Virus record (IMG/VR): IMGVR_UViG_3300033150_001293 | Strand: one strand, 5' to 3' | Origin: an uncultured virus (IMG/VR IMGVR_UViG_3300033150_001293) | Taxonomy: Duplodnaviria > Heunggongvirae > Uroviricota > Caudoviricetes | Length of the DNA stretch: 64,000 nucleotides | Shown: piece by piece, positions 1 through 64,000 of the stretch | Layout: each line of letters begins with the position of its first letter | Numbering within the stretch: the first letter of the stretch is position 1 | The notes under the pieces: generated by a model | The model's database searches: none | The model's input: only the letters and a program-made list of their open reading frames with translations | Told to the model about the DNA's origin: nothing | Position numbers and translations under genes: made by a program

Positions 1-844
1 AGGACCTCCGCTTCGATCACCATTCTCCGCCTCACCGGATGATCCGTACTCGCATTCTCAAGTACGGCCAACACTGACTCAGGGGAGAGTCCTTCTGCGG
101 TCAGATCACTTCGCACCTTCCCCCCCCAAAGGGACAGTTTTTGTCCCCCATGAATTGTCGGCTTGTGGGCTTGTTTGAACACCGATCCCCATATCTAGGG
201 GGATACTTTCGCAAATCTCCGGCGTGACCCGCCAGTGAAAACAGCTCCCGCCAATGGCAGATCCGGCTTTCCAGTTCGGAGACAGGGCCTTGGCGGCACT
301 GGCGGGCTTTACGGGATGTCGCAAACCCGCCGCCGGAGTATGGTCTTGACTTGTCCTTGTGCATGCGGTATTCTGTCGGCACTGGCTTTCCAGAGAGTCT
401 AGTTTCGGAGTTTGGGTTATGTCGCGTCGCCACTTTCTCCCTACAAAAAGAGGCGAGTCACAAATCGGCGGGCCTTCAACTCGGCCCGAGAGTCTCGGCA
501 CCCCAAAGGGGTTCTTTCCGCGTCATCGCGGTTTCTTCCCAGGCAACGGGCACAGGTTGTGTGCATTTACCCCTACGCCCTGGTCCCAATGGCTTCGCAA
601 TAAGAATCCCGTATTAAAGGGTTGTGGCTCGCCACCGCAACGGCCGTGTCTCGAACCGCGTCCACGCCGACGGAGCAGCAGCGTGGGCTGACCCCGGAGC
701 TATCGACACGTCGCGTCAGGCCCCCCATGGGGCAAGCCTATAGGGAAGGGGTACACCGATACATTCTCGACTACGCATAGTTGGGCGGAAGCGAATGCTC
801 CGGAGCACGCTTCCCCCGTGATCCTTTTCTTCTGCTCTTGGTTA

Positions 845-881
845 TGGTACCATGCAATTATGCTGAAAAGTGTGTTGCGAG
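845..881 (+). ncRNA. solitary crRNA-like unit (TG-TACCAT -10 box plus repeat 3' half), antisense to the ASCH gene end
   Basis: TGGTACCATGCAATTATGCTGAAAAGTGTGTTGCGAG; 14/15 match to the repeat 3' 15-mer at 867-881. Confidence 0.65.
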
Positions 882-1313
882 CTCTAGGATCTTTTTCTCC
901 AGCCAGTTCGGCACATCCCAAAGCCCCAACGCTCCCTTGCATTGCACGGGCTGTTTCAACTTCCGCACTTTCCCCAATACCAAGCAAAGCGGGCCTTCGG
1001 TGTGTTCGTGTGCCAAGAACTCTTCGACCGTCGGGCCTTCGGGGGCAACCAAACGGTCGAGGGTTAACGAACAGTCATTCAGTCTCCGACGAACTACGTC
1101 GGGGCGTAAACAATTCAGCAACTCCGCCACCGCGACAATCGCTCCTGTCGGATATTCTCGCAGCTCATCGCGGCTCAGGTATTGCGTACCTTTACCCGCA
1201 TGGATTGCAAGCGGTCCACGGTAGGATGGCATGCGTTGCCAGCAGCGGTTCTCTACCCACTTCTCTGTGCCGATCATTGAGGCGTATGGTTGGGATATCG
1301 TGATGGCTTTCAT
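858..1313 (-). CDS. ASCH-domain protein
   Basis: MKAITISQPYASMI..KWVENR..YRGPLAIHAGK..KGALGLW is the ASCH signature; the C-terminus (LATHFSA) is encoded by a CRISPR half-repeat. Confidence 0.85.
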   Translation of the reverse strand: MKAITISQPYASMIGTEKWVENRCWQRMPSYRGPLAIHAGKGTQYLSRDELREYPTGAIVAVAELLNCLRPDVVRRRLNDCSLTLDRLVAPEGPTVEEFLAHEHTEGPLCLVLGKVRKLKQPVQCKGALGLWDVPNWLEKKILELATHFSA

Positions 1314-1681
1314 CCGCTCGGCTCCGGAACACGCTTCTCCCGTGATCTCTTCTCGCGAAGCAGCTTCTTCGCCGCGAGCACGTGCTCGCGGAACGCCTCC
1401 CGCCCCGCCCCGAACGTCGCGTCGTTCGCCACCGCCACCAGGGCCAACAGCACGTGCGACACGGCTTCCGACAGGCACTCCCCGTAGAGGTGCCCGTACA
1501 CGCGGTCGTTGGCGAGGTGCTCGTCCAACTCCTCGGCCGTCGCACGTATCTCCCTCGCCTCCGCGGCCCACGCCGCCTGCTGTTCCACGTCACGCCGGTC
1601 CACAAACTTGGACTCGGCCTTCCGCAGCCGGCGGAGTAGGGCTTTCAGCGCTCGCCGGGCCGTCCGCTCGTCAGGCGTCAT
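1310..1681 (-). CDS. hypothetical protein
   Basis: 123-aa ORF overlapping its neighbours in the minus-strand operon. Confidence 0.6.
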   Translation of the reverse strand: MTPDERTARRALKALLRRLRKAESKFVDRRDVEQQAAWAAEAREIRATAEELDEHLANDRVYGHLYGECLSEAVSHVLLALVAVANDATFGAGREAFREHVLAAKKLLREKRSREKRVPEPSG

Positions 1682-1892
1682 CTCGCTTCCCCCTGTGCGG
1701 ATCGTTGTGGCGGAGCCCCGGCCCGCCCTCGCTCCGCGCGATCGCCTTGTAGATCTCTAGGCGGTGGACCGGTATCTCCTTGGGGGCGTTAATCCCAAGC
1801 CTCACCATGCCGTCCTTGATCTCCATGACAGTAATCGTGATGTCGTCACCGATCACGATCTTCTCGTTCTTTTTCCTCGTGAGCATCAGCAT
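1671..1892 (-). CDS. csrA: carbon storage regulator CsrA/RsmA
   Basis: MLMLTRKKNEKIVIGDDITITVMEIKDGMVRLGINAPKEIPVHRLEIY; GGAGG RBS upstream. Confidence 0.95.
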   Translation of the reverse strand: MLMLTRKKNEKIVIGDDITITVMEIKDGMVRLGINAPKEIPVHRLEIYKAIARSEGGPGLRHNDPHRGKRDDA

Positions 1893-1924
1893 AGCCGTTA
1901 CCTCCATGTTCAGAATCAGTACCC

Positions 1925-2401
1925 CTATTGTACCATTTTCCCGCAGGTTTTCCAAGCCGGCTCGCCTATCCGTCGCATGTAGCGGCGATGCCCCTCCCAG
2001 TCGACCGCCAGGTCCGGCAGAAATCGGCGACGGAGGATAGCCGAGCGCACCCAGTCCGTGTGGACCGCATCCGTTGCCCACTTGCGGAACAGCAGGAGCC
2101 CCACGTTCGCCTCGCTCTGCGGCCCGTACCGCTCGTGGCACTCCCGGCAGCACATAATTACAGCGCAGAGTTCGTCGCTTTTTCCGTGCCGGCCGGCGAA
2201 CATGTGGTGTATTTCCAGGATCGCCCCCCTCCGGCCCAAGGCGCCGCACACCTGGCACCACTGCCAGTCATAGTACATCCGCCGACCGAAGTCCCGATCT
2301 CGCACCCGGTTGGCTGGGGGAAAATTCCGGGCCAGATTCGGCAGCAGCTCTCGGTACCGGGCGAAAGGCACGCCCCGGCCGTCGACGAAGGCGTCCACCA
2401 T
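1925..2401 (-). CDS. HNH-like endonuclease
   Basis: CQVCG..LEIHH....CRECH motif. Confidence 0.7.
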   Translation of the reverse strand: MVDAFVDGRGVPFARYRELLPNLARNFPPANRVRDRDFGRRMYYDWQWCQVCGALGRRGAILEIHHMFAGRHGKSDELCAVIMCCRECHERYGPQSEANVGLLLFRKWATDAVHTDWVRSAILRRRFLPDLAVDWEGHRRYMRRIGEPAWKTCGKMVQ

Positions 2402-2415
2402 TTGTGGTCGGTCCC

Positions 2416-2712
2416 TTAGCTTTCAATCCACTTGCCGCACACTGGACACTCGCTCGGATTTTCACGTCCCGCCAGGACGAGCTGTCGCAATGCCCTGCAT
2501 CCCACACATTCCTCGACAGATTTCTTGACAGATTTTGACTTCGCCGATTGTTGTCGAATGCTCCGCCTGCCCGCTAGATACTCCTCGATGCTAGTATGGC
2601 TCCAACCGGTCTCGTGTGCAATTTGGCGCATTGTGAGACCGGCAGCCCGAAGTCGGCGGAATTCAAGAATATCCGCTTGGGTAATTTTGGTTTGGCCGGG
2701 TTGCCTGGGCAT
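2416..2712 (-). CDS. HTH plus Zn-ribbon protein
   Basis: GLTMRQIAHETGWSHTSI HTH; CVGC...CPVC. Confidence 0.7.
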   Translation of the reverse strand: MPRQPGQTKITQADILEFRRLRAAGLTMRQIAHETGWSHTSIEEYLAGRRSIRQQSAKSKSVKKSVEECVGCRALRQLVLAGRENPSECPVCGKWIES

Positions 2713-2733
2713 CCGCCTATCCTCCGCTACTAT

Positions 2734-4152
2734 CTACCACTTGGCGAACTGCTCCGCGATCTCTTCACAGGTGTCCGGGATCGCAACCATCTCGGCAGCA
2801 TCGCAGTAGGACGAAGGCCCCATCTTGTTGGCCACCGCGTCCATGTACATGCTGAATTTGCCCTCTAGCGTCGTAATACACACGTCGGGGACTACCTTTG
2901 CGAGCTGAACGGAAAACTCCTGCGCCACCACCGTGTCGATCGACACGTGTTGCAGATCGGCCTTGCGAACCCAGTCCATCCAGTCGGAATAGTCCCGGGG
3001 TTCTTTGCCCTGCGCCCGCCCCTCCGGTTTCCATCCCAGTAGCACCACGTCTAGCCCCATGCGCTCGGCATCGCGTATGCAGTATTCCGCGTACGGCGAC
3101 CCCAGAACGACATGGACCGCAAGTTTTCCCTTGGGCAGCTTCGCGTGGCAGCCTGCCTCCGCAAACTTGCAGATCTCCCAATTGCTCAGCGGCGAGAACG
3201 CCACTCTTCCGGGATGCTCCCGCAACCATAGGACTATCGGGTCTTCGGCAGTCATCCAATCCAGCGAACCTGTAGAAAAGTTGGCGACGATGCCTTGGTG
3301 GGCCGCGGACTCCAAAATGCTCACGAAATGGGGATGCAGCGTCGGTTCGCCCCCACCAATGGCAATCTCGAAGACGTGCATTTCCCCTAATCGCCGTAGC
3401 AACTGGAAAATGTTGTCAAAGTTCGCGTGCTGCCCTTCAGCCGTTGATCCCTGATAGCAGTACGGACAGCCTCGCTCGCAACGGTCCGTGATTTTCAGGT
3501 CCACCAGTTCAGGCCACGTTGCCTTCTCGTAGATGGGATAATTATCGTGTTGCGCATCCGGATACGGCACGAGGTTGATGCGAATCTTGGTCCCGGTCTT
3601 CCGATTAAACAGCACCCACCAGTCGCCATCCTTTCTCGCAACAAGACTACCCCACTGCTCCGCGAGATTGTTAAGCCCGGGCGGATCAGCACAAGATCCC
3701 ATGTCCAACAGCGGGCAGTATTCATCGACATTATCGTCGCCGCCGCATATCACGATACCGGATGTCAGGATATACTTCTCCAGATCCCGAACAAACTCGA
3801 TATTCAGCCCGCGCCCATCCCAGTTGTTCGGCAATGCCCAAGACGATTGGTGATCGACATAGGCGTTAAGGTGTCCGTGCTTGTCCAGCGGAGGCATCTT
3901 GACGCCGAACAACGATTCCACGACGCACTTCGCAGCGAACTTATCCCCAAGTATTCCCTTACACGTCATGTAGACCATTGCGGCGAGATATTTCGCCTTG
4001 GCCTCCGTTGTCGCGCAGACGAAGATGTCTCGCCCGAACGCGTATCTTCCGTCTTCGGGAGCCACGTCTTTGGTGTATCCCGGCAGCCATATTAGCGAAT
4101 GTGTGCTGCTGCTATTGGTCGCCAGGCCGACCCGAATGTTGGAAATTTGCAC
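2734..4152 (-). CDS. radical SAM protein
   Basis: CERGCPYC (CxxxCxxC) and GGGEPTLHP; N-terminal TNSSSTHS motif; GTG start at 4152 behind GGAG. Confidence 0.9.
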   Translation of the reverse strand: MQISNIRVGLATNSSSTHSLIWLPGYTKDVAPEDGRYAFGRDIFVCATTEAKAKYLAAMVYMTCKGILGDKFAAKCVVESLFGVKMPPLDKHGHLNAYVDHQSSWALPNNWDGRGLNIEFVRDLEKYILTSGIVICGGDDNVDEYCPLLDMGSCADPPGLNNLAEQWGSLVARKDGDWWVLFNRKTGTKIRINLVPYPDAQHDNYPIYEKATWPELVDLKITDRCERGCPYCYQGSTAEGQHANFDNIFQLLRRLGEMHVFEIAIGGGEPTLHPHFVSILESAAHQGIVANFSTGSLDWMTAEDPIVLWLREHPGRVAFSPLSNWEICKFAEAGCHAKLPKGKLAVHVVLGSPYAEYCIRDAERMGLDVVLLGWKPEGRAQGKEPRDYSDWMDWVRKADLQHVSIDTVVAQEFSVQLAKVVPDVCITTLEGKFSMYMDAVANKMGPSSYCDAAEMVAIPDTCEEIAEQFAKW

Positions 4153-4169
4153 AACACTCTCCTTTCCCC

Positions 4170-4226
4170 TTGCTACGTCCACCGAGGAATAGTACAATGC
4201 ATTCGTGCTAAGAAGTGTGTTGCGAG
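4170..4226 (+). ncRNA. promoter plus half-repeat unit (solitary crRNA-like gene)
   Basis: TTGCTA(4170)-17 bp-TACAAT(4193), then GAAGTGTGTTGCGAG at 4212-4226; reads antisense into ORF 4208-4495. Confidence 0.75.
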
Positions 4227-4495
4227 TATTTGGCGATAGCCCGCCAATCCCGACGACTCATCAGCCGGCAGGCAATAACCGGTGAGTGCCTTCGGTCCTC
4301 CGGCTGGCGATACAGCCGCAGCCGGGCCGTTCGGCCGCCGACGTGCACGGTCAGGTCGACGTACCAGCCGTGCTCGTCCACTCGCGTTACCATTCCCTCG
4401 ATCTGCGGGCCGCCGACCTCCTCGGCCACCGTCGCCCGGATCGTGTCGCCAGGCCGCAGGTCTACGTCGTATTGCTGATCAGTCAGCGTTAGCAC
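4208..4495 (-). CDS. hypothetical protein
   Basis: ORF in the operon; ends in repeat-encoded SQHTS. Confidence 0.55.
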   Translation of the reverse strand: MLTLTDQQYDVDLRPGDTIRATVAEEVGGPQIEGMVTRVDEHGWYVDLTVHVGGRTARLRLYRQPEDRRHSPVIACRLMSRRDWRAIAKYSQHTS

Positions 4496-4748
4496 GGCTC
4501 ACCTCCAGATCCTCGGCCTGCTCGATGGCCGTCTTGAGTGATTGCCCTAAAGACCGAGCTTGCTCAAGCGTTAGAAAATGGGATACGCCTACGTCTTCGC
4601 CCGGCGCTTCCCTAATGACTACGCCTAGTACCAGTGCTTCCCGTGTCACGTCCGCCCTAAGCCGCAGCCCATGCGTCCTGATTCTGGGCCTATTGCACCC
4701 ACTTGTGGCGCCAACCTGAAATTCCCATTTTGTCGATTCGCCCATCAT
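4479..4748 (-). CDS. hypothetical protein
   Basis: overlapping operon ORF. Confidence 0.55.
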   Translation of the reverse strand: MMGESTKWEFQVGATSGCNRPRIRTHGLRLRADVTREALVLGVVIREAPGEDVGVSHFLTLEQARSLGQSLKTAIEQAEDLEVSRANAD

Positions 4749-5110
4749 CCGCTCCTGTCAATCGCGGCCACCGGGTCGACCTCTGCCGGGAAATCAACCG
4801 GGACAGCCTGGTGTAGTTTCTCGGCCAAAGCATTGAGAGCGTCGATCGTTAAGTCTTCGCCGAACAACTCGCGAAACCGGGTCCGCACGGCGTCGCCGAC
4901 GAACAGCCTGTCGAGCTGGTGGTGCAGCATCCGGGTCACGTCCGGCGGGCAGAACAGCTCGACCCTTTGCTCGTCTGCTGCCTGGATACTGATGGCGACG
5001 AAGTCCATCCCGCTCGGCCTGTTGCGGCAGTCGATCACGTCGGTGCCGCTCACGTCGTGCACGTTGATCTTGTCCAGTCGCCCGTCGTTGTAATGCATCT
5101 CGATACTCAT
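4745..5110 (-). CDS. hypothetical protein
   Basis: MSIEMHY start coupled to the upstream stop. Confidence 0.55.
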   Translation of the reverse strand: MSIEMHYNDGRLDKINVHDVSGTDVIDCRNRPSGMDFVAISIQAADEQRVELFCPPDVTRMLHHQLDRLFVGDAVRTRFRELFGEDLTIDALNALAEKLHQAVPVDFPAEVDPVAAIDRSG

Positions 5111-5400
5111 GCGTTCGCTCCCATTGCTTCGGCCACGGTCCGCCGCCCTATCGCCCGGGGGACGCCGCCGCCTTCGCCTCGTAGATAGTCCCGCAGCCGC
5201 CCCGCGCAACATCCGGAGCAGACTGCCCACCATTCGCCCCCCTCCCGGAAGTGCTGCCGAAAATACCCCAGCGGCCGGCCGCAGCAGTCGCACGACTTGC
5301 GGCCGTCGAGATCGTGCCGCCGCCTCCGCTCCTGGTGCTCGGCCTCGATCACGTCTAGCAGCACCGACGGTGCCGCAATGCGGTGTTCTGGTCGCGTCAT
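5107..5400 (-). CDS. small Zn-finger-like protein
   Basis: CDCCG...CSGCC; first gene after the promoter/half-repeat at 5435-5485. Confidence 0.55.
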   Translation of the reverse strand: MTRPEHRIAAPSVLLDVIEAEHQERRRRHDLDGRKSCDCCGRPLGYFRQHFREGGEWWAVCSGCCAGRLRDYLRGEGGGVPRAIGRRTVAEAMGANA

Positions 5401-5434
5401 GTCCTCGCCCTCCATTTTCGTGGTTTCGCACTCA

Positions 5435-5485
5435 CTCGCAACACATTCCTAAGCCATACGATACCAGATAGACATCGTATGTCAA
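5435..5485 (-). promoter_or_regulatory. TTGACA promoter with a half-repeat in the 5' UTR
   Basis: minus strand TTGACA-16 bp-TATCGT, then GGAATGTGTTGCGAG (5435-5449). Confidence 0.65.
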
Positions 5486-5557
5486 TAGTCTATCGGGTAT
5501 TTTGCCAAAATAAATTCGGCAATCGCCGTAAGTTGTTGTCGGAGTTGAGGTTAGGAG

Positions 5558-5722
5558 TCACGACATACGCTTGCCCAGGGCCTGGATGACCAGAAAATCG
5601 GACACGCTCCGGCTCGTGGCCCGGGCACGCTGGCTCAGCTCCCTCCGCTCGCGGGCCGTGACCCGGATTAGAATCGCCTTGTTTCGCCGCTCCGCCGGCG
5701 ACTTCCGCCTATTGTCCGCCAT
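5558..5722 (-). CDS. ribbon-helix-helix (MobC/CopG-like) DNA-binding protein
   Basis: AILIRVTARERRELSQRARATSRSVSDFL. Confidence 0.7.
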   Translation of the reverse strand: MADNRRKSPAERRNKAILIRVTARERRELSQRARATSRSVSDFLVIQALGKRMS

Positions 5723-5733
5723 GTCGCCACCTC

Positions 5734-5790
5734 TTGCTACGTCTACCGGAGAATGGTGCAATACAATTATACTGAGAAGTATGTTGCGAG
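5734..5790 (+). ncRNA. promoter plus half-repeat unit
   Basis: TTGCTA-17 bp-TGCAAT, then GAAGTATGTTGCGAG at 5776-5790; near-copy of 4170-4226. Confidence 0.7.
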
Positions 5791-5818
5791 CGAGCGCTCC
5801 GCCGCGACGAACAGCCCC

Positions 5819-6394
5819 TCACCACTCCAGCGTCGGCTCGCCCCCGCCGATACCGATGGAGGTGGTCGTGTCGACGTACTCGGCAGACGCAGGCTGGTCG
5901 GCCGTCTGCGAGTTGTACGCGCCGAGCAACCACGGGATAGCGGTTCCGAGCCCGCCGCCGGCTAGCAGACCAGCCGCAACGTACGGTAGAGCTTTGGCTA
6001 CGAGGCCCTTTTCGGGGCTTGCTGTAGCGGGCTGCCCAGGTTGACCCGCGGGACCAGCCGGCTCGTGTATATGCACGTCGCGCGCAGCCATGATTCGCAT
6101 CGGGTTATCTTCCTCCGGCGGCCCAGATCCCCCGTCCTTTTTCCCGTAGAACAGATCTCGATGCAACGCCTTGGACTGCTCTCGCACCATTCGGTTTTCT
6201 TCCTCCATGCCGCCGACGATTGCGTCGAGTCCAACCATGCGAGTCAACCTTGCGAGTCCCGCTTTGCTCTCAAGTGCTTCAGTCACCGCCGCTTTCGCCG
6301 CCTCCAAGGGATTCGGCGAACTCGTCGACGAGTCGGTCGTAGTTGGTGAAGTCACCGCTAGTTGCTCCCGCGACAAAGGCTTTTCGGATGGCAT
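5819..6394 (-). CDS. hypothetical membrane protein
   Basis: hydrophobic C-terminal segment (ALPYVAAGLLAGGGLGTAIPWLLG). Confidence 0.55.
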   Translation of the reverse strand: MPSEKPLSREQLAVTSPTTTDSSTSSPNPLEAAKAAVTEALESKAGLARLTRMVGLDAIVGGMEEENRMVREQSKALHRDLFYGKKDGGSGPPEEDNPMRIMAARDVHIHEPAGPAGQPGQPATASPEKGLVAKALPYVAAGLLAGGGLGTAIPWLLGAYNSQTADQPASAEYVDTTTSIGIGGGEPTLEW

Positions 6395-6629
6395 CGGCTC
6401 GGTCCGCGATCCGCTTCCGCCGAAGCGCGCTGTCCTCCACGGTTTCTGATTCTCGCAGATAATCGACCAACTCCCCCATGATGGAAAGCATGTTGGCCGT
6501 TACCTTCGCGATCACCGCAGCCGCTTGGGCCTTGCGGTCGGTCGCAAACTCCGCCGCAGAAAACAACTTTTCGGCCGTAGCGTTGTTCTCCGCGGCGCGT
6601 TTGCGGAAATCGTCTCCCAAGCCGCTCAT
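6279..6629 (-). CDS. hypothetical protein
   Basis: 116-aa helical ORF. Confidence 0.5.
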   Translation of the reverse strand: MSGLGDDFRKRAAENNATAEKLFSAAEFATDRKAQAAAVIAKVTANMLSIMGELVDYLRESETVEDSALRRKRIADRADAIRKAFVAGATSGDFTNYDRLVDEFAESLGGGESGGD

Positions 6630-6638
6630 GTTGACCCC

Positions 6639-6830
6639 TTACGGCAAGAGGAGCACTTTGTCGATGGCCCGAGCCTCGGCCGGTCCAGGTTCATCGGCAA
6701 CTTTGATGGCCACCGCACGGAGGGTCCGGTTCGCATGGCCGATGCCGGCCCGAACCGAATTGATGTGCTTCTGATGGCTCAAGTGGGCCGACGTCTTGAT
6801 GAGTGTTTTGACGTTCTCAGGAAGTGCCAT
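6639..6830 (-). CDS. hypothetical protein
   Basis: 63-aa ORF with AGGAG RBS. Confidence 0.55.
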   Translation of the reverse strand: MALPENVKTLIKTSAHLSHQKHINSVRAGIGHANRTLRAVAIKVADEPGPAEARAIDKVLLLP

Positions 6831-6900
6831 AGTCTGTACGCTCCTATTTCAGCGAAGAAGAACTTGGTACGTTCACACGAAAGGCATGGTCGCTAGGCGA

Positions 6901-7194
6901 TCACGGCTTCTTTTTCATAATCACCTCGGCCGCCGCCGCTTCGATGGGGCCAACTTCATCGAACTTGCGCCCAGAGGCAAAGTCAACAATCTGGCCCATC
7001 GTCTCTTCGTTGGCCGCCTGGTCTTCGACAAAAGCCGTGTGCCCCTTGGCCATGTCTTCAATAATGACCTGGAGGCAATCGCCATCAATGTCGCCACTGG
7101 CGTGTTCTTCCAAAACTGTACTCACTGCGTCATCTCCTTGCCCGTCGCCGGGCGTTACGGTGTTGATGGTCGCGGGTGCCACGTCGCACCTCAC
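6901..7194 (-). CDS. hypothetical acidic protein
   Basis: ORF in the operon. Confidence 0.5.
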
Positions 7195-8534
7195 TTCAAT
7201 GCTTCGGGTTTTACAAGATCACGAACCGCTTTCGTGATTGACTCTTCGTATATCGTGAGCACGTCGGCAAGATGAACCTGCTCGATCGCGGTAATAGGAC
7301 CGTCCTTCTGGTCTCGATGTTGGACTTCGATCCCCGGCAAGCGAACATCGGAGCCGGGTTTCAGTTCAGCCTTCCAGTATTCATAGCCGCCCTTCTCGGG
7401 GCGTTCCGCAGAACGCAGAGTAATCGGCGGTATCCTCGCAATCACCTGTGTGGTTAGCTTGTCAAGATCAATCGTGGGGGCCGCGCTGATCGCTCCACCC
7501 GGCAGTCCTTGCGGCCCCGGAGGGCCTCGCTCGCCCGGCGCCCCCGGCAAGCCCATCGGCCCACGCTCGCCAGGCGGTCCTTGCGGCCCCCGGGGTCCCG
7601 GCTCGCCTTTCCCAGCAGTGCTTTCGACAGCGGCAAGTCGCTTTGCAAGGCTGTCGATCTGCGCCGCCAGTGCATGTTGGGCCTCCAAAAAATCCTTCAA
7701 CTGGGACGCCGACGGAGACGGAAGTGTCGTCGAGGGCGGAGGCTGCGAAGGCGGCACTTCCTCGGTATGGTAGCCGCCACCTTGGGGTTGCGGCACAGGA
7801 GTAGGCGTTGTCGGCCGGCGCCGAATCGTCCCGTAATTCGGCGCCGGCCGACAGATATAGCCTGGAGGGCAAGTGTAGTTCGGACTCGCCCCAGGATAGG
7901 GACGGATCTGTCGTGATCCGCTCCCGCAGCGGCGAAGGAGATTGCGTAGCCGTTCGCCAAACGTGCCGACGAAAGTTCGGCCGTCCGTGCCCCAAAACAC
8001 GGCTACCAATTCGCCCCGCTCGTTGAAAATCGGCCCGCCTGAATCGCCGTTGCGAAGCGATCCACGGACTTCGATCATTTCGCTGGTCGTAGTGCCGGTC
8101 GTGTTGACCCGCCCAATCATCGTACCCCGACACTCACGATAAGTGGAATCTGGGCCCCAGCCCGCTCCGATAAGCGTATCGCCAGGTTGTGGCGGCGTGT
8201 CGGCCAACTTCACCGTCGCGATCTTCGGCAAAAAGGCGCATTGCAGAACAGCCAGATCCCACACTAGATCACGGCCAACCAGTTGGAGACCGCGCATGGA
8301 GCCCGTTGTCCACCGTGCCTGGATCTCTACGACCCCATCGTTGAACAGGTGGGAGGCCGTCAACACGAGCCCGTCGCCAACATAGGTGCCCGAACCGTAG
8401 CTATTCGTCCCGTTGCCGTGCACTACGCCAATCCGGCAGACGGAGGGATGAGGAGTTGCGCCATGCGCTGCCGCGGCCAGAATCGCCAGCACGGCGAGCA
8501 CGTAGACGATGAGTTCTGCGGCCCAGGATTTCAT
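7191..8534 (-). CDS. secreted trypsin-like serine protease with a collagen-like GXY tract
   Basis: signal peptide; LTASH, DLAVL, GDSGGP triad motifs; [19 protein letters not shown]... Confidence 0.9.
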
Positions 8535-8938
8535 CGGTCAATCCTCTCCACGTACAACGGCATCCCCAGTTTCGCGCACACCGCCTGGCATCGCCAGACG
8601 AACCGTTCTTCGCCATCTTCGACAAGCAGTAATACGGCCGGCTGCTTCCGCAGCACCAACCCGTAGTATTGGCCTTGGCCGATTGCTTCTGCCCACTTCT
8701 TAGCACGATCTACTTCAATCGCCTCCGTCTCGGTCACGAGGTCGCACCGCGAGCGATCCCACAACATTACTTCCGTTTCGGCTCCGTACTTGTCGGCCAG
8801 CCGTTCGCACCAGTCGTGTTCGGACAGCTTTACGTCGGTGCTGGATCTTGCACTCGTGGGGCGTCCGGCGATGATCGCCAAAATGACGGCCAACCCAAAC
8901 AGACTCATCACGATGGCTTCTGTTGTTGACAGCTTCAT
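8531..8938 (-). CDS. membrane-anchored PD-(D/E)XK-like protein
   Basis: N-terminal [27 protein letters not shown]. Confidence 0.55.
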
Positions 8939-8953
8939 CGCCTTGGCCTTTCG

Positions 8954-9913
8954 CTATTCCAAACGAAATCTGAACAGTTTTCCGTTTAGGTAGCGTGGTG
9001 TATATCCTCTCGCTTCCGTCTCCGCTGGCGTAGGCGATTTCCTTTTTCCCGCCGACGCAAACCCCGCCGGATTCAATTCGAGGGGAATCTTCTCAACGAC
9101 TTCCTTTGTCGGTCGCGGTAGTTTCGGATCGAAAAGCCACTCGACTCCGATTTCCTTTGCCCAGATACGAACGCTCCGCACAGGAACAACCCAATGAAAC
9201 GAGTCGCCACCACCACGAAGACCAAGGGTAATCATCCCTACCCATCGCCCGTCGCTACGCAAAGCGACAAGGCCGCCGGACGATCCGGGCAACCCTGCAC
9301 AATCCGTCTGATCGAATATGCCATGTTGCGAGCCGCCGAAATCAGGAATGCGAACACCGAGACGACTCAGAATCCCCGAAGTGAGTGAACAAGTCCCGCC
9401 AATTTCTTTTCCGCCAGGCGCGCCAGCGTGATAAAGCGGCGTCCCCGGCGCCGGAATCGTTTCGTCCAAGTACATCTCGCCGCCGACTTTCGTAAAGTCA
9501 CCCTTGCGAACGCGCAATAGGGCGATGTCCCTCGCAGGATCAACGTTCACGACCTTTGCATCGTATTTGATTTCCCCCACGCCACGGCCGTTCTCAACCT
9601 GTTCCTGGACTATCTGGGCGTCCCGGTAGCGGATCTGCTTACGCTCTTCGCCATCCGAACCAATGACGGTTTTGATTTCCCGCAACTTCTCGACCACATG
9701 ATGAGCCGTGAGTATCCAAACTGTTGGCGTCTTCTCGATCTCGCTCAAGAAAATCGTGCCCGAACCTTGCCCATCATTCGGACAGACGACATTGACCGAG
9801 ATAGACTGCAAATATGGTCCGACTTCTTCGGGCTTGCGTTGACCCTTGGCGGGAATCGCCAGCACGACGAACATACAGACGGCGAGTTCAGCAGACTTTA
9901 GCCAGATTGCCAT
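8954..9913 (-). CDS. trypsin-like serine protease
   Basis: GSGT, LTAHHV, DIALL, PGSSGG; signal-like N-terminus. Confidence 0.85.
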   Translation of the reverse strand: MAIWLKSAELAVCMFVVLAIPAKGQRKPEEVGPYLQSISVNVVCPNDGQGSGTIFLSEIEKTPTVWILTAHHVVEKLREIKTVIGSDGEERKQIRYRDAQIVQEQVENGRGVGEIKYDAKVVNVDPARDIALLRVRKGDFTKVGGEMYLDETIPAPGTPLYHAGAPGGKEIGGTCSLTSGILSRLGVRIPDFGGSQHGIFDQTDCAGLPGSSGGLVALRSDGRWVGMITLGLRGGGDSFHWVVPVRSVRIWAKEIGVEWLFDPKLPRPTKEVVEKIPLELNPAGFASAGKRKSPTPAETEARGYTPRYLNGKLFRFRLE

Positions 9914-10383
9914 CACATCACCTCCATCTGTCCAGTATATCGCATCCGCGTGCTCGTCCCGAGCAGCCCCGGCGATGTCCGCCACGGCTCGGCGTTCACC
10001 AACGGCTCGCCAATCGACGCGCACGCCGCCTGCAATATCTCCGAGCAAAACCACCAGCCCGGCTTATCGCACCGCCTGCGGACGGCAAATCCGAGTATCC
10101 CCCAAAGGTCGTATCGCTCGCCCTCGTGCCGCTCGTAGAACGCCGTCACCGCGTCGGCCTTCGCCGGGTCCCGCTCGAAGTCGGCCTGGTACACGTCGAT
10201 CACCGTCCCGGGCGTGTGCCCCCGGGACAGCCCAGGAACGATCCTAACGCCATCCGGCCACCACGCCTCGCACACCCGGGCGTCCCCCCGCGTAAGCCAC
10301 GCAGCGTGCGAGTAGGGGCTCCAGGTACGCCACTGGATCAGGCGGGAGAGCCAAGACTTGCCGCGGTAGAGCAGGACAGCCAT
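9913..10383 (-). CDS. permuted papain-like (YiiX/YebB, NlpC/P60) enzyme
   Basis: YSHAA ... YDLWG ... FCSE order of motifs. Confidence 0.75.
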   Translation of the reverse strand: MAVLLYRGKSWLSRLIQWRTWSPYSHAAWLTRGDARVCEAWWPDGVRIVPGLSRGHTPGTVIDVYQADFERDPAKADAVTAFYERHEGERYDLWGILGFAVRRRCDKPGWWFCSEILQAACASIGEPLVNAEPWRTSPGLLGTSTRMRYTGQMEVM

Positions 10384-10384
10384 C

Positions 10385-10451
10385 CTCGCAACACACTCCG
10401 GAGAAATCTTACATTCCCATATAGTCTAGCACTGTGCTAGCACCCTGTCAA
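10385..10451 (-). promoter_or_regulatory. promoter with a half-repeat overlapping the RBS
   Basis: TTGACA-17 bp-TAGACT; GGAGTGTGTTGCGAG-G-ATG at 10381-10399. Confidence 0.7.
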
Positions 10452-10736
10452 CTCTAGAGCCCCCCCTTCCGGGGCTCTCCCTGGCCTGCCGGCTGCCGTT
10501 TGCCGTGACTCGTCCGTCCCTACTGTCGTGTGCCAGGTGTGTTGGCCTGACAGGGCTGTGGATTCGACGGGTTGTCGCATGCTGCGGGTTTCGCCCCACC
10601 GGGATGCAGGGGTTGGCAGAGCCCGGAATTATGGTTTTGCCCATCTATCCACTCCCCCCTGGGCGGCGGGGGGTTCCGGTCGCGGTCTGGCCGCTCTAGC
10701 CCTTCGGTCGATTTGGACCGATTCGACAAAATAGTC

Positions 10737-10782
10737 TTGCTACGTCCACCGAGGATATGGTACAATGCAGTTGTGCTGCGAG
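10737..10782 (+). promoter_or_regulatory. copy of the repeated promoter cassette with a decayed repeat handle
   Basis: TTGCTACGTCCACCGAGGATATGGTACAATGCAGTTGTGCTGCGAG. Confidence 0.65.
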
Positions 10783-11325
10783 TGAGTACCCGATAACGCA
10801 CCGCTTTTTTGGAGAAAGGGCACGGCCCATAACCCGCGACGGATGGATTGCCGTCGCGTCCTCTGAGTTCAGGACGAACGAGTCTGGCGGTCGGGGGATG
10901 GCACCCCGCGTACCGCCGAAGTTTGCTGGACGGCCGGTTGATCCACGAGGTTGGCCGGCCGTTCTGTTTTCCATAGGCGCTCCGTTTGGTTTGGGGGGGA
11001 AAAACAGCATCCAGACGGGGCCGGCAGCGGACGCCCCGGAGTGGGTTCGCAGTTCCGCCAGCCCCGCCGCCGGGGGTATATCCAGAAAGAGCAGGGGCCC
11101 CCGGCAGGCAATTCCTGCTGCGGGGGCCCCAAAAAACCGCAACCGACGGGAGATTCGGTTGTACTATGGGCGTTTTGTGTGGTATACTGCTAGTAGGCAT
11201 AGGTGGTGTTGCACCTTGTCTCACCGGCTCGGGGCCTCTCACCCGCGAGCCTCTTTTCTTTCCTTGGCTGGTTGATCGAACCTCATGCCGTCCATTCTAC
11301 CATAGCCGTCGGGCCATGTCTACAC

Positions 11326-11340
11326 CTCGCAACACACTTC
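11326..11340 (-). repeat. dispersed half-repeat immediately followed by a TAGACA-17-TAGAAT promoter
   Basis: CTCGCAACACACTTC exact. Confidence 0.85.
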
Positions 11341-11345
11341 AATTC

Positions 11346-11570
11346 TCATGCCGCCGAGATTTGCCTCACCGGCCGGAGAATGGCCCGACCGGCCATCGAA
11401 TACTTTCGTTCCGGTTCGGCCAGCGGCGGTAGATCTCGCCCATGCAGCCGTTCACGTTCCTCTATGATGGCAGCGAACTCGCCATCGTCTATCGTGTCCA
11501 TTGTCGCCTCGACGGCGGTCAGCAGAGCGTCCGATCCCCAGGGGGCGTGTAGCAGAATGTCGTGAGTCAT
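11346..11570 (-). CDS. hypothetical protein
   Basis: MTHDILL start coupled to the upstream stop. Confidence 0.5.
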   Translation of the reverse strand: MTHDILLHAPWGSDALLTAVEATMDTIDDGEFAAIIEERERLHGRDLPPLAEPERKYSMAGRAILRPVRQISAA

Positions 11571-11812
11571 TTGCCGCCCCCCGCGAGCTTCGCCCGCTTT
11601 TCGGCCAGTCGTTTGGCCAGCGCCCGCCGGGCCTCTATCTCCACCGTTGTTGCCGGCGCCCGTCGCCCCGGGGGCGGCGTCGCCCGGGCAATTCGCCACA
11701 CCGAGCCCGCCGGCACGCCCGTCAGCCGGGACACTTCAGCTTCACTGATTCCCAGCCTCACCAGGTCGGCCACCCGCCGCCTCACTTCGGGCCGATACTT
11801 GTGTCGTCCCAT
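11567..11812 (-). CDS. HTH DNA-binding protein
   Basis: LGISEAEVSRLTGVPAGSVWRIAR. Confidence 0.7.
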   Translation of the reverse strand: MGRHKYRPEVRRRVADLVRLGISEAEVSRLTGVPAGSVWRIARATPPPGRRAPATTVEIEARRALAKRLAEKRAKLAGGGK

Positions 11813-11944
11813 CACGGTACTCCACAATGATAGGTCCGTCGGGTATTCGATCGGGCCGAATCCGTTTGTAGCCCGACGGCCCACCGACAAATCCCCACGG
11901 GCGCCGCACGCAGACGGGCGCGTAGTATGCCGGCGGCCCCAGCG

Positions 11945-12865
11945 TCAATTCGCGTTTGCCGCCTTGCACCATCCGCTTACCCCTACTGGGTAGTTTACCC
12001 ACAGGCATTCCGTCATCCGTCTCTTCGTCTTCGCGCCCGATGCGTTGTTCGGCAGTTCAAACTCGACGCAATGCCAGCCCCGCGCTTTCGCAGTAGCATT
12101 ATACCAACGGTTATGATAACCGCTAAGCTGGAACGTGCCCTTGATTCCGGCCAGCACGTCCAGCAACTTCGCATGTTGCTCCTCCGTCATCTCGTGCTCG
12201 TAACAGCGCGTCGCCGTCCGCGTCTCGTGCAAGTAGGGGGGGTCGATATAATAGTGCGTTCGCGGCCCATCCTGTTGCCGGATCACGTCAATCGCGTCGT
12301 CATTTAGTATCACCACCCGTTTAAGCCGCTCGTGCGCCTTGGGCAAACCCTCCACGGTAGAAAGCCAGGACGCCACCTGCTCGTTCATCCCCCGCCGCGT
12401 CCGGTTGCGCGAAAGCGTGGCGAAGTCCTTGCCGAGCCCCTGGCGAGATTGGCGGTAGCGGATGAAGAAGTTGACAGCCGAAACGACGCACGGCGTCTCC
12501 CGGGGCATGTTGTCCTGGTTGTACTGGACGGCTGCTTGCCACCGCGCTTGGCTGAACGGCGTTGCCTCAACGACCCGGTAGAAGGCCGCAAACGCGTCGT
12601 CGTCCTGAAGCGTTCGCCAGAAGTTTACCAGGCCCCCGTTAATGTCGTTCACCACCTCGCTGCATCCGCGCATTTCCGCCGAGCCGTCATACTCCGGCGA
12701 ACCCTCGTACCAATCGCGGTCCGGGTCGCGGGCAAATAGCACCGCACCGCCGCCAAAATACGGCTCGACGTAGTGCAAGTGCGGGGGCATCAGGCCGACG
12801 ATCCGCTTCGCCATGTAGTGCTTTCCACCGTGGATCTTTAGGGGGAGGCTGCTCATGGCCAACAT
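11945..12865 (-). CDS. dam: Dam-like (D12 class) N6-adenine DNA methyltransferase
   Basis: GGKHY, YVEPYFGGGAV, VNDI, YIDPPY. Confidence 0.92.
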   Translation of the reverse strand: MLAMSSLPLKIHGGKHYMAKRIVGLMPPHLHYVEPYFGGGAVLFARDPDRDWYEGSPEYDGSAEMRGCSEVVNDINGGLVNFWRTLQDDDAFAAFYRVVEATPFSQARWQAAVQYNQDNMPRETPCVVSAVNFFIRYRQSRQGLGKDFATLSRNRTRRGMNEQVASWLSTVEGLPKAHERLKRVVILNDDAIDVIRQQDGPRTHYYIDPPYLHETRTATRCYEHEMTEEQHAKLLDVLAGIKGTFQLSGYHNRWYNATAKARGWHCVEFELPNNASGAKTKRRMTECLWVNYPVGVSGWCKAANAN

Positions 12866-12876
12866 AGCGCCTATTA

Positions 12877-13171
12877 TTCGCAACACACTTCTCAGATTTC
12901 AGCCGTTGTCACTAGGTGAGGAGGATACGAAACTGACCGAGAGGCTGCTCTCGCAACACACTTCTCAGACTTCAGCCGTTGTCACGCCCGGATGATGGGC
13001 GTGAGGCGGTCCTATTTCTCGCAACACACTTCTCAGATTTTAGCCGTCGTCACCACACCCGCGCGGTTGACACTGGCCCCATCTCGGCTACTCGCAACAC
13101 ACTTCTCGATTTTTAGCCGTCGTTACTAGCGACAAACGCCGGCGCGATCCCGCACTCTCGCAACACACTTC
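12877..13171 (-). CRISPR. CRISPR array A: 4 full 36-bp repeats plus a leading 15-bp half-repeat, 4 spacers (30-37 bp)
   Basis: repeats at 12877, 12950, 13018, 13091; half-repeat 13157-13171; minus-strand TATAAT at 13181-13186. Confidence 0.95.
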
Positions 13172-13285
13172 ATGCTCCCTATTATAGCAGCCTTGACGGC
13201 CGAGCGTCCATGGATTCCCGAAGGGAACCTAACTCCTACCCCCGCAACGATTTAGGGTTTCCGGCCGAAATTGCCCGGGAGAAGG

Positions 13286-13412
13286 TATAATAGGCATCGT
13301 GGACGCAAGATGACGATCGCCGAACTGCCCGATGGCGCGGCCGGGCTGCGAAAGCAGCATGGGATAGAAGTGTGTTGCGAGGTCGCTCCCTGTCCACCGG
13401 CCGCGTTTTTTT
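13286..13412 (+). promoter_or_regulatory. promoter and structured leader/terminator enclosing a half-repeat
   Basis: TATAAT at 13286; CGCGGCCGG...CCGGCCGCG then a T-run; GCTGC-GAAA-GCAGC hairpin; 15-mer at 13367-13381. Confidence 0.6.
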
Positions 13413-13427
13413 TGTGGAGGCTAGAGC

Positions 13428-14288
13428 ATGGCTGAAACCAAACGGCTATCCATCAACCTGATCCGCCGCGACAAGAGCACGCAGGGACGAGTGGGCGTCG
13501 ACACGGAAACGGTAGAACAATACCGGGAAGTCTATACGGAGCTGCCGCCCCCCAAGGTCTGCAAGGACGACGAGGGCATCTACTGGCTATATGACGGCTT
13601 CGCCACGATAGAGGCGTTTACCCTAGAGGGCCGCAAACAGATCGACTGCGAGGTCCGCAAGGGCAGCTACGAAGACGCCAGGTGGCTGGCGGCCGGCGCG
13701 AACGTTGACCACGACACCGCCGGCCGGCGGCGGACAAACGCGGACAAGCGGCGGGCCGTCGAAGTGGCCCTGTCGTGCCCGCGGTCGGACGAGAAGTCGA
13801 ACGGCGAGATCGCGGATCACTGCCGGGTCAGCCGCGACCTAGTTGCCTCGGTCCGGGCGGAAATTGGCGACACGGTACTTTTGGGGGGAAGGGTCGGCTC
13901 AGCCGACCCTTCCCTACTATCCGGGGGGGGCGCGGCGGCCGGCACTTTGGCGGCCGCCTCGAAGCGGCAGCGGGCAAAAACATCTAAGCAAAAGCCACCC
14001 AAAGCCGAGACGCCCGAGCCTACCTCGCCGCCGAACGGCTCCAGCCGCCTCTCCGCCCCCGCTTCGGCTGAGGACTGCGGGCACCACGATGACCCGAAGT
14101 ATCTCCACGGCACGCGGGCCGAGCTGAAGGATCGCCTCACGAAACGGCTCACTTCGCTACATTCATTGCTGGGCGAGATCGACAAACTGTACGATCGGAT
14201 AGGAGCAAATACGGGGCAGGTAGAGGAGCACCTGGCGGCGATCGCCAAGGCCCAGCACAGCCTGGCGGCGATCGCCAACGGTCTATAG
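13428..14288 (+). CDS. ParB-N-like domain protein with HTH
   Basis: LPPPKV..YWLYDGF (degenerate DGxHR), RTNADKRRAV, SNGEIADHCRVSRDLVASVR. Confidence 0.7.
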   Translation: MAETKRLSINLIRRDKSTQGRVGVDTETVEQYREVYTELPPPKVCKDDEGIYWLYDGFATIEAFTLEGRKQIDCEVRKGSYEDARWLAAGANVDHDTAGRRRTNADKRRAVEVALSCPRSDEKSNGEIADHCRVSRDLVASVRAEIGDTVLLGGRVGSADPSLLSGGGAAAGTLAAASKRQRAKTSKQKPPKAETPEPTSPPNGSSRLSAPASAEDCGHHDDPKYLHGTRAELKDRLTKRLTSLHSLLGEIDKLYDRIGANTGQVEEHLAAIAKAQHSLAAIANGL

Positions 14289-14329
14289 TCGATGTACGCT
14301 CGCCACTACGAACTACGGGAGCTATACTA

Positions 14330-15397
14330 ATGTGCGAGTTCTTATCCGGCGTGGTCACGATAGAACGGTGCCCTCGTGTGCTTTGTGCCGATTTATGGCA
14401 TCACGAGCGCACGGTGGAGGCGTTCGATCTCAAACCAGAAACGTACCGGGAGTGGGAATGGACTAGGGACGACGACGGCGCCAGCCTCACGGTGCGTGCC
14501 GCGCCGGGCGAAAAAAGCAGCGTGCTGAAGTCGGCTATTCTTGCGAAGTTCCCAACGCGGGAAGACGCGCTGAGGGATTGTATCGCACAAACGTTGGAGA
14601 AAGGTGGTTCGCTCTCCCTTTGCGATTGCACGCTACCCGATAATCTAACGCTACCCGAGTCGATCGGCGGCGGGCTCGACTTTAGTAGATGTACACTACC
14701 CGATGGTCTGACGCTACCCGAGTCGATCGGCGGCGGGCTCGACTTTAGTAGATGTACACTACCCGATGGTCTGACGCTACCCAAGACGATAGACGGTTGG
14801 CTCAACCTTAGTTACTGCGTGCTGCCTGCCGATTTGACGTTGCCCAAGTCGATCGGCGGTGCATTCTACTTTCGCGGTTGCACGCTGCCCGCTGGTTTGA
14901 CGCTGCCCAAAACAGTAGGCGGTTGTCTCGACCTTTGCGGTTGCACGCTGCCCGCCGATTTGAAGCTACCCGAGTCGGTCGGCGAGTGGTTCTACCTTTA
15001 CGACTGCAAACTGCCTGCCGGATTGACACTACCCAAGTCGATAGGCGGTTGGCTCGATCTTCGCGGTTGCCCATTACCTACTGGCCTGACGCTGCCCGAG
15101 TCGATCGGCGGCGGGCTTGACCTTCGCGGTTGCACGCTACCCGCCGATTTGAAGCTGCCCAAATTGGTAGGCGACTGGCTCTACCTTAGCGGTTGCTCAT
15201 TGCCTGTTGGTCTAACGCTACCCAAGATAGTCGGCGGTTCGCTCTCCCTTTGCGATTGCAAGCTACCCGCCGGATTGAAGCTACCTGAGTCGATTGGCGG
15301 TTGCCTTGACCTTCGTCGCTGCACGCTGGCTGAGGGGCTAACATTGGACCTGAGCAAATATAGTGTGGTCCGCGCTGCAAGCTGGCTGAAGGCTTAA
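14330..15397 (+). CDS. LRR-like repeat protein 1
   Basis: conserved MCEFLSG N-domain plus 22-aa LPESIGGxLxLxxCxLPxxLT repeats. Confidence 0.9.
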   Translation: MCEFLSGVVTIERCPRVLCADLWHHERTVEAFDLKPETYREWEWTRDDDGASLTVRAAPGEKSSVLKSAILAKFPTREDALRDCIAQTLEKGGSLSLCDCTLPDNLTLPESIGGGLDFSRCTLPDGLTLPESIGGGLDFSRCTLPDGLTLPKTIDGWLNLSYCVLPADLTLPKSIGGAFYFRGCTLPAGLTLPKTVGGCLDLCGCTLPADLKLPESVGEWFYLYDCKLPAGLTLPKSIGGWLDLRGCPLPTGLTLPESIGGGLDLRGCTLPADLKLPKLVGDWLYLSGCSLPVGLTLPKIVGGSLSLCDCKLPAGLKLPESIGGCLDLRRCTLAEGLTLDLSKYSVVRAASWLKA

Positions 15398-15450
15398 CAT
15401 TGGACCTGAGCAAGTACCGTATAATCCGCTAGGCAACAGGAGCCATCACA

Positions 15451-16560
15451 ATGTGCAAATTTTTATCCGGCGTGGTCACGATGGAGCGGTGCCCGCGAGT
15501 GCTCTGCGCCGACCTATGGCACCACGAGCGTACGGTGGAGGCGTTCGGCCTTAAGCCGGAGACGTACCGAGAATGGGAATGGCTCGAAGACGACGACGGC
15601 GCCAGCCTCACGGTGCGTGCTATACCCGATGAAAATCCCAACGTGTTGAAGTCGGCCATCCTAGCGAAATACCCGACGCGGGAAGAAGCGCTGAGGGCTT
15701 GTATTGCACAGGTGTTAGAGAGACATGGCAGGCTCGATTTCGGTGATTGCGTGCTGCCTGCCAACCTAACACTACCTGAGTTGATAGACGGTTGTCTCGA
15801 CTTTAGCGGATGTGCACTACCCGCCAGTCTAACACTACCCGAGACGATAGGCGAATGGCTCGATCTTAGTGGTTGTGTATTGCCTGCCGAATTAACGCTA
15901 CCCAAGTCAGTCGGCAGTTCACTCTACCTCTGCAACTGCGTGTTACCCGCTAGTTTGGAGTTACCTGAGACGATTGGTGGCTCACTTAACCTTAGTGGCT
16001 GCAAGTTGCCTGTTGGATTAACGCTACCCAATCCAATAGACGGTATACTCAACCTCAACGGCTGCACGCTACCTATTGGTTTGACGCTACCCGAGTCGAT
16101 CGGCGGCGGGCTCGACCTTCGCGGTTGCACGCTGCCCGCCGATTTGAAGCTACCCGAGTCGATCGGCGGCTCGCTTGACCTTCGCGGTTGCTCATTGCCT
16201 ATTGGTCTAACGCTACCCAAGACAGTCGGCGGTTCGCTCTCCCTTTGCGATTGCAAGCTACCCGCCGGATTGAAGCTACCCGAGTCGATTAGCGGCGGAC
16301 TCGACCTTTGTGGTTGCGTACTGCCTGCCGATCTGAAGATGCCCGAGTCGGTGGGCGATTGGCTCTACCTTAGCGGTTGCTTATTGCCCGTTGGTCTAAC
16401 GCTACCCGAGACAGTCGGCGGTTCGCTCTACCTTTGCGATTGCGAGTTACCTGCTAGGCTAACGCTACCCGAGTCGATCGGCGGCTCGCTTGACCTTCGC
16501 GGTTGCACGCCGGCTGAAGGCTTAACATTGGACCTGAGCAAGTACCGCGTGATCCGTTAA
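15451..16560 (+). CDS. LRR-like repeat protein 2
   Basis: paralogue with the same architecture. Confidence 0.9.
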   Translation: MCKFLSGVVTMERCPRVLCADLWHHERTVEAFGLKPETYREWEWLEDDDGASLTVRAIPDENPNVLKSAILAKYPTREEALRACIAQVLERHGRLDFGDCVLPANLTLPELIDGCLDFSGCALPASLTLPETIGEWLDLSGCVLPAELTLPKSVGSSLYLCNCVLPASLELPETIGGSLNLSGCKLPVGLTLPNPIDGILNLNGCTLPIGLTLPESIGGGLDLRGCTLPADLKLPESIGGSLDLRGCSLPIGLTLPKTVGGSLSLCDCKLPAGLKLPESISGGLDLCGCVLPADLKMPESVGDWLYLSGCLLPVGLTLPETVGGSLYLCDCELPARLTLPESIGGSLDLRGCTPAEGLTLDLSKYRVIR

Positions 16561-16578
16561 TCAACAGGAGCCATCACA

Positions 16579-17877
16579 ATGTGCGAGTTCTTATCCGGCG
16601 TGGTCACGATGGAGCGGTGCCCGCGAGTGCTCTGCGCTGATTTGCGGCATTGCGAATACACAGTGGCAGCGTTCGGTCTTAAGCCGGAGACGTACCGAGA
16701 ATGGGAATGGCTCGAAGACGACGACGGAGCCAGCCTCACGGTGTATGCCGCGCCCGGCGAAGAAGGCAGCGTGCTGAAGTCGGCCATCCTGGCAAAATAC
16801 CCGACGCGGGAAGACGCGCTGAGGGCTTGCGTCGCTCAGGCGTTGGAGAAACGCGGTTTGCTCGACTTTCGCAGCTGTACGCTACCCGCTGATTTGAAGC
16901 TACCCGAGTCGATGGATGACTCGCTCAATCTTCGCTATTGCACGCTACCCGACGGATTGACGCTACCCAAGTCGATCGGTGGCTGGCTCGACCTTAACAA
17001 CTCCGTGCTACCCGACGGTTTGAAGCTACCCGAATCGGTAGGCGGCTCGCTCGACCTTAGTGGCTGCAAGTTGCCTGTTGGATTGACGCTACCCAAGTCG
17101 ATCGGCGGCTCGCTCGACCTTAGCGATTGTAAGCTGCACGCTGGATTGAAATTACCCAAGTCGGTGGGCAAGTGGCTCTACCTTTGCGGCTGCACGCTAC
17201 CCAACGGGCTGACGTTGCCTAAGTCGATGAACGGTTCGCTTGACCTCAGCTACTGCACGCTACCCGCCGATCTGAAGCTACCCAAGTCGATTGGCGGCTC
17301 GCTTGACCTCTATTACTGCGTGCTACCTGCTGGCCTGACGCTGCCCGAGTCGATCGGCGGCGGGCTCGATCTTCGCGGCTGCGTATTACCCGCTGGGCTG
17401 ACGCTGCCCGAGTCGATCGGCGATGAACTCTGCCTTCGCAACTGCACGCTGCCCGACGATTTGACGCTGCCCGAGACAATAGGCGGTTGGCTTGACCTTC
17501 GCGGCTGCGTATTACCCGCTAGTCTGACACTACCCGAGTCGATCAGCGGCTCGCTCGATCTTCGCGGCTGCAAGCTACCCGCTAGTCTGTCGCTACCCGA
17601 GTCGATCGGCGGTTCGCTCTACCTTCGCGGCTGCACATTGTCTAGCGATTTGACATTACCCAAATCGGTAGGCGGTTCGTTTAACCTTTGCGATTGCGTA
17701 TTACCTGTTGGGCTGACGCTACCCGAGTCGATTGGCGGTGAACTCTACTTTTGGAATTGTAAGCTACCCGCTGGGCTAACGCTACCCAAGTCGATTGGCG
17801 GTTGGCTCGACCTTAGCGGCTGCACGTTGGCTGAAGGCTTAACGTTGGACCTGAGTAAGTACCGCGTGATCCGTTAA
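16579..17877 (+). CDS. LRR-like repeat protein 3
   Basis: paralogue with the longest repeat tract. Confidence 0.9.
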   Translation: MCEFLSGVVTMERCPRVLCADLRHCEYTVAAFGLKPETYREWEWLEDDDGASLTVYAAPGEEGSVLKSAILAKYPTREDALRACVAQALEKRGLLDFRSCTLPADLKLPESMDDSLNLRYCTLPDGLTLPKSIGGWLDLNNSVLPDGLKLPESVGGSLDLSGCKLPVGLTLPKSIGGSLDLSDCKLHAGLKLPKSVGKWLYLCGCTLPNGLTLPKSMNGSLDLSYCTLPADLKLPKSIGGSLDLYYCVLPAGLTLPESIGGGLDLRGCVLPAGLTLPESIGDELCLRNCTLPDDLTLPETIGGWLDLRGCVLPASLTLPESISGSLDLRGCKLPASLSLPESIGGSLYLRGCTLSSDLTLPKSVGGSFNLCDCVLPVGLTLPESIGGELYFWNCKLPAGLTLPKSIGGWLDLSGCTLAEGLTLDLSKYRVIR

Positions 17878-17895
17878 TCAACAGGAGCCAATATA

Positions 17896-18711
17896 ATGTG
17901 CGAATTTCTATCCGGCATAGTTACGATGGAGCGGTACCCTCGTGTGCTCTGCGCCGACCTACGGCATCACGAGCGCACGGTGGAGGCGTTCGATCTCAAG
18001 CCGGAAACGTACCGGGAGTGGGAATGGGTCGAGGACGACGACGGAGCCAGCCTCACGGTGCGTGCCGCGCCCGGCGAGAATCCCAGCGTGCTGAAGTCGG
18101 CCATCCTGGCGAAATACCCGACGCGGGGAGACGCGCTGAGGACTTGCGTTGCTCAGGCGTTGGAAAAAAGCGGTTCGCTCTACCTTCGCGATTGCAAGCT
18201 GCCTGACGGTTTGACGCTGCCCGAGACGATAGATGGTTGGCTCGACCTTCATGGTTGCGTATTGCCTGCTAGTCTAACGCTACCCAAAACAGTTGGTGGC
18301 TGGCTCAACCTCGACGGCTGCATGCTACCCGCCGGAGTGACGTTACCCGAGTCGATCGGCGGCTGGCTTGACCTCAACAACTCCGTGCTACCCGACGGAC
18401 TAACGCTACCCAAGTTGGTAGGCGATTCGCTCGACCTTCGCGGCTGCAATCTACCTGCTAGTCTGACGCTACCCAAGACAGTTGGCAGTTCACTCTACCT
18501 TTGCGATTGCGAGCTACCCAACGGATTGACATTACCCAAGTTGGTAGGCGGTTCGCTCGACCTTCGCGGTTGCAAGCTACCTGCTGGCCTGACGCTACCC
18601 GAGTCGATCGGCGGTTCGCTCGACCTTCGTCGCTGCACGCTAGCTGAGGGTCTGATATTGGACCTGAGCAAATATAGTGCGGTCCGCGCTGCACGTTGGC
18701 GAAGGGTTTAA
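17896..18711 (+). CDS. LRR-like repeat protein 4
   Basis: paralogue with the shortest repeat tract. Confidence 0.9.
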   Translation: MCEFLSGIVTMERYPRVLCADLRHHERTVEAFDLKPETYREWEWVEDDDGASLTVRAAPGENPSVLKSAILAKYPTRGDALRTCVAQALEKSGSLYLRDCKLPDGLTLPETIDGWLDLHGCVLPASLTLPKTVGGWLNLDGCMLPAGVTLPESIGGWLDLNNSVLPDGLTLPKLVGDSLDLRGCNLPASLTLPKTVGSSLYLCDCELPNGLTLPKLVGGSLDLRGCKLPAGLTLPESIGGSLDLRRCTLAEGLILDLSKYSAVRAARWRRV

Positions 18712-18788
18712 CATTGGACCTGAGCAAGTACCGCGTGATTCGCTAGGGTGTAACTACCCACTATCTAATTCGGGCAAAGGAACGCACC

Positions 18789-20450
18789 GTGAAGCGCGAC
18801 TGCGGACACGACAGTCCGTCGGGCCTGACTTGCAAGTGCGGGATGACATGGTGCCCTGACTGTTACGACAAGCACATTTGCCCCGAACCACTTCCCCCGC
18901 TGTGGCCGACGCAGGAGCGCGGCATACAGGCGATCCGCAATGCGTTCAGAGCAGGGCACCGACGAATACTCGTGACGGCTCCCTGCGGGGCCGGCAAGAC
19001 GCTTATGATGGCCATGATTGCCCGCGGCGTGCAGGAGAAGTCTCGCCGGGCGATCATCTACAGCAACCGCCGCATGCTCACAACGCAGACGAGCCGCAAG
19101 CTGCACCAAGCCGGCGTGGACCACGGCATGTTTCTCTCCGGCGAGCGGATGGCGTTCTTGCGGGACGTGCAGGTCGCCAGTATCCAGACGGTACACTCGT
19201 GGCTGAAGCGCAAGAAGATCGAGCTGCACCCGGCTGACGCTATAATGATAGACGAACCCCATGCGCAAAAAGGCGAAATGATGCGGTCGCTGATGGCCCA
19301 GCACCTAGAGCAGGGGGCCGTCATCATAGGCTTCACAGCAACGCCGGTCGACTTGGGGGGATACTACGACGTGCTGGTGGAGGCGGGCACGAAGCAGGAT
19401 CTCCGCGAGATCGGGGCGCTGGTGCCGGCCCGCACGTTCGGACCCGACGAGCCGGACCTGCGGCACGTCGGTATCGACAAGCTGGTCTATACGGTCGGCG
19501 AGCAGACGGAGGCAATCATCCGGCCGAAGGTGTTCGGCCGGATATGGGATAACTGGTCGCGGCTACAGAGGGATCTTTTTGGTGTGTTGAACCTACAGCA
19601 GGACGCCCGGCCGACGGTGCTTTTCGCCCCAGGCGTGCCGCACTCACGGTGGTTCGCGGAGCGGTTTGAACACCGTGGAGTCGCTGCCGCCCATATCGAC
19701 GCAACGACGCCCGACGACGAGCGGGCAGAGATCGAAGAGGGGTCGCGGGATGGACGCATCAAAGTCGTATGCAACCGATTCTTGCTACGGGAAGGGATTG
19801 ATTGGCCCTGGATCGAACACATGATCCTTGCATGCGTGATGGGGTCAATCCAGACATGGGTGCAGGCTACCGGCCGGGGGCTGCGCGCGTGCCCGGATGT
19901 AGGCAAGCAGTTCGTAATCGTGCAAGATCACGGCGGCCATTGGCATCGCCACGGCGACATCAACGACGACATCGACTGGGTGCTCAGCGACACGTCGGTT
20001 GACGTGCATCGCAAGCGGCGGGAGGCCGTCCAGTCCGGCGAAGTCAAAGAAGACTTCCGATGCCCGCAGTGCGGCGAGATCATCAAGCCGTACGACCTCC
20101 AGCACTTCGGCGGCTGCCCGCATTGCGGCAAGAAATTCAAGCGGTCGGTCCGCGAGGTTGTCCAGGTGGACGGCACGCTCAAGCGAATGTACGGGCCGGC
20201 GAGGCCCCGTAGGCGCAAGCACCCGGTCAAGATGGATTCGGAGAAGCTGTGGGACAAGTGTTTCTGGGGCAGCATGCGGGCAAAGCGGAAGATGACGTTG
20301 GAGCAGACGAAGATGTGGTTCTATTCGGAGCGGCACAAGCGGGGCATGGGCGACGCCCAGCCGCCCTACGGGGCGTGGAACTGCCCGGAACAGGGGAGTA
20401 TCGACTGGACGCGGTACGTGCGTGAGGTGTACGCGAAGTACGTCAAATAG
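18789..20450 (+). CDS. superfamily 2 helicase with C-terminal Zn ribbon
   Basis: GAGKT, DEPH, TATP, EGIDWP, QATGRGLR; CPQC...CPHC. Confidence 0.92.
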   Translation: MKRDCGHDSPSGLTCKCGMTWCPDCYDKHICPEPLPPLWPTQERGIQAIRNAFRAGHRRILVTAPCGAGKTLMMAMIARGVQEKSRRAIIYSNRRMLTTQTSRKLHQAGVDHGMFLSGERMAFLRDVQVASIQTVHSWLKRKKIELHPADAIMIDEPHAQKGEMMRSLMAQHLEQGAVIIGFTATPVDLGGYYDVLVEAGTKQDLREIGALVPARTFGPDEPDLRHVGIDKLVYTVGEQTEAIIRPKVFGRIWDNWSRLQRDLFGVLNLQQDARPTVLFAPGVPHSRWFAERFEHRGVAAAHIDATTPDDERAEIEEGSRDGRIKVVCNRFLLREGIDWPWIEHMILACVMGSIQTWVQATGRGLRACPDVGKQFVIVQDHGGHWHRHGDINDDIDWVLSDTSVDVHRKRREAVQSGEVKEDFRCPQCGEIIKPYDLQHFGGCPHCGKKFKRSVREVVQVDGTLKRMYGPARPRRRKHPVKMDSEKLWDKCFWGSMRAKRKMTLEQTKMWFYSERHKRGMGDAQPPYGAWNCPEQGSIDWTRYVREVYAKYVK

Positions 20451-20471
20451 AAGGTATAATGGAGAGCAGCT

Positions 20472-20690
20472 GTGAGATACACGCTGTGGTTCCTGTCGTT
20501 GTTCATTGCCAGCATAGCTAGTTTCTGCGGCCTTATTTGCGCCTGGGCAGTAGCGGCCAACCTGGGCGGCTGGTGGTTGGTGGGAGCGTTGGCATGCCCG
20601 AACATTGCTATAATTGTCTTGTTGGGTCACATGCTGCAAGCCCGGCCGAATCGGCGTTGTCCAACGGGTTGCTCCCGTGACAACGGCTGA
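20472..20690 (+). CDS. small membrane protein
   Basis: two hydrophobic segments; stop lies inside the following repeat. Confidence 0.5.
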   Translation: MRYTLWFLSLFIASIASFCGLICAWAVAANLGGWWLVGALACPNIAIIVLLGHMLQARPNRRCPTGCSRDNG

Positions 20691-20712
20691 AATTCGAGAA
20701 GTGTGTTGCGAG
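20677..20712 (+). repeat. solitary full CRISPR repeat upstream of the exonuclease gene
   Basis: GTGACAACGGCTGAAATTCGAGAAGTGTGTTGCGAG. Confidence 0.95.
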
Positions 20713-20720
20713 CGAATGAG

Positions 20721-21728
20721 ATGACAACCGAATTGCTGACAACCGATCCGCCTCCCGGCCCGGGCGTTTACCCCGGCGTGCCTATGCGGGAGTACATGGC
20801 GTGGCCGTACATGAACGCCTCGACGCTCGTCCAGGCGTTCCCCGGCGGCGACCGCGAGATGATGTCGATGGCCCGGCTCAAGGCCGCGATCGACGGCCGG
20901 CTGCCCGGGCCGAGCGCCGCGATGTTGTTGGGGCAGGCGATCCACATGCGGCTTCTTGAGCCCGACAAGTTCGCGGCCACCTACGTCGTGGCCCAGCCTT
21001 GCGGGGCGACGATCCAGTCCAAGTCGTCCAAGAACTACGGCAAGCTGTGCGGGCGTATCGGCGATACGATGTACCGCGACGGTGAAGGGACGTGGTTCTG
21101 CTCGATGCACAATCCGGGCGGGCTGGAGCCGGAGGAAGACTTCCTGGACCCGGACACGGCCGCCGCAATCGAGGAGATCGTGGCCGTGATCGCCAAACGG
21201 AAGGTGGTCCAACTCCTCAAGGCGTTCGGTGGCTGCGAGGTGAGCTACGTCTGGGACCAGGCGGTGGAGTTCGCCGTTGGCGACGAGAGGCACGAGACGG
21301 TCGTGCGGATAAAGTGCCGCGTCGACAAGGACCTGACGGATTTGCCCCAACAGTACCCGAAGCTCCGGCCGCTGTTCGTGGACCTGAAGAAGGTGGGCCG
21401 CGACAGGTGGACCGACCGCAAAGTTCTCACGGCCGTCCACGACTACTGCTACGACATCAAGGCCGCGCTCTACCTAGACGGCGCAAGGGCCGTCGACGGC
21501 ATCGAGCGGCAGTGGATATGGCTGGTCCTGGAGGACACGTATCCCTACCACACGAATGCGGTCGAGGCCCCGTCGGGAATGATCGAAACGGGTAGGGCGT
21601 GGTACAATAAGGTGCTGAGCGAATACGCGAGGTGCGTCTACCTTGCCGAGCAGGACGACTCGTTTCAATGGCCCGTGGCCTGCGAGAAGATACATTTCAG
21701 CCGTGACCCGTGGTGGGAGCCGCCGTGA
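20721..21728 (+). CDS. RecE/DUF3799-like PD-(D/E)XK exonuclease
   Basis: GQAIH, E-VSY, KCRVD, VDLK, YDIKAALY; two genes upstream of RecT. Confidence 0.85.
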   Translation: MTTELLTTDPPPGPGVYPGVPMREYMAWPYMNASTLVQAFPGGDREMMSMARLKAAIDGRLPGPSAAMLLGQAIHMRLLEPDKFAATYVVAQPCGATIQSKSSKNYGKLCGRIGDTMYRDGEGTWFCSMHNPGGLEPEEDFLDPDTAAAIEEIVAVIAKRKVVQLLKAFGGCEVSYVWDQAVEFAVGDERHETVVRIKCRVDKDLTDLPQQYPKLRPLFVDLKKVGRDRWTDRKVLTAVHDYCYDIKAALYLDGARAVDGIERQWIWLVLEDTYPYHTNAVEAPSGMIETGRAWYNKVLSEYARCVYLAEQDDSFQWPVACEKIHFSRDPWWEPP

Positions 21729-22153
21729 TGTATAAACAAGACATAAGAGACGTACTTCGCACGCTGGACAGTCTTGGTTCGGCCGACAGGATAGCAGCCG
21801 CGTTGCGGCAAGCTAGATGTTTTGGCGCGAAGTTTCCGGCGAATCATCCATTGGTCTACGCGCTAATCGAATACTATCCATGGGGGCTAGATGTATTTCC
21901 TAAGACGCGCGGGCCTTACGGCGAGTCGTCGAAACCGGACTGCGGAATACTGCTAAGTGACGGCATCGAAGGAGACGAGTGGCTGGACTGTAACGTGTGG
22001 CAGCATCTGAGCGAATTTATGGAAGTATTCGCGTCCACCGAATGCTACGACTTCCTGCTGCGAACGCCGTGCAATCATACCAAGGAATACCTGCGCACGG
22101 ATTGGCATAGCATCGTAGGTATAATGAATAGTAAGGAAATACTACATACCTGA
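21728..22153 (+). CDS. hypothetical protein
   Basis: TGATG-coupled ORF. Confidence 0.55.
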   Translation: MYKQDIRDVLRTLDSLGSADRIAAALRQARCFGAKFPANHPLVYALIEYYPWGLDVFPKTRGPYGESSKPDCGILLSDGIEGDEWLDCNVWQHLSEFMEVFASTECYDFLLRTPCNHTKEYLRTDWHSIVGIMNSKEILHT

Positions 22154-22187
22154 GCACACAAACATCTATGTTGTGGGAGCCGCCGCA

Positions 22188-23006
22188 ATGAGAACCCGAT
22201 CGAGCGGGCTGATGTTGCCCGATCCGAAGAACGACATGGCCAAGTGCGTGACGGAGAACATTGACGGAGTGCTGTCGGTGCTCCGCGACGCGACGGACCG
22301 GCAGCGGTTCGCCTCGTCTGTTGTGATCGCCGCCAACTCGCTCAAGGCGCATTCGTGCCGGCCGGAGTCCGTGGTGATCGCATCTCTGCATGCCGCGATG
22401 ATTGGGCTGGTGCCCGGCCCGGCCGTTCGGCACTGCTACTTTATCCCTCGCAAGCTGCGGAGGGCGGACACCCTGGCCACGTGCCAGCTTGAGGTGGGCT
22501 ACCAAGGCTACCTGCATCTCGTCTACGGATGCCGCTACCTCAAAGGCGTCTACTGCGATTGGGTGCTGCGGGGGGAAGAATTCCGACACGGGATGATTGG
22601 GGGCGTGCCGACCATCGAGCACGAGCCGGCCCCGGACCGGGACGACACGGCGGAGGCGCTGCGCAAGACGATGATCGGCGCGTACTGCTACTGGGAGACG
22701 ACGACGGGGTTCGGCAGCCATCGCTATCTGACGCGGAAGCAGATCGACGTGGTAGAGTCGTGCGGCGGCCCTGTCTGGAAGAGCCGCTTCTACGGCGAAA
22801 TGGTGCTCAAGACCCCGCTGCGCCGTGCGGCGAAATGGTGGAACCTCACGGAGCCGCTGTCGATGGCGCTGACGTTGGACGACCAGTTGGAGGCGGGCGA
22901 AGAGCAGAACATAGGGGCTGCGCTGCCGGCGATTTCGCCGGCCGGCGAGGAGCCTGTGGACCTTGACGACATGACCGGAGAGCCCGCCGATGCCGCCACC
23001 GAATGA
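22188..23006 (+). CDS. recT: RecT-family single-strand annealing protein
   Basis: GLVP..CYFIP, LEVGYQGY, GAYC, W..YGEMVLKT.LRR..K. Confidence 0.88.
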   Translation: MRTRSSGLMLPDPKNDMAKCVTENIDGVLSVLRDATDRQRFASSVVIAANSLKAHSCRPESVVIASLHAAMIGLVPGPAVRHCYFIPRKLRRADTLATCQLEVGYQGYLHLVYGCRYLKGVYCDWVLRGEEFRHGMIGGVPTIEHEPAPDRDDTAEALRKTMIGAYCYWETTTGFGSHRYLTRKQIDVVESCGGPVWKSRFYGEMVLKTPLRRAAKWWNLTEPLSMALTLDDQLEAGEEQNIGAALPAISPAGEEPVDLDDMTGEPADAATE

Positions 23007-23208
23007 GTGGGACGCAGACGATACCACCCTGGAGGTTATGGAGGGCCGGATAGACGGCAGGCTGATCGTCATCCTGAAGATCGTCGGGCCAGACATGCGA
23101 CACTTCCTGGTATTTGACGATGCTGCCGAGCTGGGGATGTTTGCCCAGGCGATGGGCCTCGCCGCCCGGAAGATGGCGGAGGGAAACAATGGGCAGACGA
23201 CGTATTGA
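22990..23208 (+). CDS. hypothetical protein
   Basis: 72-aa overlapping ORF. Confidence 0.5.
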   Translation: MPPPNEWDADDTTLEVMEGRIDGRLIVILKIVGPDMRHFLVFDDAAELGMFAQAMGLAARKMAEGNNGQTTY

Positions 23209-23325
23209 GATTTCAGTCGGGCAACGGAGGGGAGACCTTGTGCCTAATTGAATAGGCGGAACGCTTCGGATTGATGCAGTATAATAGGGAGAGTTGTAGA
23301 TGCGTCAACCCCGGTAGGCGTTTCT

Positions 23326-23352
23326 GCTGAGATCTGAGAAGTGTGTTGCGAG
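23326..23352 (+). repeat. partial repeat in the primase leader
   Basis: GCTGAGATCTGAGAAGTGTGTTGCGAG; TATAAT at 23280. Confidence 0.85.
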
Positions 23353-23417
23353 CGAGAGCGGCTGAATCGCGGATGGCCGATTTAGCAGGCGCTTACCAAG
23401 CCGATAGGAGAACCATT

Positions 23418-24291
23418 ATGAGCAGATCGCAATGGGTCCGCGTCAGTCGACGCGAGCCTTGTCCGGTCTGTCATCCACAAGCCGGACTGGTGCCTTGTAA
23501 CTGGTCCTGAAGGATGTCGTACGGCCGTGATATGCGCCCGCGTCGAGAGCCCCAAGCGCTGCGGCGAGGCTGGCTGGCTCCACAAGCTGCGGGATGACTG
23601 GCGGAATTCGCCCCCGCCCAGACTCGATCCGAAGCCGGAGCGGCCAGAGCCGAAGCGGGACTTCGCGGCGTTCGCGGAGCTGTGCACGACACAGTTGCAC
23701 CGAGACGCCCTGGGGGCGTTTGCCGGGAAGATGGGGCTAAGCGTCGGCTCGCTCGTGCGGCTGGGGCTCGGCTGGTCGCTGGAACATAAGGCGTTCACGT
23801 TCCCAATGCGGCGGGGCTCCGACGGCAAGGTGGTGGGCATCCGGCTGCGTCTACGCAGCGGCCGGAAGCTGGCGGTCAAAGGCGGGAGGGAGGGGCTGTT
23901 TGTGCCGTCGGACACGCCGCGGACTGGCGAGCTGTACCTGCCGGAGGGGCCGACGGACACGGCGGCGCTGCTGGACATCGGCTGCGAGGCGGTAGGGCGG
24001 CCGAGTTGCAACGGCGGCATCCAACACATACTGTCGTTCATCGCGCGGTCGAAGTACGCCGGCATCTGCGTTGTGGCGGACGCGGACGCGCCGGGCCAGC
24101 AGTGGGCGAAGGTGTTGGCGGAAAAGCTGCTACCGTACGCCCCCCGGGTGTGGATCGTCACGCCGCCTGACGGACACAAGGACGTGAGAGACTGGGTGCG
24201 GGGGGGAGCGACAAAACGCAACATTGACGGCGCAGCCGTGCCGCAAGAAACTCGCAACACACTTCTTAGCACAAATGCATTGTACCATTAG
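23418..24291 (+). CDS. Zn-finger/TOPRIM primase-like protein with a +1 frameshift near 23475
   Basis: MSRSQWVRVSRREPCPVCH | HKPDWC; EGPTD, DADAPG, KDVRDW. Confidence 0.8.
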
Positions 24292-24307
24292 AGGCAGGAT
24301 GCGGCAA
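24251..24307 (-). ncRNA. promoter plus half-repeat unit antisense to the primase 3' end
   Basis: minus strand TTGCCG-17 bp-TACAAT-GCATTTGTGCTAA-GAAGTGTGTTGCGAG. Confidence 0.75.
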
Positions 24308-24321
24308 TACAGGATAACCGA

Positions 24322-24729
24322 ATGAGCCGGCAGAAACGCATAGCGAAGGCACACCGCGAACTGTACGCCGCAATACCCGAGGTGAAAGGATGCACGCACT
24401 GCGGCGAGTGCTGCGGGCCGGTGGTATGGTCGGCGTGGGAATGGTCGCGGGTGGAGCACCGCAAGCCGACCGAGCAGGACGCCCGGCTGCTGCGGTGCCC
24501 GTACTATCGGGCGAAGATATGCGACTGCTACGAGAATCGGCCGTTTCTGTGCCGGTTGTTCGGTGCCGCGGACAACCTGCGGTGCCCGAACGGAGCGCGG
24601 CCGGATCGGCTGCTTACGGCGGCCGAATCTAATGCCCTGATGGAAAAATACCTGACGCTGTGCAAACAGTCCGACGCAGGGGATCTGGTATTGTGCAAGG
24701 GGGAGGCACAACCAAATGAGACCGCATGA
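24322..24729 (+). CDS. YkgJ-like CxxCxxCC Fe-S/Zn protein
   Basis: CTHCGECC...CPY...YENRPFLCRLFG. Confidence 0.85.
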   Translation: MSRQKRIAKAHRELYAAIPEVKGCTHCGECCGPVVWSAWEWSRVEHRKPTEQDARLLRCPYYRAKICDCYENRPFLCRLFGAADNLRCPNGARPDRLLTAAESNALMEKYLTLCKQSDAGDLVLCKGEAQPNETA

Positions 24730-24919
24730 CATACGTATGGGCGCGACGTATCGCGGTCGCGGCAAACGCAAGACGATTCGGACCGTGCTGTATATCGGCA
24801 GCTCTCCGCCGGAGCCGCCTCGCGTCATATACCGCGACTATCGCGGGCGCAGACGCGACACGTCCCTCACGTCGTTTGCGCGCTGGGCGGACGAGGAAGT
24901 TCTAGTGTACGTTGGATAA
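24716..24919 (+). CDS. small basic hypothetical protein
   Basis: 67-aa ORF with GGAGG RBS. Confidence 0.55.
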   Translation: MRPHDIRMGATYRGRGKRKTIRTVLYIGSSPPEPPRVIYRDYRGRRRDTSLTSFARWADEEVLVYVG

Positions 24920-25462
24920 CCGATTTCAGCGGAGCCGGATTTCTCTGGCGAGTCGAATAGATAGACCGACCCTCCCTGGGCATCCCCGTACATGGTAGCC
25001 GTGATGACGCTCGTTGATTCTAGAAGACGCCCGGCTGTCTGCTTCGATCGGCCGGGACCGGTTCGGGCTTCTGCGACACAGGCTGGCAAGGCCCGTGTAG
25101 ACCTACTGACGGCGTTCTGTTTGCCGGATGCCTTTTGGACCGGGACGCGGTCGGCGCGGTTGGATCGACTACCAGCTCGTTGCCCGGGAGAAGCCGCGAT
25201 GTGCGGCACAGAATACCTTTCGGCTGCATCGGCCCTCGGGCGGAGATATGCGCCCGCCGATTTGTATTCCGGCTCTTTTTGTGGGGTGAAAGTGCCGGCA
25301 CGACGTAACCCCTCTTCGAGAATCGGTCTCCGCCGAACTATTCGGCTGAATGTAGTATAATATGGGCTAGTGAACGTGTCAACCCCGGCAGGCGAGTCGG
25401 TCTCCGCCTTTGAGTCCCCCAATCGGCCGTAACCCCCGTGCGGGGGGCGAGCCGGGTTTTTC

Positions 25463-25498
25463 ATGGCAACGGCTGAAATCCAAGAAGTGTATAGCGAG
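25463..25498 (+). repeat. degenerate full repeat after a terminator
   Basis: ATGGCAACGGCTGAAATCCAAGAAGTGTATAGCGAG. Confidence 0.8.
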
Positions 25499-25519
25499 CA
25501 AAAGCGAAAGGACAATCGA

Positions 25520-25963
25520 ATGGCCGAAAAAGCACCTGAAGAGCGTTTGTGGGGCTGCATAGTACAAATCATGCTGATGGCGTTTTTCATCTATATCATA
25601 GGCGTTCTTCTTGCGGCCCTGTTTAAGTCCGCGTCTATGCCGGACGTTACGCCGTCGTACAGGCCGCCTGCCACGCCGTCTTGGGACGACATGTATTCGT
25701 CGCCGGGGCCGTCGCGCAGCAGCGGTGCGACGACTGTCTCGACGTGTACTCTGGCCCCGTCGGCCTCGGCCTACAGGCAGGCCACCGACGCGGCGGCACA
25801 CGGCAACGGGCTCGGCGTGGCGGCGACCGGCACGGTGATCCTGGAGAGCGGCACGCGGGTCAGGGTGCTCGGCTCGGGCGGGTTCATGCTGAAGCGGGTG
25901 GCCGTGCTGAGCGGACCCTATGCCGGAAAGACGGGCGTGGTTGCGTCGGAAAAAATCCGCTGA
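25520..25963 (+). CDS. membrane-anchored protein with SH3-like C-terminus
   Basis: TM segment; GTRVRVL..RVAVLSGPYAGKTGVV. Confidence 0.6.
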   Translation: MAEKAPEERLWGCIVQIMLMAFFIYIIGVLLAALFKSASMPDVTPSYRPPATPSWDDMYSSPGPSRSSGATTVSTCTLAPSASAYRQATDAAAHGNGLGVAATGTVILESGTRVRVLGSGGFMLKRVAVLSGPYAGKTGVVASEKIR

Positions 25964-25982
25964 GATATGGTATAATAGAAAT

Positions 25983-26208
25983 CAACGGGGTCCTCGCAGC
26001 CCCAATGAGAGGCGAGAAGTACCATGACACCCAAACGGCAATCACGGCGCATCCGTCCCCGATCATGTGCAAGCATGACGGGTGACGGTCGCCGGCTGAG
26101 CGGGTCCGGGCAACTCTCGCTGAAGGCTCCTGAAACAGGCCGGATATGCCGTGAGCCCGGCCGACACACTTCGCCTGGTGCGGTGATTCATCGCCGCACC
26201 AGGTTTTT
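25983..26208 (+). ncRNA. predicted tracrRNA of the Cas12f-like system
   Basis: TGG-TATAAT at 25968-25976; anti-repeat CGACACACTTC at 26162-26172; CTCGCA at 25993-25998; terminator hairpin plus T5. Confidence 0.75.
26174..26208 (+). terminator. intrinsic terminator
   Basis: CCTGGTGCGGTGA-TTCA-TCGCCGCACCAGG-TTTTT. Confidence 0.85.
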
Positions 26209-26213
26209 ATTCT

Positions 26214-26382
26214 GGCTGAAATTCAAGAAGTGTGTTGCGAGGCACGGGGCGACCTGGACACGTCACACCTCGTGACGACGGCTGAAATCTGAGAAGTGTG
26301 TTGCGAGACCGAATCTCACCGTAGAGAAGAGCCTCTTTATAGGGTGGCGACAACGGCTGAAATCTGAGAAGTGTGTTGCGAG
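26214..26382 (+). CRISPR. CRISPR array B: 3 repeats (first 5'-truncated), 2 spacers
   Basis: repeats at 26214, 26272, 26347. Confidence 0.92.
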
Positions 26383-26417
26383 CGAGCAAACAAAAACGAA
26401 AGGGAAAGGAGAACGAC

Positions 26418-26960
26418 ATGGCGACTACAAGACAAGCGTTGTTGGAGCTGAAGAGGCTGGCGGCATCGGCCGCCGACAACCTGTACCGCCGCATCGAGCT
26501 GTCGGCGCAGGTGATGAGCGACCTGGACTGGATTGCCCGCGAGCACGGCGGTTCCGACTTGAAGGCCCAAGACACGTTGCAGGATCAGTTCTTCAGGGAC
26601 CTTGGCGGGTTCATCTCCCTCGGCAAGCTGATTGCGATGTTTCGCAACGTGCCGCAGGAGACGTGGGCCGAGCTGAAGTACGACGTGGCGGCCGTCGAAG
26701 TCGTCTACGACGACCAGGCCATCGAGAAGACGGAGAAGGGGACCAAGACCGCCTGGAAGCCCATTGCGGAGGAGAGGGGCGAAAAGATCGAACGCCTTCA
26801 GCGGCAGATGTCTCAGGTCAACGAGCTGGCCGATAAGCAGCGTTCGGAAATCGACGTGCTGCGGGCGAAGGTTGAAGAGCTGACCCGCGAGAACGAGCGT
26901 CTTCGGGGGCGCGTCGAGGAGCTTCAACGACTGCTCGATAGGCAGGTCGTGCAAGTGTGA
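26418..26960 (+). CDS. coiled-coil protein embedded between arrays B and C
   Basis: AAGGAG RBS; C-terminal heptads (LRAKVEELTRENERLRGRVEELQRLL). Confidence 0.8.
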   Translation: MATTRQALLELKRLAASAADNLYRRIELSAQVMSDLDWIAREHGGSDLKAQDTLQDQFFRDLGGFISLGKLIAMFRNVPQETWAELKYDVAAVEVVYDDQAIEKTEKGTKTAWKPIAEERGEKIERLQRQMSQVNELADKQRSEIDVLRAKVEELTRENERLRGRVEELQRLLDRQVVQV

Positions 26961-27875
26961 CGGGAAGTGTGTTGCGAGGGCGAGAACCGGCTTCAGCACG
27001 TGGTCCCCGCAAGAGGTGACAACGGCTGAAAGCGGAGAAGTGTGTTGTGAGGACGGGGCGATTGCGGGTTGTGACGACGGCTGAAATTGGAGAAGTGTGT
27101 TGCGAGCCGAGTCTGTCCCCGAGGGTGACAACGGCTGAAAATCGAGAAGTGTGTTGCGAGACACGGCGCCCGCGCCCGTCTCGACGCCGCGAGCGACGTG
27201 ACAATGGCTGAAAATCGAGAAGTGTGTTGCGAGCACCCGGCTCACGTCCACGCCGCCCGGGCCGGCCCGGTGACAATGGCTGAAATCCGAGAAGTGTGTT
27301 GTGAGAAGGTCACCCACCCTCCGAGTGGTGACAACGGCTGAAATCGGAGAAGTGTGTTGCGAGACCTCCCAGCGCCGCCCGCCGGGGTCGGACAGCTCGC
27401 CCGTGACAACGGCTGAAAATCGAGAAGTGTGTTGCGAGCCGAATAGGTCGGTAAGCTTGGTTGGGTGGTGCTCTCGTGACGATGGCTGAAATTCGAGAAG
27501 TGTGTTGCGAGCAGACCCCAATCGTGCAAGACCGCGACACTAAGGCACGTGACGACGGCTAAAATCTGAGAAGTGTGTTGCGAGCCGACGAAGAATCCCG
27601 CCGTCGCGAGGGAGATGGCCGTGACAACGGCTGAAATCTGAGAAGTGTGTTGCGAGCTGCCATCGTTACCCTTTCAGTCTGGTTATGTTACCCGTGACGA
27701 CGGCTGAAATCCGAGAAGTGTGTTGCGAGGCTTCGGAGTAGGCCAGCCGCCCGTCCAGGTCCGGGGTGATGACGGCTGAAAGTCGAGAAGTGTGTTGCGA
27801 GTGTCCATGATGCAATCGCAGGGGACGCTGCTGGAGGCGCTGACGACGGCTGAAATCGGAGAAGTGTGTAACGAG
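26957..27875 (+). CRISPR. CRISPR array C: 14 repeats (first internally deleted, last degenerate), 13 spacers of 18-39 bp
   Basis: repeats at 26957, 27016, 27071, 27125, 27198, 27270, 27328, 27403, 27476, 27549, 27621, 27694, 27766, 27840. Confidence 0.97.
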
Positions 27876-27900
27876 CAAACAAGCGAGGGAGCGAGGCAAA

Positions 27901-29184
27901 ATGGCCATCGGAATTCTAGAAGTCAAGCTGGGGCGTCCGATCCAAATGCCAACGAAGCGGTTCCACCAGCTACTCAGGCAGGCCCGCCGCGATTGCTGCA
28001 AAGCACGCAACGCGGCCATGCTCCACTGGTATGTCTGGCGGCGAGAGCACGCGGATTGGGAGCCGGGAAAACCATACGAGGCGCCGAAAGCCAAGATTAT
28101 GCGAACTCGCAAACCGGCAGGCGAAGGGAAGAAGCCACCGAAGGACTCGCCGATTGCCCCTCGCCTATTTCTTAGCCGCGAACTCTACCACGCGGCAACC
28201 GCGGCGGCGCGGAACCTGTCGGCGTCGCTCGCCTCGTCGTGTGTACAGGAGGTGATCGCCCGACTCAAGGCCAACACCCCTTACGACCACGACGGCGAAG
28301 CGAGGTGGGTATGGCAAGCAATCCTTGCGTCCGAAGTCAATCTGCCCACCTGGCGCGGCGGGCGCATCCCGATGCCCAAGCGGTGCTCGTCGCTCGGATA
28401 CGACGGGGCCGTCAGCCAACCGTCGGCTGACGTGGCGAGGGCCTGCAAAAGCGGGTGCGTTTTGAAGTTTCAACTGCTGTCTAGGCTGAGCGGCTATAGG
28501 ACGCTATCGCCCATCGTCCGACTGGACGCCGCCGACCTGACGCGGGGCAACCGGCGATTGCTGAGGCGTCTGGCGTCTGGCGAGGTACGTCTGGCAGACA
28601 GCCAGATCGTCGAGAAAAAGGGCAAGTGGTTCGCCCAATTCTGCTACGAGGTGGCGGCCAACGCGATCGGCCTGCCAACGGATCAGGTGTTGACGCTACT
28701 GCCGGCGGAGCCGGACGACAAGTGGCCGTTCGCGCTCGCATGGACCAAGGAGGATGGGAATGGGCGGGTGTGGAAGATTGGCAACGGGCGGCCGCTCGTG
28801 GCCGAATACCGCCGGGTAGTAGCCCGGCGCCGGGCGATCCGCTACCGCTACCAGGACGGGACGGGCAGCGGGCACGGGCGCCAGCGGTGGTACAAGGCGA
28901 TTCGTCCGATGGCTCACGCCGTGCGGGACATGCAGAACCGCTTTGAGAAGCAGACGATTGCGGACATCATCAAGCTGGCGATTCGTGAGCGGTGCGGCAC
29001 GGTCCTGTACCGCGAGCCGACGATGCCGGTCCGCAACTATTCGTGGTTTGCGGCCAAGGACGTGCCGTTTGACTGGACGAGTTTCGAGGCGAGGCTGCGG
29101 TTCAAGACGGAGACGCGCGGCCTGGCCTACGAGAAGGCGCGTATCGGGATGAAGGAATGGCGTCCAAGAAAAATCGCAAACTGA
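27901..29184 (+). CDS. cas12f: Cas12f-like type V effector, predicted nuclease-dead
   Basis: collinear with AsCas12f1 as recalled: ILASEVNLPTWR/ILRGDMSIPSYK, SQIVEKKGKWF/SQIIHDDRKNKWY, GHGRQR/GHGRDKR, AIRERCGTV/AIKEGCGTI; RuvC-I is VLTLLPA (no D), RuvC-II is VLYREPT, Zn finger and RuvC-III absent; flanked by arrays. Confidence 0.85.
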   Translation: MAIGILEVKLGRPIQMPTKRFHQLLRQARRDCCKARNAAMLHWYVWRREHADWEPGKPYEAPKAKIMRTRKPAGEGKKPPKDSPIAPRLFLSRELYHAATAAARNLSASLASSCVQEVIARLKANTPYDHDGEARWVWQAILASEVNLPTWRGGRIPMPKRCSSLGYDGAVSQPSADVARACKSGCVLKFQLLSRLSGYRTLSPIVRLDAADLTRGNRRLLRRLASGEVRLADSQIVEKKGKWFAQFCYEVAANAIGLPTDQVLTLLPAEPDDKWPFALAWTKEDGNGRVWKIGNGRPLVAEYRRVVARRRAIRYRYQDGTGSGHGRQRWYKAIRPMAHAVRDMQNRFEKQTIADIIKLAIRERCGTVLYREPTMPVRNYSWFAAKDVPFDWTSFEARLRFKTETRGLAYEKARIGMKEWRPRKIAN

Positions 29185-29477
29185 TCCTCGACTGCGAGAT
29201 ATGCGGGGAGCCGGTAGTGCTGTCGCCGTCGCGGTACGTCGCGCTCGTGCGGGCTGGCGAGCGGCCGCGGTGCCGGAAGAACGGGTGCGAGAGGTTGTGC
29301 GGTGCGAAAAGTGCGGGGACCTCTCGCGGCACGCAAGTACTTGCCGGGGCGAGGGTTTCGCCGCTGGTAGTGCAATGGCCCCACACGAAGAGGGGCAACA
29401 AGAATGGAGCCCTCGCAAAGCTGGCCGTAAAGCGAGACGGCGCATGGCGTTACGAGGGGTGCCGTGACGATGGCTGA
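29157..29477 (+). CDS. small Cys-rich Zn-finger protein overlapping the cas12f stop
   Basis: CEICG...CRKNGC. Confidence 0.55.
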   Translation: MASKKNRKLILDCEICGEPVVLSPSRYVALVRAGERPRCRKNGCERLCGAKSAGTSRGTQVLAGARVSPLVVQWPHTKRGNKNGALAKLAVKRDGAWRYEGCRDDG

Positions 29478-31145
29478 AATCGGAGAAGTGTGTTGCGAGA
29501 CACGAGTTCAGGCGATGTATATACTGGTATGAGCAAGTGACGATGGCTGAAATCGGAGAAGTGTGTTGCGAGGGTCCGACGCCTCCGCAATCTGCTTGGC
29601 GTAGCCGAGTGACAACGGCTGAAATCGGAGAAGTGTGTTGCGAGTGCGAGCGTCCTCCACCCCGAGGCTCGGGTACCTCCCGTGACGACGGCTGAAATCG
29701 GAGAAGTGTGTTGCGAGGCACGTCTCTGGCCTCGCCAATCGCCGCGTTCTTGCCGTGACGATGGCTGAAAATCGAGAAGTGTGTTGCGAGAGAACCGTCA
29801 AGTCCGGGTCGCCACCGTGCGACGACGGCTGAAAGCGGAGAAGTGTGTTGCGAGGCGAATACGAGAGACGTGGGCGCCGACCGTTGGCCGCGTGATGACG
29901 GCTGAAAGCGGAGAAGTGTGTTGCGAGCTGGTAGCGGCAGGCGTGTATCGCCCGAAAGACGGGCGTGACGCGGCTGAAATCCAAGAAGTGTGTTGCGAGT
30001 AGAGTCTGCATAGGCTCAGCGTGTGACAACGGCTGAAAGTCAAGAAGTGTGTTGCGAGCCTGCCGATCGCCCATTGCGTCTCACTCCTTTCGGGTCGTGA
30101 CGATGGCTAAAATCCGAGAAGTGTGTTGCGAGAAGGTCGCCCACCCTCCGAGTGGTGACGACGGCTGAAATTCGAGAAGTGTGTTGCGAGAATGAAGAGG
30201 GAAGGCAGGGGTTACGATCCCATCCGGCGTGATGATGGCTGAAATCTGAGAAGTGTGTTGCGAGGGGTGGACGTGCCGGCGGCGACGATCACGGTGGACG
30301 GCGTGACGATGGCTGAAATCGGAGAAGTGTGTTGCGAGTCGAGTAGCTGCCCGGGGGCTTGTAGGCACCGGCCCGCGTGACGATGGCTGAAAATCGAGAA
30401 GTGTGTTGCGAGAACCACGCAATCAGGGAGCTGGCCTGGGAGGGTGTCAAGTGACGACGGCTGAAATCGGAGAAGTGTGTTGCGAGGCCGAAAACCGAAG
30501 ACGATCAGCGTGCGATAGCTGGTCGTGACGATGGCTGAAATCTGAGAAGTGTGTTGCGAGAGCACGTACGGGCTCACACCCGGCGGTTGACTCCAGCGGT
30601 GACGACGGCTGAAATCTGAGAAGTGTGTTGCGAGCCCTCCCGTGTGACGAGCCGGATGACCTATACGCAGGTGACGACGGCTGAAAATCAAGAAGTGTGT
30701 TGCGAGTCGCCAACCCGGGGATACGTTCAACGGACAGCTACGGACGTGACGATGGCTGAAATTCGAGAAGTGTGTTGCGAGTTGATCGAGAAGATGTTGG
30801 TGGCTGGCCAGCCGGCGTGTGACGATGGCTGAAATTCGAGAAGTGTGTTGCGAGTCGCGGGCCTTCAGGAGGGCAGTTAGCCGTGATTGCAGTGATGACG
30901 GCTGAAATCTGAGAAGTGTGTTGCGAGGCGTCGATCAGCGCCAGCGGGGCCGGCCCGTGGAATGCGTGACGATGGCTGAAATCTGAGAAGTGTGTTGCGA
31001 GAAGCCAAGAGGCAATGCGAGCACGGCGAATGGGGGCGTGACAACGGCTGAAAGCGGAGAAGTGTGTTGCGAGGCTGCCCAATGTGCCCTTGTATTTGGC
31101 GAGAGAACGCGTGCCAACGGCTGAATCCAAGAAGTGTGTCGCGAG
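29464..31145 (+). CRISPR. CRISPR array D: 24 repeats, 23 spacers of 22-39 bp
   Basis: 36-bp repeats from 29464 to a degenerate terminal copy at 31111-31145. Confidence 0.98.
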
Positions 31146-31488
31146 CGAAAAGAAGCCGCACAAGTACAGGGCCCGCCCCGTTGTGGTAGACGGCATCCGG
31201 TTCGCAAGCAAGCGGGAAGCCGCCCGCTACGGCGAGCTGCGATTGCTGGAGCGCGGCGGCCGGATCAAGAATCTCCAGGTCCATCCGCCTTTTATATTGC
31301 AAGAAAAGTTCATCCGGCCGGACGGAAGGAAGGTGCCGGCAATCCGATACATAGGGGATTTCTCCTATTGGGAGGCCGGCGTGTTCGTTGTGGAAGATGT
31401 GAAGGGCGTCGAGACCGTAGTGTGGAAGCTGAAGCAGAAAATGTTTTGGAAGCGGTACCCCGAGATCGATCTGAGGATAGTAAAATGA
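31111..31488 (+). CDS. DUF1064-like phage endonuclease
   Basis: KYRARPVVVDGIRFASKREA...YIGDF...VVEDVKG; probable GTG start inside the terminal repeat. Confidence 0.8.
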   Translation: MPTAESKKCVASEKKPHKYRARPVVVDGIRFASKREAARYGELRLLERGGRIKNLQVHPPFILQEKFIRPDGRKVPAIRYIGDFSYWEAGVFVVEDVKGVETVVWKLKQKMFWKRYPEIDLRIVK

Positions 31489-31823
31489 ACACGCTGATCT
31501 TCCTGGCCGCGTGGCTGGCGATGGGCCTGGCTGGCGTCGCCCTTGGGGCGATTGCACGGCGGCGTATCGGCTTGCCGCAGAACGACCGCCTAACGCAGGT
31601 CACAGCTTCGTTTGCTGGGCCGATGGTCCTGATAGGCGGGATCGTGATGCTGATCTACTCTCGCAACATACTTCGCAGCACAACTGCATGGTACCATTCC
31701 TCGGCGGACGCAGGGAGGACGACTCGCAATTTGCCCTGTCGCAAGACGCCCCCCCCGGACAGTAGGGAAGGGTCGGCCGAGCCGACCCTTCCCCCCAAAA
31801 GTACCGTGTCGCCGGAGAAATAG
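31485..31823 (+). CDS. small membrane protein (C-terminus runs through inserted elements)
   Basis: MNTLIFLAAWL.. two TM segments. Confidence 0.5.
   Translation: MNTLIFLAAWLAMGLAGVALGAIARRRIGLPQNDRLTQVTASFAGPMVLIGGIVMLIYSRNILRSTTAWYHSSADAGRTTRNLPCRKTPPPDSREGSAEPTLPPKSTVSPEK
31660..31715 (-). ncRNA. promoter plus half-repeat unit
   Basis: minus strand CGTCCGCCGAGGAATGGTACCATGCAGTTGTGCTGC-GAAGTATGTTGCGAG. Confidence 0.7.
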
Positions 31824-31825
31824 CG

Positions 31826-32512
31826 ATGAAATGTTCGGCCGTAGTCCTATCCTTCAATCGCGTGCCCAACCTGGGCCGTATCGTCGAGAACCTCCGGCGG
31901 CACGACTGGATAGACGACATCGTGATATGGCACCAAGGCGAGCGGCTGCCGCCCGACTTCGAAGTGTGTTGCGAGCCTATCTGGTATGGCGTCCGCGAAA
32001 TCCACGCGCACAACCGCCTGCGCATGGGGCGATTCGACGCGATGGACCATTGCGCCCACGACGCGGTGCTCGTCCAGGACGACGACACGCTGCCCCGCAA
32101 CCTCGACGCGGCGTGGCAAGCCTGGCGCGAGGAGCAGTCCCGGATCGTTGCCCTGCTCGACCGTGGGCACCTGATGACGGACCGCTGGCGGCACTGGGGC
32201 GATTGCCATGAGGTGCTGCTCGGCTGGGGCGCAATCCTCGATCGGCGGTGGCGGAACGTGTTCAGGCTATGGGAGCACAGCTACGGCGTTGACGAGTTGC
32301 TAGAGCGGAAGGCCGACCGTATCTTCTCAATCCTCCAGCGGCGGCACCACACCGTCCTGCTGGCTGACTACGAGAAGCTACCCGGGGCGGACTCGAACGA
32401 CGCGGCGTGGAAGCAGCCGGACCATGACGCGACGACGAGAGAGGCGAGAGAGCGGTGCCTGAACGGCATATGTGGAATGGGATTGCAGCGCCACGAGTAC
32501 CGGATACGATAA
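31826..32512 (+). CDS. GT-A fold glycosyltransferase
   Basis: SFNRVPNL, IVIW, VQDDD; exact half-repeat at 31961-31975 inside the CDS. Confidence 0.75.
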   Translation: MKCSAVVLSFNRVPNLGRIVENLRRHDWIDDIVIWHQGERLPPDFEVCCEPIWYGVREIHAHNRLRMGRFDAMDHCAHDAVLVQDDDTLPRNLDAAWQAWREEQSRIVALLDRGHLMTDRWRHWGDCHEVLLGWGAILDRRWRNVFRLWEHSYGVDELLERKADRIFSILQRRHHTVLLADYEKLPGADSNDAAWKQPDHDATTREARERCLNGICGMGLQRHEYRIR

Positions 32513-33237
32513 TGCATTTGCCCCTGTACCCCGTGCCGAGCGACACTTGGCAGGACGAATACGAGGCGTGTTTGGCGGACCCGTACCTGCAAAAGAAATA
32601 CGACCGGGAGAAGAGCATCCGGGAGCACGTCGACTACTTCGGCCGATACTGCCCGGAACTCGTGCCCGTAACCAAACCGCCCGGGCTGGTCGTCGACATC
32701 GGCCCCGGCTTCGGCGTTGGGCTAGAGGTCGCCCGCCAGCTCGGATACGACACGATCGGCGTCGAGTCCCCGTCCGGCGATGGCGGGATGGGGGACGCCT
32801 ACCACCGGCTGAGTCGCCTACTGCATGCGCGGCAGAAGCTAGCCGTAACCTACGTCGGCTGGCAGGAGTGGGTTGAGGCGGCCGAGATTCCCGAGGACAG
32901 CGTGTTTCTGTTCAACTCGCGCGGATCGTGGGAGCAGTGCTACGCGGAACTTCTGAGCGGCCCGCCTCACGACCGGCACCACGACTGCAAACAGCAGACG
33001 TGGGATCAGATCGTGACGTGCGTTATCCGGTGGCGGCGGGCGTTCGCGTTCATGGCGTCCCGGCTCGTGCCTGGCGGGCTCGTGCTGATCCACGCCAACG
33101 GGACCGGCTCGTCGACCAGCGACCGATGGTACAGCGCGGCGATAGCCGCCGCTGGGGAGTTTGCCGGACTCGAATTGGCGCTGAAGGAGGGCAATAAATT
33201 GCACAAGTGGAAGAAACCACAACTGATGGAGACATAG
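32512..33237 (+). CDS. SAM-dependent methyltransferase
   Basis: VVDIGPGFG, IGVE, LVPGG. Confidence 0.75.
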   Translation: MHLPLYPVPSDTWQDEYEACLADPYLQKKYDREKSIREHVDYFGRYCPELVPVTKPPGLVVDIGPGFGVGLEVARQLGYDTIGVESPSGDGGMGDAYHRLSRLLHARQKLAVTYVGWQEWVEAAEIPEDSVFLFNSRGSWEQCYAELLSGPPHDRHHDCKQQTWDQIVTCVIRWRRAFAFMASRLVPGGLVLIHANGTGSSTSDRWYSAAIAAAGEFAGLELALKEGNKLHKWKKPQLMET

Positions 33238-33240
33238 CCG

Positions 33241-33825
33241 ATGCCAGGCTCGCAACACACTTCAACTTCCCATCATAGCGGAAAGACGGTTGCCGACAAG
33301 TCATCCGAGGGAAACGGCGAAGAAATCGACCGGCTGAAATCGGAAATCGCCGCACACAAGGAAAGCCTGAAAACATGCCGCAAGACGATTGCGTCGCTCG
33401 AACAGTCTCTGGAAACGGCCAACGCTGCGATTTGGCGAATCGTAGATGAGGTCTGGTCGGTGCGAACTTGCAAGGAAAACGTCGAGCTGGGCGAGACAGT
33501 CGAGGCATTGGTTGAAAACCACAAAGCGTATCTCGCGTTGATCAGGTCGAGGAGGCAAGAGGCTGCAAGAATATGCAAGGAAGCACGCGAGATTCAATCC
33601 GCGTTGCGGTTCGTCGGGCGTGCTGCCAGTTCAGGGTCGAGCGGTATGATGTTCGGATCAGCAGAGCACTTGGTACTCAGCATCGACGCAATCATGCGCC
33701 AGGCGTGTCGAGATATTGACGGTTTGATTGCCAGTTCGACTGGCGTCGTAAACGGCAGCCAAGATCGCTTGATGCGGGACGCGGTGGCAGAACTCCCGCA
33801 ACACCACTCGCAACACACTTCATAA
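33241..33825 (+). CDS. coiled-coil hypothetical protein bracketed by half-repeats
   Basis: starts and ends with repeat-encoded SQHTS; true start uncertain. Confidence 0.45.
   Translation: MPGSQHTSTSHHSGKTVADKSSEGNGEEIDRLKSEIAAHKESLKTCRKTIASLEQSLETANAAIWRIVDEVWSVRTCKENVELGETVEALVENHKAYLALIRSRRQEAARICKEAREIQSALRFVGRAASSGSSGMMFGSAEHLVLSIDAIMRQACRDIDGLIASSTGVVNGSQDRLMRDAVAELPQHHSQHTS
33249..33300 (-). ncRNA. promoter plus half-repeat unit
   Basis: TTGTCG...TATGAT-GGGAAGTT-GAAGTGTGTTGCGAG; promoter sequence shared with 36942-37000. Confidence 0.65.
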
Positions 33826-33859
33826 CTGTATTATACCATGTCCTCAGCGGACGCAGCAA
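33807..33859 (-). ncRNA. promoter plus half-repeat unit
   Basis: TTGCTG-18 bp-TATAAT-ACAGTTAT-GAAGTGTGTTGCGAG. Confidence 0.75.
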
Positions 33860-33884
33860 GGAGTCTTGACATGAAGGACGCGGG

Positions 33885-34799
33885 ATGCGGGCAATAATAA
33901 TATACGACGTGGACGGTTTCGCGTACCACCGGCGGGCGGTAGCATTGAAAAAGTACGCGCCGCCCGACGCGGACGTGCGGCTTGTCAGGACGCCCGACTA
34001 CTGCGGCCCCGGCGACGCGGACGTAGTGGTGCTTTTGGACTATATCTGTCTGGGCATGGTTCAGGGCATGACGCCGGCCCGAGTGCCGCTCGTTTGCACA
34101 TTTTCGGCGGACCACCGGCGGCGGGAGAAACAGTGGCGGCACACCTGCGAGCACGCCGACTGGGTGATAGCGTTGAGCCGGGAGCGGTACGAGGCGGAGC
34201 CGCGATTCGGCAACACCTGCTGCATTGCCAACGGCGTGGACCTCGACGATTTTGGTGCAGACGTACCGATCGAGGGCCGGCCAGACAAGGCGCTGTGGAT
34301 CGGCCAGGACGGGCGAGGGGACAACAAGGGGCTGATCTCCGTCCTGTCGCCGCTGCGCAAGCTGGCCGAGCGGAGCGGGTTCGCCTGCGACTTCCGGGCG
34401 GTGGGCCCTCGCGGATTTTCTACGGATCGCCTGCGGAGTTGGTATAATAGCGGGAGTTACATCGTGTGCGCTAGCCGCTCGGAGGCGACGGCAAACACGG
34501 TGATGGAGGCAGCCGCTTGCGGCTGCGTGCCGGTGAGCACGCCGGTTGGTACCCTGACGGATTGGGGCCAGGATGGCGAGAACTGCGTGCTCGTGAAGGA
34601 TCGGTCGCCGGAGGCGTTCCTGAAAGGACTGCAACGGGCGAAGGACGCACGCCTCCGGCTGGCCGCCGGCACGATGGAGGCCGTGGCGAGGTATGACTAC
34701 CGCCGCGTGGCGGAGCTGTACTGGGAGGATGTAATTCGGCCAATCGCCGAAGGGCGCCGGCCGGAACAATTCTGCTACCTCTCGCAACACACTTCCTGA
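33885..34799 (+). CDS. GT-B (GT4-like) glycosyltransferase
   Basis: ANGVD, KG, SRSEATANTVMEAAACG. Confidence 0.85.
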   Translation: MRAIIIYDVDGFAYHRRAVALKKYAPPDADVRLVRTPDYCGPGDADVVVLLDYICLGMVQGMTPARVPLVCTFSADHRRREKQWRHTCEHADWVIALSRERYEAEPRFGNTCCIANGVDLDDFGADVPIEGRPDKALWIGQDGRGDNKGLISVLSPLRKLAERSGFACDFRAVGPRGFSTDRLRSWYNSGSYIVCASRSEATANTVMEAAACGCVPVSTPVGTLTDWGQDGENCVLVKDRSPEAFLKGLQRAKDARLRLAAGTMEAVARYDYRRVAELYWEDVIRPIAEGRRPEQFCYLSQHTS

Positions 34800-34938
34800 C
34801 TATATTATACTATATCCACCGAGGAAATTTTGTAGGAGAAAGAGCCGTGGAGCCAGAATTGAGTTCGGAAGCCTGAAACCACCTTAAGAACTCGGCCGTT
34901 AAGGCTGCTATAATGGGGAGTATGAAGTGTGTTGCGAG
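34781..34938. ncRNA. divergent pair of TATAAT plus half-repeat units
   Basis: 15-mers at 34781-34795 (-) and 34924-34938 (+); the + promoter resembles the array A leader (CGGCCGTYAAGGCTGCTATAATRGGGAGYATGAAG). Confidence 0.7.
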
Positions 34939-35220
34939 AGTAAAGACAAGACCTCGGACGCAACCACAGTGATAAGCGGGTGCGCCTTGTTGGCGTGGCG
35001 AGTGTTCGTAGTGTTGCCTCTGTGGTATGTGTTGCTGGCGTCGCTGCTTTTGGCTACAGATGCCGAAGGGTGGCAATGGGTTCTGTACATCCTGTATGTT
35101 CCCGCGGGGGTATTCGGCTCCATAATGGTGTATGGATTCAATCTCCTACGCAAGGCAAATAGCATAAGCCCTTCCGAGAAGTGTATTGCGAACGAGTGAG
35201 CGGGCGAAAGGAGAAGCGGT

Positions 35221-35637
35221 ATGTGGTCAATCGTGGTATGGTTTGTCGTCCCGGGCATTGTAATGGGGCTTGGCCTGTTCATGGCATGGCGGGCTAACAA
35301 AATGCCTATCAAATGCACAGGTCTTGTAATGCTGGTCCTCATAGGGATGGCTCTGGGGACCTGCTTAGCTATTCTGCCGTTGTTTCGCATTGAAATACAC
35401 GCCCAAATCGCACGATTTCATTCCGTTCGGCAATCCGTGGAAGCTGCGCGTAACGGCAACACCGCCGAAGATATCGAGCGTGCCGCCATGTTGGACAAAA
35501 TCGTCGAGCGGGCCGCCCTGTCGCACAAAACCGTCGAGGCCAACGAATGGCTGGCACGATCTCGCTACTACGCGAGTCGATGGTATCTGGACGTATTCTG
35601 GCCTGACGAGGTGCTGATGTTGGAACCGATACGGTGA
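35221..35637 (+). CDS. membrane protein
   Basis: two TM segments; AAGGAG RBS after a degenerate half-repeat (35178-35192). Confidence 0.6.
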   Translation: MWSIVVWFVVPGIVMGLGLFMAWRANKMPIKCTGLVMLVLIGMALGTCLAILPLFRIEIHAQIARFHSVRQSVEAARNGNTAEDIERAAMLDKIVERAALSHKTVEANEWLARSRYYASRWYLDVFWPDEVLMLEPIR

Positions 35638-36338
35638 CTGCTGCTATCCCCAAGGTAACGGCCGTCCTGCTTAACTGGAGGCGGCCGGACAACATCCCGC
35701 TGATCCTGGAACGGCTGGCCGAGCAGCCGTTTGTCGATGAAATAGTGCTGTGGAACAACGACGACAGCATTTGCGAGCACAAGGACCACTCGGACTGGTT
35801 CTGGGCGACGGGCGACGTAAGGCTGCGTCTTCTGTTTCGGTTCGCCAACCTCGGCACTTGGGCGAGATTCCTCGCGTGCCGAGAGGCGTCTTGCGACTGG
35901 ATTATCACGCAGGACGACGACTGCCTCTGCGACAACTGGCCCGAACTCTACCGCGAGGCTCTGGCCCATCCCGACGCGATTACGGCCAACATGCACCGCA
36001 ACGAGGACGACACCCACGACGGGCTGATCTACGTCGACGGCAAGTGCTGGGATGTATGGCTTGGCTGGGGCTCGATGTTCCGACGGGAGCTGATAGGAGA
36101 CATATTCGAGCGGTACGTGGCCAAGTGGGGCGAGGACGAGTGCCTGCTACGGGACGCGGACCGAGTGTTTGCGGTGGCACTGGGGCGTAGGCACCACGCG
36201 ATCCAAGCCAGAACCGAAAACTTGCCGGGGATCGACGGGCCGATGGCGATCCACAAGGATGGGAGGAAACACCTCACATGGCTTGCGCGGCGGCGAGGAG
36301 TCCAGTTGGCGGAGAAATGCGAAAGGGAGGGACGATGA
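35634..36338 (+). CDS. GT-A fold glycosyltransferase (paralogue of 31826)
   Basis: LNWRRPDNI, IVLWNN, TQDDD, LGWG, RDADR. Confidence 0.8.
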   Translation: MTAAIPKVTAVLLNWRRPDNIPLILERLAEQPFVDEIVLWNNDDSICEHKDHSDWFWATGDVRLRLLFRFANLGTWARFLACREASCDWIITQDDDCLCDNWPELYREALAHPDAITANMHRNEDDTHDGLIYVDGKCWDVWLGWGSMFRRELIGDIFERYVAKWGEDECLLRDADRVFAVALGRRHHAIQARTENLPGIDGPMAIHKDGRKHLTWLARRRGVQLAEKCEREGR

Positions 36339-36532
36339 GCAGATCTGATTTGCGGTACGCCGTGATTGTTGCGGTGACTCATGCGCTCTACAGCGGAGAT
36401 ACATGGAGAGCGTCAGCAGTAGAGTCAGGACCGGTATATCGTCGTGCTGCCGAAATCGCGGTAAAGCAGGCTGACGCAATCCTGGCATGTCTTGAGTCAG
36501 AAGACCAAGAAACCGCTGAATAGGATGAAAAA

Positions 36533-36736
36533 ATGAGTGAGTGGAAAAGGTATCGGAAACGAGGCACAACCGAGATGCGCCCATACGTGCCGGGCGAAGA
36601 TCTGTCGGACATATCCGTCAACAAGGAAGACACGCCAGAGGAGGGCGGCATGATTGCCCGCAACTCGGACAACCACGAGGACCAATGGTACGTCGCCAAG
36701 GCGTATTTTGCAGCCCATTACGAGGCGGCGCAATGA
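36533..36736 (+). CDS. small hypothetical protein
   Basis: MSEWKRYRKRGTTEMRPYVPGE..DQWYVAKAYF. Confidence 0.6.
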   Translation: MSEWKRYRKRGTTEMRPYVPGEDLSDISVNKEDTPEEGGMIARNSDNHEDQWYVAKAYFAAHYEAAQ

Positions 36737-36941
36737 GCCGCACCATCATCGCCGGCAACGGCCACAAGATCGGCTACGTCCATATTCCTTGCACCGGCGG
36801 GCGGAGCGTAATGCACGCACTGGGGCTTTTGCCGAGCCACGCAACCGCGGCGGAATTGAGGCGTCGGCACCCGGACCTGACGCATGTCGTTGCCATAGTC
36901 CGCTCCCCGTTTACGCTGCTCGTCTCGTGGTACAATCGGAT
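36733..36941 (+). pseudogene. truncated sulfotransferase-family gene
   Basis: YVHIPCTGGRS and VRSPFTLLVSWY motifs; similarity stops at the half-repeat at 36942. Confidence 0.6.
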
Positions 36942-37081
36942 CTCGCAACACACTTCAGCATCTTATCATAGCGAAAAAGACGGTCGAGGACAAGTCATCC
37001 GAGAAGTGTGTTGCGAGCGGGCGAGCTCGTCGAAGGTCACGCGGCGTGGCAACGGCTAAAATTCGAGAAATGTGTTGCGAG
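36942..37081. CRISPR. minus-strand promoter/half-repeat unit back-to-back with a plus-strand mini-array (half-repeat, 28-bp spacer, degenerate repeat)
   Basis: 36942-36956 (-), 37003-37017 (+), 37046-37081 (+). Confidence 0.8.
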
Positions 37082-37096
37082 CGAGTGAGCGAGCGA

Positions 37097-37717
37097 ATGA
37101 GGGCGTGGGGCCAACTACAAGGACGTTATCCGTGGCCGGATCGGCAGCCAAGCGACCAAGGGGTCAAGCGGCCGTTTGGCTGGCTGCACAACAAGACGCA
37201 AGCGGCCCTGCGCCAGCATCTTGGCGAACACACGCGATACGTCGTGGAGTTGGGGACGTGGCTTGGCAGGTCGGCCCGGTTCATTTTGTCGTGCGCGCCG
37301 AACGCGAAAATAGTCTGCGTCGATCACTGGCAGGGCTCGCCGGAGTTGGGCGAGGACCACGGGCACCTGTTTGGCGAACCGGTGTATCAGGCGTTTCTAC
37401 ACCACAACTGGGACCTGAGAGAGCGGATCGTGGCCGTACAGGACCGAACCGAGGCCGGCATAACCGAGGTCGTGATGGCCGGCCTGACGCCTGACCTGGT
37501 GTACATCGACGCCGCGCACGACGCGGAGAGCGTGCGGCTAGACGTATACGCATCAGCGATGGCGTTTCCCGACGCGATATTGGTCGGGGACGACTGGGAT
37601 GTGGACGCCGATCACTACGGCGTGGCGTCCGGCGTAGCGGATGGGTTGAGCCAGGCGTTCGCCAGCTACGACCTACGCAACAACGGCAAAGCGTGGTGGG
37701 CGAAAAGAGTGCCATGA
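37097..37717 (+). CDS. class I methyltransferase (Methyltransf_24-like)
   Basis: VELGTWLGRS, VDHW, YIDAAHD, GDDW. Confidence 0.85.
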   Translation: MRAWGQLQGRYPWPDRQPSDQGVKRPFGWLHNKTQAALRQHLGEHTRYVVELGTWLGRSARFILSCAPNAKIVCVDHWQGSPELGEDHGHLFGEPVYQAFLHHNWDLRERIVAVQDRTEAGITEVVMAGLTPDLVYIDAAHDAESVRLDVYASAMAFPDAILVGDDWDVDADHYGVASGVADGLSQAFASYDLRNNGKAWWAKRVP

Positions 37718-38487
37718 GAACCGATCTTCCCCCGTGTTACCGCTGCCACAAACAGCCCTGCAAGTGCAAGGACGGGGTGGCATTGTACCACGGCGACTGC
37801 CTTGACGTGATGCTCGCGATAGAGCCGGAGAGCGTGGACTTAGTGTTAACGGACCCGCCGTACGGCATATCACAAATAGGGGTATCGCACACACGAAGAC
37901 CAGGCAAGGGAAGTCGTAATTTCGATTTCTTCAACAACGATACTCCGCAAGAGGCCGTATCATTGATGTTGAAGGCGGCGGGGTTGTGCAATCGCCTTGT
38001 AACGGAGAAAGCGTCAGCCTACTGGTGGGTTGGCCATTACGGATTCGGTCCGCTCATCAGCTGGTATGAAGGGCAGTCGTGGAAAACGCGATTCCTCGTG
38101 TGGAACAAGGCCGCTCCCTGCCCACCTCCACCGGGTAGCGGATGGCCGAGTGCTGCGGAACTATGCGTCTACGCTTGGCGGCTTGGTCGGACATGGACAC
38201 ACGACGGGAAGAACTATCCACAGTCAAACGTAATAACCGCCGATAGCTATAGGCATGGTATGCCGGGGAAGGTGAACCATCCCACACAAAAGCCACTGAC
38301 GGTCATTCGGCCGTTAATTCAGGCGTCTTCGTGCAAAGGACATACTATTCTCGATCCGTTTGCCGGCAGCGGCACAACCGGCCTCGCCTGCAAGGAACTG
38401 GGGCGAAAAGCCATTTTGATAGAGATCGAAGAGAAATACTGCGAAATCGCCGCACGGCGGCTTGAGCAGGGAATGCTGTTTGGCTAA
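37714..38487 (+). CDS. N4-C/N6-A DNA methyltransferase (beta class)
   Basis: TDPPY, HPTQKP, LDPFAGSGTT. Confidence 0.92.
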   Translation: MRTDLPPCYRCHKQPCKCKDGVALYHGDCLDVMLAIEPESVDLVLTDPPYGISQIGVSHTRRPGKGSRNFDFFNNDTPQEAVSLMLKAAGLCNRLVTEKASAYWWVGHYGFGPLISWYEGQSWKTRFLVWNKAAPCPPPPGSGWPSAAELCVYAWRLGRTWTHDGKNYPQSNVITADSYRHGMPGKVNHPTQKPLTVIRPLIQASSCKGHTILDPFAGSGTTGLACKELGRKAILIEIEEKYCEIAARRLEQGMLFG

Positions 38488-38500
38488 AGAGGCGTATCCT

Positions 38501-39166
38501 GTGTTCGTAACCGATTCGCACCTGTTCATTGGGATGCACCGCACGGGCACCACCTGGGTCTGCCGCGTGCTGGAGGCCGCGTTCGGCCCCAGCCAGATGC
38601 CCGTGCAGCACACGCCGATATCGGACGTGCCCGCCGAGTTCAAAGCCGGCCGCACTGTCGTCGGCGTCGTGTGCAATCCGCTGGAGTGGTATGTCTCCCG
38701 CTGGGCGTATTCGTACCAGACCACGAAGGACAAGTCGAAGCGGCTGGGCTTCTGCGATTATCTGGACCGGCACATGGGCAACCCGCAAGGGCCGATTGGC
38801 AAGGCGTGCGAAGACTTCCCCCAAACCGACATGCGGATCGGGGCGTACAGCTATCTCTACGTGTGCTACTTCTTCGAGCGGGCCCGCGAGTTGCTGCCGG
38901 GACTGGGCCCGGACCGGCTGCAAGAGTTGCACGACGAGGGGTGCTCAGTTAACCTGATGATGCGAAGGGACAACCTGACCCGCGACCTGATCGAGGTCTT
39001 CGGCGAGAGGGTGCGGCCACACCTTGGCGAGTGGCGCAACGCCACGATCCACGATCCGTGGCAGGACTATTACCGCGACGCCCGGGGCAAATGGTGGGAG
39101 CGCAGAATCCTTAGTCTCGACGCGGCAATTTTTCGGCGGTGGGGTATTGAAACCATAAGAGGATAG
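38501..39166 (+). CDS. sulfotransferase-family protein
   Basis: MHRTGTT, NPLEWYVS, WQDYY. Confidence 0.65.
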   Translation: MFVTDSHLFIGMHRTGTTWVCRVLEAAFGPSQMPVQHTPISDVPAEFKAGRTVVGVVCNPLEWYVSRWAYSYQTTKDKSKRLGFCDYLDRHMGNPQGPIGKACEDFPQTDMRIGAYSYLYVCYFFERARELLPGLGPDRLQELHDEGCSVNLMMRRDNLTRDLIEVFGERVRPHLGEWRNATIHDPWQDYYRDARGKWWERRILSLDAAIFRRWGIETIRG

Positions 39167-39348
39167 CATGGCTAAAATTACGATTACACTTACAGATACG
39201 CGAGAAGGTGAAATTTGCATTCAAGTGGTCACCACTCCGCCGGTGAAACCAGGCGACAAAAGTACGCCTGCCCAAAAAATAGCGGCAGCATGCCTGGCAG
39301 CAATCGCAGTGCGACACGATAGCGGGAGCCCAAACTAGGGGAAGTCGG

Positions 39349-40386
39349 ATGGCGAAGATCATAGTCGACCCTTATGTCCCCGGCAACGACAACCGGAAAT
39401 GCCGCAAGATGCGCCGGCTGGTTTACCTGGCGTGGATCGCACGCGACCTGGGGCACGAGGTGGCCGTCCACTACGACCGGGACGAGATCGACGCCCTACG
39501 GCAGCGCACCGCCTACAATGGCAGGACGGACTTCAGCTACCTCGACCTGCTCGGATCGTTCCGCAAGTGTGTTGCGAGCGAGGACGCCGACCTGCTGATC
39601 TGCTCGGAGGAGACGGCCCTGGGGCAGCAGCGGCCGGACTGCAAAGTGGCGGCATGGCGGTCGGTACTCGGTGGCGGACACAGGGCCGTCGAGCACCACG
39701 ACAAGTTTGACCTGCTCTGCGGCTATGCGTTTTCGCAGCAGGACTGGACGAGGAAGACAACCATAGAGGGAAAGCTGCGGCACGATACGCCCGTGCGGAA
39801 TAGGCTGGGCGACAAGTGGTTTTCAGTCCCGTGGCTGCCCTTTGAGTGCACGCTGCATCAGCTTCACAAGGACGGCCTATGGAAGGCGTATCTGCGGGAC
39901 GACCTGGACGCGATCCGTGAGCGATATGGGAGCGCCAAGAAGAGACGAGTGTTCGGGTTCGCGGGATACCCATGGCCATGGCGGACGCGGATTGCCGGCA
40001 TTTTCGACGGCGACGAGCGGTTCGTCTTCAGGTGGGCGGACTGCGCCGAGAAGGCCATGCCGCCCGCCGAATATCTGCGGTGGCTCAGCGAGTGCGAGGT
40101 GTCCATGTGCCTGCCGGGCGACACCTGGAAATGCAGCCGGTTCGCCGAGTCGGTGATGATGGGCGTCCCCGTAGTGCATCCCCGCGGCGTGGTCGACCTG
40201 ACGCCGCCGTTGTCTAGCCTGAACGCGATACTGGTTGGGGAGTGGGAGGAGTTGGCAGACATGCGGGTGGCTGATCTCGACCTGATCGTTGCCAACGCTG
40301 ACAAGGCGTACCGCGAGGGATGGGGACTTCGCGGGCAGTTCTCGCAACACACTTCTATGACTGCATTATACCATAAAAGAGCCTAG
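39349..40386 (+). CDS. exostosin-like/GT-B glycosyltransferase
   Basis: EYLRWLSECEVSMCLPG...SRFAESVMMGVPV. Confidence 0.65.
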   Translation: MAKIIVDPYVPGNDNRKCRKMRRLVYLAWIARDLGHEVAVHYDRDEIDALRQRTAYNGRTDFSYLDLLGSFRKCVASEDADLLICSEETALGQQRPDCKVAAWRSVLGGGHRAVEHHDKFDLLCGYAFSQQDWTRKTTIEGKLRHDTPVRNRLGDKWFSVPWLPFECTLHQLHKDGLWKAYLRDDLDAIRERYGSAKKRRVFGFAGYPWPWRTRIAGIFDGDERFVFRWADCAEKAMPPAEYLRWLSECEVSMCLPGDTWKCSRFAESVMMGVPVVHPRGVVDLTPPLSSLNAILVGEWEELADMRVADLDLIVANADKAYREGWGLRGQFSQHTSMTALYHKRA

Positions 40387-40566
40387 CGGGTGGCCACCGC
40401 GTGCCGATGCCAAAGTACGACCGGCACATGGACTTTGCGGCCCCGCAATCGCGGTAGCTCGCCGTAGACTTCCTCGGGGAGCAGGAGCGGCTCGACTACG
40501 TGTCCCGGCAGAAGCCGAAGACGAGCCGCTTTATGGTATAATGCAGTCATAGAAGTGTGTTGCGAG
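40341..40566. repeat. perfect 37-bp inverted repeat made of two outward-facing TATAAT plus half-repeat units
   Basis: TTTATGGTATAATGCAGTCATAGAAGTGTGTTGCGAG at 40530-40566 and its reverse complement at 40341-40377. Confidence 0.92.
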
Positions 40567-40635
40567 GTAAACAATATGCCAACATGAGGCACACCAACCT
40601 CGGACAGAAACAAGATCAGGGAGGTGATGCCTCGC

Positions 40636-41631
40636 ATGTCGTCTGCTAAAATACTGTTAGTCTATGACGTGCCGAACTGGGCATGGGGTTTTCGCGCCCA
40701 AGACATCCAGCGATTCGCCCCCGACGGCTTCGATGTCGAGACGGTGGACTACACGAGTCTCCCGAAGCGATACCCGCCGGAGCGGATACGCGACTACTGC
40801 GTGCTCAACTTTTCCTGGACCATGTGTCCGATGGGCTTGGTGATGCACGCCAAGCGGAACGTCGCGCTCGTCACTTGCGGCGGGCTGATCTACGACCGGC
40901 AGAGGGAGGGCGACTGGCGGAGCCGCGTTGTCACCGCGTCCCGAAACACGACGCGGGCGAGGCTACGGCTGCCGAACTTCGACGGCTGCATCGCCGTCAA
41001 CCGCGAAATCTGCGAGGCGGCCAAACAGCACAACGTGAACACCGTCCTAATACCGTCGGGCGTCAACACGGACTTCTGGTATCACAGGCCCATGCGGGGG
41101 TACGACGGACGGCTTCGCGTCGGCTGGTCCGCCCAGCGGCGGTGCAACGTCAAGGGGCTGCACGAGGTGCTAGAGCCGCTTGTGGCCCGATGCCCGCAGT
41201 ACGACTGGCGGGTAAACGACCGCAACTTCAACGAGGCCATGAGCCGCGAAGAAATGCGGGACTGGTATCACGACCTGGACGTGTTTGTGAGCACGTCGAT
41301 CATCGAAGGCACGCCCTCGCCGCCGTTCGAGGCCGCGAGCTGCGGCCGAGTCGTCCTGTCAACCGACGTGGGCGTCGTGTCCGACTGGGACTACCTAGGG
41401 CAACGGGAGTTGCGCGCCCCGGCGTACAGGAATCAATCAGAGGCAAACGCAACGGTCGACTGGTTTGTCGCCAAGTTGGCAGAGATGGAGCGATACGCGA
41501 AGGCGGGCAGGCTGCCGAAGATCGGCGAGCTGCTTCGCCTGTCGGTGATCGCCAACTATTCGTACGACTCGCTCGCGGGCATTGCCCGCAAGTACCTGGA
41601 GTTTATCGCAGGGGAGAATGATGAAGCGTAA
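40636..41631 (+). CDS. GT4-like glycosyltransferase
   Basis: PSGVN, KG, EGTPSPPFEAASCG. Confidence 0.85.
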   Translation: MSSAKILLVYDVPNWAWGFRAQDIQRFAPDGFDVETVDYTSLPKRYPPERIRDYCVLNFSWTMCPMGLVMHAKRNVALVTCGGLIYDRQREGDWRSRVVTASRNTTRARLRLPNFDGCIAVNREICEAAKQHNVNTVLIPSGVNTDFWYHRPMRGYDGRLRVGWSAQRRCNVKGLHEVLEPLVARCPQYDWRVNDRNFNEAMSREEMRDWYHDLDVFVSTSIIEGTPSPPFEAASCGRVVLSTDVGVVSDWDYLGQRELRAPAYRNQSEANATVDWFVAKLAEMERYAKAGRLPKIGELLRLSVIANYSYDSLAGIARKYLEFIAGENDEA

Positions 41632-42814
41632 CAACCAGTGTAAATTGCTGATCGTGTACGACGTGGGGCCGCCTCATTGCTCCGGCTGGGCCCAGTACAG
41701 ACACGCCGAGGGACTGAGTCGTTACTCGCCGAAGAACGTGACCGTCCACATCGTACCGCTCGGTACCTACTTGCAGCAGCAGGAAACGTGGCTTTCGCAG
41801 TACGCGGCCGTGTACGTCATTTCGCTATACCACGCCCAGCCGCGAAAGGGTATTGGACGTCTTGCGGCATGCGTCGCCTCCCACGCCTGGACGCATAAGC
41901 GGCTAGACAAATCCGACTGGCGCACCTACGGCGTCAACAAGGACCGCTGCCATTCGGTTGGGGCGCAGCGGCTCCGCGGACTATATGCCGCCGTGTGCCG
42001 CAACGAGGCGCTAGGCAAGTGGGCTCGCTCACTCGGCGCGAACGTGGCCGTCATCCCGGCCGGCGTCGACTGCGAGATATTCAAGCCCGGTGAGTTCCGT
42101 CACGACACGAAGCGGCTCCGCGTGGGGTGGTGCGGCCAGCTTGGCGGGATCACGAGCTTCAAGGGCTATGACGAAGTGCTCCAGCCGTTGCGGCACCTGT
42201 TCCAGCAGTACGATTGGCGCGTCAACACCAGGACGCACGAGAACGCCTACTCTGCGGAGCGCATGGCCGACTGGTATCGCAGCCTGGACGTGTTCGTTTG
42301 CACGAGCAGTGCCGAAGGAACGCCCAATCCGGCGATGGAAGCCGCGGCGTGCGGCGTTCCCGTCGTCGCGACCGACGTGGGGCAGCTGGCCGACTGGGAC
42401 GACTTGCGGGAGACGGGCATGATCGTGCCGGACTGGGGCAACCAAAGGGAAGCCCAGATTGTTGTCAACAAGATAGCTGGACGGCTGACCCTACTGGAGG
42501 AGCCGGCGGTAAGGCGGGAGTGCCGGGAGCGGCTGCTGCAATCCGTCGCGGACCGATACGATTATCGTGTCGTGACCCCGGAGACGCTGAATTTCTTGCT
42601 GGCGGGCATCAAAAAGCCGGTGGCGCCTGTGGCCCAGACCACCCTCCAGGCCGACGCGGCGAGGTGGGACTACATGCGGCGGCGGCTAACCACGAAGCGA
42701 CGCGACGCGAAGGGCGGCAAGCTGTGGCGGTTCGAGCCTCTCCGCAACTACCACGGGGACACGGTTGACGAGGCCATGGACAAAGCGATTGCCGACGAGC
42801 AGGAGGGCGGGTGA
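41618..42814 (+). CDS. GT4-like glycosyltransferase
   Basis: PAGVD, FKG, EGTPNPAMEAAACG. Confidence 0.85.
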   Translation: MMKRNNQCKLLIVYDVGPPHCSGWAQYRHAEGLSRYSPKNVTVHIVPLGTYLQQQETWLSQYAAVYVISLYHAQPRKGIGRLAACVASHAWTHKRLDKSDWRTYGVNKDRCHSVGAQRLRGLYAAVCRNEALGKWARSLGANVAVIPAGVDCEIFKPGEFRHDTKRLRVGWCGQLGGITSFKGYDEVLQPLRHLFQQYDWRVNTRTHENAYSAERMADWYRSLDVFVCTSSAEGTPNPAMEAAACGVPVVATDVGQLADWDDLRETGMIVPDWGNQREAQIVVNKIAGRLTLLEEPAVRRECRERLLQSVADRYDYRVVTPETLNFLLAGIKKPVAPVAQTTLQADAARWDYMRRRLTTKRRDAKGGKLWRFEPLRNYHGDTVDEAMDKAIADEQEGG

Positions 42815-43827
42815 TGCCGAGCGTCCTTGTGCGTTACGACGTGGAAAACTGGGCCTTTCACCGCCGTGCCCTCGGCCTGCAACGGTATCGCCGGCCCGGC
42901 GACCAAGTGACGATCGCCAGCGACTACGCCTACGGCATGGGCGTAGCCGACGGCGAGTACGACGCCGTGCTCCTGTGCGACATGACATCCAGCTTCCCCG
43001 GTTCGCGGCCCCACTGCCGGGCCGGGAGAATAGTGCGGCTCGTCGGGTCGCACGGGTGGTTGTACCCCGAATACGATCCCGACGACTGGCGGACGAAGGG
43101 AGTGAACGGCCGCAACTCCAACCAAGCCGCGTCGATCGTGGAAGACTGCGACACGGTGGTCGTCTATAGCGCGGAGCAAAAGCGGTTCTTCGACTCGATC
43201 CACAGCGACGTGCGGCTCATGCCGTACTCGATCGACACAAATGTGTTCAGACCGCGTAGGATAACGGCCGAATTCGAGAAGTGTGTACGGAGGCTCCGCG
43301 TGGGTTGGTGCGGCCAGCTTGGCGGCGGCGAAGGGAGCTTCAAGGGATTCGTCGAGGTCATGGTGCCCGTGATCGCCAGGCTCGGCGAGCAATTCGAGTG
43401 GTCGATCAATCACCGGGACTTCCGTACGGCGCTGAGCGGGCCGGACCTGGCCAAGTGGTATCAGTCGCTCGACGTGTTCCTTTGCACCAGCGTGGCGGAG
43501 GGGGGGCCGCAGACGGTATTCGAGGCCGCGGCGTGCGGATGCGTGCCCCTGTCGACGGCGGTCGGGCAGGTGGCGGACTGGCGGTGGATGCGCGACAAGA
43601 GCCTGACGACGCCCCCGCCGGCGAACGCGGAGGACGCGGCTCGCGTGGTAGGCTGGTTCGTCGAGAGCCTTCGCTACATGGACGCCAACAGGCAGATGCG
43701 CGACCGGTGGAGCCAGGACGCCGTCCGCGCCGTCCGACGCGACTACGACGCGGCGGAGTTAGTGCCCCAGCACCTGGCAATTATCACGGGGCCCGCTTGC
43801 TCGCTTGCAACACACTTCTCAGCATAA
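42814..43827 (+). CDS. GT4-like glycosyltransferase
   Basis: FKG, EGGPQTVFEAAACG; ends in repeat-encoded LATHFSA. Confidence 0.85.
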   Translation: MPSVLVRYDVENWAFHRRALGLQRYRRPGDQVTIASDYAYGMGVADGEYDAVLLCDMTSSFPGSRPHCRAGRIVRLVGSHGWLYPEYDPDDWRTKGVNGRNSNQAASIVEDCDTVVVYSAEQKRFFDSIHSDVRLMPYSIDTNVFRPRRITAEFEKCVRRLRVGWCGQLGGGEGSFKGFVEVMVPVIARLGEQFEWSINHRDFRTALSGPDLAKWYQSLDVFLCTSVAEGGPQTVFEAAACGCVPLSTAVGQVADWRWMRDKSLTTPPPANAEDAARVVGWFVESLRYMDANRQMRDRWSQDAVRAVRRDYDAAELVPQHLAIITGPACSLATHFSA

Positions 43828-43840
43828 CTGTATTGTACCG
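43804..43840 (-). ncRNA. TACAAT plus half-repeat unit antisense to the GT 3' end
   Basis: GGTACAATACAGTTATGCTGAGAAGTGTGTTGCAAG. Confidence 0.7.
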
Positions 43841-44135
43841 TATCCTTGGAGGGAAGGATAATGTTTACTCGCTGGACAGCCCTATTGTGGCGGTGGTTCC
43901 GTATGCAGATTACATTTCGCTGGCCGATTCGCTCCCCAGTTTCGATCGACCTGCGAAATTTCATCTACATGTGCCGGCGGCTTCGGCGGCGGACTAACTG
44001 GTATCGGTGCGTCGACTGCGGGCGGTGGGCGCACACGGACCTCGGCGTTGGCGGTTGCCACTGGGCCGAGCGGGTCGACGGCAAGGCAAGGATCGTCGGC
44101 TGGTGCGAAAAATGTGGCCGAAAGAGGACGATAAC

Positions 44136-45083
44136 ATGAACGTCGTCTTTCTGATTAGTCGCCGATTACACGAGATGAAGGTCGATAGACACAGACCTTC
44201 CCTGGCTGCGGCGCTGACTCGTCGTGATGACTGCCGCGTCATCACGACCGGCCACGGCTGGCCGGGCTACGACAGCGGCAGGACGGTCTCGCAGAACTTG
44301 GCAAACATGGGGCTTTCGCCCGACGTGCTATGGGTATACCAGACGGCGGCCGACCATATTCACGAGGGTGTCCGCTCGGTCGAGGCCGTGAGGTGTCTCT
44401 TGATATACGACGCCTACGAAACCAAAAAGCGGAAGGCCGAGGTGGAGGCCGTCGAGCCGCAGGTCATCGTTCACACGCACGCCAACGACGCCAAACGCCT
44501 GGCCAAGATCGCCCCTCGCGCCAGGCGCGTCCACGTGCCGTTCGGCGTCGACAAGGCCACGTTCTACCGGCCGGACTACGGCGAGCGGCCGATCGACTGC
44601 CTGGTGGTCGGCCAGACGGACCCGGACACGTACCCCCTGCGTGCCCGGTGGCGGAGGCTCGTGGAGTCCGGGGCGATCCCCGGCGAGGTCCGGCGGATGC
44701 CGTCCTACCGGCTGGAGCCCGCCCAGTGCGTCCGCCAGTACGTGGAGTGGGGCGAGCACATGCGGCGGGCGAAGATCGTGCTCACCGGCGGCTCGAAGTA
44801 CCGCTACGCGCTCCAGGTCTACTACGCCGCGGCGATGTGCGGCTGTGTGGTGGTCGCGGACATGCCGGACGACTTGGTCTACCGCGAGACGCTGGGCGTG
44901 CACCAAGTGGCAGTCGACGCGGGAGCCATTCACGATTCGCTGGCGAACACCGTCAAGCGACTTCTCCGAGATGACCTGGCGATCCGCCAGCGCGGCCTCG
45001 CGGCCCGCAACACATGCCTGGAACTCTACACGACGGATATCGTCGCGGAGCGGTTCGTCGAGGAGTGCAGTGACAACGGCTGA
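44136..45083 (+). CDS. CgeB-like glycosyltransferase
   Basis: YPLRARW, RAKIVL, KYRYAL..YAAAMCG; stop lies within the repeat at 45070. Confidence 0.7.
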   Translation: MNVVFLISRRLHEMKVDRHRPSLAAALTRRDDCRVITTGHGWPGYDSGRTVSQNLANMGLSPDVLWVYQTAADHIHEGVRSVEAVRCLLIYDAYETKKRKAEVEAVEPQVIVHTHANDAKRLAKIAPRARRVHVPFGVDKATFYRPDYGERPIDCLVVGQTDPDTYPLRARWRRLVESGAIPGEVRRMPSYRLEPAQCVRQYVEWGEHMRRAKIVLTGGSKYRYALQVYYAAAMCGCVVVADMPDDLVYRETLGVHQVAVDAGAIHDSLANTVKRLLRDDLAIRQRGLAARNTCLELYTTDIVAERFVEECSDNG

Positions 45084-45105
45084 AAGTCAAGAAGTGTGTT
45101 GCGAG
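45070..45105 (+). repeat. solitary full repeat between convergent GT genes
   Basis: GTGACAACGGCTGAAAGTCAAGAAGTGTGTTGCGAG. Confidence 0.95.
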
Positions 45106-45107
45106 GC

Positions 45108-46124
45108 TCACAGGCACCTCTCCACGGCCGCGACGAACCGCTCCGCGAAATGCTCCTGCGTGTACGCCTCCCGCCACAGCCGCCACGCCGCTTCGCTCCG
45201 CTCCTCCAGCCCGCCGTCGTCCTCCATCGCGGTACGCACCGCCCCGACCAGTTCGGCGTCGTTGGCCTCCGGATCGACCTCGACAATGTGCTTCCCCAGC
45301 CCATCCCTGAACACGTCGTCGTCCGGCATGTCCGAGACGTGCACGGCCCCGGCGGCGGCGGCTTCGGGGAACCTGGCGAGGGCGTAGCGGTAGCGGCTGG
45401 AACACCCCAGCACGACCTTCGCCCGCCCCAGAAGGTCCGCGTACTCCTGGACGTATTGGTTGGCCTCCGCCAGGTTCTTGGCCAGGTGCGGCGGACGGGC
45501 GTGACAGTGCACCGGCGTCCCGATTGCTACGGATACCTTGCCCTGTAGGTCCCGCCACCGGGCCCGCAGCGGGTAGTGCTCCCGCCCGATAGTCCCTGTC
45601 AGCACGACGGGTATGTCCCGGCCACGCCATGAGCGCCTCGCTGCCCCGAACACTGCCGACTCCGCACAGTGGTGGATCACCTCGACGGCGATGCCCCGCT
45701 TCTCCGCCTCCTCCAGACGCGGGCGGTCGTTCGCGTGCGACAGGACGCAAAGGCCGACGCGGCGGTCGACCATCTGCTGCCAGAAGGGTATTCCGGGAAG
45801 CCCGCCAATTCCATGCCACGCTTCTTGAAGCTTCTCCACTAATAGGTAATTGCTGCCAATGGATCGGTAATCCCTGACGGCCGGAATTCGCACGCCGCCA
45901 ATCCGTGTTCCTTCGATCTTGTAGCCAATCACGGCGTCGATGTTCGGCATGAGTCGCTTGATGTTCTGTACGCCTGTCAGCTTGTTGTCCCAGTCCGGCC
46001 AACCCACACCCGAATAGTGGAACTCGACACCGCCGTGATTGGCCACCGCCTCCATATCGTGGCGGCGGGACGCGGAGACGCGGCGCAACCACATGAGATA
46101 CGGGCAGATATAGAGCAGTCGCAT
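45108..46124 (-). CDS. CgeB-like glycosyltransferase (paralogue of 44136)
   Basis: YPLRARW, RAKVVL, RYRYALARFPEAAAAG. Confidence 0.75.
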   Translation of the reverse strand: MRLLYICPYLMWLRRVSASRRHDMEAVANHGGVEFHYSGVGWPDWDNKLTGVQNIKRLMPNIDAVIGYKIEGTRIGGVRIPAVRDYRSIGSNYLLVEKLQEAWHGIGGLPGIPFWQQMVDRRVGLCVLSHANDRPRLEEAEKRGIAVEVIHHCAESAVFGAARRSWRGRDIPVVLTGTIGREHYPLRARWRDLQGKVSVAIGTPVHCHARPPHLAKNLAEANQYVQEYADLLGRAKVVLGCSSRYRYALARFPEAAAAGAVHVSDMPDDDVFRDGLGKHIVEVDPEANDAELVGAVRTAMEDDGGLEERSEAAWRLWREAYTQEHFAERFVAAVERCL

Positions 46125-46389
46125 CAGTCTTCGTCCTCCTGGTCCTCCGGACAGCACACATGCCAATGGTGGGCGGGGACTTTGTCCGGAATCGGCCCAT
46201 CATAGTAGAGCACCCCATGCACGAGTGGCTTCTGGCAGTCGAGCCGCACCGTGCAGACGCCGCCATTATTATCGTCGCAGATACACTTCAGACACTCTCG
46301 CAACACAACTTCGCCGGGAAATTCGCCGGCTCTGAACAGCGTCCTGAGGACCACGCGCTGACCAATGTGCAGTGGCATGGCAATTTCTC

Positions 46390-47103
46390 TTATCGCTTCC
46401 GCGTCTCGCAACACACTTCTCGATTTTCAGCTAACTCCCGGCAGTCCTCCACGAACTCACCCTCGTGCCTGTACTGCATCCACTTTCGGTTGCCCCGCCT
46501 GGTGTACACCGCCGATACCACCCCAACGTGTCGCACCAGCGACGGGCTGTGATGCGCCCACCGCAGCCCCCGATCCTTGCACCAGCAGGCCACGTGGTAG
46601 TCCGTCTTTGTGCGACCGTCCGGCCTCGGGAACAGCTTCGCCAGATCCTCAGCCCTACCCCTCATTATAGCAATCGCTACCGCCCCGTACGCTTTGCGGG
46701 GCATCGACTTCTCCGGCAGGCAGAACCAGCCCCGCGACGGACCAAAGTTCTTTGCTATTTGTTCAGAGGTGTAGAGCGAGACCACCCCGGTGTCCGGCCA
46801 GGGCCACTGGGCCAGCTCCGCCTCCAACCACTCGCGGCAGCCACGGGCCACCAAGCAGTCGTCCTGGAATACGGCCACGGCGTCGCACGGCGATTCTAGG
46901 CACCCTCGCAGGGCGCGCTGGAACTGGGGCCACGGGCCGACGCTCCGCTCCGCGTAGTCCATCGGCCAGCGGCAGTCGGGCGTGCCCGGGTCCGCGTAGA
47001 CCACGCCGTCGGGCCAGCCGGCGGCGGCGATGCTCTCGATCGCATCGGCTAGATAGAATGTCCCTTTGCGAGGGGCCGCTGTCACGGCGGCGGACCAGTT
47101 CAC
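46390..47103 (-). CDS. GT-A-like glycosyltransferase
   Basis: TAAPRK..YL, VFQDD, PSLVRHVG. Confidence 0.65.
   Translation of the reverse strand: MNWSAAVTAAPRKGTFYLADAIESIAAAGWPDGVVYADPGTPDCRWPMDYAERSVGPWPQFQRALRGCLESPCDAVAVFQDDCLVARGCREWLEAELAQWPWPDTGVVSLYTSEQIAKNFGPSRGWFCLPEKSMPRKAYGAVAIAIMRGRAEDLAKLFPRPDGRTKTDYHVACWCKDRGLRWAHHSPSLVRHVGVVSAVYTRRGNRKWMQYRHEGEFVEDCRELAENREVCCETRKR
46405..46431 (-). repeat. 27-bp partial repeat at a gene junction
   Basis: GCTGAAAATCGAGAAGTGTGTTGCGAG on the minus strand. Confidence 0.9.
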
Positions 47104-47230
47104 GGCTCATCCCCCCGGGATTCCCGGCCTGTTTCGGGAAAATAGTAGATAGCCCCTTGATACACAACCGATATATGCGATAATAAGGGTGTCGTGAGAA
47201 TAGTCTCACCAACACGAAGGGAGCGAGACC

Positions 47231-47545
47231 ATGAAGAAGCACTGGCATCAAATAATTGTTGCGATTTTGCTTATCGGCATTGGCATCGGTTTCTGGATGT
47301 TCTGGTTGTCCGGAGATCAGCCATCTGGAAATCTTCCGACTCGCGTCATGCCGCGCGAATGGGCCTGGAACATCAAGGCACTACGGGATGAATTGAACCA
47401 TGCCGGACAAGCCTTGGATGCAGGGGACCAAACCGAAGTCGCCGCAGCGATAGCCAGAATGCGCAAACAGTGTACGACGATTGAGCGAAACGTCCAGACT
47501 GATAATGCGGCATGGGTGGCATGGACGGCGAAATTTAACTACTGA
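47231..47545 (+). CDS. membrane-anchored hypothetical protein
   Basis: N-terminal TM; own TTGATA/GATAAT-like promoter. Confidence 0.55.
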   Translation: MKKHWHQIIVAILLIGIGIGFWMFWLSGDQPSGNLPTRVMPREWAWNIKALRDELNHAGQALDAGDQTEVAAAIARMRKQCTTIERNVQTDNAAWVAWTAKFNY

Positions 47546-47783
47546 GATTTTCTGTCCAATTCCGTCCATATCTCGCACCAGTTCCCCCGGTCGCACAACC
47601 ACTCTGCGAACTTCCCGCCGCTGAGTCCGAGCCGGCGGCACCCGTCGCCCGACCATTCAGAACACCGCTGGCAGAGTCCGAGGTAGAGACCTGCCATCGC
47701 CCACTGCCTGGTCGCTAGTCCGTTCGATTCAAGCTCGTCAATCGCACGGGTGATCTCAGGACAAGCCATTTCGTTCCTTGCCG

Positions 47784-49175
47784 TTATGGTATTTTGCTCT
47801 GCATCCTGGCCTTCCTATGCCGTTTAATCTCTAGCCACGGTGTGCGATGTCTGTAGCCGCGGGGATACGGGATACCTGCAAGACAGTATACTACACCGGA
47901 TGCCCAAAGGGCGTACGAAAGGCTCAACTGGTCTCGTATTGGGCCGGAGCAGTATTCATTCCACCATATTTGGTTGAATAGCTCGCAACCAGGACGTCTT
48001 AGGATACATCCGCCCCAGGCCAAACACTTTGCGGCGTCAATTAGGTCGTCGTAACGTGTTATGTACTGGCGCACGATCTTCGGATCGTCCAGCCCCATGC
48101 GTACTACGGCGGCGGCCTCCTGGGCCACGGTTTTCCGTAGATTGTGCCGCAGTAAGAACAGTTGTGCCTCCGGCCTCGTTTCTACCATCGCCAAGGCGAG
48201 GCCCCGGGGATCGGTCAGTCTAACATTGGCGTCGACGTACAACGTGGTCGCGTCCGGAGGAAAGAACTCGTGAGCCAGGATTTTTGGCCGCCGGCTGGCT
48301 CTCCGCGGACTGCCGTTCGCCCATTCGATAGGGATTCTGTTCCATGGCTCAACTACATTGCCGTCCGTTATCGCCACGTAGGAGACGCCGTCCTGCCGGG
48401 GCTGCGCCTGCAGCTGGTCATAACCACCGATGCAAACCGTATAGACATGGAGCTCGGGAAGCCGAATCTCCGACATGCCTAGGTAGGGCAGGTAATACTC
48501 GTGATCAAGCCCGAGCCATGTCCGAAGCTGACTCAAGTCGCGGTCGTCGCTCATCGTCCAGTTCGGCGACACTCTGTGGGTGACGCCCGCTCGCCCCGGC
48601 ATCCCCTTCATGCTGACGGAAATTGCACGATCCCCGTTGCTGGAATTGCGGGACAGATACTTCGATCCTTCCCACTGCGACCACGCTTTCAGGTCCAATC
48701 GCCAGTCATTGCCGCTCGACAATTTTTGCATCAGAGGCAAGACGGACCGGCGAAGTCCAGACCGGCATAGACTGGCGTGTTCATGCTCGGTAAATACGCG
48801 AAACTGCTGGCTCCGGACAAAGTAGTATTTCGCACCGACCTCACCGACCAGTTCGGCCTCTTGCAACCACGACAGCATGGTCTCGATGTAGTTGGGGGCG
48901 TAGTAGTCGTCGTCCTCGATGATCAGGATGTTGTCGTACCTGACCTGCTTCCACGCCAGACGGAGATTCGCGCACATCGTATGCTTGGGATCGGCTTTGC
49001 GGGGCTCCCGCCGGATGTACTGCTGGCCGCGTCTCACCTTGACCGGCATCTGGCCGTCATCCACCACAATCCACTGGAGCGGCCCGCTATAGCTCTGCCG
49101 GCTCATCCAGAATTCACAGAGTCGAAAAGCTTCTGGCCGGTCGCCGGTTGCGGTGATCAACGTAACTCCGTCCAT
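47784..49175 (-). CDS. two-domain glycosyltransferase (GT2 plus DUF616-like)
   Basis: WIVVDDG, IEDDDYY; YTVCIGGYD, PKIL, YVDAN, RDQLSL. Confidence 0.8.
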   Translation of the reverse strand: MDGVTLITATGDRPEAFRLCEFWMSRQSYSGPLQWIVVDDGQMPVKVRRGQQYIRREPRKADPKHTMCANLRLAWKQVRYDNILIIEDDDYYAPNYIETMLSWLQEAELVGEVGAKYYFVRSQQFRVFTEHEHASLCRSGLRRSVLPLMQKLSSGNDWRLDLKAWSQWEGSKYLSRNSSNGDRAISVSMKGMPGRAGVTHRVSPNWTMSDDRDLSQLRTWLGLDHEYYLPYLGMSEIRLPELHVYTVCIGGYDQLQAQPRQDGVSYVAITDGNVVEPWNRIPIEWANGSPRRASRRPKILAHEFFPPDATTLYVDANVRLTDPRGLALAMVETRPEAQLFLLRHNLRKTVAQEAAAVVRMGLDDPKIVRQYITRYDDLIDAAKCLAWGGCILRRPGCELFNQIWWNEYCSGPIRDQLSLSYALWASGVVYCLAGIPYPRGYRHRTPWLEIKRHRKARMQSKIP

Positions 49176-50599
49176 CAAAGCCCCCGCTCCTCTTTCCACC
49201 GCCGCCACTGAGGCAGAACGGCTCTCTCCCAATACTGCGAGTCGTACATGCTCTTCGTGTCGTCGATTAGCAGACACCTCGTCTCCTGCTTCGTAAACAA
49301 CCGCGCCGGCCAGCTCTCGCAGCCCCAGCGGGGGTTGTCCACACTCTGCCAATCCCGCGAATACACGTAGCAGTTGCGGAACCAATAAAACGACCCGCTG
49401 TAGGTTGGCTTGCCTACTGGCGGTCGCTTGCGAAATTGATCGAACTTCCGGCACGCGCCAGTCATCGCGGCTTCTTCGAGGTCTTTTCGCACCTGATCCC
49501 AATCGGCTAGGTTGGCTGTGTATAGTAACTTCGTCCATTCCCGAAGATGATCCCGAAGGTCGCGCTCGAACCGGCTTGTACCCTTTGCATGGGCACGGAA
49601 GGTGGCCACGTTAGGATCGTCCGTCTGCACCTGCGCGAGAAGGGGTAAAAATGAAACCATCTCGCCGGCCTTCTTGTTATTTCGGAAGACCATGAATTCC
49701 AACACGGCTCCGCCGAAGGCATCCTTCACCTTGTCGGCTTCGACAGTCGATTCGTCCACAGCAATCGCGACAATGCGGCGCCCGTTGAATAGGGGCAGGT
49801 ATGGTAGCAGCAAATCGACGTTCCACTTCCAGATGTCGTTTCGCTTCGGATAGATGTGATAAAGCAGGTGACGGATCGGCTCCGCTGCTAGGGGCAGCTT
49901 TTCGACATAGGGGTGAGTTCCCTTGATCCACGCTGCCGGCTTGATCAAGGTTGACTCAAGCAGGTTGCTCACGTCCTCGGCACGATGGGTAGACGCCCGG
50001 CTGGAGATCCTGGTGGCAGGTCGCTCCTCAGCCAACTTGATCGCCTCATTGACTTTGTGCTGAATTGCCATCCGGAGAGCGGTTTCCTCAAAGTGGGCGA
50101 TCGACAAGAATCGGTGCATGATAGGCTTGTCAGACGCAAGCCACTTCTTCGCTCTCGGCAGGATGTCGTTTACGATGCTCTTCATGCGATGGCGGCAACC
50201 GACTTTCCCCCACCGGTCCATTTTCCCGGCCATCTCAACACATGCAGGACAGTGGGGGATGCCGGCCTTGTCCATTAACTCCATTAACTTGCTACCAGGA
50301 CCATAGCCATTTGGCTTGAATATCCTGGATTTCCTTTGTCCGCCGCAGCTACGACAACCGCCGCTTGTCCGCCGAGCGACAGACTGCCCGGGGCGAATTA
50401 CGCGGATCGAGGGTGGCTGCCTACGCCGCATCCTTACTTTCGCGGACACAGGAGATACGCCGTCGATTTCGCGCAAAGGCCCGAGCCCCCACCGCTCGCG
50501 GTAGGCGTTGATCTTGCTGAGAGGCAGGTCGGCCTTCCCCTCGCAGATTGCACGTATACGGCTATTGGCCGGCAATTCAGCACAAGAGTGTAATCGCAT
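49175..50599 (-). CDS. Cys-rich N-domain fused to a GT-like domain
   Basis: CPAC...MDRWG..GC; AHAKG, YSGSFYW, CESW. Confidence 0.55.
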   Translation of the reverse strand: MRLHSCAELPANSRIRAICEGKADLPLSKINAYRERWGLGPLREIDGVSPVSAKVRMRRRQPPSIRVIRPGQSVARRTSGGCRSCGGQRKSRIFKPNGYGPGSKLMELMDKAGIPHCPACVEMAGKMDRWGKVGCRHRMKSIVNDILPRAKKWLASDKPIMHRFLSIAHFEETALRMAIQHKVNEAIKLAEERPATRISSRASTHRAEDVSNLLESTLIKPAAWIKGTHPYVEKLPLAAEPIRHLLYHIYPKRNDIWKWNVDLLLPYLPLFNGRRIVAIAVDESTVEADKVKDAFGGAVLEFMVFRNNKKAGEMVSFLPLLAQVQTDDPNVATFRAHAKGTSRFERDLRDHLREWTKLLYTANLADWDQVRKDLEEAAMTGACRKFDQFRKRPPVGKPTYSGSFYWFRNCYVYSRDWQSVDNPRWGCESWPARLFTKQETRCLLIDDTKSMYDSQYWERAVLPQWRRWKEERGL

Positions 50600-52554
50600 T
50601 ATTCCGTAGCCGTAATTTGGTATCGCTGTGTCTGTTCTGGGCATCCCCATCCACAATCGACAATCCCAGTCACGATCACCCCGGTATCTGCGTAGTATGG
50701 GTCACAAGTTTCAGTCTCCCACATGACGGTCAGGGTCGTAGTCCATCCACCACCCCCGGTGCTCTGATAAACCGTAATTCCTCCACGTTTAATTTCTACT
50801 TGGGTAACGACAAACCTAGGACCGGATATCGGGTCATCGCACATCCTTGAATCAAATCCGATGTATCCACATTCAGGCTCGGGTGCTTCGACCCAAGACC
50901 AGCTCTCCCAGTAGTATGCCTCGATCTCTACGTCACATTCACCTTCGATGCCCGGCTCGTCCTCATAGGGATCATTCCATGCGTGCAAGCGGACTGTCAC
51001 GGAAGCCGGATGCCCTCCACACTCTGCGTTGCACGGCGTGGCGTCGAGGCAAGGCCCGACGACGCAATCGGCGATCAGGCTAGAGGCAAACACCCAGATG
51101 TAGCTGTCTTCATCATGCTTCTCGAAGGTGGCGGTGATTATGTCATTGGCAGGCTGGAACCTTCTCTCTGTCATCTCATCGCCACAACTCCACGGCACGG
51201 CGTCTACCTCTACCCCGTCGATTTCAAGGATCAGGGCACATTCTCCGTCGCTGTCGCTGCCGAGAAGGATTCGCACCTCTTTGCCGTATCCATAGTCGTC
51301 TTCGTATTCGGCGGCACTCTCCCAGGCCCGCGCGTCGCGGTCCCAATCAAGTATCCTGCGTGGAACAAACTCCCCGTCGATGAAGGTCATCACACACAAC
51401 TGCGTCGGCACGCACCGGCACGTGCCGCAGAAGAACGTCCAGCAGCTACAGAACCCGCAACGGACGGTGAACGCAACGGTTTCGTCCTTGTCGTTCTCCA
51501 TCCAGAACAGCTCGTTGAGTCGGCAGCTGCAGCCCCGGTCCATGTCGATCACAACCGACGGCAGTCCCTCCTCCATGTTGTCGGGCCTGATTATGCACTG
51601 GCCTGCGTCATTCTCCTCCAGTAGCAGGTACTCTACGATCTCCGTGTCCGGATTGGTCCTCCGCCAACCTCTCGTCCCGCTCTGCTCATCCTCGAACCAA
51701 GAAAACTCCACACGCTCGTGAGCGCCGCCATAGAATCGGTGGCCATGCACGCAGACTCGGGAACACACCTGCTCGCAACTGTTCTCGTAGCCGTCGTAGC
51801 CGTCGCCGCACACCGGGTCGAGATCGATGAATTTAGTATCAGGATACCCTTCGTAGCCGAAGTCAAAAACGCTCTCGCGCTCTAGGTAGGGCAGTTGATC
51901 CTTGCCGAAATCGCCGAGCACGAGCGTGCCCATGCAGCCGGCAGGGCCCTCAACCGGGCCCGCTGAGATGTTCGGCACGCCGAGACACGTCGTCTCGTCG
52001 TCGTCGATCTCCACCACCTCCTCCATGTCAACGTACTCGCCATCGGTGATTTGTATGCGCCAGGCACAAACCGTGGAGTCCTCCTCGTACTCGCCGGAGC
52101 CGTATTCGTCGAGCAGCAGCCTGCCAAGCTCGACGCGGATCGTGTATCCATACAGCGAGCCCTCGTAGATAGACTTGATCTCATGCGTCTCTGCGTTGCC
52201 AGTAACATCCTGATGAAACAAAGGCACCGCCGACTCAACGCAGCAGAGATCGTCCGGATTATCGGGGACAAAGCGTGCGTAGATCGCCCGGGGCACGCAT
52301 CGGCAGCAATGGTCGAACTGAATGAGGATATCTCTTCTGGGGCTTATCCCGCCCCCGTCGCCCATAGTGTCCGGTCTTATGAAGTGGCAAGGGTTGCAGC
52401 AACAGCAGTTGTACGTGGAGCCGGTGAGAGAGCCGGGAGTCATAGGGTGATCGTGGTACGTTTTGCATCGCAACGTACCGCGACAGCGGTCGGGGCCTTC
52501 CGATTCCCGCTGAGGAAGTGAAACCCCCTCGAAAGGATCGTGCTCAAACACCAT
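50599..52554 (-). CDS. Cys/acidic-rich putative virion (tail tip) protein
   Basis: 651 aa, many Cys clusters (CCCC, CCRCVP, CRCVP); downstream of the tape measure gene. Confidence 0.55.
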   Translation of the reverse strand: MVFEHDPFEGVSLPQRESEGPDRCRGTLRCKTYHDHPMTPGSLTGSTYNCCCCNPCHFIRPDTMGDGGGISPRRDILIQFDHCCRCVPRAIYARFVPDNPDDLCCVESAVPLFHQDVTGNAETHEIKSIYEGSLYGYTIRVELGRLLLDEYGSGEYEEDSTVCAWRIQITDGEYVDMEEVVEIDDDETTCLGVPNISAGPVEGPAGCMGTLVLGDFGKDQLPYLERESVFDFGYEGYPDTKFIDLDPVCGDGYDGYENSCEQVCSRVCVHGHRFYGGAHERVEFSWFEDEQSGTRGWRRTNPDTEIVEYLLLEENDAGQCIIRPDNMEEGLPSVVIDMDRGCSCRLNELFWMENDKDETVAFTVRCGFCSCWTFFCGTCRCVPTQLCVMTFIDGEFVPRRILDWDRDARAWESAAEYEDDYGYGKEVRILLGSDSDGECALILEIDGVEVDAVPWSCGDEMTERRFQPANDIITATFEKHDEDSYIWVFASSLIADCVVGPCLDATPCNAECGGHPASVTVRLHAWNDPYEDEPGIEGECDVEIEAYYWESWSWVEAPEPECGYIGFDSRMCDDPISGPRFVVTQVEIKRGGITVYQSTGGGGWTTTLTVMWETETCDPYYADTGVIVTGIVDCGWGCPEQTQRYQITATE

Positions 52555-53257
52555 ATACGTCCTCGATGCAGCACAAGGACTGGACCACCCAGAGGCACTC
52601 CCCCTCCTCTTTGAGCGCGTCGTAGCAGTCTACGATCCCCTCTAGGTCGTTCTCCACCTGCACGGCCGTGCCGTGCGCCCCTAAGAGCATTTCAACCGGG
52701 ATGTTGAAATGGCACCGGCTCGGATCCCAGACGCTCACCTCGTCGCCGACGTTAACGCCCGCCCCGCCACACGACACGTCCAGGACCTCAGCCCTCACGC
52801 TGTCACACTCGACCGCCATCTCGCCGAGGAATGGCCCGGCAGCAAGGATCTCAAACCGGATGACGCGGGCCCCGGCCGTGCCGCCGACCAGCTCCCACTC
52901 GCCGCGATCCGGCATGAACACGGCGTAGCACTTGTCGCCCTCCGCCGCCGTCAGGCCGGTCGCGTCATGTACCTCCACCAACGTCCCGGCATCCTGCTTG
53001 CAGCCATCGCCGGCCCATTCCAGAAGGTTCGCGGTAGCTGATTCGCCTACTGCGAGGTCTTCCGTGAACTGGACGCGGCGGAACAGCATCCGGGAGACAA
53101 GGCGGGCCAGTTGCCCCAGCGGCCCGGAGAAGCCGGACGGCGAAAAGCTGCTGGAGCCCTCCGCCGCGGCCCGAATGAGCTGGTTGACCGTCTGGGCCTG
53201 GAGACGCTGCCCCTTGTCGTACTTCGCCGGCTCGAAGTGCTCCCGCTTGAACGGCAT
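52544..53257 (-). CDS. putative tail protein
   Basis: position in the tail operon. Confidence 0.5.
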   Translation of the reverse strand: MPFKREHFEPAKYDKGQRLQAQTVNQLIRAAAEGSSSFSPSGFSGPLGQLARLVSRMLFRRVQFTEDLAVGESATANLLEWAGDGCKQDAGTLVEVHDATGLTAAEGDKCYAVFMPDRGEWELVGGTAGARVIRFEILAAGPFLGEMAVECDSVRAEVLDVSCGGAGVNVGDEVSVWDPSRCHFNIPVEMLLGAHGTAVQVENDLEGIVDCYDALKEEGECLWVVQSLCCIEDVYGV

Positions 53258-53258
53258 G

Positions 53259-54182
53259 TCACGGCCCCTCGACGAACAGCTTTGCGAAGTCGAACGTGTC
53301 GTAAACGCCCTCATACGGGTCGATAGGCTCGCCGCTAGTCGTACCCTTCCGGGCGATCTTGCACCAGCCGGCGTCCCGGCTGTTCTCCGGCGTGTCCTCG
53401 TCGACGATGGCCTTGCGGTAGAAGTGGTTCCACGTAACGTCCACGTCCTGCGGCGGGACCTGGGTGTCCTTGCCCCGCAGATACCGCTCGGCGAACGTGT
53501 AAGTCAGGCTATACTGCTTTGTGCCGTTCAGGTCGAACACTCGCTCGTCGCTGACGCCGATAAACAGGCACGTCTCCGCCTTGAGACCGAACTGGTCCGT
53601 CTCGTTCACCTTGCCAGCCGCGTCACGAATGTCATCCCACGGCGGATAGGTCACGCCCCGCCACGTGAACGTGTGCGTGATGACCGGCAGGAGTACTCCC
53701 GGGGACACGTCTCCGGCGAGATGTCGGGGGAGCGTCTCCGTGCTGTCCTCCCAGAGAAACCCCGCGTCCGGCAGCGTCATCATCTCCGCCGACATGGTCT
53801 TTCTGTGCGTCAAGTACGTCCCGCTCGGCGGCGTCGGGTCGTCCGGCGACACGTTGAAGATGAGCAGGTCGCCCCTGTACTTGACGTGTACCAGGATCAG
53901 CGGCGAGTAGTCGACGCCTGGATCGTGCGGCGGGTCGCCCTCGGGATGCGATCCCGCCCGCCCGATCGACACCCCGTACATCCACGTGTATCGCGGGTGC
54001 TGCGGGCGGGCCGAGTACGTGAAACCCCAGCCGGGCACGAAGACGGTCCCGAACATCTCCTGGGAAAGCGCCGTCAGGTCCTCGCCCGCAATTACCAGCC
54101 GCCGCGTGCACTCGCCCGTGCCCGCGTCGAGGTCGATGGACGGGCCGATCTCATCGAGTTCAGCTACGATCGTCACGCCCAT
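53259..54182 (-). CDS. putative distal tail protein
   Basis: immediately follows the tape measure gene; beta-rich. Confidence 0.55.
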   Translation of the reverse strand: MGVTIVAELDEIGPSIDLDAGTGECTRRLVIAGEDLTALSQEMFGTVFVPGWGFTYSARPQHPRYTWMYGVSIGRAGSHPEGDPPHDPGVDYSPLILVHVKYRGDLLIFNVSPDDPTPPSGTYLTHRKTMSAEMMTLPDAGFLWEDSTETLPRHLAGDVSPGVLLPVITHTFTWRGVTYPPWDDIRDAAGKVNETDQFGLKAETCLFIGVSDERVFDLNGTKQYSLTYTFAERYLRGKDTQVPPQDVDVTWNHFYRKAIVDEDTPENSRDAGWCKIARKGTTSGEPIDPYEGVYDTFDFAKLFVEGP

Positions 54183-54183
54183 G

Positions 54184-56679
54184 TCAGGCTAGCCCCCCAA
54201 GTCGTTCGATGGCTTTTCTCGTCTGCTTCTCTTCGGCCTCCAGCCGCTTCAGGATGGCGTTGCGCTCCTTGCCAAGCTCGTCCGCGTATAGCGACTGCTG
54301 AATCTGCCGCCACAGGTCCATGGCGCCGGTGAACCCGATGCCCTCCCGCGGCTTCATGGCCTCCTCGCGTCGTCTCTCTATGTCGGCAAGCCGGCCCTTT
54401 TGCGTCGCCAACGCGTCCCGCTTCAATGCCAACGCGTCCCGCTTCTGTTGCGACAACAGCGCTGCGCCAGGCCCGCCAGTAACGAGAAAACCCCCGCCCG
54501 GCAGGCGTTTCATGTCCAGCATGCCCTGCTTGAAGAAAGCGTCGGCAGCCTTCTCAGCGGCGATGACCCAGGGATTCACCAGTTGCTCCGGCTCGGCCTT
54601 TCCGGTGATCATCTCCTGATACTGCCGCATCCATGGCGTCATCACTGGCGGCCCCTTAGGTGGCAAGCCTTGCGCCGCAAGTTGGCGGCTCCGCTCTGCC
54701 ATGGCGGCAGCGGTGGCGCCCCCCTCGGCGATGAACGCCTGGCCCCTGATCTGAGCTATTTTTCTGTCTCGTTCTTCACGCAATTGCTCTAGTGCTGCCT
54801 TGGCACGTTCCACTTCCCGCTCGCGCTGGTCCAACAGCTTCTTAGCGCGTGTGATCTCAGGATGATACGGTCGTTCGCCCCCCCGATATTCTTCCACCGT
54901 CATTCCTGGCACAACGGGCATTTCCATCTCTTGCTTGAAACGCATAGCACCAGTCGGCCCCTTGCCACGCATTAGCCGCGTCTCCTCCTTGCGGGCAGCC
55001 TCACTTCGCAGCTGGATGTATTTGCCGCGTTGGGCTTCGCGTGCTTGGACCGCCTCGACAATCGCTTTTTCCTGTTCGGCGATAGCCGCCTCGTAAGCGC
55101 CGAGCGCCGGCTCCTCAACGTCCCCTGATTCGGCCTGCGCCTCCTTGCGGTCCTCTATGGCCTTTTTCAGCTTGCGCTCCAATTCGACGGCCTTCTCCCG
55201 AGCGACATTCATCGCGTCCTCGGCAGTCAACGCCTGCCTAGCTGCTGTCGCCGCCGCTACTTGCGCATCGGAAACCAAACCGACACTCTTGCCATATTCG
55301 GTGAGCACGTCCGAGAAACTACGGCCGGCTACCTTTGACTCGGCGAAGGCCACGCCGAGCACGCCCAGCGCCGTCGCAACGGCCATCAACGCCGCAACCA
55401 AAATAGCGGCCCATCCGCCGCCGACAACGGCTCCAATGCCAAGACCGAGCGTAGTTAATCCGGAAAACATTTTCATCACAACCGGGGCGATCACCGCAAC
55501 GGCAGCGATTCGCGCGGCGAGCTTAGCCCACTTAATCGCCCCGTCAATAGCCTCCGTGTTCCCCTTCGCCACCGCCGACGCGAGCTTCGTCAAGTGATCC
55601 GCGGTCTTGCGGATCTCGGGGATGAGCCTGTCCGCAAACGCGACAGCGACGCCCTCGACCGCCGACCACAGCAGCTTGAGCGACCCGATCAGCGTGTCCA
55701 ACTGGATATCCGCGATCCGCTTGGCCGTCCCCGCCGCGCCCTGGAGCCTCGACTCCATCTCCCGGATCGCGTCCCCTCCCTCCTCCAGCATGACGGTGAA
55801 CGCCGCAACCGCCCGCGTTCCCGCCAGCATGGCAGTTATGGCCTGCCGCTCCATCGGAGTGAACCGCTGCATCGCGGTCTTCACTTCGTCGACAATCGTC
55901 GCCAGGTGCTTCATCTTGCCGGAGCTGTCGCCAATCTCCACGCCGAGCAGGGCGAGAGCCTTCTTCACCTCGGACGGCTGGGCCGTGAGGCGGATCAGGA
56001 TATTCCGCAGCGCAGTTCCTGCCATCTGCCCCTGGACGCCCGCGTTCGACATGGCCATGATCGCGGCGGTGATCTCCTCGATCGCCTTCCCGCTCGATTT
56101 GGCCACCGGCCCGACATACTTGAACGCATCCCCCAGCATCAGCAGGTCGGTGTTGCTGGACGTGAACGCCTTCGTGAGCACGTCCATCGTGTGCTCAAGC
56201 TCCGTGGCCTCCAGCCCCATCCCGGCCATCACCTTGGCCGCGATATCCGCCGCCTGGGCCACGTCGATCTGTCCCGCCGCCGCCACGTTCAGTGTGGCCG
56301 GCATCGCCTGCATGATCTTCGTGGCGTCGAATCCGGCTAGGGCGAAATAGCTCATCGCCTCGGCCGACTGCCGGGCGGTGAACACCGTCGTGCGGCCCAG
56401 CGTCAGCGCCTGCGTCTTGAGCGCATCGAAGCTCTCGCCCGTCGCCCCCGTGAGGGCCTTGACCCTGGCCATGCCCTGCTCGAAGCCGCCCCCGATCTTG
56501 AGAGCCCCCGCCGTCGCGGCGCCGGCAAGCAGCAGGCCGAACTTCGCCTGCCGTGCCACCGCGTCCATCTTGTGGATCGACGCGGTGAGCTGCTGGTGGG
56601 CGGACGCCAGCCCCGCCCTGAAGCCGGCCATGCCGGTCAGGTAGATCGGGACGTAGCCCTCGCCGAACTTTAGTGCCAC
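54184..56679 (-). CDS. tail tape measure protein (TP901-like)
   Basis: FEQGMARVKALTGA, TTVFTARQSAEAM, LGDAFKYVGPVA, AGTALRN. Confidence 0.95.
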   Translation of the reverse strand: MALKFGEGYVPIYLTGMAGFRAGLASAHQQLTASIHKMDAVARQAKFGLLLAGAATAGALKIGGGFEQGMARVKALTGATGESFDALKTQALTLGRTTVFTARQSAEAMSYFALAGFDATKIMQAMPATLNVAAAGQIDVAQAADIAAKVMAGMGLEATELEHTMDVLTKAFTSSNTDLLMLGDAFKYVGPVAKSSGKAIEEITAAIMAMSNAGVQGQMAGTALRNILIRLTAQPSEVKKALALLGVEIGDSSGKMKHLATIVDEVKTAMQRFTPMERQAITAMLAGTRAVAAFTVMLEEGGDAIREMESRLQGAAGTAKRIADIQLDTLIGSLKLLWSAVEGVAVAFADRLIPEIRKTADHLTKLASAVAKGNTEAIDGAIKWAKLAARIAAVAVIAPVVMKMFSGLTTLGLGIGAVVGGGWAAILVAALMAVATALGVLGVAFAESKVAGRSFSDVLTEYGKSVGLVSDAQVAAATAARQALTAEDAMNVAREKAVELERKLKKAIEDRKEAQAESGDVEEPALGAYEAAIAEQEKAIVEAVQAREAQRGKYIQLRSEAARKEETRLMRGKGPTGAMRFKQEMEMPVVPGMTVEEYRGGERPYHPEITRAKKLLDQREREVERAKAALEQLREERDRKIAQIRGQAFIAEGGATAAAMAERSRQLAAQGLPPKGPPVMTPWMRQYQEMITGKAEPEQLVNPWVIAAEKAADAFFKQGMLDMKRLPGGGFLVTGGPGAALLSQQKRDALALKRDALATQKGRLADIERRREEAMKPREGIGFTGAMDLWRQIQQSLYADELGKERNAILKRLEAEEKQTRKAIERLGGLA

Positions 56680-56683
56680 CGGC

Positions 56684-57495
56684 TCACTCCTCGTTGCGTG
56701 GGCGCAGCAGGCCGCGCTGGCGCATCAGGTCCTTGATGGACGCAGCCCGCTTGTCCGCCGCCTCGGTCTCCCGGCGCATCTTCTGATCGGCCGGCCGCAT
56801 CCAGCAGTCCAACTGGTAGTCGGTCATCTTGCGAACCTCGTCCGGCGTGATGCCGTGCTCCATCTTCATGTAGCGAAACACCCGGGGCCAGGGGATTTCC
56901 CACGGCGTCAGCCCGCCGCCTTCCCCGTCTCCGTCGACGGCGGGCCAGTCCCTTTTCCCAGCAGGTCCGTTCCGCTCGCCGCGTTGACCGCCTGGTGGAA
57001 CGCCATGATTGCCGCGTTTTCCGCCTCGGCCGACAGTTGCTCCATGCTCTCGGCCTTCTCGATGTTGCGGCGGATCATGTCGGCGATGTGCTCGGCGAAC
57101 AAATCCGAGACTTCGCTCTCCGTCAAGAACGGCAGGTCCTCCGCCTTCTCGCCGTCCTTGGGAGGCCACTTCAGCGTGCGGGTGCCATACCAGATCGTCC
57201 CGGCCCGCGTGCCGATCCAGTCCAGCACCTCCGACGGCAGCTTGTCCTGGTTCTCGGTGTCCTTGTCAACGCAAAACTTGAGAAAATCCTTCCGCTCCTC
57301 GGGGCGTTCCGCGAAGTAGGCGGACCCCGCCTTCGACTCGTACAGGTCCATGGCCTTCGGATGGCGGCGGATGTACTCCGTCTCCGCCTCGGGGTAGAAC
57401 TCCTGTATTCGCCCGTAGACGATCACTTCCTTGCCGCCGTAGGTGAACGGCATGGGCGTGCCGAACGCCCTCGCTGTCGGTCCGAGCATCGTCAT
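56684..57495 (-). CDS. tail assembly chaperone G (56908-57495) and -1 frameshift product GT (to 56684)
   Basis: G GGA AAA slippery heptamer at 56953-56959; open -1 frame GKRDWP...PDEVRKMTDYQL; directly upstream of the tape measure gene. Confidence 0.8.
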
Positions 57496-57522
57496 TCCCT
57501 CCTCAACCGACGGGAAATCCGG

Positions 57523-57573
57523 TTGTATAAGGGCGTTTCATGTGGTATATAGTACCGAGAAGTGTGTTGCGAG
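57523..57573 (+). ncRNA. promoter plus half-repeat unit abutting the tail tube stop codon (antisense)
   Basis: TTGTAT-17 bp-TATATA; GAAGTGTGTTGCGAG at 57559-57573. Confidence 0.7.
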
Positions 57574-57978
57574 CTACGCCCGCGTCGGCAAGGTCCACTC
57601 GCCGTCGCTCTGCCAGTTGACCGTCACCTCCGTCGGTGGCCCGCTCCGGGCGCTCGGGTTCTCCGCGAGGCTGACGATCTTCGCCGGCACCTCGTAGTAG
57701 GCGCCCGGGTCGAGCGTGTAGTCGTCGTACAGCTTCAGCGTCACTTGCGTGTTACTCACCGGGGCCCTCGCCTCAGGCGGGCTGTCCCGGTCTAGCTTGA
57801 GCGTGACCGAGCCGTTGAGCTGCTGCTGCCCGACCCACGTGTTTTTCGCGCCGCCCCCGCCAAACACGCCCTCCTGGTGGGCGTCGCCCTCCCAGGTGAA
57901 ACTCCACTCGCAGCCGTAGGCTTCAAGCCCACTGCCAAGGTCGATGTGGGCGTCTTTACCCATTACTATCCGAGCCAT
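57574..57978 (-). CDS. major tail (tube) protein
   Basis: size, beta-rich sequence, position before the chaperone. Confidence 0.7.
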   Translation of the reverse strand: MARIVMGKDAHIDLGSGLEAYGCEWSFTWEGDAHQEGVFGGGGAKNTWVGQQQLNGSVTLKLDRDSPPEARAPVSNTQVTLKLYDDYTLDPGAYYEVPAKIVSLAENPSARSGPPTEVTVNWQSDGEWTLPTRA

Positions 57979-58035
57979 CGCGTATTCCTCCACTTGCGGA
58001 AAGGTAGTCAGAACCGTTCCGCCTTTCCCTCTCGC

Positions 58036-58611
58036 TTACTGGACGCCGGCAATGCCGATGTCGTAGCTGATGTCGCCGCCGCTCGCCTCCGAGCCGCCGT
58101 GCTCAATCTGGAGAATGTCCTCCGTGCCCGGCGACACGCTGTAGCCGTCCCGCGGAGCGCACACGCCGAATATCCCGTCCGTCCGCAGCGTGATCTGGGC
58201 GTCCTGGTCCCCGTTAAACAGGGCCGCCCAGGCGTTGCCGCCCGCCCCGCCGATCAGCAGGTCCTCGCCGGCCGTCGGGGTCGCCGTCTCGTCGTCCGCG
58301 TCGCCCGCCACCACGCCGCGGTTGTGGACCGTGAGGATCTTCAGCTCCTTCAGCGTGATCGTGTTGCCGTACTGGTCCGTTAACCCCGCCGCCAAGTCGA
58401 GCGAGTCGATCGGCGACGCCAGCGACAGCGTTCGCCTCGCAACCCACATGCAGTTGCACTGGTTGTCGCCGGTTCCGCTCGTGAACGTCGCCAGGAACCG
58501 CTGGTACGAGTTCCACTTTTGACCCTCGGTCGCGCCCTCTACGCTGTTTGGGTAGCTCCAGTCGAACTTCGTCAGGAACGTACCCGTGAATGTAACGGCC
58601 ATATCACACAC
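58036..58611 (-). CDS. structural protein
   Basis: acidic, Gly/Thr-rich; within the neck/tail operon. Confidence 0.5.
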   Translation of the reverse strand: MCDMAVTFTGTFLTKFDWSYPNSVEGATEGQKWNSYQRFLATFTSGTGDNQCNCMWVARRTLSLASPIDSLDLAAGLTDQYGNTITLKELKILTVHNRGVVAGDADDETATPTAGEDLLIGGAGGNAWAALFNGDQDAQITLRTDGIFGVCAPRDGYSVSPGTEDILQIEHGGSEASGGDISYDIGIAGVQ

Positions 58612-58648
58612 CTCCTCGAATAGGGTTGTTTAACCAGTCCGGCCCCTG

Positions 58649-59071
58649 TCACGACGGCCGTTGTCTCCAGTACGTGGCCTGATAGTCGATCGAGCACAGC
58701 CAGCAGTCCTCGTCGGCCTGCTCCTCGGTTTGGCCCGTCTTCTTCATCGTGATGGCGTCAATCCCGTCGGCCGACAGCGACAGGCTGCGGCTGTTGAATA
58801 CCGCGTTTACCAGTTTCGCGTGGGCCCGGCACAGCTCCCGCGTCTTGTCCACAACGTGGAACGCGAACGTCTCCTCGACGAAATCCCTCCCGCCGAAACA
58901 CTCGTCCAGGATGTTTTCCTGCGGCACGGTCATCGAGCAGTACGGCATCGCCACGTCCGTCGGGGAGCCCACCTCGCCGGCGTGCAGCTTGTCGAACGGG
59001 CTGCTCACCAGCGTGTCCTCCGCATCGAACGCTGCCTTGATCGCGTCGTACAAATCAGCCAAAGCGAACAC
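58649..59071 (-). CDS. tail terminator-like protein
   Basis: AIKAAF..PY..; size and synteny. Confidence 0.6.
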   Translation of the reverse strand: MFALADLYDAIKAAFDAEDTLVSSPFDKLHAGEVGSPTDVAMPYCSMTVPQENILDECFGGRDFVEETFAFHVVDKTRELCRAHAKLVNAVFNSRSLSLSADGIDAITMKKTGQTEEQADEDCWLCSIDYQATYWRQRPS

Positions 59072-59654
59072 CTCCCCTGGCAGAAAACGCCCTCGCTTCG
59101 CTAAACACCAGTATCTCGATCCGCCGCTTTTTGCTCACGAGCGTGCTCTCGATATACGGCCGGGGCGCCAGGTGGAAGCCCTTGGCTTCCTTGGCAAACA
59201 CCCACCAGCCCTTGCCGGCTTTGAATCGTCCTCTGATATCACGGCCTACGCCCCCGCCCTCCTTGGCGCCCCACACCATGTACTTCTTCCGCTTCGGCGA
59301 CCGGCTCGGGATCACGGCCCCCTTCTCCAGGTACACGCCGTACTTCAGTTTTGTCCCCACCGTCGCCGCCAGCATCTGCCGGTCCGCCGACCAGAAGATC
59401 GACTGTGCCAGCTTCCCCGTGTCCCTCCGCGGCGGCTGCCCCGGCCTGGACCGCTTGAACTGCATCGGACGGCCCTTGCGTTTCCCCTTCCCCGGCCTTC
59501 GCCTCCCGCCGCCTCCCGCCCTGGCCGACTTGCTGATCGCCCGCACGATCGACGTCCGGCCGTAGGCCGCAGCTTTCTTCAGTCCGCGGAACAGCGACGC
59601 CTCAAGCCCCCTGGCTTGCTGGTCGCCGTACCATTTGGCCCTACCCCCCGCCAT
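59055..59654 (-). CDS. HK97 gp10-like neck protein
   Basis: PPRRDTGKLAQSI, YGVYLEKG, PRPYI. Confidence 0.75.
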   Translation of the reverse strand: MAGGRAKWYGDQQARGLEASLFRGLKKAAAYGRTSIVRAISKSARAGGGGRRRPGKGKRKGRPMQFKRSRPGQPPRRDTGKLAQSIFWSADRQMLAATVGTKLKYGVYLEKGAVIPSRSPKRKKYMVWGAKEGGGVGRDIRGRFKAGKGWWVFAKEAKGFHLAPRPYIESTLVSKKRRIEILVFSEARAFSARGGVRFG

Positions 59655-59907
59655 CGGACTCCTCCGTCAGCGGGTACTCGACGTCCGGCCACTCGCGGGC
59701 GTCGTCGGGCAGCGCCTCCCCGAGCGTCGCCGGCACCACGAAGTACACGGGGCCTCGGCACGCCGCCACCGCCGAGTCCCTGTCGGGGAACACGCCCCGG
59801 AAATCCCAGATAGCGCCCGCCGGCGTCTGCTCGCGGAACTGGCCGACGATCCACAGCGTCGTGTCGCTCACTGATTTCTCTCTCTCTCTTCGCAGTCCAC
59901 CCGCCAT
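59641..59907 (-). CDS. hypothetical protein
   Basis: WDFRGVF..AVAAC; inserted in the neck operon. Confidence 0.5.
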   Translation of the reverse strand: MAGGLRREREKSVSDTTLWIVGQFREQTPAGAIWDFRGVFPDRDSAVAACRGPVYFVVPATLGEALPDDAREWPDVEYPLTEESDGGG

Positions 59908-60221
59908 AGCCTTCCAACCCCGGCCTGGTCCACCGGCTTTCCGATCTGCTCAAGCACCCTGCCGGCCCACTCGGTCGGGACCACGACCACCAAGTGGTCG
60001 CCGTGCGAACTCCCTGGGTCGTCCGCGAAATACACTACGTGCGTGATCACGTACTCCCGCTGGTCCAGCACGAGCGAGTCGTAGCTGGTCCGCGGCTGGA
60101 TAAAGCACCGCTTCTGCGTTGTCCCCGAATATGTGAACGCCTGGCTGCCCGCCGAGCCGACCGACGCCGAGCGCGGCTGGTGCGTCACAAGATGCCGGCT
60201 GCATTGCGATCGGATACTCAT
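59868..60221 (-). CDS. head-closure protein
   Basis: RCFIQP, ITHVVYF; synteny. Confidence 0.6.
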   Translation of the reverse strand: MSIRSQCSRHLVTHQPRSASVGSAGSQAFTYSGTTQKRCFIQPRTSYDSLVLDQREYVITHVVYFADDPGSSHGDHLVVVVPTEWAGRVLEQIGKPVDQAGVGRLWRVDCEERERNQ

Positions 60222-60949
60222 AATTTACGACCATAGTGTAGATAAGGGACTAGCAGCTTGCGGCTCTGCTTCGGCAGTCTCGACGCCGCGTCCTCCACGG
60301 CGTAAGTTACCGCGTAGTCCCCGATCTTCTCCGACTTCACGTTGGCCCCTTCGCCCCACGCCGCGAAGGCCCGTTTCACCGCGATCAGCACCGCCAGCTT
60401 GACCGGCGAAGCGACCCCCGTCGCCAACTGGTCCGCCGTCCAGCCCGCCGTGTACTGGACCTTCACGGTCCCTGGCCTGCTGGGCCACGGCCCGCCGCGC
60501 CGCACCACGATCCCGCTCCGGCACATGCCGCTTTCCCACTGCCATAGCCAGTAGTCGTCCCCCGCCGTTAGCTCCGACGACGCAGGGAAGTCCCCGCTCT
60601 GCTGGCCCCCGTAGGCGTCCGAGTCCTCGTACACCGCCGACACGGCCGTCACGGGCACCTCCGGCAGAATCAGCCGGTTGCCGGCCCCGGTCGACGCGGC
60701 CGATATCTCGACCGCCTTGTCGCCGCGCCTCTCCCACCACGTGCCGAACTCCGTGGCGAACATCCCGCCCGTGTCGACCATCGGCAGATAGTGCGTATAC
60801 GTCGCCTGCTCGATCGACGTGCCGGTGAAGTCCTTGACGGCCTGCTCGATGGGCCCGAGGATCGCGTTCAGGAAGCCCAGCTCCTGGTCCGTTGCGGACC
60901 CGCCCTTGCCCAGGAACGGCAGCACGTCGGCAAAGAGGCTAGTTATCAT
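60218..60949 (-). CDS. head-tail connector (gp6-like)
   Basis: VKVQYTAGW, VKLAVL, KSEKIGDYAVTY. Confidence 0.75.
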   Translation of the reverse strand: MITSLFADVLPFLGKGGSATDQELGFLNAILGPIEQAVKDFTGTSIEQATYTHYLPMVDTGGMFATEFGTWWERRGDKAVEISAASTGAGNRLILPEVPVTAVSAVYEDSDAYGGQQSGDFPASSELTAGDDYWLWQWESGMCRSGIVVRRGGPWPSRPGTVKVQYTAGWTADQLATGVASPVKLAVLIAVKRAFAAWGEGANVKSEKIGDYAVTYAVEDAASRLPKQSRKLLVPYLHYGRKL

Positions 60950-61239
60950 CCCCCACCCCCTCTTGGACGCATCAGCAGCAGCTCCCTCTGGCTCTGCCGG
61001 ATCTCGCGCATGTCGTCCTTGATCTGAGACAGCATCTCGTTCAAGTGGCTCTTCTGCGCCTCCAGCTCGATCTGGATGCCGCGGCTCCTTGACGACGCCG
61101 AGTACGACTGCTGCGCCGCCCCGAACATCAACCCGGATAGCAGGACCATCAGCCACGTCAGCATCTTGAGCCAGCGCTTCGTGCTGTCGTGGATCTCGTC
61201 GCAGCGGGCGACGGTCTGGTAGAGCGATTGGTCAGGCAT
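60946..61239 (-). CDS. single-TM coiled-coil protein (holin-like?)
   Basis: TM followed by a heptad C-terminus. Confidence 0.45.
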   Translation of the reverse strand: MPDQSLYQTVARCDEIHDSTKRWLKMLTWLMVLLSGLMFGAAQQSYSASSRSRGIQIELEAQKSHLNEMLSQIKDDMREIRQSQRELLLMRPRGGGG

Positions 61240-61258
61240 CGCGTGTTGTCCTTTCGTG

Positions 61259-61657
61259 TCAAGTCAGTCCGACATCGCCGTTCATCGTTCGCATAAAGTG
61301 AACGCACCCCTGCTCGCACGTCTTGATCGCGTCCGCCGGATCGGTCTCGGAGCTGTCCACCACCGTCACCTCGGCTTCGTACGGCCCGAACAGATCGTCC
61401 GTGTCCCCCTGGGCCAGCCGCACCGTGGCGCTCGCGTGCGTCGCCGATCCGTCGCCCAGCTCCTCGACCGTCACCACCGAGCCGTCGGCCGTCGCCGCCA
61501 CGGAGTCCAGATCCAGGTCCGGCGTGCTGGCGCCCCTGCCGATTTTGCACCGCACCACGTCCGACGCCTGGAGTTGCAGGTAGCCCCCGCTCGCCGTCTT
61601 CAGCGTGACGGTGAAGTCGACCGTTCGCCCCGCCTCTGCGACAATTTCAAACGCCAT
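61259..61657 (-). CDS. putative virion protein (Ig/BppU-like)
   Basis: beta-rich; AAGGAG RBS. Confidence 0.5.
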   Translation of the reverse strand: MAFEIVAEAGRTVDFTVTLKTASGGYLQLQASDVVRCKIGRGASTPDLDLDSVAATADGSVVTVEELGDGSATHASATVRLAQGDTDDLFGPYEAEVTVVDSSETDPADAIKTCEQGCVHFMRTMNGDVGLT

Positions 61658-61658
61658 G

Positions 61659-61856
61659 TCAGGACTCCTTTCGGGTCCAGGTCGTGTCGCCCGGCCCCGC
61701 CCTCGCCACCGTCGTGTCGCCCGGCCCCGCCCGGCTCACGTCCACGCTGCCGGGGAACGACTGGGCCAGCGAACTCACTATATAGGCCGCGACGTGGCCG
61801 TGCGCTAGCACCGTCGGAAGCTGCCCGCCGTATCCACTTGTCTGGTCGATGATCAT
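61659..61856 (-). CDS. small protein with RAGPGDTT repeats
   Basis: MIIDQTSGYGG...SRAGPGDTTVARAGPGDTTWTRKES. Confidence 0.6.
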   Translation of the reverse strand: MIIDQTSGYGGQLPTVLAHGHVAAYIVSSLAQSFPGSVDVSRAGPGDTTVARAGPGDTTWTRKES

Positions 61857-61861
61857 TTCAC

Positions 61862-62740
61862 TTACGTCGGTTGCGTCACTATCACTATGAGCCGGTCGTC
61901 CGCGCCGCTGGCCGTGAACCGCAGCACCACCGTGTCCCCGTTCATGTCCGCCGCCGCCAAATTGATCTTGTAGACGCCGCTGCCTATCTCGACTGCCGAG
62001 TTGGCGCACGACGCGAAGGCCGCCCCGTCCAACGATCTCTGGGCCGTCACCGTGAGCCCGGTCTTCGCGCTGACGTGATCCGTCGCGTCCACCATGATGA
62101 AGGCGAAGTTGTCTAGCGCGACGTTCTTCGCCGGCTTCGCAGGCAGGTCCGCCGCAATGGCGTCCAGGATCTCGTCCAGCCGGCCGCCGTCGATCCAGTC
62201 CGTCAGTGCTCCGGCCCTCGCGGCGGTCCACACGGACGCCAGCGCCGCGTTGTCCGTCCCCCGCATCGCGTCCGACGCAACAAGTAGTGGCGTGGCGACA
62301 TCGAAGAGCTTTATGACCGCCGCCGCCAAGTAGCCGGCGGAAGTTTCGGTCAGCGCCGTGCCAAGTATTGACGCGGCATCGGCACGAATGTCGCCGGTTT
62401 CCTCCGGAAATAACACCACCAAGTAAGTCAGCGCGTTGGTATTCGTGACCGTGACTTTGAGGACCACGGCGTCGTAGTTCATCTCGGCCGCCGTCAAGTC
62501 GATGTACCCAATGCCGCTGCTGCCAATCTCCACTGCCTCATTGTCGGCATCCCCAAACGCCGCGCCATCCTTGGACAGCTTGCTGTCCTGCCCGGCCCAG
62601 CTCGTCACCAACTCCCCCACACTGTCGCGAATAGCGAAGTAATGGCGGTACGCCGTGTTTTTCTTCGGGACAGGTCTTGCGTCCGAACTCGCCATGTCAA
62701 CACTCCTGTACTCCGATTCGGCCGGAACTTGCTTGGACAA
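61862..62740 (-). CDS. putative virion protein with a duplicated domain
   Basis: DGAAF..AVEIGS.G...I.L.AA.MN.D.VVL occurs twice. Confidence 0.65.
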   Translation of the reverse strand: MSKQVPAESEYRSVDMASSDARPVPKKNTAYRHYFAIRDSVGELVTSWAGQDSKLSKDGAAFGDADNEAVEIGSSGIGYIDLTAAEMNYDAVVLKVTVTNTNALTYLVVLFPEETGDIRADAASILGTALTETSAGYLAAAVIKLFDVATPLLVASDAMRGTDNAALASVWTAARAGALTDWIDGGRLDEILDAIAADLPAKPAKNVALDNFAFIMVDATDHVSAKTGLTVTAQRSLDGAAFASCANSAVEIGSGVYKINLAAADMNGDTVVLRFTASGADDRLIVIVTQPT

Positions 62741-64000
62741 ACCCGCCGGGCATTATGTCCGGATCGGCCCACCAATACATCGTCCCCGAGGCGTTCGCAC
62801 CACGCACGCGCAACCAGACCTCCTTGTCGTAGTCGGCCGTGTACGTGACGTTGACCGTCTGCCAATCGGTGGTGTCGGCAATCTGGTCGTCGTCGAGCTT
62901 GGAGGCGGCGGAGTCCCACGGCTCGTTCGGGTCGATGATCTGGACTCGCGGATGCTCGGACATGCCGCTTGGCGTCTGCGAGCATTTGATGTAGACGGGG
63001 ATCATGACGGCCTGGCCGGCCTTGAGGCGGATCGCCATCACGTCGACCCAGACGGGATGATCGGCCGACTCGAACGTGTACTTATGGCACCAGTCGAGCG
63101 CGATGGGGGGATCGGCGGGAACGCTGGCTTCTTCGCTCGTGCAGTAGCCGCCGCTCGTCCAGCCGAGGATGCGTCCTTTCTGGAGCACGTCGCTGCCGTC
63201 AACCGGGTCGTAGATGAATTGCCCTACGTCGTCTTTGTAGTTCAGCAGGTATTCGTAGTTTTGCGTGGCAGAACGGAGGGAGCAGCCGTAGCCGATGAGC
63301 GGACCGACTTGGCGGAGGTCGTACGTGTTTTCGCTGAAAATAGTGGCCTGGAGTCGATGGGAGCCGGAGCGGATGCCGTAGGTGCACCCGGTGATCGTCG
63401 TGACCGTGTGACCCGAGCCGTAGTCGATGCCGTAGCCGCACCCGGCGATTGTCGTGGCCGTGCAGCCCGAGCCGTAGTCGATGCCGTAGCCGCACCCGGC
63501 GATTGTCGTGGCCGTGCAGCCCGAGCCGTAATAGATGCCGTAGGTGCACCCGGTGATCGTCGTGACCGTGTGACCCGAGCCGTAGATGATGCCGTAGCCG
63601 CACCCGGTGATCGTCGTGGCCGTGCAGCCCGAGCCGTAGTCGATGCCGTAGGTGCACCCGGCGATTGTCGTGGCCGTGCAGCCCGAGCCGTGGATGATGC
63701 CGTCGCCGCACCCGGTGATTACGGCTATCTCGACATTGCCGCCATATTGCACCCCGCGCCCATAAAACGTCGTCCCCGATCCGGCCGTGTTGGTGATTTC
63801 CCCAAACGTGCCGCCGTGCGTGTCGCCATTCACAAACAGCACCACTGCCTGACCGCTACTCGTGCCTGCCGACCGAATCGACACGTTGCGGGACGAAAGC
63901 ACCACGAGGGCAAACGGATATTGCGCCGAGTCAACCGCCTCGCCGAGCACCAGCGTCCCTGCGTTGATCGTATCGACCGTCGTCCGCTGCTGATCGTAAT
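62697..64000 (-). CDS. beta-helix repeat protein (tail fibre/spike-like), 5'-truncated by the window edge
   Basis: about six 18-aa repeats GSG[CH]T[AV]TTI[AT]GC[TG]YGI.Y at about 63376-63718. Confidence 0.7.
   Translation of the reverse strand, partial: YDQQRTTVDTINAGTLVLGEAVDSAQYPFALVVLSSRNVSIRSAGTSSGQAVVLFVNGDTHGGTFGEITNTAGSGTTFYGRGVQYGGNVEIAVITGCGDGIIHGSGCTATTIAGCTYGIDYGSGCTATTITGCGYGIIYGSGHTVTTITGCTYGIYYGSGCTATTIAGCGYGIDYGSGCTATTIAGCGYGIDYGSGHTVTTITGCTYGIRSGSHRLQATIFSENTYDLRQVGPLIGYGCSLRSATQNYEYLLNYKDDVGQFIYDPVDGSDVLQKGRILGWTSGGYCTSEEASVPADPPIALDWCHKYTFESADHPVWVDVMAIRLKAGQAVMIPVYIKCSQTPSGMSEHPRVQIIDPNEPWDSAASKLDDDQIADTTDWQTVNVTYTADYDKEVWLRVRGANASGTMYWWADPDIMPGGFVQASSGRIGVQEC

Follow-up and report, generated by a model that had tools for sequence, protein, structure and literature searches.

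The window, a 64,000-nt stretch of an uncultured Caudoviricetes virus (IMG/VR record IMGVR_UViG_3300033150_001293), derives from a tailed phage that encodes a tape measure protein, an adaptor, RecT, an exonuclease and a helicase. A truncated Cas12f-like gene is located here between two CRISPR arrays, together with a tracrRNA and two partner genes, and further arrays lie nearby and at a distance:

12877..13192, minus strand: array of 5 units, a promoter-headed handle and 4 full repeats
25968..25976, plus strand: putative tracrRNA promoter, extended -10 box TGGTATAAT, read from the sequence; many handle units follow a box of this type
25984..26212, plus strand: tracrRNA of ~225 nt, delineated by fold, terminator, homologs and covariation
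25993-25998, plus strand: CTCGCA in the loop of tracrRNA 5' hairpin 1
26164-26172, plus strand: tracrRNA anti-repeat ACACACTTC
26173-26204, plus strand: tracrRNA terminator stem, followed by a T-run
26206..26382, plus strand: mini-array of 3 repeats, the last adjoining the 5'UTR of the partner gene
26418..26960, plus strand: coiled-coil partner, 180 aa, with an N-terminal helical domain and a long C-terminal coiled coil
26943..27875, plus strand: upstream array of 14 units, one handle-only unit and 13 full repeats
27901..29184, plus strand: truncated Cas12f-like gene P0001, 427 aa, without the RuvC-I Asp and RuvC-III
29157..29477, plus strand: Zn-ribbon ORF, 106 aa, CxxC...CxxxxC, in the -1 frame and overlapping the 3' end of the Cas12f-like gene
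29464..31145, plus strand: downstream array of 24 repeats, the last adjoining a DUF1064 resolvase gene

The original prediction, made from the sequence alone, had placed a 427-aa ORF between arrays on a phage genome and counted 14, 24, 3 and 5 repeats; the ORF was found as described, and repeat mapping reproduced all four counts. It had also related the protein to AsCas12f1, and here four approaches agree. P0001 shows sequence homology to AsCas12f (phmmer, E 1.8e-9), the profile of its family matches OsCas12f (E 2.4e-17), and the matching PADLOC models are Cas12u3 (1.3e-13) and Cas12f (3.4e-12). The structure predicted by AF2 (pLDDT 89, pTM 0.80) has AsCas12f (8j1j_A) as its top Foldseek match (E 6.3e-21, TM 0.63) and, as modelled, P0001 retains the WED-REC-RuvC fold of Cas12f.

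In the profile alignment, the position of the OsCas12f RuvC-I Asp is occupied by Leu or Thr across the P0001 family, and P0001 terminates ~66 residues short of the OsCas12f end, so that it lacks the Zn finger and RuvC-III. The near-invariant E372, within the motif CGTxxYREP, is aligned with, or one residue off, the RuvC-II Glu, which thus might be retained. The family comprises 259 clusters (50% identity, E<=1e-3), and its alignment of 40 sequences shows no conserved acidic residue at RuvC-I and the same C-terminal end point for all members; therefore, the truncation is not an artefact. Judging from these alignments, P0001 is a Cas12f-lineage protein without two of the three RuvC catalytic positions. 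Accordingly, the originally proposed catalytic loss stands with respect to the quoted substitutions of VLTLLPA for IMGIDLG and GTVLYREPT for GTIQMEDLT, the missing RuvC-I Asp and the premature C-terminus, but the RuvC-II Glu is perhaps kept.

The tracrRNA, also anticipated, has a promoter and a terminator, folds with z = -3.9, has homologs in 18 of 28 loci (nhmmer) and displays compensatory changes in 13 of its 27 consensus pairs. The handle, that is, the last 14-16 nt of each repeat, is predicted to pair with the tracrRNA via two segments: its 5' part with the 9-10-nt anti-repeat near the tracrRNA 3' end, and the invariant repeat end TGCGAG with CTCGCA of the hairpin-1 loop. In all 9 loci compared (9/9), the anti-repeat is complementary to the repeat of its own locus via many compensatory changes, and in one relative (L001) a unique repeat end, TGCAAG, is mirrored by a unique CTTGCA loop.

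The coiled-coil partner (AF2 model, pLDDT 89) yielded no fold match and contains no sigma, HTH or other recognisable domain. We identified 57 homologs, 22 of which apparently reside on contigs also present in the list of Cas12f-like proteins, and the gene is found in L001 and L002. The Zn-ribbon ORF takes its ATG from the invariant codons GAA TGG of the Cas12f-like gene and stops within the first repeat of the downstream array. Wherever a locus extends to the Cas12f-like gene's 3' end, this ORF is present (23 of 23), and the junction between the two (-1 frame, 19-55 nt overlap, A-rich runs) is kept in 13 of 13. The Zn-ribbon alignment contains no conserved Asp in a RuvC-III-like motif, and at the sequence level the protein resembles none of the solved Cas12 or TnpB structures. 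As originally noted, cas1, cas2, cas4, transposase and sigma families have no match among the 69 window ORF translations. In three relatives (L002, L010 and L027), the module heads the early operon, adjoined by an integrase and lysogeny genes.

The arrays in the window contain about 42 spacers. In the upstream array, a handle-only unit at 26943-26978 is followed by 13 full 36-nt repeats at 27016-27875, the final one degenerate and adjoining the 5'UTR of the Cas12f-like gene; the Cas12f-like genes of relatives are likewise flanked by arrays, and in L008, L022 and L009 a terminal repeat also lies right before the start codon. The minus-strand array begins with a GCTATAAT promoter, followed by the handle-only unit at the predicted TSS and then by 4 full repeats. 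Repeats vary at positions 6, 8 and 17-19, spacers are duplicated within arrays, and one spacer is common to divergent phages. Such heterogeneous repeats and duplicated spacers are atypical of an actively adapting immune array. These three features had not been part of the original prediction, nor had E372, the two partner genes or the promoter-linked handles described below.

Only one window spacer, 27234-27269, has a strong match anywhere searchable, to 61730-61755 of the phage itself:

61728..61755, plus strand: imperfect self-protospacer, exact over nt 3-20 and 24/26 over nt 3-28

This site, with a 5' flank CC, falls in a 204-nt gap between two minus-strand structural genes of the late operon. 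A search with a pattern taken from the self-matching spacer gave a candidate external protospacer (L032) with 26/26 nt, situated in an AAA_25 gene on a Planctomycetaceae MAG; only 3 additional nt agree beyond that pattern, its five other matches are in unrelated genes, and no other window spacer matches this MAG. Of 36 window spacers examined, 35 yielded no convincing target. Of the interpretation first proposed, a phage-encoded Cas12f-lineage system with tracrRNA, large arrays and no adaptation genes is supported, but silencing of host or competitor DNA by ~40 guides does not follow, with only one spacer strongly matched. The likeness of the spacer set to the phage's own 76.8 kb is 23.9 bits, against 23.6 +/- 0.35 for real 37-mers from unrelated GC-rich genomes; therefore, the spacers resemble the phage genome no more than these controls do. 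PAM-proximal guide seeds are not enriched elsewhere in the window, so that partial trans targets in the style of crlRNAs are unsupported. The spacers show no coding-strand bias, as expected of DNA rather than mRNA targeting.

The 14-nt crRNA handle AAGTGTGTTGCGAG occurs in 76 copies at <=2 mismatches, compared to 0.33 expected and a maximum of 2 matches in 100 shuffles, and the copies cease to be conserved precisely where the repeat gives way to the spacer. Some 30 of them are solitary, and most of these directly follow sigma70-like promoters, either in the sense leader of a gene or antisense to the 3' end of one. A -10 box ends 3-16 nt upstream of 20 of the 30 copies that are not full repeats (random positions, 2.8 +/- 1.5), and intrinsic terminators are associated with 2 of 23 solitary units (33 of 400 at random). 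At least 13 genes, those for the Cas12f-like protein and its partner among them, have a handle or full repeat 1-46 nt ahead of their start codon. The solitary units include:

20677..20712, plus strand: full repeat immediately upstream of the exonuclease gene start (20703)
24251..24307, minus strand: antisense promoter-plus-handle, TTGCCG-17-TACAAT-14-handle, inside the 3' end of a primase-like gene
33807..33850, minus strand: antisense promoter-plus-handle, TGGTATAAT-9-handle, 3' end of ORF 33241-33825
34781..34825, minus strand: antisense promoter-plus-handle, TATAAT-9-handle, 3' end of glycosyltransferase gene 33885-34799
34895..34938, plus strand: sense promoter-plus-handle, GCTATAAT-10-handle
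37046..37081, plus strand: full repeat 15 nt upstream of a methyltransferase gene start
40341..40566: divergent identical pair of promoter-plus-handle units, TGGTATAAT-10-handle; unit 40341 (minus) is antisense to gene 39349-40386, and unit 40531 (plus) is the leader of gene 40624-41631
43804..43860, minus strand: antisense promoter-plus-handle, 3' end of glycosyltransferase gene 42811-43827
57530..57573, plus strand: promoter-plus-handle, TATAGT-6-handle, directed into minus-strand gene 57574-57993 at its 3' end

A guide handle behind dozens of the phage's own promoters is unusual. Handles also precede genes in L025 and L001. However, L002 (21 kb) carries a 15-repeat array yet no solitary handle, so that dispersal is no family-wide requirement.

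Taken together, we lean, at somewhat better than even confidence, toward a module on a phage genome that descends from type V-F, binds DNA under RNA guidance and no longer cleaves it. The ~42 array spacers would give rise to crRNAs built as handle plus guide, and the ribonucleoprotein, probably joined by the coiled-coil partner and the small Zn-ribbon protein, would bind complementary DNA beside a PAM, for which 5'-CC is a weak hint. Without cutting, the bound complex would block or modulate transcription or replication, its potential targets being the host's other mobile elements as well as at least one late-operon site of the phage itself. A complete handle lies at the predicted 5' end of ~20 promoter-driven transcripts and before several genes inside operons; hence, we tentatively suggest that many phage mRNAs and gene-end antisense RNAs could be loaded as extra guides or bound by the complex, in which case the system would be tied into the phage's own gene-expression programme. 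Against the loss of cleavage, E372 may be a kept RuvC-II Glu, and the Zn-ribbon protein, acting in trans or fused by frameshifting, could supply some of the absent C-terminal segment, although neither it nor anything else makes up for the lost RuvC-I Asp.

The same handles could instead point to an RNA-level regulator, a reading we consider unlikely, in which the Cas12f-like protein and the tracrRNA bind the handles carried by the phage's mRNAs and antisense RNAs, operon-internal full repeats are processing sites, occupancy of the 5' end governs the stability or translation of the mRNA, and DNA targeting is secondary or absent. The units before start codons, both here and in the five relatives named above, and the scarcity of intrinsic terminators behind solitary units fit this reading, but it leaves the diverse spacers, the spacer common to divergent phages and the self-match at 61730 unaccounted for, and L002 maintains its array without any solitary handle.

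It is quite improbable that the module serves RNA-guided transcription activation or antitermination, the coiled-coil partner bridging host RNA polymerase and the Cas12f-like protein on DNA, in the role of sigmaE of Bacteroidota dCas12f systems. A strictly conserved partner adjoining a truncated Cas12f-like gene parallels the dCas12f-rpoE operons described in the available part of PMC13472631, the fold resembles the sigmaE-type dCas12f structure 9n9c, and the early-operon position beside integrase and lysogeny genes in L002, L010 and L027 would be compatible. However, the partner has no recognisable domain, no sigma gene was found in the window, and tracrRNA and arrays are kept, unlike in sigmaE systems.

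Cas12f works as a dimer, and anti-CRISPR mimicry, a highly doubtful reading, would combine a dominant-negative dimer partner with Racr-like decoy RNAs: the non-cutting protein, tracrRNA and handle RNAs would poison or titrate an active host V-F system. Promoter-driven solitary phage repeats are a hallmark of RNA anti-CRISPRs, according to the accessible portions of PMC10651486 and 10.1101/2024.10.29.618823, but decoys need no 42 distinct long spacers, covarying structured tracrRNA or two conserved accessory proteins. Furthermore, among viral contigs the repeat 17-mer was found only within a fragment of the present phage, and no protein relative was found in representative genomes; thus, no same-repeat host system was identified in either set. 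Finally, a nuclease restored by the Zn-ribbon ORF, in trans or via -1 frameshifting, is extremely improbable: the conserved overlapping junction and E372 would suit it, but the family-wide Leu/Thr at the RuvC-I Asp position and the Zn-ribbon protein's lack of a conserved RuvC-III-like Asp or of similarity to solved Cas12 or TnpB argue against it.

Among known systems, Cas-phi (Cas12j) is a phage-encoded type V system without adaptation genes. The best sequence and structure matches are to type V-F Cas12f (AsCas12f, OsCas12f; PDB 8j12, 9nzq), with which the present system shares the fold, a dual tracrRNA:crRNA in which the repeat-derived portion lies 5' to the guide, flanking arrays and miniature size. 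It differs in lacking the RuvC-I Asp, the Zn-finger/RuvC-III segment and cas1/2/4, and in being phage-borne, with two conserved accessory genes, heterogeneous repeats and promoter-linked handles. Bacteroidota dCas12f (PDB 9n9c), as far as the available text of PMC13472631 describes it, is likewise a Cas12f derivative with a matching fold and a C-terminal truncation removing part of RuvC, for which non-cleaving RNA-guided DNA binding is expected. However, the phmmer match of P0001 to Bacteroidota dCas12f (E 0.17) is far weaker than that to active AsCas12f, and the present system has no rpoE/HTH partner but different ones, is carried by a phage rather than a chromosome, and keeps a tracrRNA where, per the same text, dCas12f-sigmaE systems use single chimeric gRNAs. 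A distinct CRISPR-associated dCas12f cluster near arrays, mentioned in that source, may overlap the present family.

Cas12r of Thermus Lalka phages resembles our system in being a compact phage-encoded Cas12 that comes with an array but without adaptation genes, and conflict between mobile elements has been suggested as a role of such systems; however, according to the accessible part of its description (10.64898/2026.04.20.719267), Cas12r (564 aa) is RuvC-active and needs no tracrRNA, whereas in the present family two of three RuvC catalytic positions are missing and dependence on tracrRNA is predicted. Cas12m (PMC10442227) and TldR (10.1101/2023.11.30.569447), the latter also phage-encoded, share with it the TnpB/Cas12 lineage, RNA-guided DNA binding and transcriptional interference, but belong to different clades, Cas12m using crRNA only and TldR an omega-RNA-like single guide, and the available portions of both sources contain no phage arrays of the present size and no dispersed handles. 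Racr (PMC10651486) and viral crlRNAs (10.1101/2024.10.29.618823), in the portions available, are promoter-driven single repeat units scattered in phage genomes, as here; the present units, however, overlap the starts and ends of the phage's own genes and yielded no partial-match targets in the window, and whereas Racr and crlRNAs hijack a host Cas effector, this phage encodes its own effector and tracrRNA.

The following features make up the system in the window.

25968-25976, extended -10 box TGGTATAAT, the tracrRNA promoter, within 25963-26206
26206-26382, mini-array of 3 repeats
26418-26960, plus strand, gene of the partner, directly upstream of the Cas12f-like gene (180 aa; helical N-domain and long coiled coil)
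Upstream array flanking the Cas12f-like gene, 14 units of a 36-nt repeat, one of them handle-only (the end of the repeat without the full repeat)
27901-29184, plus strand, Cas12f-like gene (427-aa ORF), between repeat arrays
29157-29477, plus strand, Zn-ribbon ORF (106 aa), found in 23/23 loci that hold the 3' end of the Cas12f-like gene
Downstream array flanking the Cas12f-like gene, 24 repeats of 36 nt
12877-13192, minus strand, array of 5 units

The 427-aa protein has no match in Pfam, and the evidence for its lineage comes from more sensitive comparisons. In searches of PDB sequences with phmmer, it matched AsCas12f over residues 211-408 (E 1.8e-9) and, weakly, a Bacteroidota 'nuclease-deactivated Cas12f' (E 0.17); a 40-sequence family profile matched OsCas12f (E 2.4e-17), and the PADLOC models of Cas12u3 and Cas12f matched at E 1e-13 and 3e-12, respectively. 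The AlphaFold2 model (pLDDT 89.0, pTM 0.80) had AsCas12f as its best Foldseek match (E 6.3e-21, TM 0.63) and likewise matched the dCas12f structure 9n9c (E 2.7e-14). Thus, the TnpB/Cas12f WED-REC-RuvC fold, originally proposed by comparison with AsCas12f, is present.

The original prediction further held that the catalytic positions are lost, which stands for two of them. When OsCas12f is aligned to the family profile, its RuvC-I Asp (GVDMG) lies opposite Leu or Thr (L267 of VLTLLPA in the window) and the RuvC-III segment is absent, whereas the near-invariant E372 of the family motif CGTxxYREP falls on the RuvC-II Glu or one residue off and may remain as that residue. An intact D-E-D triad was therefore not found, with E372 alone possibly retained. 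The alignment ends about 66 residues short of the OsCas12f end, so that nothing corresponds to the Zn finger and RuvC-III, in agreement with the predicted early stop; the C-terminal Zn-finger (TNB) domain is not within the effector, and a separate Zn-ribbon ORF lies downstream.

At E<=1e-3, an exhaustive HMMER search recovered 259 clusters (50% identity), of which 116 reach <=1e-30; most are 400-500 aa long and aligned through to the end of the query. Judged by these alignments, the shortened C-terminus is a family-wide trait and not a local truncation. The 49 closest relatives, the query's own cluster aside, are 40-77% identical and are unnamed or 'hypothetical' metagenomic proteins; no protein relative was found in 185,579 representative genomes, and a collection of 50,697 phage records yielded no match to the locus.

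The tracrRNA region (25963-26206) contains a structured stretch of about 225 nt (fold z = -3.9) and is closed by a 14-bp terminator hairpin followed by a T-run. Homologs were detected with nhmmer in 18/28 loci, on the same strand as the gene, and RNAalifold predicted 27 pairs in a 13-sequence alignment, 13 of them with compensatory changes. Near the 3' end of the tracrRNA, an anti-repeat block (CCG-N9-10) is a perfect 9-10 nt complement of the repeat of its own locus in 9/9 loci, that is, in all those holding both the block and a repeat, as seen in the anti-repeat/repeat pairs GAAGTGTGT/ACACACTTC (window), GAGAGCATGT/ACATGCTCTC (L001), ACAGGAATGA/TCATTCCTGT (L002) and GGAAACGTAT/ATACGTTTCC (L007), the last three being loci of relatives. 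In addition, the invariant repeat end TGCGAG and the invariant CTCGCA in the loop of hairpin 1 are perfectly complementary; the repeat end TGCAAG is unique to L001, as is the loop CTTGCA. The presence of a tracrRNA, as first claimed, is thus borne out by compensatory pairing with the repeat and by covarying structure. Because the anti-repeat and the hairpin 1 loop complement the two parts of the repeat, its last 14-16 nt is predicted to be the complete two-segment crRNA handle. Scans of the window with Rfam and for tRNAs gave no matches.

The array sizes of 14, 24, 3 and 5 are identical to those counted at first reading, and a CRISPR array adjoins the effector both in the window and in the relatives. 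Repeat positions 6, 8 and 17-19 are variable and several arrays contain duplicated spacers. The families of cas1, cas2 and cas4, as well as transposase and sigma families, drew no match in the 69 window ORFs, as had been noted from the sequence, or in 60 ORFs of relatives and the 12 ORFs in the extra 12.8 kb of G001 (L051), a near-identical record; the sole exception was a sub-threshold Sigma70_r4_2-type HTH in a small-terminase-like protein (23.1 bits against a cut-off of 25.7). Given the variable repeats, duplicated spacers and lack of adaptation genes, the arrays look slowly evolving rather than actively adapting. In single arrays of relatives, identical spacers are doubled or tripled (L009 3267-3521; L010 3948-4199; L025 2294/3629; L002 11705/11849), a pattern better explained by recombination or duplication than by acquisition through Cas1-Cas2. 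Each large array of the window also contains one unusually short spacer of 22 nt (27306-27327 and 30133-30154; 21/22 identical).

The Cas12f-like gene has two other genes as conserved companions. The partner has 57 homologs, 22 of which are tied to Cas12f-like relatives by the coinciding size of the longest source sequence, and its gene is also found in L001 and L002. It had no family or fold match (Foldseek against PDB, E<=0.001), and all its matches in the Atlas were at or below 0.82, the noise level, so that the rotavirus NSP3 and DUF3102 clusters among them are leads only. In the Zn-ribbon protein, Cys13, Cys16, Cys39 and Cys44 are invariant across the alignment; its ATG lies inside the invariant GAA TGG codons of the Cas12f-like gene, always in the -1 frame, with an overlap of 19-55 nt containing A-rich runs, and its final codons overlap with repeat 1 of the downstream array. 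Neither its sequence nor its profile matched Cas12 or TnpB in the PDB, and the Atlas held no match for it.

The window comes from a tailed phage and codes for a tape-measure protein, head-tail adaptor, RecT, exonuclease VIII, SNF2-type helicase, primase-like protein, DUF1064 resolvase and DNA methyltransferases, besides a large cluster of glycosyltransferase genes. In L002, L010 and L027, a phage integrase lies beside the module, at the start of the early recombination genes. The cluster at 31826-47103 comprises some ten genes for glycosyltransferases and methyltransferases (GT1, GT2, GT64, Methyltransf_24, N6_N4 MTase) and is a possible modification island for DNA or surface glycans. At 14250-18700, four tandem paralogous genes consist of 63-nt (21-aa) repeats with weak LRR_1 matches, their 300-nt flanks recurring at intervals of 1121, 1128 and 1317 nt; together they form a large family of leucine-rich-repeat proteins, here carried by a phage. 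A 447-aa protein (7194-8534, minus strand) combines a trypsin-like peptidase domain with collagen triple-helix repeats, and a 1048-aa ORF of G001 (3048-6191) unites portal, Mu-F-like and intein-splicing domains.

The handle is also dispersed through the phage genome. In the window, 76 copies of the 14-mer AAGTGTGTTGCGAG were counted at <=2 mismatches (0.33 expected), 46 of them full repeats and 30 handle-only. Upstream of 20/30 handle-only copies, a -10-like hexamer (at least 4/6 matches, with A2 and T6) ends at a distance of 3-16 nt, compared with 2.8 +/- 1.5 (maximum 7) for random positions. A perfect TATAAT lies 9-10 nt upstream of six handle copies and TACAAT or TACCAT 14 nt upstream of four, in some cases with a -35 box (for example TTGCCG-17-TACAAT at 24307-24279). 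Similarity between copies ends exactly at the repeat/spacer boundary. A promoter-plus-handle unit also heads the minus-strand array, which fits a mature crRNA with its 5' end at the handle.

These units fall into two positional classes. In the sense class, at least 13 genes have a handle or full repeat 1-46 nt upstream of their start codon, among them the Cas12f-like gene and the genes of its partner, exonuclease, resolvase and one methyltransferase. In the antisense class, at least 13 units are aimed back into a gene, with the handle <=50 nt from its stop codon in 8. Most of the antisense units are located inside the glycosyltransferase/methyltransferase cluster, and two promoter-less copies (31940-31975 and 39543-39578) lie in sense orientation inside glycosyltransferase-type ORFs, where they are translated as EVCCE. 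Terminators were not enriched after solitary units (2/23 against 33/400 at random).

Relatives display such dispersal on a smaller scale, with a promoter and handle together in L011 and L027, handles in front of genes in L025 and L001, and a terminal repeat directly before the ATG of the Cas12f-like gene in L008, L022 and L009; L002 has no solitary handles in 21 kb. G001 adds three handle copies; in this record, a Cro/CI-type HTH gene (2164-2472) is immediately preceded by two handle-only copies in tandem at a spacing of 44 nt (2534-2591, minus strand). The gene behind a solitary handle in L025 (6877-7758) has a weak match to the Acb2/Tad1 hairpin domain (24.3 bits against a cut-off of 27), and its product is possibly an anti-defence sponge. 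Among viral contigs, a 17-mer of the handle occurred only in a fragment of the same phage (L005).

Few spacers have candidate targets. The spacer at 27234-27269 matches 61730-61747, in the gap between two late structural genes of the phage itself, exactly over nt 3-20 and in 24/26 positions over nt 3-28. Another (27364-27402) is common to the window and L017 (2428-2455; 21/23 by BLAST, 23/26 when extended by eye), although identity between the two Cas12f-like proteins is only about 59%; the reverse strand of this spacer codes for DPGGRRWE. Searched as a pattern in 185,579 genomes, the common spacer gave six matches, lying among others in an AAA_25 ATPase, in methyltransferases and in a TetR gene; only the match in L032, a Planctomycetaceae MAG, is prolonged, to 26/26 from spacer nt 1. 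No other window spacer matched the L032 genome, and across the five pattern-matched MAGs the other window spacers gave no matches apart from the sites that the pattern had picked out.

The phage's own terminase gene has partial matches to two spacers (23/39 and 23/36). Derivation of the spacers from the phage's relatives was considered and rejected: the enrichment over mononucleotide shuffles was gone with real GC-rich 37-mers as control (the self-match of unit 36982 left out of this later comparison), and the spacer set is no more like the phage genome than such 37-mers. The terminase matches are for this reason possibly due to chance. CC lies immediately 5' of spacer nt 1 in 4/4 candidate protospacers (self-match, L032 and two terminase sites), a weak hint of a PAM since two of the four may be chance matches. 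Four candidate protospacers were all antisense to genes, but a codon-model test (classifier 83% correct on controls) found no coding-strand bias among spacers, with 16 vs 21 in the window and 56 vs 57 in relatives, and mRNA targeting was rejected on this ground. PAM-proximal guide seeds of 10-14 nt were not enriched elsewhere in the window.

Taken together, the identity and architecture of a Cas12f-lineage RNA-guided system are well supported. Given the lost catalytic residues and the binding-only relatives Cas12m, TldR and dCas12f, we infer an RNA-guided DNA-binding ribonucleoprotein that no longer cuts. A tracrRNA:crRNA pair would guide it, the partner and the Zn-ribbon protein would work with it, and its DNA targets, comprising external mobile elements as well as one or more sites in the phage's own late operon, would be silenced or modulated.

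Four other explanations were weighed. RNA polymerase might be recruited through the partner, a conserved neighbour of the effector; the ORFs surveyed contain no sigma family above cut-off. Residual nuclease activity would draw on the possibly retained E372; Leu or Thr at the RuvC-I position across the family speaks against it. An anti-CRISPR decoy would act on host immunity; the collections scanned held no repeat or protein matching the window system, as Racr-type mimicry of host CRISPR-Cas would need. RNA-level control of phage mRNAs would fit the handles in the sense leaders.

For the non-cutting DNA-binding ribonucleoprotein, it is conceivable, if improbable, that phage transcription is itself turned into guide production, every promoter-plus-handle RNA being loaded by the Cas12f-like protein and tracrRNA to form roadblocks, insulators or RNA-end clamps at gene boundaries. 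Such self-templated guides would provide programmable delimiting and timing of transcription units in a genome almost devoid of intrinsic terminators, and the arrays would carry the same machinery to competitor elements. If functional, complete handles placed at predicted 5' ends in dozens of phage transcripts would couple a viral transcription programme to an RNA-guided protein in a new way; the literature searched, as far as its text was accessible, contained no description of promoter-linked crRNA handles. The family is widespread in metagenomes, its 259 clusters all being unannotated, and the 427-aa protein, a compact, putatively non-cutting natural DNA binder, could find use in CRISPRi-type tools.

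Compared with known systems, the window system shares with type V-F Cas12f the WED-REC-RuvC fold, a tracrRNA with a repeat-pairing anti-repeat and an adjoining CRISPR array, but lacks an intact D-E-D triad and a Zn-finger (TNB) domain in the effector. With dCas12f-sigmaE it shares a Cas12f with a RuvC-inactivating C-terminal truncation; however, according to the passages available, that system has an operonic rpoE (ECF sigma) partner and a single chimeric gRNA, without tracrRNA and usually without an array, whereas here a tracrRNA and arrays are present and no sigma partner was detected. In the accessible portions of the respective reports, the guide of Racr or of viral crlRNA partially matches a promoter target, unlike the unenriched seeds in the window. 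Full-text searches returned work on dCas12f-sigmaE, TldR, Cas12m, Cas12r, Racr and crlRNA and, within the texts so covered, no phage-borne tracrRNA-dependent inactivated Cas12f with these partners. The window family may overlap with the dCas12f of PMC13472631, from which it is set apart here on the basis of text passages and legends of that paper. Natural non-cutting Cas12/TnpB derivatives such as TldR, dCas12f-sigmaE and Cas12m are emerging as a rich source of RNA-guided regulators, and the Cas12f-like family would extend them by a branch that is carried by phages, depends on a tracrRNA and has two conserved partners.

What the first reader, a model, noticed from the sequence alone, without database searches (positions are those of the whole stretch)
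25983..26208. Predicted tracrRNA whose anti-repeats cover exactly the conserved 15-mer
Seen: extended -10 box (TGGTATAAT), about 225 nt, then a strong terminator. CGACACACTTC (26162-26172) pairs with GAAGTGTGTTG with one G:U. CTCGCA(G) at 25993-25999, or CTCGC at 26116-26120, pairs with the terminal TGCGAG. Known: Cas12f and Cas12k tracrRNAs use two separated repeat:anti-repeat duplexes. Inference: this explains why only these 15 nt are invariant in arrays and dispersed units, and favours RNA-level function over a DNA operator.
Basis: partly seen in the sequence, partly recalled or inferred. Interest (0 to 1): 0.85.

Follow-up and report, generated by a model that had tools for sequence, protein, structure and literature searches.

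The report
Phage tracrRNA for dead Cas12f-like protein
This roughly 225-base stretch most likely encodes a small scaffold RNA (a tracrRNA) that base-pairs with the 15-base tag shared by all CRISPR repeats and many transcript starts in this phage, and works with a neighbouring cutting-deficient Cas12f-like protein.

Summary

- **The element.** Window 25984-26210 (+) sits between an extended -10 box (TGGTATAAT) and a 14-bp intrinsic terminator. There is one copy in the window.
- **Conservation.** Homologues lie on the same strand next to relatives of the 427-aa ORF at 27901-29184 in 17 of 36 related metagenomic or viral loci.
- **The protein.** That ORF has a Cas12f fold. It has proline at the RuvC-I aspartate position and ends before the zinc ribbon and RuvC-III, so it looks nuclease-dead.
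- **RNA structure.** The RNA has a covarying structure: 94.8% of cells paired against 79.5% in shuffles, 0 of 500 shuffles as high.
- **Anti-repeat 1.** The 3' anti-repeat (26163-26172) changes in step with each locus's own repeat end: 8-12 contiguous pairs in 11 of 11 cognate pairs, against a mean of 3.25 for non-cognate pairs.
- **Anti-repeat 2.** The second anti-repeat is the loop of the 5' hairpin (CTCGCA, 25993-25998), which shows two compensatory changes. The alternative at 26116-26120 is invariant and pairs inside the RNA.

Expression and protein binding are untested. The architecture is Cas12f/Cas12k-like. What is new is the setting: a phage-borne inactive effector, with the tag also heading many phage transcripts.

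The parts
25968..25976 (+). Extended -10 promoter box TGGTATAAT. The start of the RNA is inferred at about 25983-25985.
   Evidence: Sequence. The motif GGTATAAT occurs 9 times against 0.38 expected. The same box sits 9-10 nt before 15-mer units at 40535+, 40372- and 33837-. No -35 was found.
25984..26210 (+). Predicted tracrRNA, about 227 nt.
   Evidence: - Single covariance-model hit in the window, 25982-26212, 202 bits.
- nhmmer profile hit 25984-26209, E 7e-52.
- MFE -103.7 kcal/mol, z -4.09, 0 of 200 shuffles fold as well.
- 18 of 32 consensus pairs have compensatory changes.
25987..26003 (+). 5' hairpin P1: stem 25987-25991 with 25999-26003, loop 25992-25998.
   Evidence: RNAalifold columns 8-12 with 20-24; 95.6% of cells paired.
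25993..25998 (+). Anti-repeat 2 (CTCGCA) in the P1 loop. It pairs with tag bases 10-15 (TGCGAG), the guide-proximal end.
   Evidence: Compensatory changes in L001 (CTTGCA with TGCAAG) and L031 (CTCTCAC with GTGAGAG). Watson-Crick complement of 4-6 bp in 11 of 11 cognate pairs.
26012..26023 (+). 5' strand of the long-range helix P2 (GGCGAGAAGTACC region).
   Evidence: Pairs with 26109-26120. 6 of 10 pairs never vary and 2 have changes on both sides.
26109..26120 (+). 3' strand of P2.
   Evidence: ACTCTCGC is invariant in 14 of 14 homologues, even where the repeat end differs. An energy-only co-fold does use it, but it does not covary with the repeat.
26138..26162 (+). Helix P4 (GGCCGG 26138-26143 with CCGGCC 26157-26162).
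   Evidence: 4 of 6 pairs have changes on both sides.
26163..26172 (+). Anti-repeat 1 (GACACACTTC). It pairs with tag bases 10 to 1 (GAAGTGTGTT).
   Evidence: Covaries with each locus's own repeat end: 8-12 contiguous bp in 11 of 11 loci. Present in the minimum-energy dimer.
26173..26210 (+). Intrinsic terminator: 14-bp stem, 4-nt loop, T tract.
   Evidence: All 11 pairs of the homologous helix have changes on both sides.
26227..26382 (+). Mini-array of three tag-bearing units directly after the RNA. The last unit is 35 nt before the ATG of the 180-aa gene.
26418..26960 (+). Conserved 180-aa coiled-coil partner gene of unknown function.
   Evidence: tblastn hits in 28 loci next to the effector gene. 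Only weak coiled-coil matches in Pfam, NCBIfam and PHROGs, and Atlas scores were under 0.9.
26964..27875 (+). CRISPR-like array of 14 units. The last, degenerate unit is 25 nt before the effector ATG.
27901..29184 (+). Cas12f-like protein, 427 aa, predicted nuclease-dead.
   Evidence: - phmmer against PDB: AsCas12f E 2e-9.
- Model pLDDT 90.3.
- Foldseek: AsCas12f E 6.5e-19, dCas12f 9n9c E 1.6e-13.
- Pro at the RuvC-I Asp position in 41 of 48 homologues, and all 48 end 21-35 residues after G407.
29157..29477 (+). Conserved 106-aa CCCC zinc-ribbon protein. It overlaps the effector gene by 28 nt.
   Evidence: tblastn hits in 30 loci directly after the effector gene. C13, C16, C39 and C44 are invariant in 20 sequences.
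29485..31145 (+). CRISPR-like array of 24 units.
12877..13171 (-). Five-unit array on the minus strand. The first unit is promoter-driven and the last lies before the D12 methyltransferase gene.

Best explanation
Window 25984-26210 (+) encodes a trans-acting scaffold RNA (tracrRNA) of a phage-borne, nuclease-dead Cas12f-like system.

**Proposed mechanism**
- It is transcribed from the extended -10 promoter at 25968-25976 and ends at the terminator at 26173-26210. This step is inferred.
- Its folded core is P1, the long-range P2, a variable middle, and P4. This is shown by covariation.
- The core presents two single-stranded anti-repeats.
  - GACACACTTC (26163-26172), between P4 and the terminator, pairs with bases 1-10 of the 15-nt tag GAAGTGTGTTGCGAG. 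This is shown by covariation.
  - CTCGCA in the P1 loop (25993-25998) pairs with bases 10-15, next to the guide. This is supported by two compensatory events and is an inferred pseudoknot.
- Any RNA that carries the tag at or near its 5' end would be assembled with the tracrRNA into a dual guide RNA for the 427-aa protein. That includes units of the four arrays, and transcripts that start at a tag just after a promoter. This step is inferred from homology with AsCas12f and Cas12k guide RNAs.
- The protein lacks the RuvC-I aspartate and carries no zinc ribbon or RuvC-III segment in its own chain. The complex would therefore bind, not cut, complementary DNA and act on gene expression. This step is inferred.

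One tracrRNA gene serves all 74 tag copies in the window.
For: **Location and conservation**
1. There is one copy in the window. Homologues lie on the same strand as, and upstream of, the effector gene in 17 of 36 other loci searched.
   - Two of these are cut by contig ends, and one further hit (L036) is weak, E 0.0019.
   - Among the 20 loci with at least 750 nt upstream of the gene, 15 have a strong hit, 1 is weak and 4 have none (L003, L032, L034, L038).

**RNA structure**
2. 94.8% of cells are paired against 79.5% in shuffles. 18 pairs have changes on both sides against 9.4. For every measure, 0 of 500 shuffles reach the observed value.
   - Sliding the partners by 1-3 columns gives 38-50% paired.
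   - G:U pairs fix the strand.

**Pairing with the repeat**
3. Anti-repeat 1 tracks the repeat end in 11 of 11 loci across at least 7 tag variants.
   - Examples: CGTCACACCTC with GAGGTGTGATG (L005), CGACATGCTCTC with GAGAGCATGTTG (L001), CGATACGTTTCC with GGAAACGTATTG (L004), CGCTTCGAC with GTCGAAGTG (L031).
4. Anti-repeat 2 has compensatory changes in L001 and L031.
5. Only the tag is constrained. L001 has two repeat families that share just the last 14-16 nt.
6. In the distant relative L035 the RNA runs straight into a tag (CACGT-cat-ACGTGATGCGAG), a natural single-guide form.

**Protein and precedent**
7. The neighbouring protein has the Cas12f fold.
8. Solved Cas12f and Cas12k guide RNAs use the same two-part pairing of a roughly 14-nt repeat end (passages read).
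Against: - **No expression data.** No sequencing run could be listed. The 5' and 3' ends and the trans action are therefore inferred.
- **Promoter.** A recognisable -10 box is not seen upstream of every homologue, for example L005, L007 and L023. Some copies may be made by read-through and processing.
- **Single-sequence energetics are weak.** A shuffled tag binds as well in 37 of 500 trials. The minimum-energy dimer uses 26115-26120, not the P1 loop, for the tag's 3' end. That program cannot draw a loop pseudoknot.
- **Anti-repeat 2 rests on few events.** It rests on two lineages only. In L031 the invariant site could also pair 5 bp.
- **The 11 loci are related.** Counts of loci overstate the number of independent events.
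- **Missing in distant relatives.** No homologue was found next to L032 and L034, whose proteins are 29-34% identical.
- **Other gaps.** No target of any spacer is known, and binding of the RNA by the protein is untested.
Confidence: 0.85

Rival explanations
1. The element is a cis-acting leader or untranslated region of the operon that follows (mini-array, 180-aa gene, array, effector). It would be an attenuator or processing signal whose complementarity to the tag controls maturation or read-through of the pre-crRNA. It would not be a trans-acting scaffold bound by the effector.
For: - It lies directly upstream of the mini-array and on the same strand.
- Some homologues lack an obvious promoter of their own.
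- The terminator could act as an attenuator.
Against: - The element changes position relative to the 180-aa gene: it lies after that gene in L004 and L035 and before it elsewhere. The RNA core is kept unchanged.
- One copy must serve arrays on both strands and up to 13 kb away.
- The invariant core and the two-part anti-repeat match the scaffolds of solved Cas12f and Cas12k guide RNAs.
- The terminator stem is strong, with 14 bp.
Confidence: 0.07
2. The RNA is an antagonist or sponge. It would be a regulatory small RNA that sequesters tag-bearing transcripts by its anti-repeats, in the manner of RNA anti-CRISPRs or CRISPR-RNA-like regulators, without being part of the effector complex.
For: - It is complementary to the tag.
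- Phage-encoded repeat-mimicking regulatory RNAs are known (abstracts listed: PMC10651486 and 10.1101/2024.10.29.618823).
Against: - Those RNAs mimic repeats, not anti-repeats.
- This RNA has about 150 nt of conserved structured core beyond the anti-repeats.
- It is strictly linked with the effector gene in the phage itself.
- The tag has no hairpin of its own that could serve as a handle for the protein, so a partner RNA is expected.
Confidence: 0.04
3. There is no RNA function. The complementarity would be chance or a decayed reverse repeat, or the region would encode the 83-aa ORF 26024-26275.
For: - Several reading frames are free of stops in this G+C-rich stretch.
- The 9-mer also occurs once elsewhere, at 43286-.
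Against: - No frame is open in all homologues. L004 has stops in all six frames, with the longest run 48 of 74 codons.
- The ORF runs through the terminator.
- Conservation is in blocks, with indels that are not multiples of three.
- Helices covary, and the anti-repeat covaries with the repeat.
Confidence: 0.02

Closest known systems
Cas12f (type V-F) tracrRNA / sgRNA, e.g. AsCas12f1 (PDB 7wju, 8j12, 8dzj)
   Same: - It is a long structured scaffold RNA.
- The repeat end pairs in two separate segments, R:AR-1 and R:AR-2.
- R:AR-2, next to the guide, stacks on stem 1 near the 5' end of the scaffold (passages read).
- The partner protein has the same fold.
   Different: - The partner protein here lacks the RuvC-I aspartate. 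It also lacks the zinc-finger and RuvC-III segment in the same chain.
- A separate zinc-ribbon gene and a coiled-coil gene are conserved partners.
- The system is phage-borne.
- The tag also stands alone at promoters and gene starts.
- No sequence comparison with the AsCas12f RNA was made.
Cas12k (type V-K) tracrRNA
   Same: - It is a 218-nt tracrRNA with a roughly 14-nt repeat-derived handle.
- Bases -1 to -5 pair with an upstream tracrRNA segment, and -6 to -14 pair with the 3' end of the tracrRNA.
- The effector is naturally inactive (passages read).
- Here a 15-nt tag pairs at -1 to -6 and at -6 to -15, in the same order.
   Different: - There is no Tn7-like transposition gene in the Pfam scan of 64 ORFs.
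- The protein is closest to Cas12f, not Cas12k: Foldseek E 6.5e-19 against 3e-5.
- The upstream anti-repeat is in a hairpin loop at the 5' end.
dCas12f-sigmaE RNA-guided transcription (Hoffmann et al., Nature 2026, PMC13472631; PDB 9n9c)
   Same: - Both have a Cas12f-derived protein made inactive by loss of the C-terminal RuvC part.
- Both are presumed to have a role in gene expression.
- The paper also mentions a separate cluster of array-linked dCas12f (sections 5, 6, 9, 11 and legends read).
   Different: - That study found no tracrRNA, and a single chimeric guide instead.
- Its partner is an ECF sigma factor. No sigma-factor domain was found among 64 ORFs here.
- Sequence similarity to 9n9c is marginal, E 0.17.
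- Those systems are chromosomal in Bacteroidota, whereas this one is in a phage-like, 60% G+C genome.
TldR, TnpB-like nuclease-dead repressors (10.1101/2023.11.30.569447)
   Same: Both are inactive members of the TnpB/Cas12 lineage used as RNA-guided regulators, and some are prophage-encoded (abstract and search listing only).
   Different: - TldRs use a single omega-like RNA with one guide and have no arrays.
- Here there is a dual RNA, four arrays, and dozens of tag-led RNAs.
Solitary repeat units and CRISPR-RNA-like regulators in phages (Racr, crlRNA)
   Same: Both involve stand-alone repeat-like units scattered in a phage genome (abstracts).
   Different: - Those units hijack the host's Cas proteins.
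- Here the phage carries its own effector and tracrRNA.
- The units keep only the part that pairs with that tracrRNA.

Membership tests
Type V tracrRNA with two anti-repeats (Cas12f/Cas12k style) | Encoded next to the effector gene and a CRISPR array | tested here: met
   Window order is RNA, mini-array, 180-aa gene, array, effector, zinc-ribbon gene, array. The same linkage is seen in 17 other loci.
Type V tracrRNA with two anti-repeats (Cas12f/Cas12k style) | Anti-repeat complementary to the repeat end, kept complementary as both evolve | tested here: met
   8-12 contiguous bp in 11 of 11 cognate pairs, against a mean of 3.25 for non-cognate pairs.
Type V tracrRNA with two anti-repeats (Cas12f/Cas12k style) | A second, separate anti-repeat for the guide-proximal repeat bases | tested here: met
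   The P1-loop CTCGCA has compensatory changes in L001 and L031. This rests on only two lineages, so the assignment of the site carries about 70% confidence.
Type V tracrRNA with two anti-repeats (Cas12f/Cas12k style) | Conserved structured scaffold | tested here: met
   32 consensus pairs, 18 with changes on both sides, and 0 of 500 shuffles as high.
Type V tracrRNA with two anti-repeats (Cas12f/Cas12k style) | Made as a discrete small RNA | not testable with these tools
   No sequencing run could be listed. The promoter and terminator are sequence predictions.
Type V tracrRNA with two anti-repeats (Cas12f/Cas12k style) | Bound by the effector and needed for guide loading | not testable with these tools
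   Needs RIP-seq or reconstitution.
Cas12f (type V-F effector) | Cas12f fold (WED, REC, RuvC) | tested here: met
   Foldseek top 8 chains are all AsCas12f, E 6.5e-19 to 4.5e-17. phmmer E 2e-9.
Cas12f (type V-F effector) | Complete RuvC catalytic triad | tested here: not met
   - Pro stands at the aligned RuvC-I Asp position in 41 of 48 homologues.
- Glu of RuvC-II is kept in 45 of 48.
- No RuvC-III segment: all 48 end 21-35 residues after G407.
Cas12f (type V-F effector) | Zinc finger inserted in RuvC in the same chain | tested here: not met
   It is absent from the chain. A separate CCCC zinc-ribbon ORF follows in 30 loci, and its relation to the Cas12f zinc finger is unproven.
Cas12f (type V-F effector) | Adaptation genes (cas1, cas2, cas4) nearby | tested here: inconclusive
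   None were found among the 64 ORFs scanned with Pfam. Most ORFs under 150 aa were not scanned, so a cas2 could be missed.
dCas12f-sigmaE RNA-guided transcription | Operon with an ECF sigma factor carrying a C-terminal extension | tested here: not met
   No sigma-factor domain was found among 64 ORFs. The conserved neighbours are a coiled-coil protein and a zinc-ribbon protein.
dCas12f-sigmaE RNA-guided transcription | Single chimeric guide RNA, no tracrRNA | tested here: not met
   A separate RNA with its own terminator is present in the window and most loci. Only L035 has a fused form.
Phage solitary repeat units (RNA anti-CRISPR) | Repeat mimics of a host CRISPR system, without a cognate effector in the phage | tested here: not met
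   The effector and tracrRNA are encoded in the same window.

The most novel reading that the evidence does not exclude
The tracrRNA and the inactive Cas12f-like protein read a 15-nt tag that this phage places at the start of many of its own transcripts.

- In sense orientation, the tag sits just before the ribosome-binding sites of genes. These include the effector gene itself and its two partner genes.
- In antisense orientation, promoter-driven units sit at the ends of genes and operons.
- Each such transcript would then be its own guide. The phage would have a genome-wide, RNA-guided network that acts in cis on its own DNA or messages, for example as programmable roadblocks or terminators, as activators, or as a self-mark on phage RNAs.
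- The arrays would supply further guides against host or rival DNA.

This would be a use of a CRISPR-derived machine for a virus's own gene programme, not for immunity.
Probability: 0.3. Interest if true: 0.9.

Novelty: new variant of a known kind. Interest (0 to 1): 0.75.

Why it matters
**What it defines**
- It gives the missing RNA partner for a large, unnamed family of short Cas12f-like proteins. The family has 259 clusters at 50% identity with E up to 0.001, and 116 with E up to 1e-30.
- These proteins look unable to cut DNA, and at least some are carried by phages.
- The full guide is now defined as the tracrRNA plus a 15-nt tag plus the spacer, so the system can be rebuilt and tested directly.

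**How it differs from published systems**
- It extends the recent finding that inactive Cas12f proteins were recruited for gene control to a different setting.
- The architecture is also different: dual RNA, arrays, a zinc-ribbon partner and a coiled-coil partner, and no sigma factor.

**The wider puzzle**
- It explains why a short tag, and not the whole repeat, is kept at dozens of places in the genome.
- It turns that puzzle into a testable idea, namely that phage transcripts are themselves loaded as guides.

**Literature**
- Three full-text searches found no description of this family.

Tried and rejected
**Database searches for the RNA and its close relatives**
- Rfam: no family at gathering score in the whole window. 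Only two chance-level matches in 25900-26420.
- Close relatives: a single-protein scan of viral contigs found none. blastn of 25400-29500 against 50,697 phage records gave no match. The genome collection held no relative. No whole genome is held for the window.
- Earlier findings of this scan: nothing by place or by sequence.
- Sequencing runs: none was listed, and no RNA holder was listed.

**Spacer targets**
- Of 43 array spacers against the window, only spacer 27234 has a notable match: 18 of 18 nt at 61730-61747, E 2e-5. The other matches are at chance level.
- Both large arrays gave no match against phage records.
- Tag-adjacent 32-mers of the other loci against the window showed nothing convincing.
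- No target-adjacent motif could therefore be derived.

**Partner proteins**
- Complex prediction of the 427-aa protein with the 106-aa zinc-ribbon protein gave no verdict, score 0.00.
- A profile of the zinc-ribbon family against PDB sequences gave only spurious matches. Whether it is the detached Cas12f zinc finger stays open.
- The 180-aa partner had only coiled-coil noise in Pfam, NCBIfam and PHROGs, and Atlas scores were under 0.9.

**Rejected readings of the element**
- A small protein gene in the element was rejected.
- The alternative second anti-repeat at 26116-26120 was rejected because it is invariant and lies in helix P2. An energy-only co-fold does choose it.

Full report
**The observation**

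- TGGTATAAT lies at 25968-25976.
- About 227 nt further on there is a terminator: stem 26173-26204, 14 pairs of which 9 are G-C, a 4-nt loop, then TTTTATT.
- CGACACACTTC is at 26162-26172, CTCGCAG at 25993-25999 and CTCGC at 26116-26120.
- The 15-mer GAAGTGTGTTGCGAG has 74 matches at up to 2 mismatches in the 64-kb window, against 0.22 expected.
  - The matches form four arrays with a 36-nt repeat and spacers mostly of 36-39 nt: 12877-13171 (-), 26227-26382, 26964-27875 and 29485-31145.
  - There are also about 30 units outside arrays.
- The -10 box is not an isolated match. GGTATAAT occurs 9 times against 0.38 expected. Three of those copies stand 9-10 nt before a 15-mer unit.

The window alone would not carry the claim.
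- The anti-tag 9-mer occurs once more elsewhere.
- A shuffled tag binds the RNA equally well in 37 of 500 trials.

**The surroundings**

- The window is phage-like. It encodes a tape-measure protein, RecT, a PD-(D/E)XK-like protein, a helicase, DNA methyltransferases and many glycosyltransferases. One related locus is a record of the viral-contig collection.
- The 427-aa ORF at 27901-29184 lies between two arrays and has no Pfam or PHROGs family.
  - It matches AsCas12f in the PDB by sequence, E about 2e-9, residues 212-408 against 167-358 of 422.
  - A model built on 48 homologues has mean pLDDT 90.3.
  - Foldseek ranks AsCas12f chains first, E 6.5e-19, followed by the published inactive Cas12f, 9n9c, E 1.6e-13.
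- The protein looks nuclease-dead.
  - It has proline where the RuvC-I aspartate aligns, in 41 of 48 homologues.
  - It keeps the RuvC-II glutamate in 45 of 48.
  - All 48 end 21-35 residues after the last shared glycine. The zinc finger and RuvC-III are therefore absent from the chain.
- The family is large: 259 clusters at 50% identity with E up to 0.001.
- Two further genes travel with it.
  - A 180-aa coiled-coil protein (26418-26960) has tblastn hits in 28 loci.
  - A 106-aa protein with four invariant cysteines (29157-29477) has hits in 30 loci.

**The element is a conserved, structured RNA**

- A single-sequence nhmmer search with 25960-26215 found homologues in 18 loci, two of which duplicate L001.
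- A profile and a covariance model find exactly one copy in the window, 25982-26212 at 202 bits.
- Among 36 other loci they find 17 further copies plus one weak hit. All are on the strand of the effector gene and upstream of it.
- Of the 20 loci that hold at least 750 nt upstream of the gene, 15 have a strong hit, 1 a weak one and 4 none.
  - L003 has its upstream part filled by arrays up to the contig end.
  - L032 and L034 are distant relatives.
  - L038 is a doubtful protein match.
- The alignment of 14 copies shows invariant blocks separated by variable stretches, with indels that are not multiples of three.
- RNAalifold gives four helices with 32 pairs, and 18 pairs have changes on both sides.
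- On the same structure, 94.8% of cells are paired against 79.5% in shuffles. The covariation score is 0.370 against 0.116. In every measure 0 of 500 shuffles reach the observed value. Sliding the partners by 1-3 columns gives 38-50% paired.
- The single sequence folds with z = -4.09.
- No reading frame is open in all copies.

**The anti-repeats covary with the repeat**

Related loci carry different repeat ends, for example GAGGTGTGATGCGAG, GGAAACGTATTGCGAG, CGAAACGTGATGCGAG, GAGAGCATGTTGCAAG and GTCGAAGTGAGAG.

*Anti-repeat 1.*
- In each locus the segment between helix P4 and the terminator is the complement of that locus's own repeat end.
- The register was fixed by the alignment and repeat ends were taken from the loci by program. 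On that basis the cognate helix is 8-12 contiguous pairs in 11 of 11 loci, and the non-cognate mean is 3.25.
- The cognate value is the strict row maximum in 8 rows, tied in 2, and exceeded by one pair in 1 (the L004 RNA with the L026 tag, through wobble pairs).
- Three of these repeat ends rest on only one or two copies: L026, L013, and L023, whose repeat end was taken from its sister contig L022.
- The loci are related, so these are not 11 independent events. At least 7 different tag variants are involved.

*Anti-repeat 2.*
- The second anti-repeat is the loop of the 5' hairpin.
- It reads CTCGCA in most loci, CTTGCA in L001 where the repeat ends TGCAAG, and CTCTCAC in L031 where it ends GTGAGAG.
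- The alternative site at 26116-26120 lies in ACTCTCGC, which is invariant in 14 of 14 copies. It forms helix P2 with GGCGAG at 26012-26017, and the outer pairs of that helix covary.
- In L001 this alternative site would have an internal mismatch with the tag.
- An energy-only co-fold prefers this site, but that method cannot draw a loop pseudoknot.
- I put the second site at the P1 loop with about 70% confidence.

*Coverage of the tag.*
- Because C26162 belongs to P4, anti-repeat 1 is 26163-26172 (tag bases 10 to 1) and anti-repeat 2 is 25993-25998 (tag bases 15 to 10).
- This is consistent with two observations. L001 has two unrelated repeat bodies that share only the last 14-16 nt. L034 has only 12-nt ends with short spacers.

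**Comparison with known systems**

- Passages of the AsCas12f1 structure preprint describe stems 1-4 plus R:AR-1 and R:AR-2, with R:AR-2 stacked on stem 1 and held by the protein.
- Passages of a Cas12k structure preprint describe a 218-nt tracrRNA and a 14-nt repeat-derived handle. Bases -1 to -5 of the handle pair with tracrRNA 87-91, and -6 to -14 pair with 211-218.
- The present RNA has the same logic and order, so it works like these tracrRNAs.
- The protein fails two defining features of an active Cas12f, the catalytic triad and the in-chain zinc finger. I therefore file it as a Cas12f-derived, inactive relative.
- It differs from the published dCas12f-sigmaE systems.
  - Those have no tracrRNA and an ECF sigma partner (sections and legends read).
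  - Here no sigma domain was found among 64 ORFs.
- That paper also mentions an array-linked cluster of inactive Cas12f in bacteria, with putative guide RNAs found by covariance. I could not see its figures or supplements, so overlap with the present family cannot be excluded.
- Three full-text searches found no description of a phage-borne system of this kind.
- In L035, whose protein is 31% identical, the RNA runs directly into a tag through a 5-bp hairpin. This is a natural single-guide form.

**How it most likely works**

- *Shown by comparison:* there is a structured RNA, and its two single-stranded segments pair with the tag.
- *Inferred:*
  - It is made from its own promoter and ended by its terminator.
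  - It joins any tag-led RNA to form a dual guide.
  - The inactive Cas12f-like protein binds this pair, perhaps with the zinc-ribbon and coiled-coil proteins.
  - The complex binds complementary DNA without cutting and changes gene expression.
- One gene supplies the scaffold for four arrays and all dispersed units.

**What remains open**

- Expression is untested. No run was listed.
- Targets are unknown.
  - Of 43 spacers, one has an 18-of-18 match in the window at 61730-61747.
  - No spacer has a match in phage records.
- The most striking open point is the dispersed units. This rests on a crude gene map of my own, based on third-position G+C.
  - 9 of 31 units that are not followed by another unit stand 21-60 nt before a ribosome-binding site, a start codon and an ORF of at least 60 aa. 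These include the effector gene and the 180-aa gene.
  - About a dozen units have their own -10 box and point against the local genes, at or near gene ends.
  - Promoter-driven units would give RNAs that start at or a few bases before the tag.
- This suggests that phage transcripts themselves are loaded as guides. I give this reading a probability of about 0.3.

**Verdict**

- The element is a new variant of a known kind of RNA, in an uncharacterised and potentially important phage system.

Noticed in passing
window 867+, 4212+, 5776+, 24251-, 31660-, 33249-, 33807-, 34781-, 36942-, 40341-, 43804-, 57559+: Promoter-driven 15-mer units point against the direction of the neighbouring genes, often at gene or operon ends. 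They would give tag-led antisense RNAs. Gene directions come from my own crude map.
   Followed up: partly
window 5449-, 13367+, 25484+, 26368+, 27861+, 35178+, 37067+, 40552+, 46419-: Tag units sit 21-60 nt before a ribosome-binding site, a start codon and an ORF of at least 60 aa. This holds for 9 of 31 units not followed by another unit. The messages of the effector and its partner gene would begin with the tag.
   Followed up: partly
window upstream of the units at 867+, 4212+, 5776+, 24265-, 31674-, 43818-: A conserved element of about 25 nt, roughly AATGGTACAATGCAnTTGTGCTnA, precedes six units. It has an inner inverted repeat. It differs from the GGTATAAT-type promoters of the other units.
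   Followed up: no
L035:5736-5972: In a distant relative (protein 31% identical) the scaffold RNA is fused to a tag through a 5-bp hairpin, with no terminator between. It runs into the 5' leader of the effector gene, giving a natural single-guide form.
   Followed up: partly
L001:2290-2633 and 4233-4319: Two arrays in one contig have unrelated repeat bodies and share only the last 14-16 nt.
   Followed up: yes
window 27306-27327 and 30133-30154; L005, L007, L008 arrays: The same or nearly the same spacer occurs more than once within or between arrays, and some spacers are only 18-23 nt long. The arrays seem to grow by duplication. No cas1 or cas2 was seen among the ORFs scanned.
   Followed up: partly
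window 27234-27269 versus 61730-61747: One array spacer matches the phage's own late region: 18 of 18 nt, and about 23 of 26 by eye.
   Followed up: partly
window 29157-29184: The zinc-ribbon ORF overlaps the end of the effector ORF by 28 nt in another frame. Whether the two are made as one chain by frameshifting, or the small protein is the detached Cas12f zinc finger, is open.
   Followed up: partly
window 1671-2261 (-): An ORF in this phage-like genome has a C-terminal CsrA domain, E 6e-24. CsrA is an RNA-binding regulator of translation.
   Followed up: no
window 14330-18711 (+): Four consecutive genes for leucine-rich-repeat proteins are built from 63-nt tandem repeats.
   Followed up: no
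window 7191-8534 (-) and 8954-10054 (-): Two trypsin-like peptidase genes, one with a collagen-like repeat.
   Followed up: no
window 63361-63719: A 54-nt tandem repeat with 6.6 copies lies inside a late-region ORF that has a weak carbohydrate-binding match.
   Followed up: no
window 43286 (-): This is the only other anti-tag 9-mer (ACACACTTC) outside reverse-strand units. It lies inside a glycosyltransferase gene and is probably chance.
   Followed up: no

Follow-up and report, generated by a model that had tools for sequence, protein, structure and literature searches.

A spacer in a phage-borne type V CRISPR array and its imperfect match to the phage's own head module

The 36-nt spacer at positions 27234-27269 of the 64-kb stretch of phage DNA analysed here (the window) is a true guide; it belongs to a type V array that the phage carries and that is served by a C-terminally truncated Cas12f-like protein. 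Its match to a site at 61728, in a head-module gene of the same phage, exceeds chance. Comparison with homologous proteins gives good support to the view that the spacer derives from a four-repeat sister allele of this gene family, of the type represented by the homologue P0054; this comparison is made at the protein level only. Most likely the guide silences related phages or tunes the phage itself, and does not direct the cutting of DNA.

Natural nuclease-dead Cas12f proteins have recently been shown to act as RNA-guided transcription factors in bacteria, and here a predicted protein of this kind is found in a phage with large arrays. The guide that we describe is the first traceable one for this effector family, and it tells two alleles of a head gene apart by a 10-residue repeat unit. 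Two outcomes are envisaged: phages may compete by silencing each other, or a virus may control its own late genes with guide RNAs.

The spacer and the site it resembles

The spacer (CACCCGGCTCACGTCCACGCCGCCCGGGCCGGCCCG, plus strand) is the fifth of array A2. It exactly fills the gap between the repeat at 27198-27233 and the 36-nt repeat at 27270-27305, both on the plus strand. The last 15 nt of the upstream repeat, GAAGTGTGTTGCGAG, are the invariant crRNA handle. An imperfect protospacer-like site begins at 61728, where the plus strand reads like the crRNA. The two sequences agree at 19 of the first 20 positions, at 25 of the first 28 (61728-61755) and at 28 of all 36 (through 61763), and the longest exact run is 18 nt. 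Within the first 28 spacer positions the mismatches fall at 2, 21 and 25, and just one of these three is accounted for by a third codon position. The first-pass annotation of this DNA had given the same counts of 19 of 20 and 25 of 28, and a position-wise comparison confirms them. It was also right about the 5′ flank of the site (GGCCC) and about the peptides concerned: the reverse-complemented spacer encodes GPGGVDVSRV, against FPGSVDVSRA in the minus-strand ORF 61659-61856. Pairing of a crRNA at this site would involve the minus strand, the coding strand of the target gene with the sense of its mRNA.

This spacer is the sole outlier among the 39 spacers of the window, the next best full-length matches reaching 25 of 38-39 positions. 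With a local ungapped score of +1 for a match and -1.5 for a mismatch, the spacer match scores 21. None of 400 dinucleotide-shuffled sets of 39 spacers reached this value (their maximum was 20), and neither did any of 3000 shuffles of the spacer on its own. Of 300 shuffled spacer sets, one contained an exact run of at least 18 nt; with pseudo-spacers drawn from the reversed window, 5 of 300 sets did. In very large public collections (IMG/VR and the JGI contigs) a run of 18-22 nt is uninformative. An unrelated, bacterial-looking contig (L013) matches the spacer at 25 of 28 positions with a 22-nt run; from reading the translations, we take the ORFs of this contig to be GST-like and CsbD-like.

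The target gene (61659-61856, minus strand) encodes 65 aa and belongs to the head module, where little space separates it from its neighbours, ORFs 61862-62740 and 61259-61657. It has a positive coding score and is a real gene with a variable C-terminal half. The variability is evident from a related locus (L021), which is 95% identical to the target gene over the first 127 nt and unrelated over the remainder. The C-terminal half of the window's protein consists of three 10-residue units, (F)PG-SVDVSRA, GPG-DTTVARA and GPG-DTTWTRK. A tandem 30-nt duplication at 61681-61740 (minus strand) encodes the GPGDTT units, and its copy number differs from that of the 74-aa alleles described below. The spacer match spans codons 34-43 of the 65-codon ORF, within an operon.

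Origin of the spacer

Searching with the 65-aa protein recovered five homologues of 74 aa (P0051-P0055) on JGI and NCBI contigs of 2-12 kb. Each of them carries one extra 10-residue repeat unit relative to the protein of the window, and so five of the six known alleles have four repeats and the window allele has three. When the spacer is reverse-complemented and read in the frame of the target family it gives RAGPGGVDVSRV, which is identical to residues 52-63 of P0054 at all 12 positions. The other homologues agree less well (P0052 at 10 of 12, P0055 at 9, P0053 at 8 and P0051 at 7), and in this register the phage's own protein agrees at 7 of 12. The last 18 nt of the spacer agree at 15 of 18 positions with the GPG-coding unit next to the match in the phage's own gene, as would be expected of a permuted repeat allele. 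In the phage's own genome the DNA match sits on the first unit (PG-SVDVSRA), which is paralogous to the one encoded by the spacer. It is the complete agreement with P0054 that points to a sister allele as the source. The three-repeat carrier would then be without an orthologous site, and only the paralogous look-alike at 61728-61755 is left.

The same agreement nearly refutes the idea that a GC-rich spacer resembles a GC-rich, repeat-containing coding region by chance, a very improbable reading that draws on the 83% G+C of the spacer (30 of 36 nt), the 18-nt runs in the control sets and the match in L013, and against which stand the score never reached by shuffling and the fact that all 36 nt read in frame as 12 residues of an allele of the matched gene.

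The first-pass annotation had suggested that the spacer came from a homologous gene, and the five 74-aa proteins bear this out at the protein level, P0054 most fully. A perfect protospacer with its PAM, for which it proposed a search, was not found in IMG/VR or the JGI contigs. Scanning IMG/VR with the 18-mer core of the spacer gave eight loci and none with a fuller match. One of these (L008) is the phage's own target; the other seven lie in unrelated contexts, the longest run among them being 20 nt, in L007. A 22-mer scan of JGI metagenome contigs gave five loci, all in unrelated contexts. P0054 comes from JGI data and has no 22-mer match there, so that either its DNA differs within these 22 nt or its contig lies outside the scanned collection. 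A tblastn search of GenBank phages with P0054 found no match, and no perfect protospacer is present in a longer IMG/VR record of the same phage (G001), including its extra 12.8 kb. A scan of IMG/VR with the alignment of the small protein matched only the same phage and the record of L021.

The other spacers gave less. For the remaining 38 there is no match in the related records L001-L024, G003 and G004, or in GenBank phages, and all 39 compared with the fetched loci, G003, G004 and the extra 12.8 kb of G001 gave nothing beyond runs of 14-18 nt. Two spacers of array A3 scanned in IMG/VR had no match, and a blastn search of GenBank phages with the 4.9-kb array region returned nothing. At the protein level, 33 long spacers compared with the window in six frames scored no higher than 60 shuffled spacers. 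In the opposite direction, 34 spacers of relatives found no match in the window.

The arrays, the effector and a relative with a perfect self-target

The window belongs to a tailed phage that encodes a tape measure protein, a head-tail adaptor, a head closure protein, RecT and an exonuclease VIII-like nuclease, together with a helicase, a primase, DNA methyltransferases and many glycosyltransferases; no tRNAs were found. The record G001 comes from the same phage (100% identity) and extends the sequence by 12.8 kb on the upstream side, where a portal-MuF fusion is encoded. Over the head and tail region, G004 likewise represents this phage.

There are four type V arrays of one repeat family in the window, with 39 spacers in total. 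Array A1 (26206-26382, plus strand; 3 repeats, 2 spacers) ends with a repeat directly upstream of a coiled-coil ORF at 26418-26960. Array A2 (27016-27875, plus strand; 13 repeats, 12 spacers) has a handle-only copy nearby at 26964-26978, and its last repeat is followed by 25 nt and then the start codon of the effector. Array A3 (29464-31073, plus strand) is the largest, with 23 repeats and 22 spacers. Array A4 (12877-13126, minus strand; 4 repeats, 3 spacers) is preceded by a promoter with a handle-only unit (handle 13157-13171) and followed by a Dam-type methyltransferase gene. In both the window and the related locus L009, a gene's ribosome-binding site comes after the final repeat of each array.

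The last 15 nt of the 36-nt repeat are almost invariant, and positions 17-19 are variable. The repeat folds on itself, the 5′ arm pairing with the 3′ arm. Eight of the pairs are kept in 43-45 of the 45 copies, and these show A-U/G-U and C-G/U-G changes. A duplex scan of the whole window for a tracrRNA or anti-repeat gave just the repeats' own complements, and Rfam gave 0 hits. Pfam detected no Cas1, Cas2 or Cas4 in a scan of 90 proteins encoded in the window and in the 12.8 kb upstream of it. A scan of 185,579 species genomes found 0 copies of the repeat and no relatives of the effector. A scan of IMG/VR with the repeat did not find it, and a scan of the same collection with a single protein gave no match.

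The 15-nt handle is present in 70 copies in the window at up to one mismatch, against 0.01 expected, and 28 of these copies lie outside the arrays. Thirteen of the 28 solitary handles lie 5-13 nt downstream of a sigma-70-like -35/-10 pair, compared with 77 of 5000 random positions. A stricter promoter scan of 24000-41000 placed three of its eight promoter-like sites directly upstream of solitary handles. Because the spacer directly follows the invariant 3′ part of the repeat, and because promoters precede handles, the RNAs are expected to read from handle to guide, as type V crRNAs do. This orientation backs the earlier assumption that the 5′ end of the spacer is PAM-proximal. The guides behind the solitary handles have no clear second target in 76.8 kb; there are two prefix matches of at least 12 nt among 73 handles, for which the random control is inflated by the arrays.

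The solitary handles also show some regularities of position. About ten of them lie directly upstream of gene starts, according to our own gene calls. Another regularity is seen at convergent genes, where 10 of the 28 end between -45 and +29 nt from the stop codon and point antisense into the gene. Several of the promoter-plus-handle modules are near-identical copies.

The effector ORF (27901-29184, plus strand) encodes a protein of 427 aa with 0 Pfam or PHROG hits. With phmmer it matches the AsCas12f chain 8j3r_A (E 1.8e-9). Its structure model (pLDDT 84) has a Cas12f/TnpB-like fold, with WED, REC and a RuvC core. The top Foldseek matches in the PDB are all Cas12f (8j12_A at E 9.4e-19; chain B with a TM-score of 0.51-0.56). 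The natural dCas12f 9n9c_A is matched in structure at E 1.2e-13, the similarity in sequence to 9n9c being weak (E 0.17), and the match to Cas12m2 is far weaker (8hio_A, E 3.3e-6).

We found 49 relatives of this protein, of 255-479 aa, and the family alignment contains 23 of them. Two Asp columns stand opposite the RuvC-I GIDLG motif, with D in 14 and in 12 of the 23 members, and no acidic residue there is invariant. The RuvC-II Glu (YREPT) is kept in 20 of 23. All aligned members stop about 55 residues short of AsCas12f. The window's effector ends 19 residues after the position aligned to AsCas12f residue 368, and RuvC-III is absent. A C-terminal zinc finger in the same polypeptide is absent from all 23 aligned members, and a fused form of effector and zinc finger (about 530 aa) was not found among the 49 hits or longer proteins. 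The effector thus lacks an intact D, E, D catalytic triad, and its C-terminal truncation removes part of the RuvC site while the Cas12f fold is kept. Since there is no conserved RuvC-I Asp, no zinc finger and no RuvC-III, the protein is predicted to be nuclease-dead and probably binds without cutting.

A Zn-ribbon ORF (29157-29477, plus strand; 106 aa, CxxCGEP...PRCRxNGC) lies directly downstream of the effector, and is found in the same place in relatives, with 62% identity in L009 and 36% in L010-12. It has 32 representatives in the 50% library. Effector, Zn-ribbon ORF and array stay together in relatives at 40-77% identity.

One of these relatives, L010, is part of a 37.7-kb record (G002) that CheckV estimates to be 95% complete. 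It has an effector with 40% identity to that of the window, a Zn-ribbon gene and a 15-repeat array; no solitary handles were found in it. The last spacer of the array matches the phage's own genome at 38 of 38 positions (32950-32987), against a null set-maximum of at most 18 in 300 shuffles. The pair of spacer and perfect self-target is present in all three records of this phage (G002, G006 and G007), each 95% complete by CheckV. The ORF concerned encodes 193 aa and immediately follows the portal gene; the guide, in antisense to it, matches a site 21-33 codons ahead of its stop. The geometry is like that of the window: array and target gene are on opposite strands and the site is in the 3′ part of the gene. 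The 5′ flanks of the two self-sites differ, being GTGGAG in G002 and GGCCC in the window.

A perfect self-target in a near-complete genome fits an effector that does not cut. The effector family tolerates guides against its own genome and possibly uses them. It follows that the silencing of competitors and the regulation of the phage's own genes are both viable. The first-pass annotation had offered these as alternatives, namely a spacer from a related phage that serves inter-phage competition, or tolerated self-targeting by a dead effector. Both have gained support, the second from the loss of catalytic residues and from the perfect self-target of the relative. They are not told apart, and it is the competition itself that we infer.

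What the guide may do

Our preferred explanation is that the guide silences co-infecting relatives that carry the four-repeat allele, although we would put this at slightly short of an even chance. The guide would have been copied from the repeat region of a four-repeat, 74-aa allele typified by P0054. The mature crRNA would consist of a repeat-derived 5′ handle and the spacer. It would run antisense to the target mRNA, and its partner in the DNA would be the coding strand. Together, effector and crRNA would bind and silence the head operon of co-infecting four-repeat relatives, which would amount to competition without cleavage. The three-repeat, 65-aa form of the carrier keeps a look-alike that is mismatched at guide position 2 and at 8 of 36 positions in all, and the missing unit and the position-2 mismatch would leave the phage's own allele spared or weakly bound. 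In this chain we infer the binding, the silencing, the identity of the target phage and the sparing of self from sequence and structure comparison. Several results count against the explanation: the 38 other spacers have no match in the relatives examined, no perfect DNA protospacer was found in IMG/VR or the JGI contigs, just one of the three mismatches in the first 28 positions falls on a third codon position, and the perfect self-target of G002 favours self-regulation.

A tentative possibility, which we take seriously, is that the guide is or was directed against the phage's own head-module gene, and that the non-cutting effector tunes late-gene expression. The perfect self-target of G002, G006 and G007 argues for this, as it belongs to a system with a 40%-identical effector and shares the geometry of the window, with an antisense guide in the 3′ part of a head-region ORF. 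The ten solitary handles that run antisense into the 3′ end of convergent genes point the same way. An ancestral form of this explanation builds on the alleles. With four repeats in five of six, the 65-aa form of the window seems to be derived, and a site that was once perfect may have been lost from it; a four-repeat ancestor may have carried the perfect site, and contraction may have left the 25-of-28 site as a weakly bound target or a relic. Set against this, the site that the phage now has is mismatched at guide position 2 and at 8 of 36 positions overall, only one of 39 spacers matches the phage's own genome (the window and the 12.8 kb of G001), and that one imperfectly. Moreover, the self-sites of the two phages have different 5′ flanks, and two genomes are too few for a rule.

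It is also conceivable, though on balance unlikely, that the Cas12f-like protein is a machine for the phage's gene expression, which would load onto the handle-led 5′ ends of sense and antisense transcripts. The suggestion is built on the 28 solitary handles, of which 13 lie behind promoters, 10 are antisense at stop codons and about 10 precede gene starts. Guides against the phage's own head module occur in both near-complete genomes, perfect in G002 and decayed in the window. If true, a virus would have an RNA-guided system for fixing gene boundaries or timing, and the handle-led transcripts could bring to light a new means by which a virus labels or regulates its RNAs.

An improbable alternative is that the dead effector and the copies of repeat and handle form a decoy that captures a type V effector of the host, or the crRNAs of that effector, the spacers being historical baggage. 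There are precedents: RNA anti-CRISPRs made of solitary repeats and phage crRNA-like RNAs that hijack Cas proteins have been described (PMC10651486; 10.1101/2024.10.29.618823), and a phage Cas9 with a dead RuvC has been proposed to sequester crRNAs (PMC11656645). The 70 handle copies in 64 kb and the lack of adaptation genes in the Pfam scan of 90 proteins would suit a decoy. That said, the repeat and the effector relatives are absent from the 185,579 species genomes scanned, and therefore no host system to mimic is known. The joint conservation of effector, Zn-ribbon ORF and array across 40-77% identity also speaks against it, as does the diversity of the spacers, one of which is traced to a phage gene family.

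The closest known system is a bacterial cluster of a nuclease-dead Cas12f associated with CRISPR arrays, for which a role as a repressor has been proposed (Hoffmann et al., Nature 2026; PMC13472631). The likenesses are a Cas12f-like fold, a truncation that removes part of the RuvC site, and adjoining arrays. No tracrRNA was found there, and the duplex scan gave no separate anti-repeat in the window. The published example comes from a Chitinophagaceae MAG, where an efflux promoter is targeted and the guides are proposed to repress by binding. The system of the window differs in being phage-borne, in its four arrays with 39 spacers, in its conserved Zn-ribbon gene and in its guide to a head gene. 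It also differs from the dCas12f-sigmaE systems for RNA-guided transcription (PMC13472631), in which an rpoE gene for an ECF sigma factor shares an operon with the dCas12f gene; no sigma-E gene adjoins the effector here.

The use of binding-only effectors by mobile elements against rivals, and of mini-arrays by viruses against related viruses, is established (PMC11656645). As with Cas12m (type V-M) and type IV-A systems, we see a system on a mobile element that has no adaptation module, has an inactivated nuclease and presumably silences rivals. Unlike these, it has an effector of another lineage, and its sole traced target is an allele of a gene that the carrier also has. The virus mini-arrays resemble our case in that a spacer comes from the homologous gene of a relative and the carrier's copy differs at the protospacer (PMC11656645). 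However, mini-arrays use the Cas proteins of the host, whereas this phage brings a non-cutting effector and large arrays of its own.

A further likeness is with crlRNAs (10.1101/2023.03.03.530964), which share an imperfect match between a repeat-flanked guide and the carrier's own DNA, and solitary repeat units. Here the match is inside a coding region, at codons 34-43 of 65, not in a promoter, and the array is regular; the partial guide match at a promoter of the phage's own that characterizes crlRNAs is not seen, as the 61728 site lies within the ORF. In the literature searched, as far as its text was accessible, we found no description of a phage-borne dCas12f with arrays or of handle-led transcripts. 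No sigma factor (rpoE) is encoded near the effector, as judged from the Pfam scan of the same 90 proteins. A Sigma70_r4_2 hit below the cut-off (23.1 against 25.7 bits) falls on an HTH protein of the packaging module.

Handle copies outside the arrays

Outside the four type V CRISPR arrays (A1 to A4), the window carries 28 isolated copies of the crRNA handle, the last 15 nt of the repeat (GAAGTGTGTTGCGAG). Examples lie on the plus strand at 4212-4226, 34924-34938, 40552-40566 and 57559-57573, and on the minus strand at 24251-24265, 33249-33263, 34781-34795, 40341-40355 and 43804-43818. A sigma-70-like promoter is found 5-13 nt upstream of 13 of these solitary handles, compared with 77 of 5000 random positions, and several of the promoter-plus-handle modules are near-identical duplicates. 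Ten of the 28 are aimed antisense into a convergent gene around its stop codon, and a gene starts immediately downstream of about 10.

Arrays and the neighbour of the effector

Spacer lengths in the window arrays range from 18 to 39 nt. The 22-nt spacers at 27306-27327 (A2) and 30133-30154 (A3) agree at 21 of 22 positions, a sequence similarity that suggests array duplication or recombination. A strong terminator-like hairpin (26173-26204, plus strand; 14 pairs and a T run) ends exactly where A1 starts, and the first ‘spacer’ of A3 contains a promoter-like GAGACA-17-TATACT (29497-29525, plus strand).

Immediately 3′ of the predicted nuclease-dead Cas12f-like effector is a gene for a 106-aa Zn-ribbon protein (29157-29477, plus strand; CxxCGEP...PRCRxNGC), an arrangement kept in L009 and L010-12, loci of effector relatives. 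This protein, for which the 50% library contains 32 representatives, may be an effector partner standing in for the lost zinc-finger domain.

A perfect self-match in a related phage

In G002, a phage record with a 40%-identical effector, a spacer (16221-16258, in locus L034) matches the phage's own sequence at 38 of 38 positions (32950-32987, or L035:13950-13987). The target is a 193-aa ORF immediately past the portal gene, and spacer and target occur together in all three independent records of this phage.

Head and tail module and other genes

The 292-aa head-module gene (61862-62740) lacks 117 nt in G004, an otherwise identical record of the window's phage (window 61977/62095 versus L038 9206/9207); mosaic versions of its protein occur in L019 and L020, from related records. 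A repeat-rich head/tail-module protein (62697-63950, minus strand) has many tandem G-C-x-Y-G-I-x-Y-G-S-G-C/H-T-A/V-T-T-I units and a weak carbohydrate-binding-module match. Upstream of the window, G001, a longer record of this phage, encodes a 1048-aa protein with portal and Mu F-like domains and a weak intein-splicing match (L032:3045-6191, minus strand).

Elsewhere, four tandem paralogous leucine-rich repeat genes (14330-18711, plus strand) share a near-identical N-terminus, MC(E/K)FLSG(V/I)VT(I/M)ER(C/Y)PRVLCADL, and a CsrA-family RNA-binding regulator is encoded at 1671-1955 (minus strand; Pfam E 1.3e-24).
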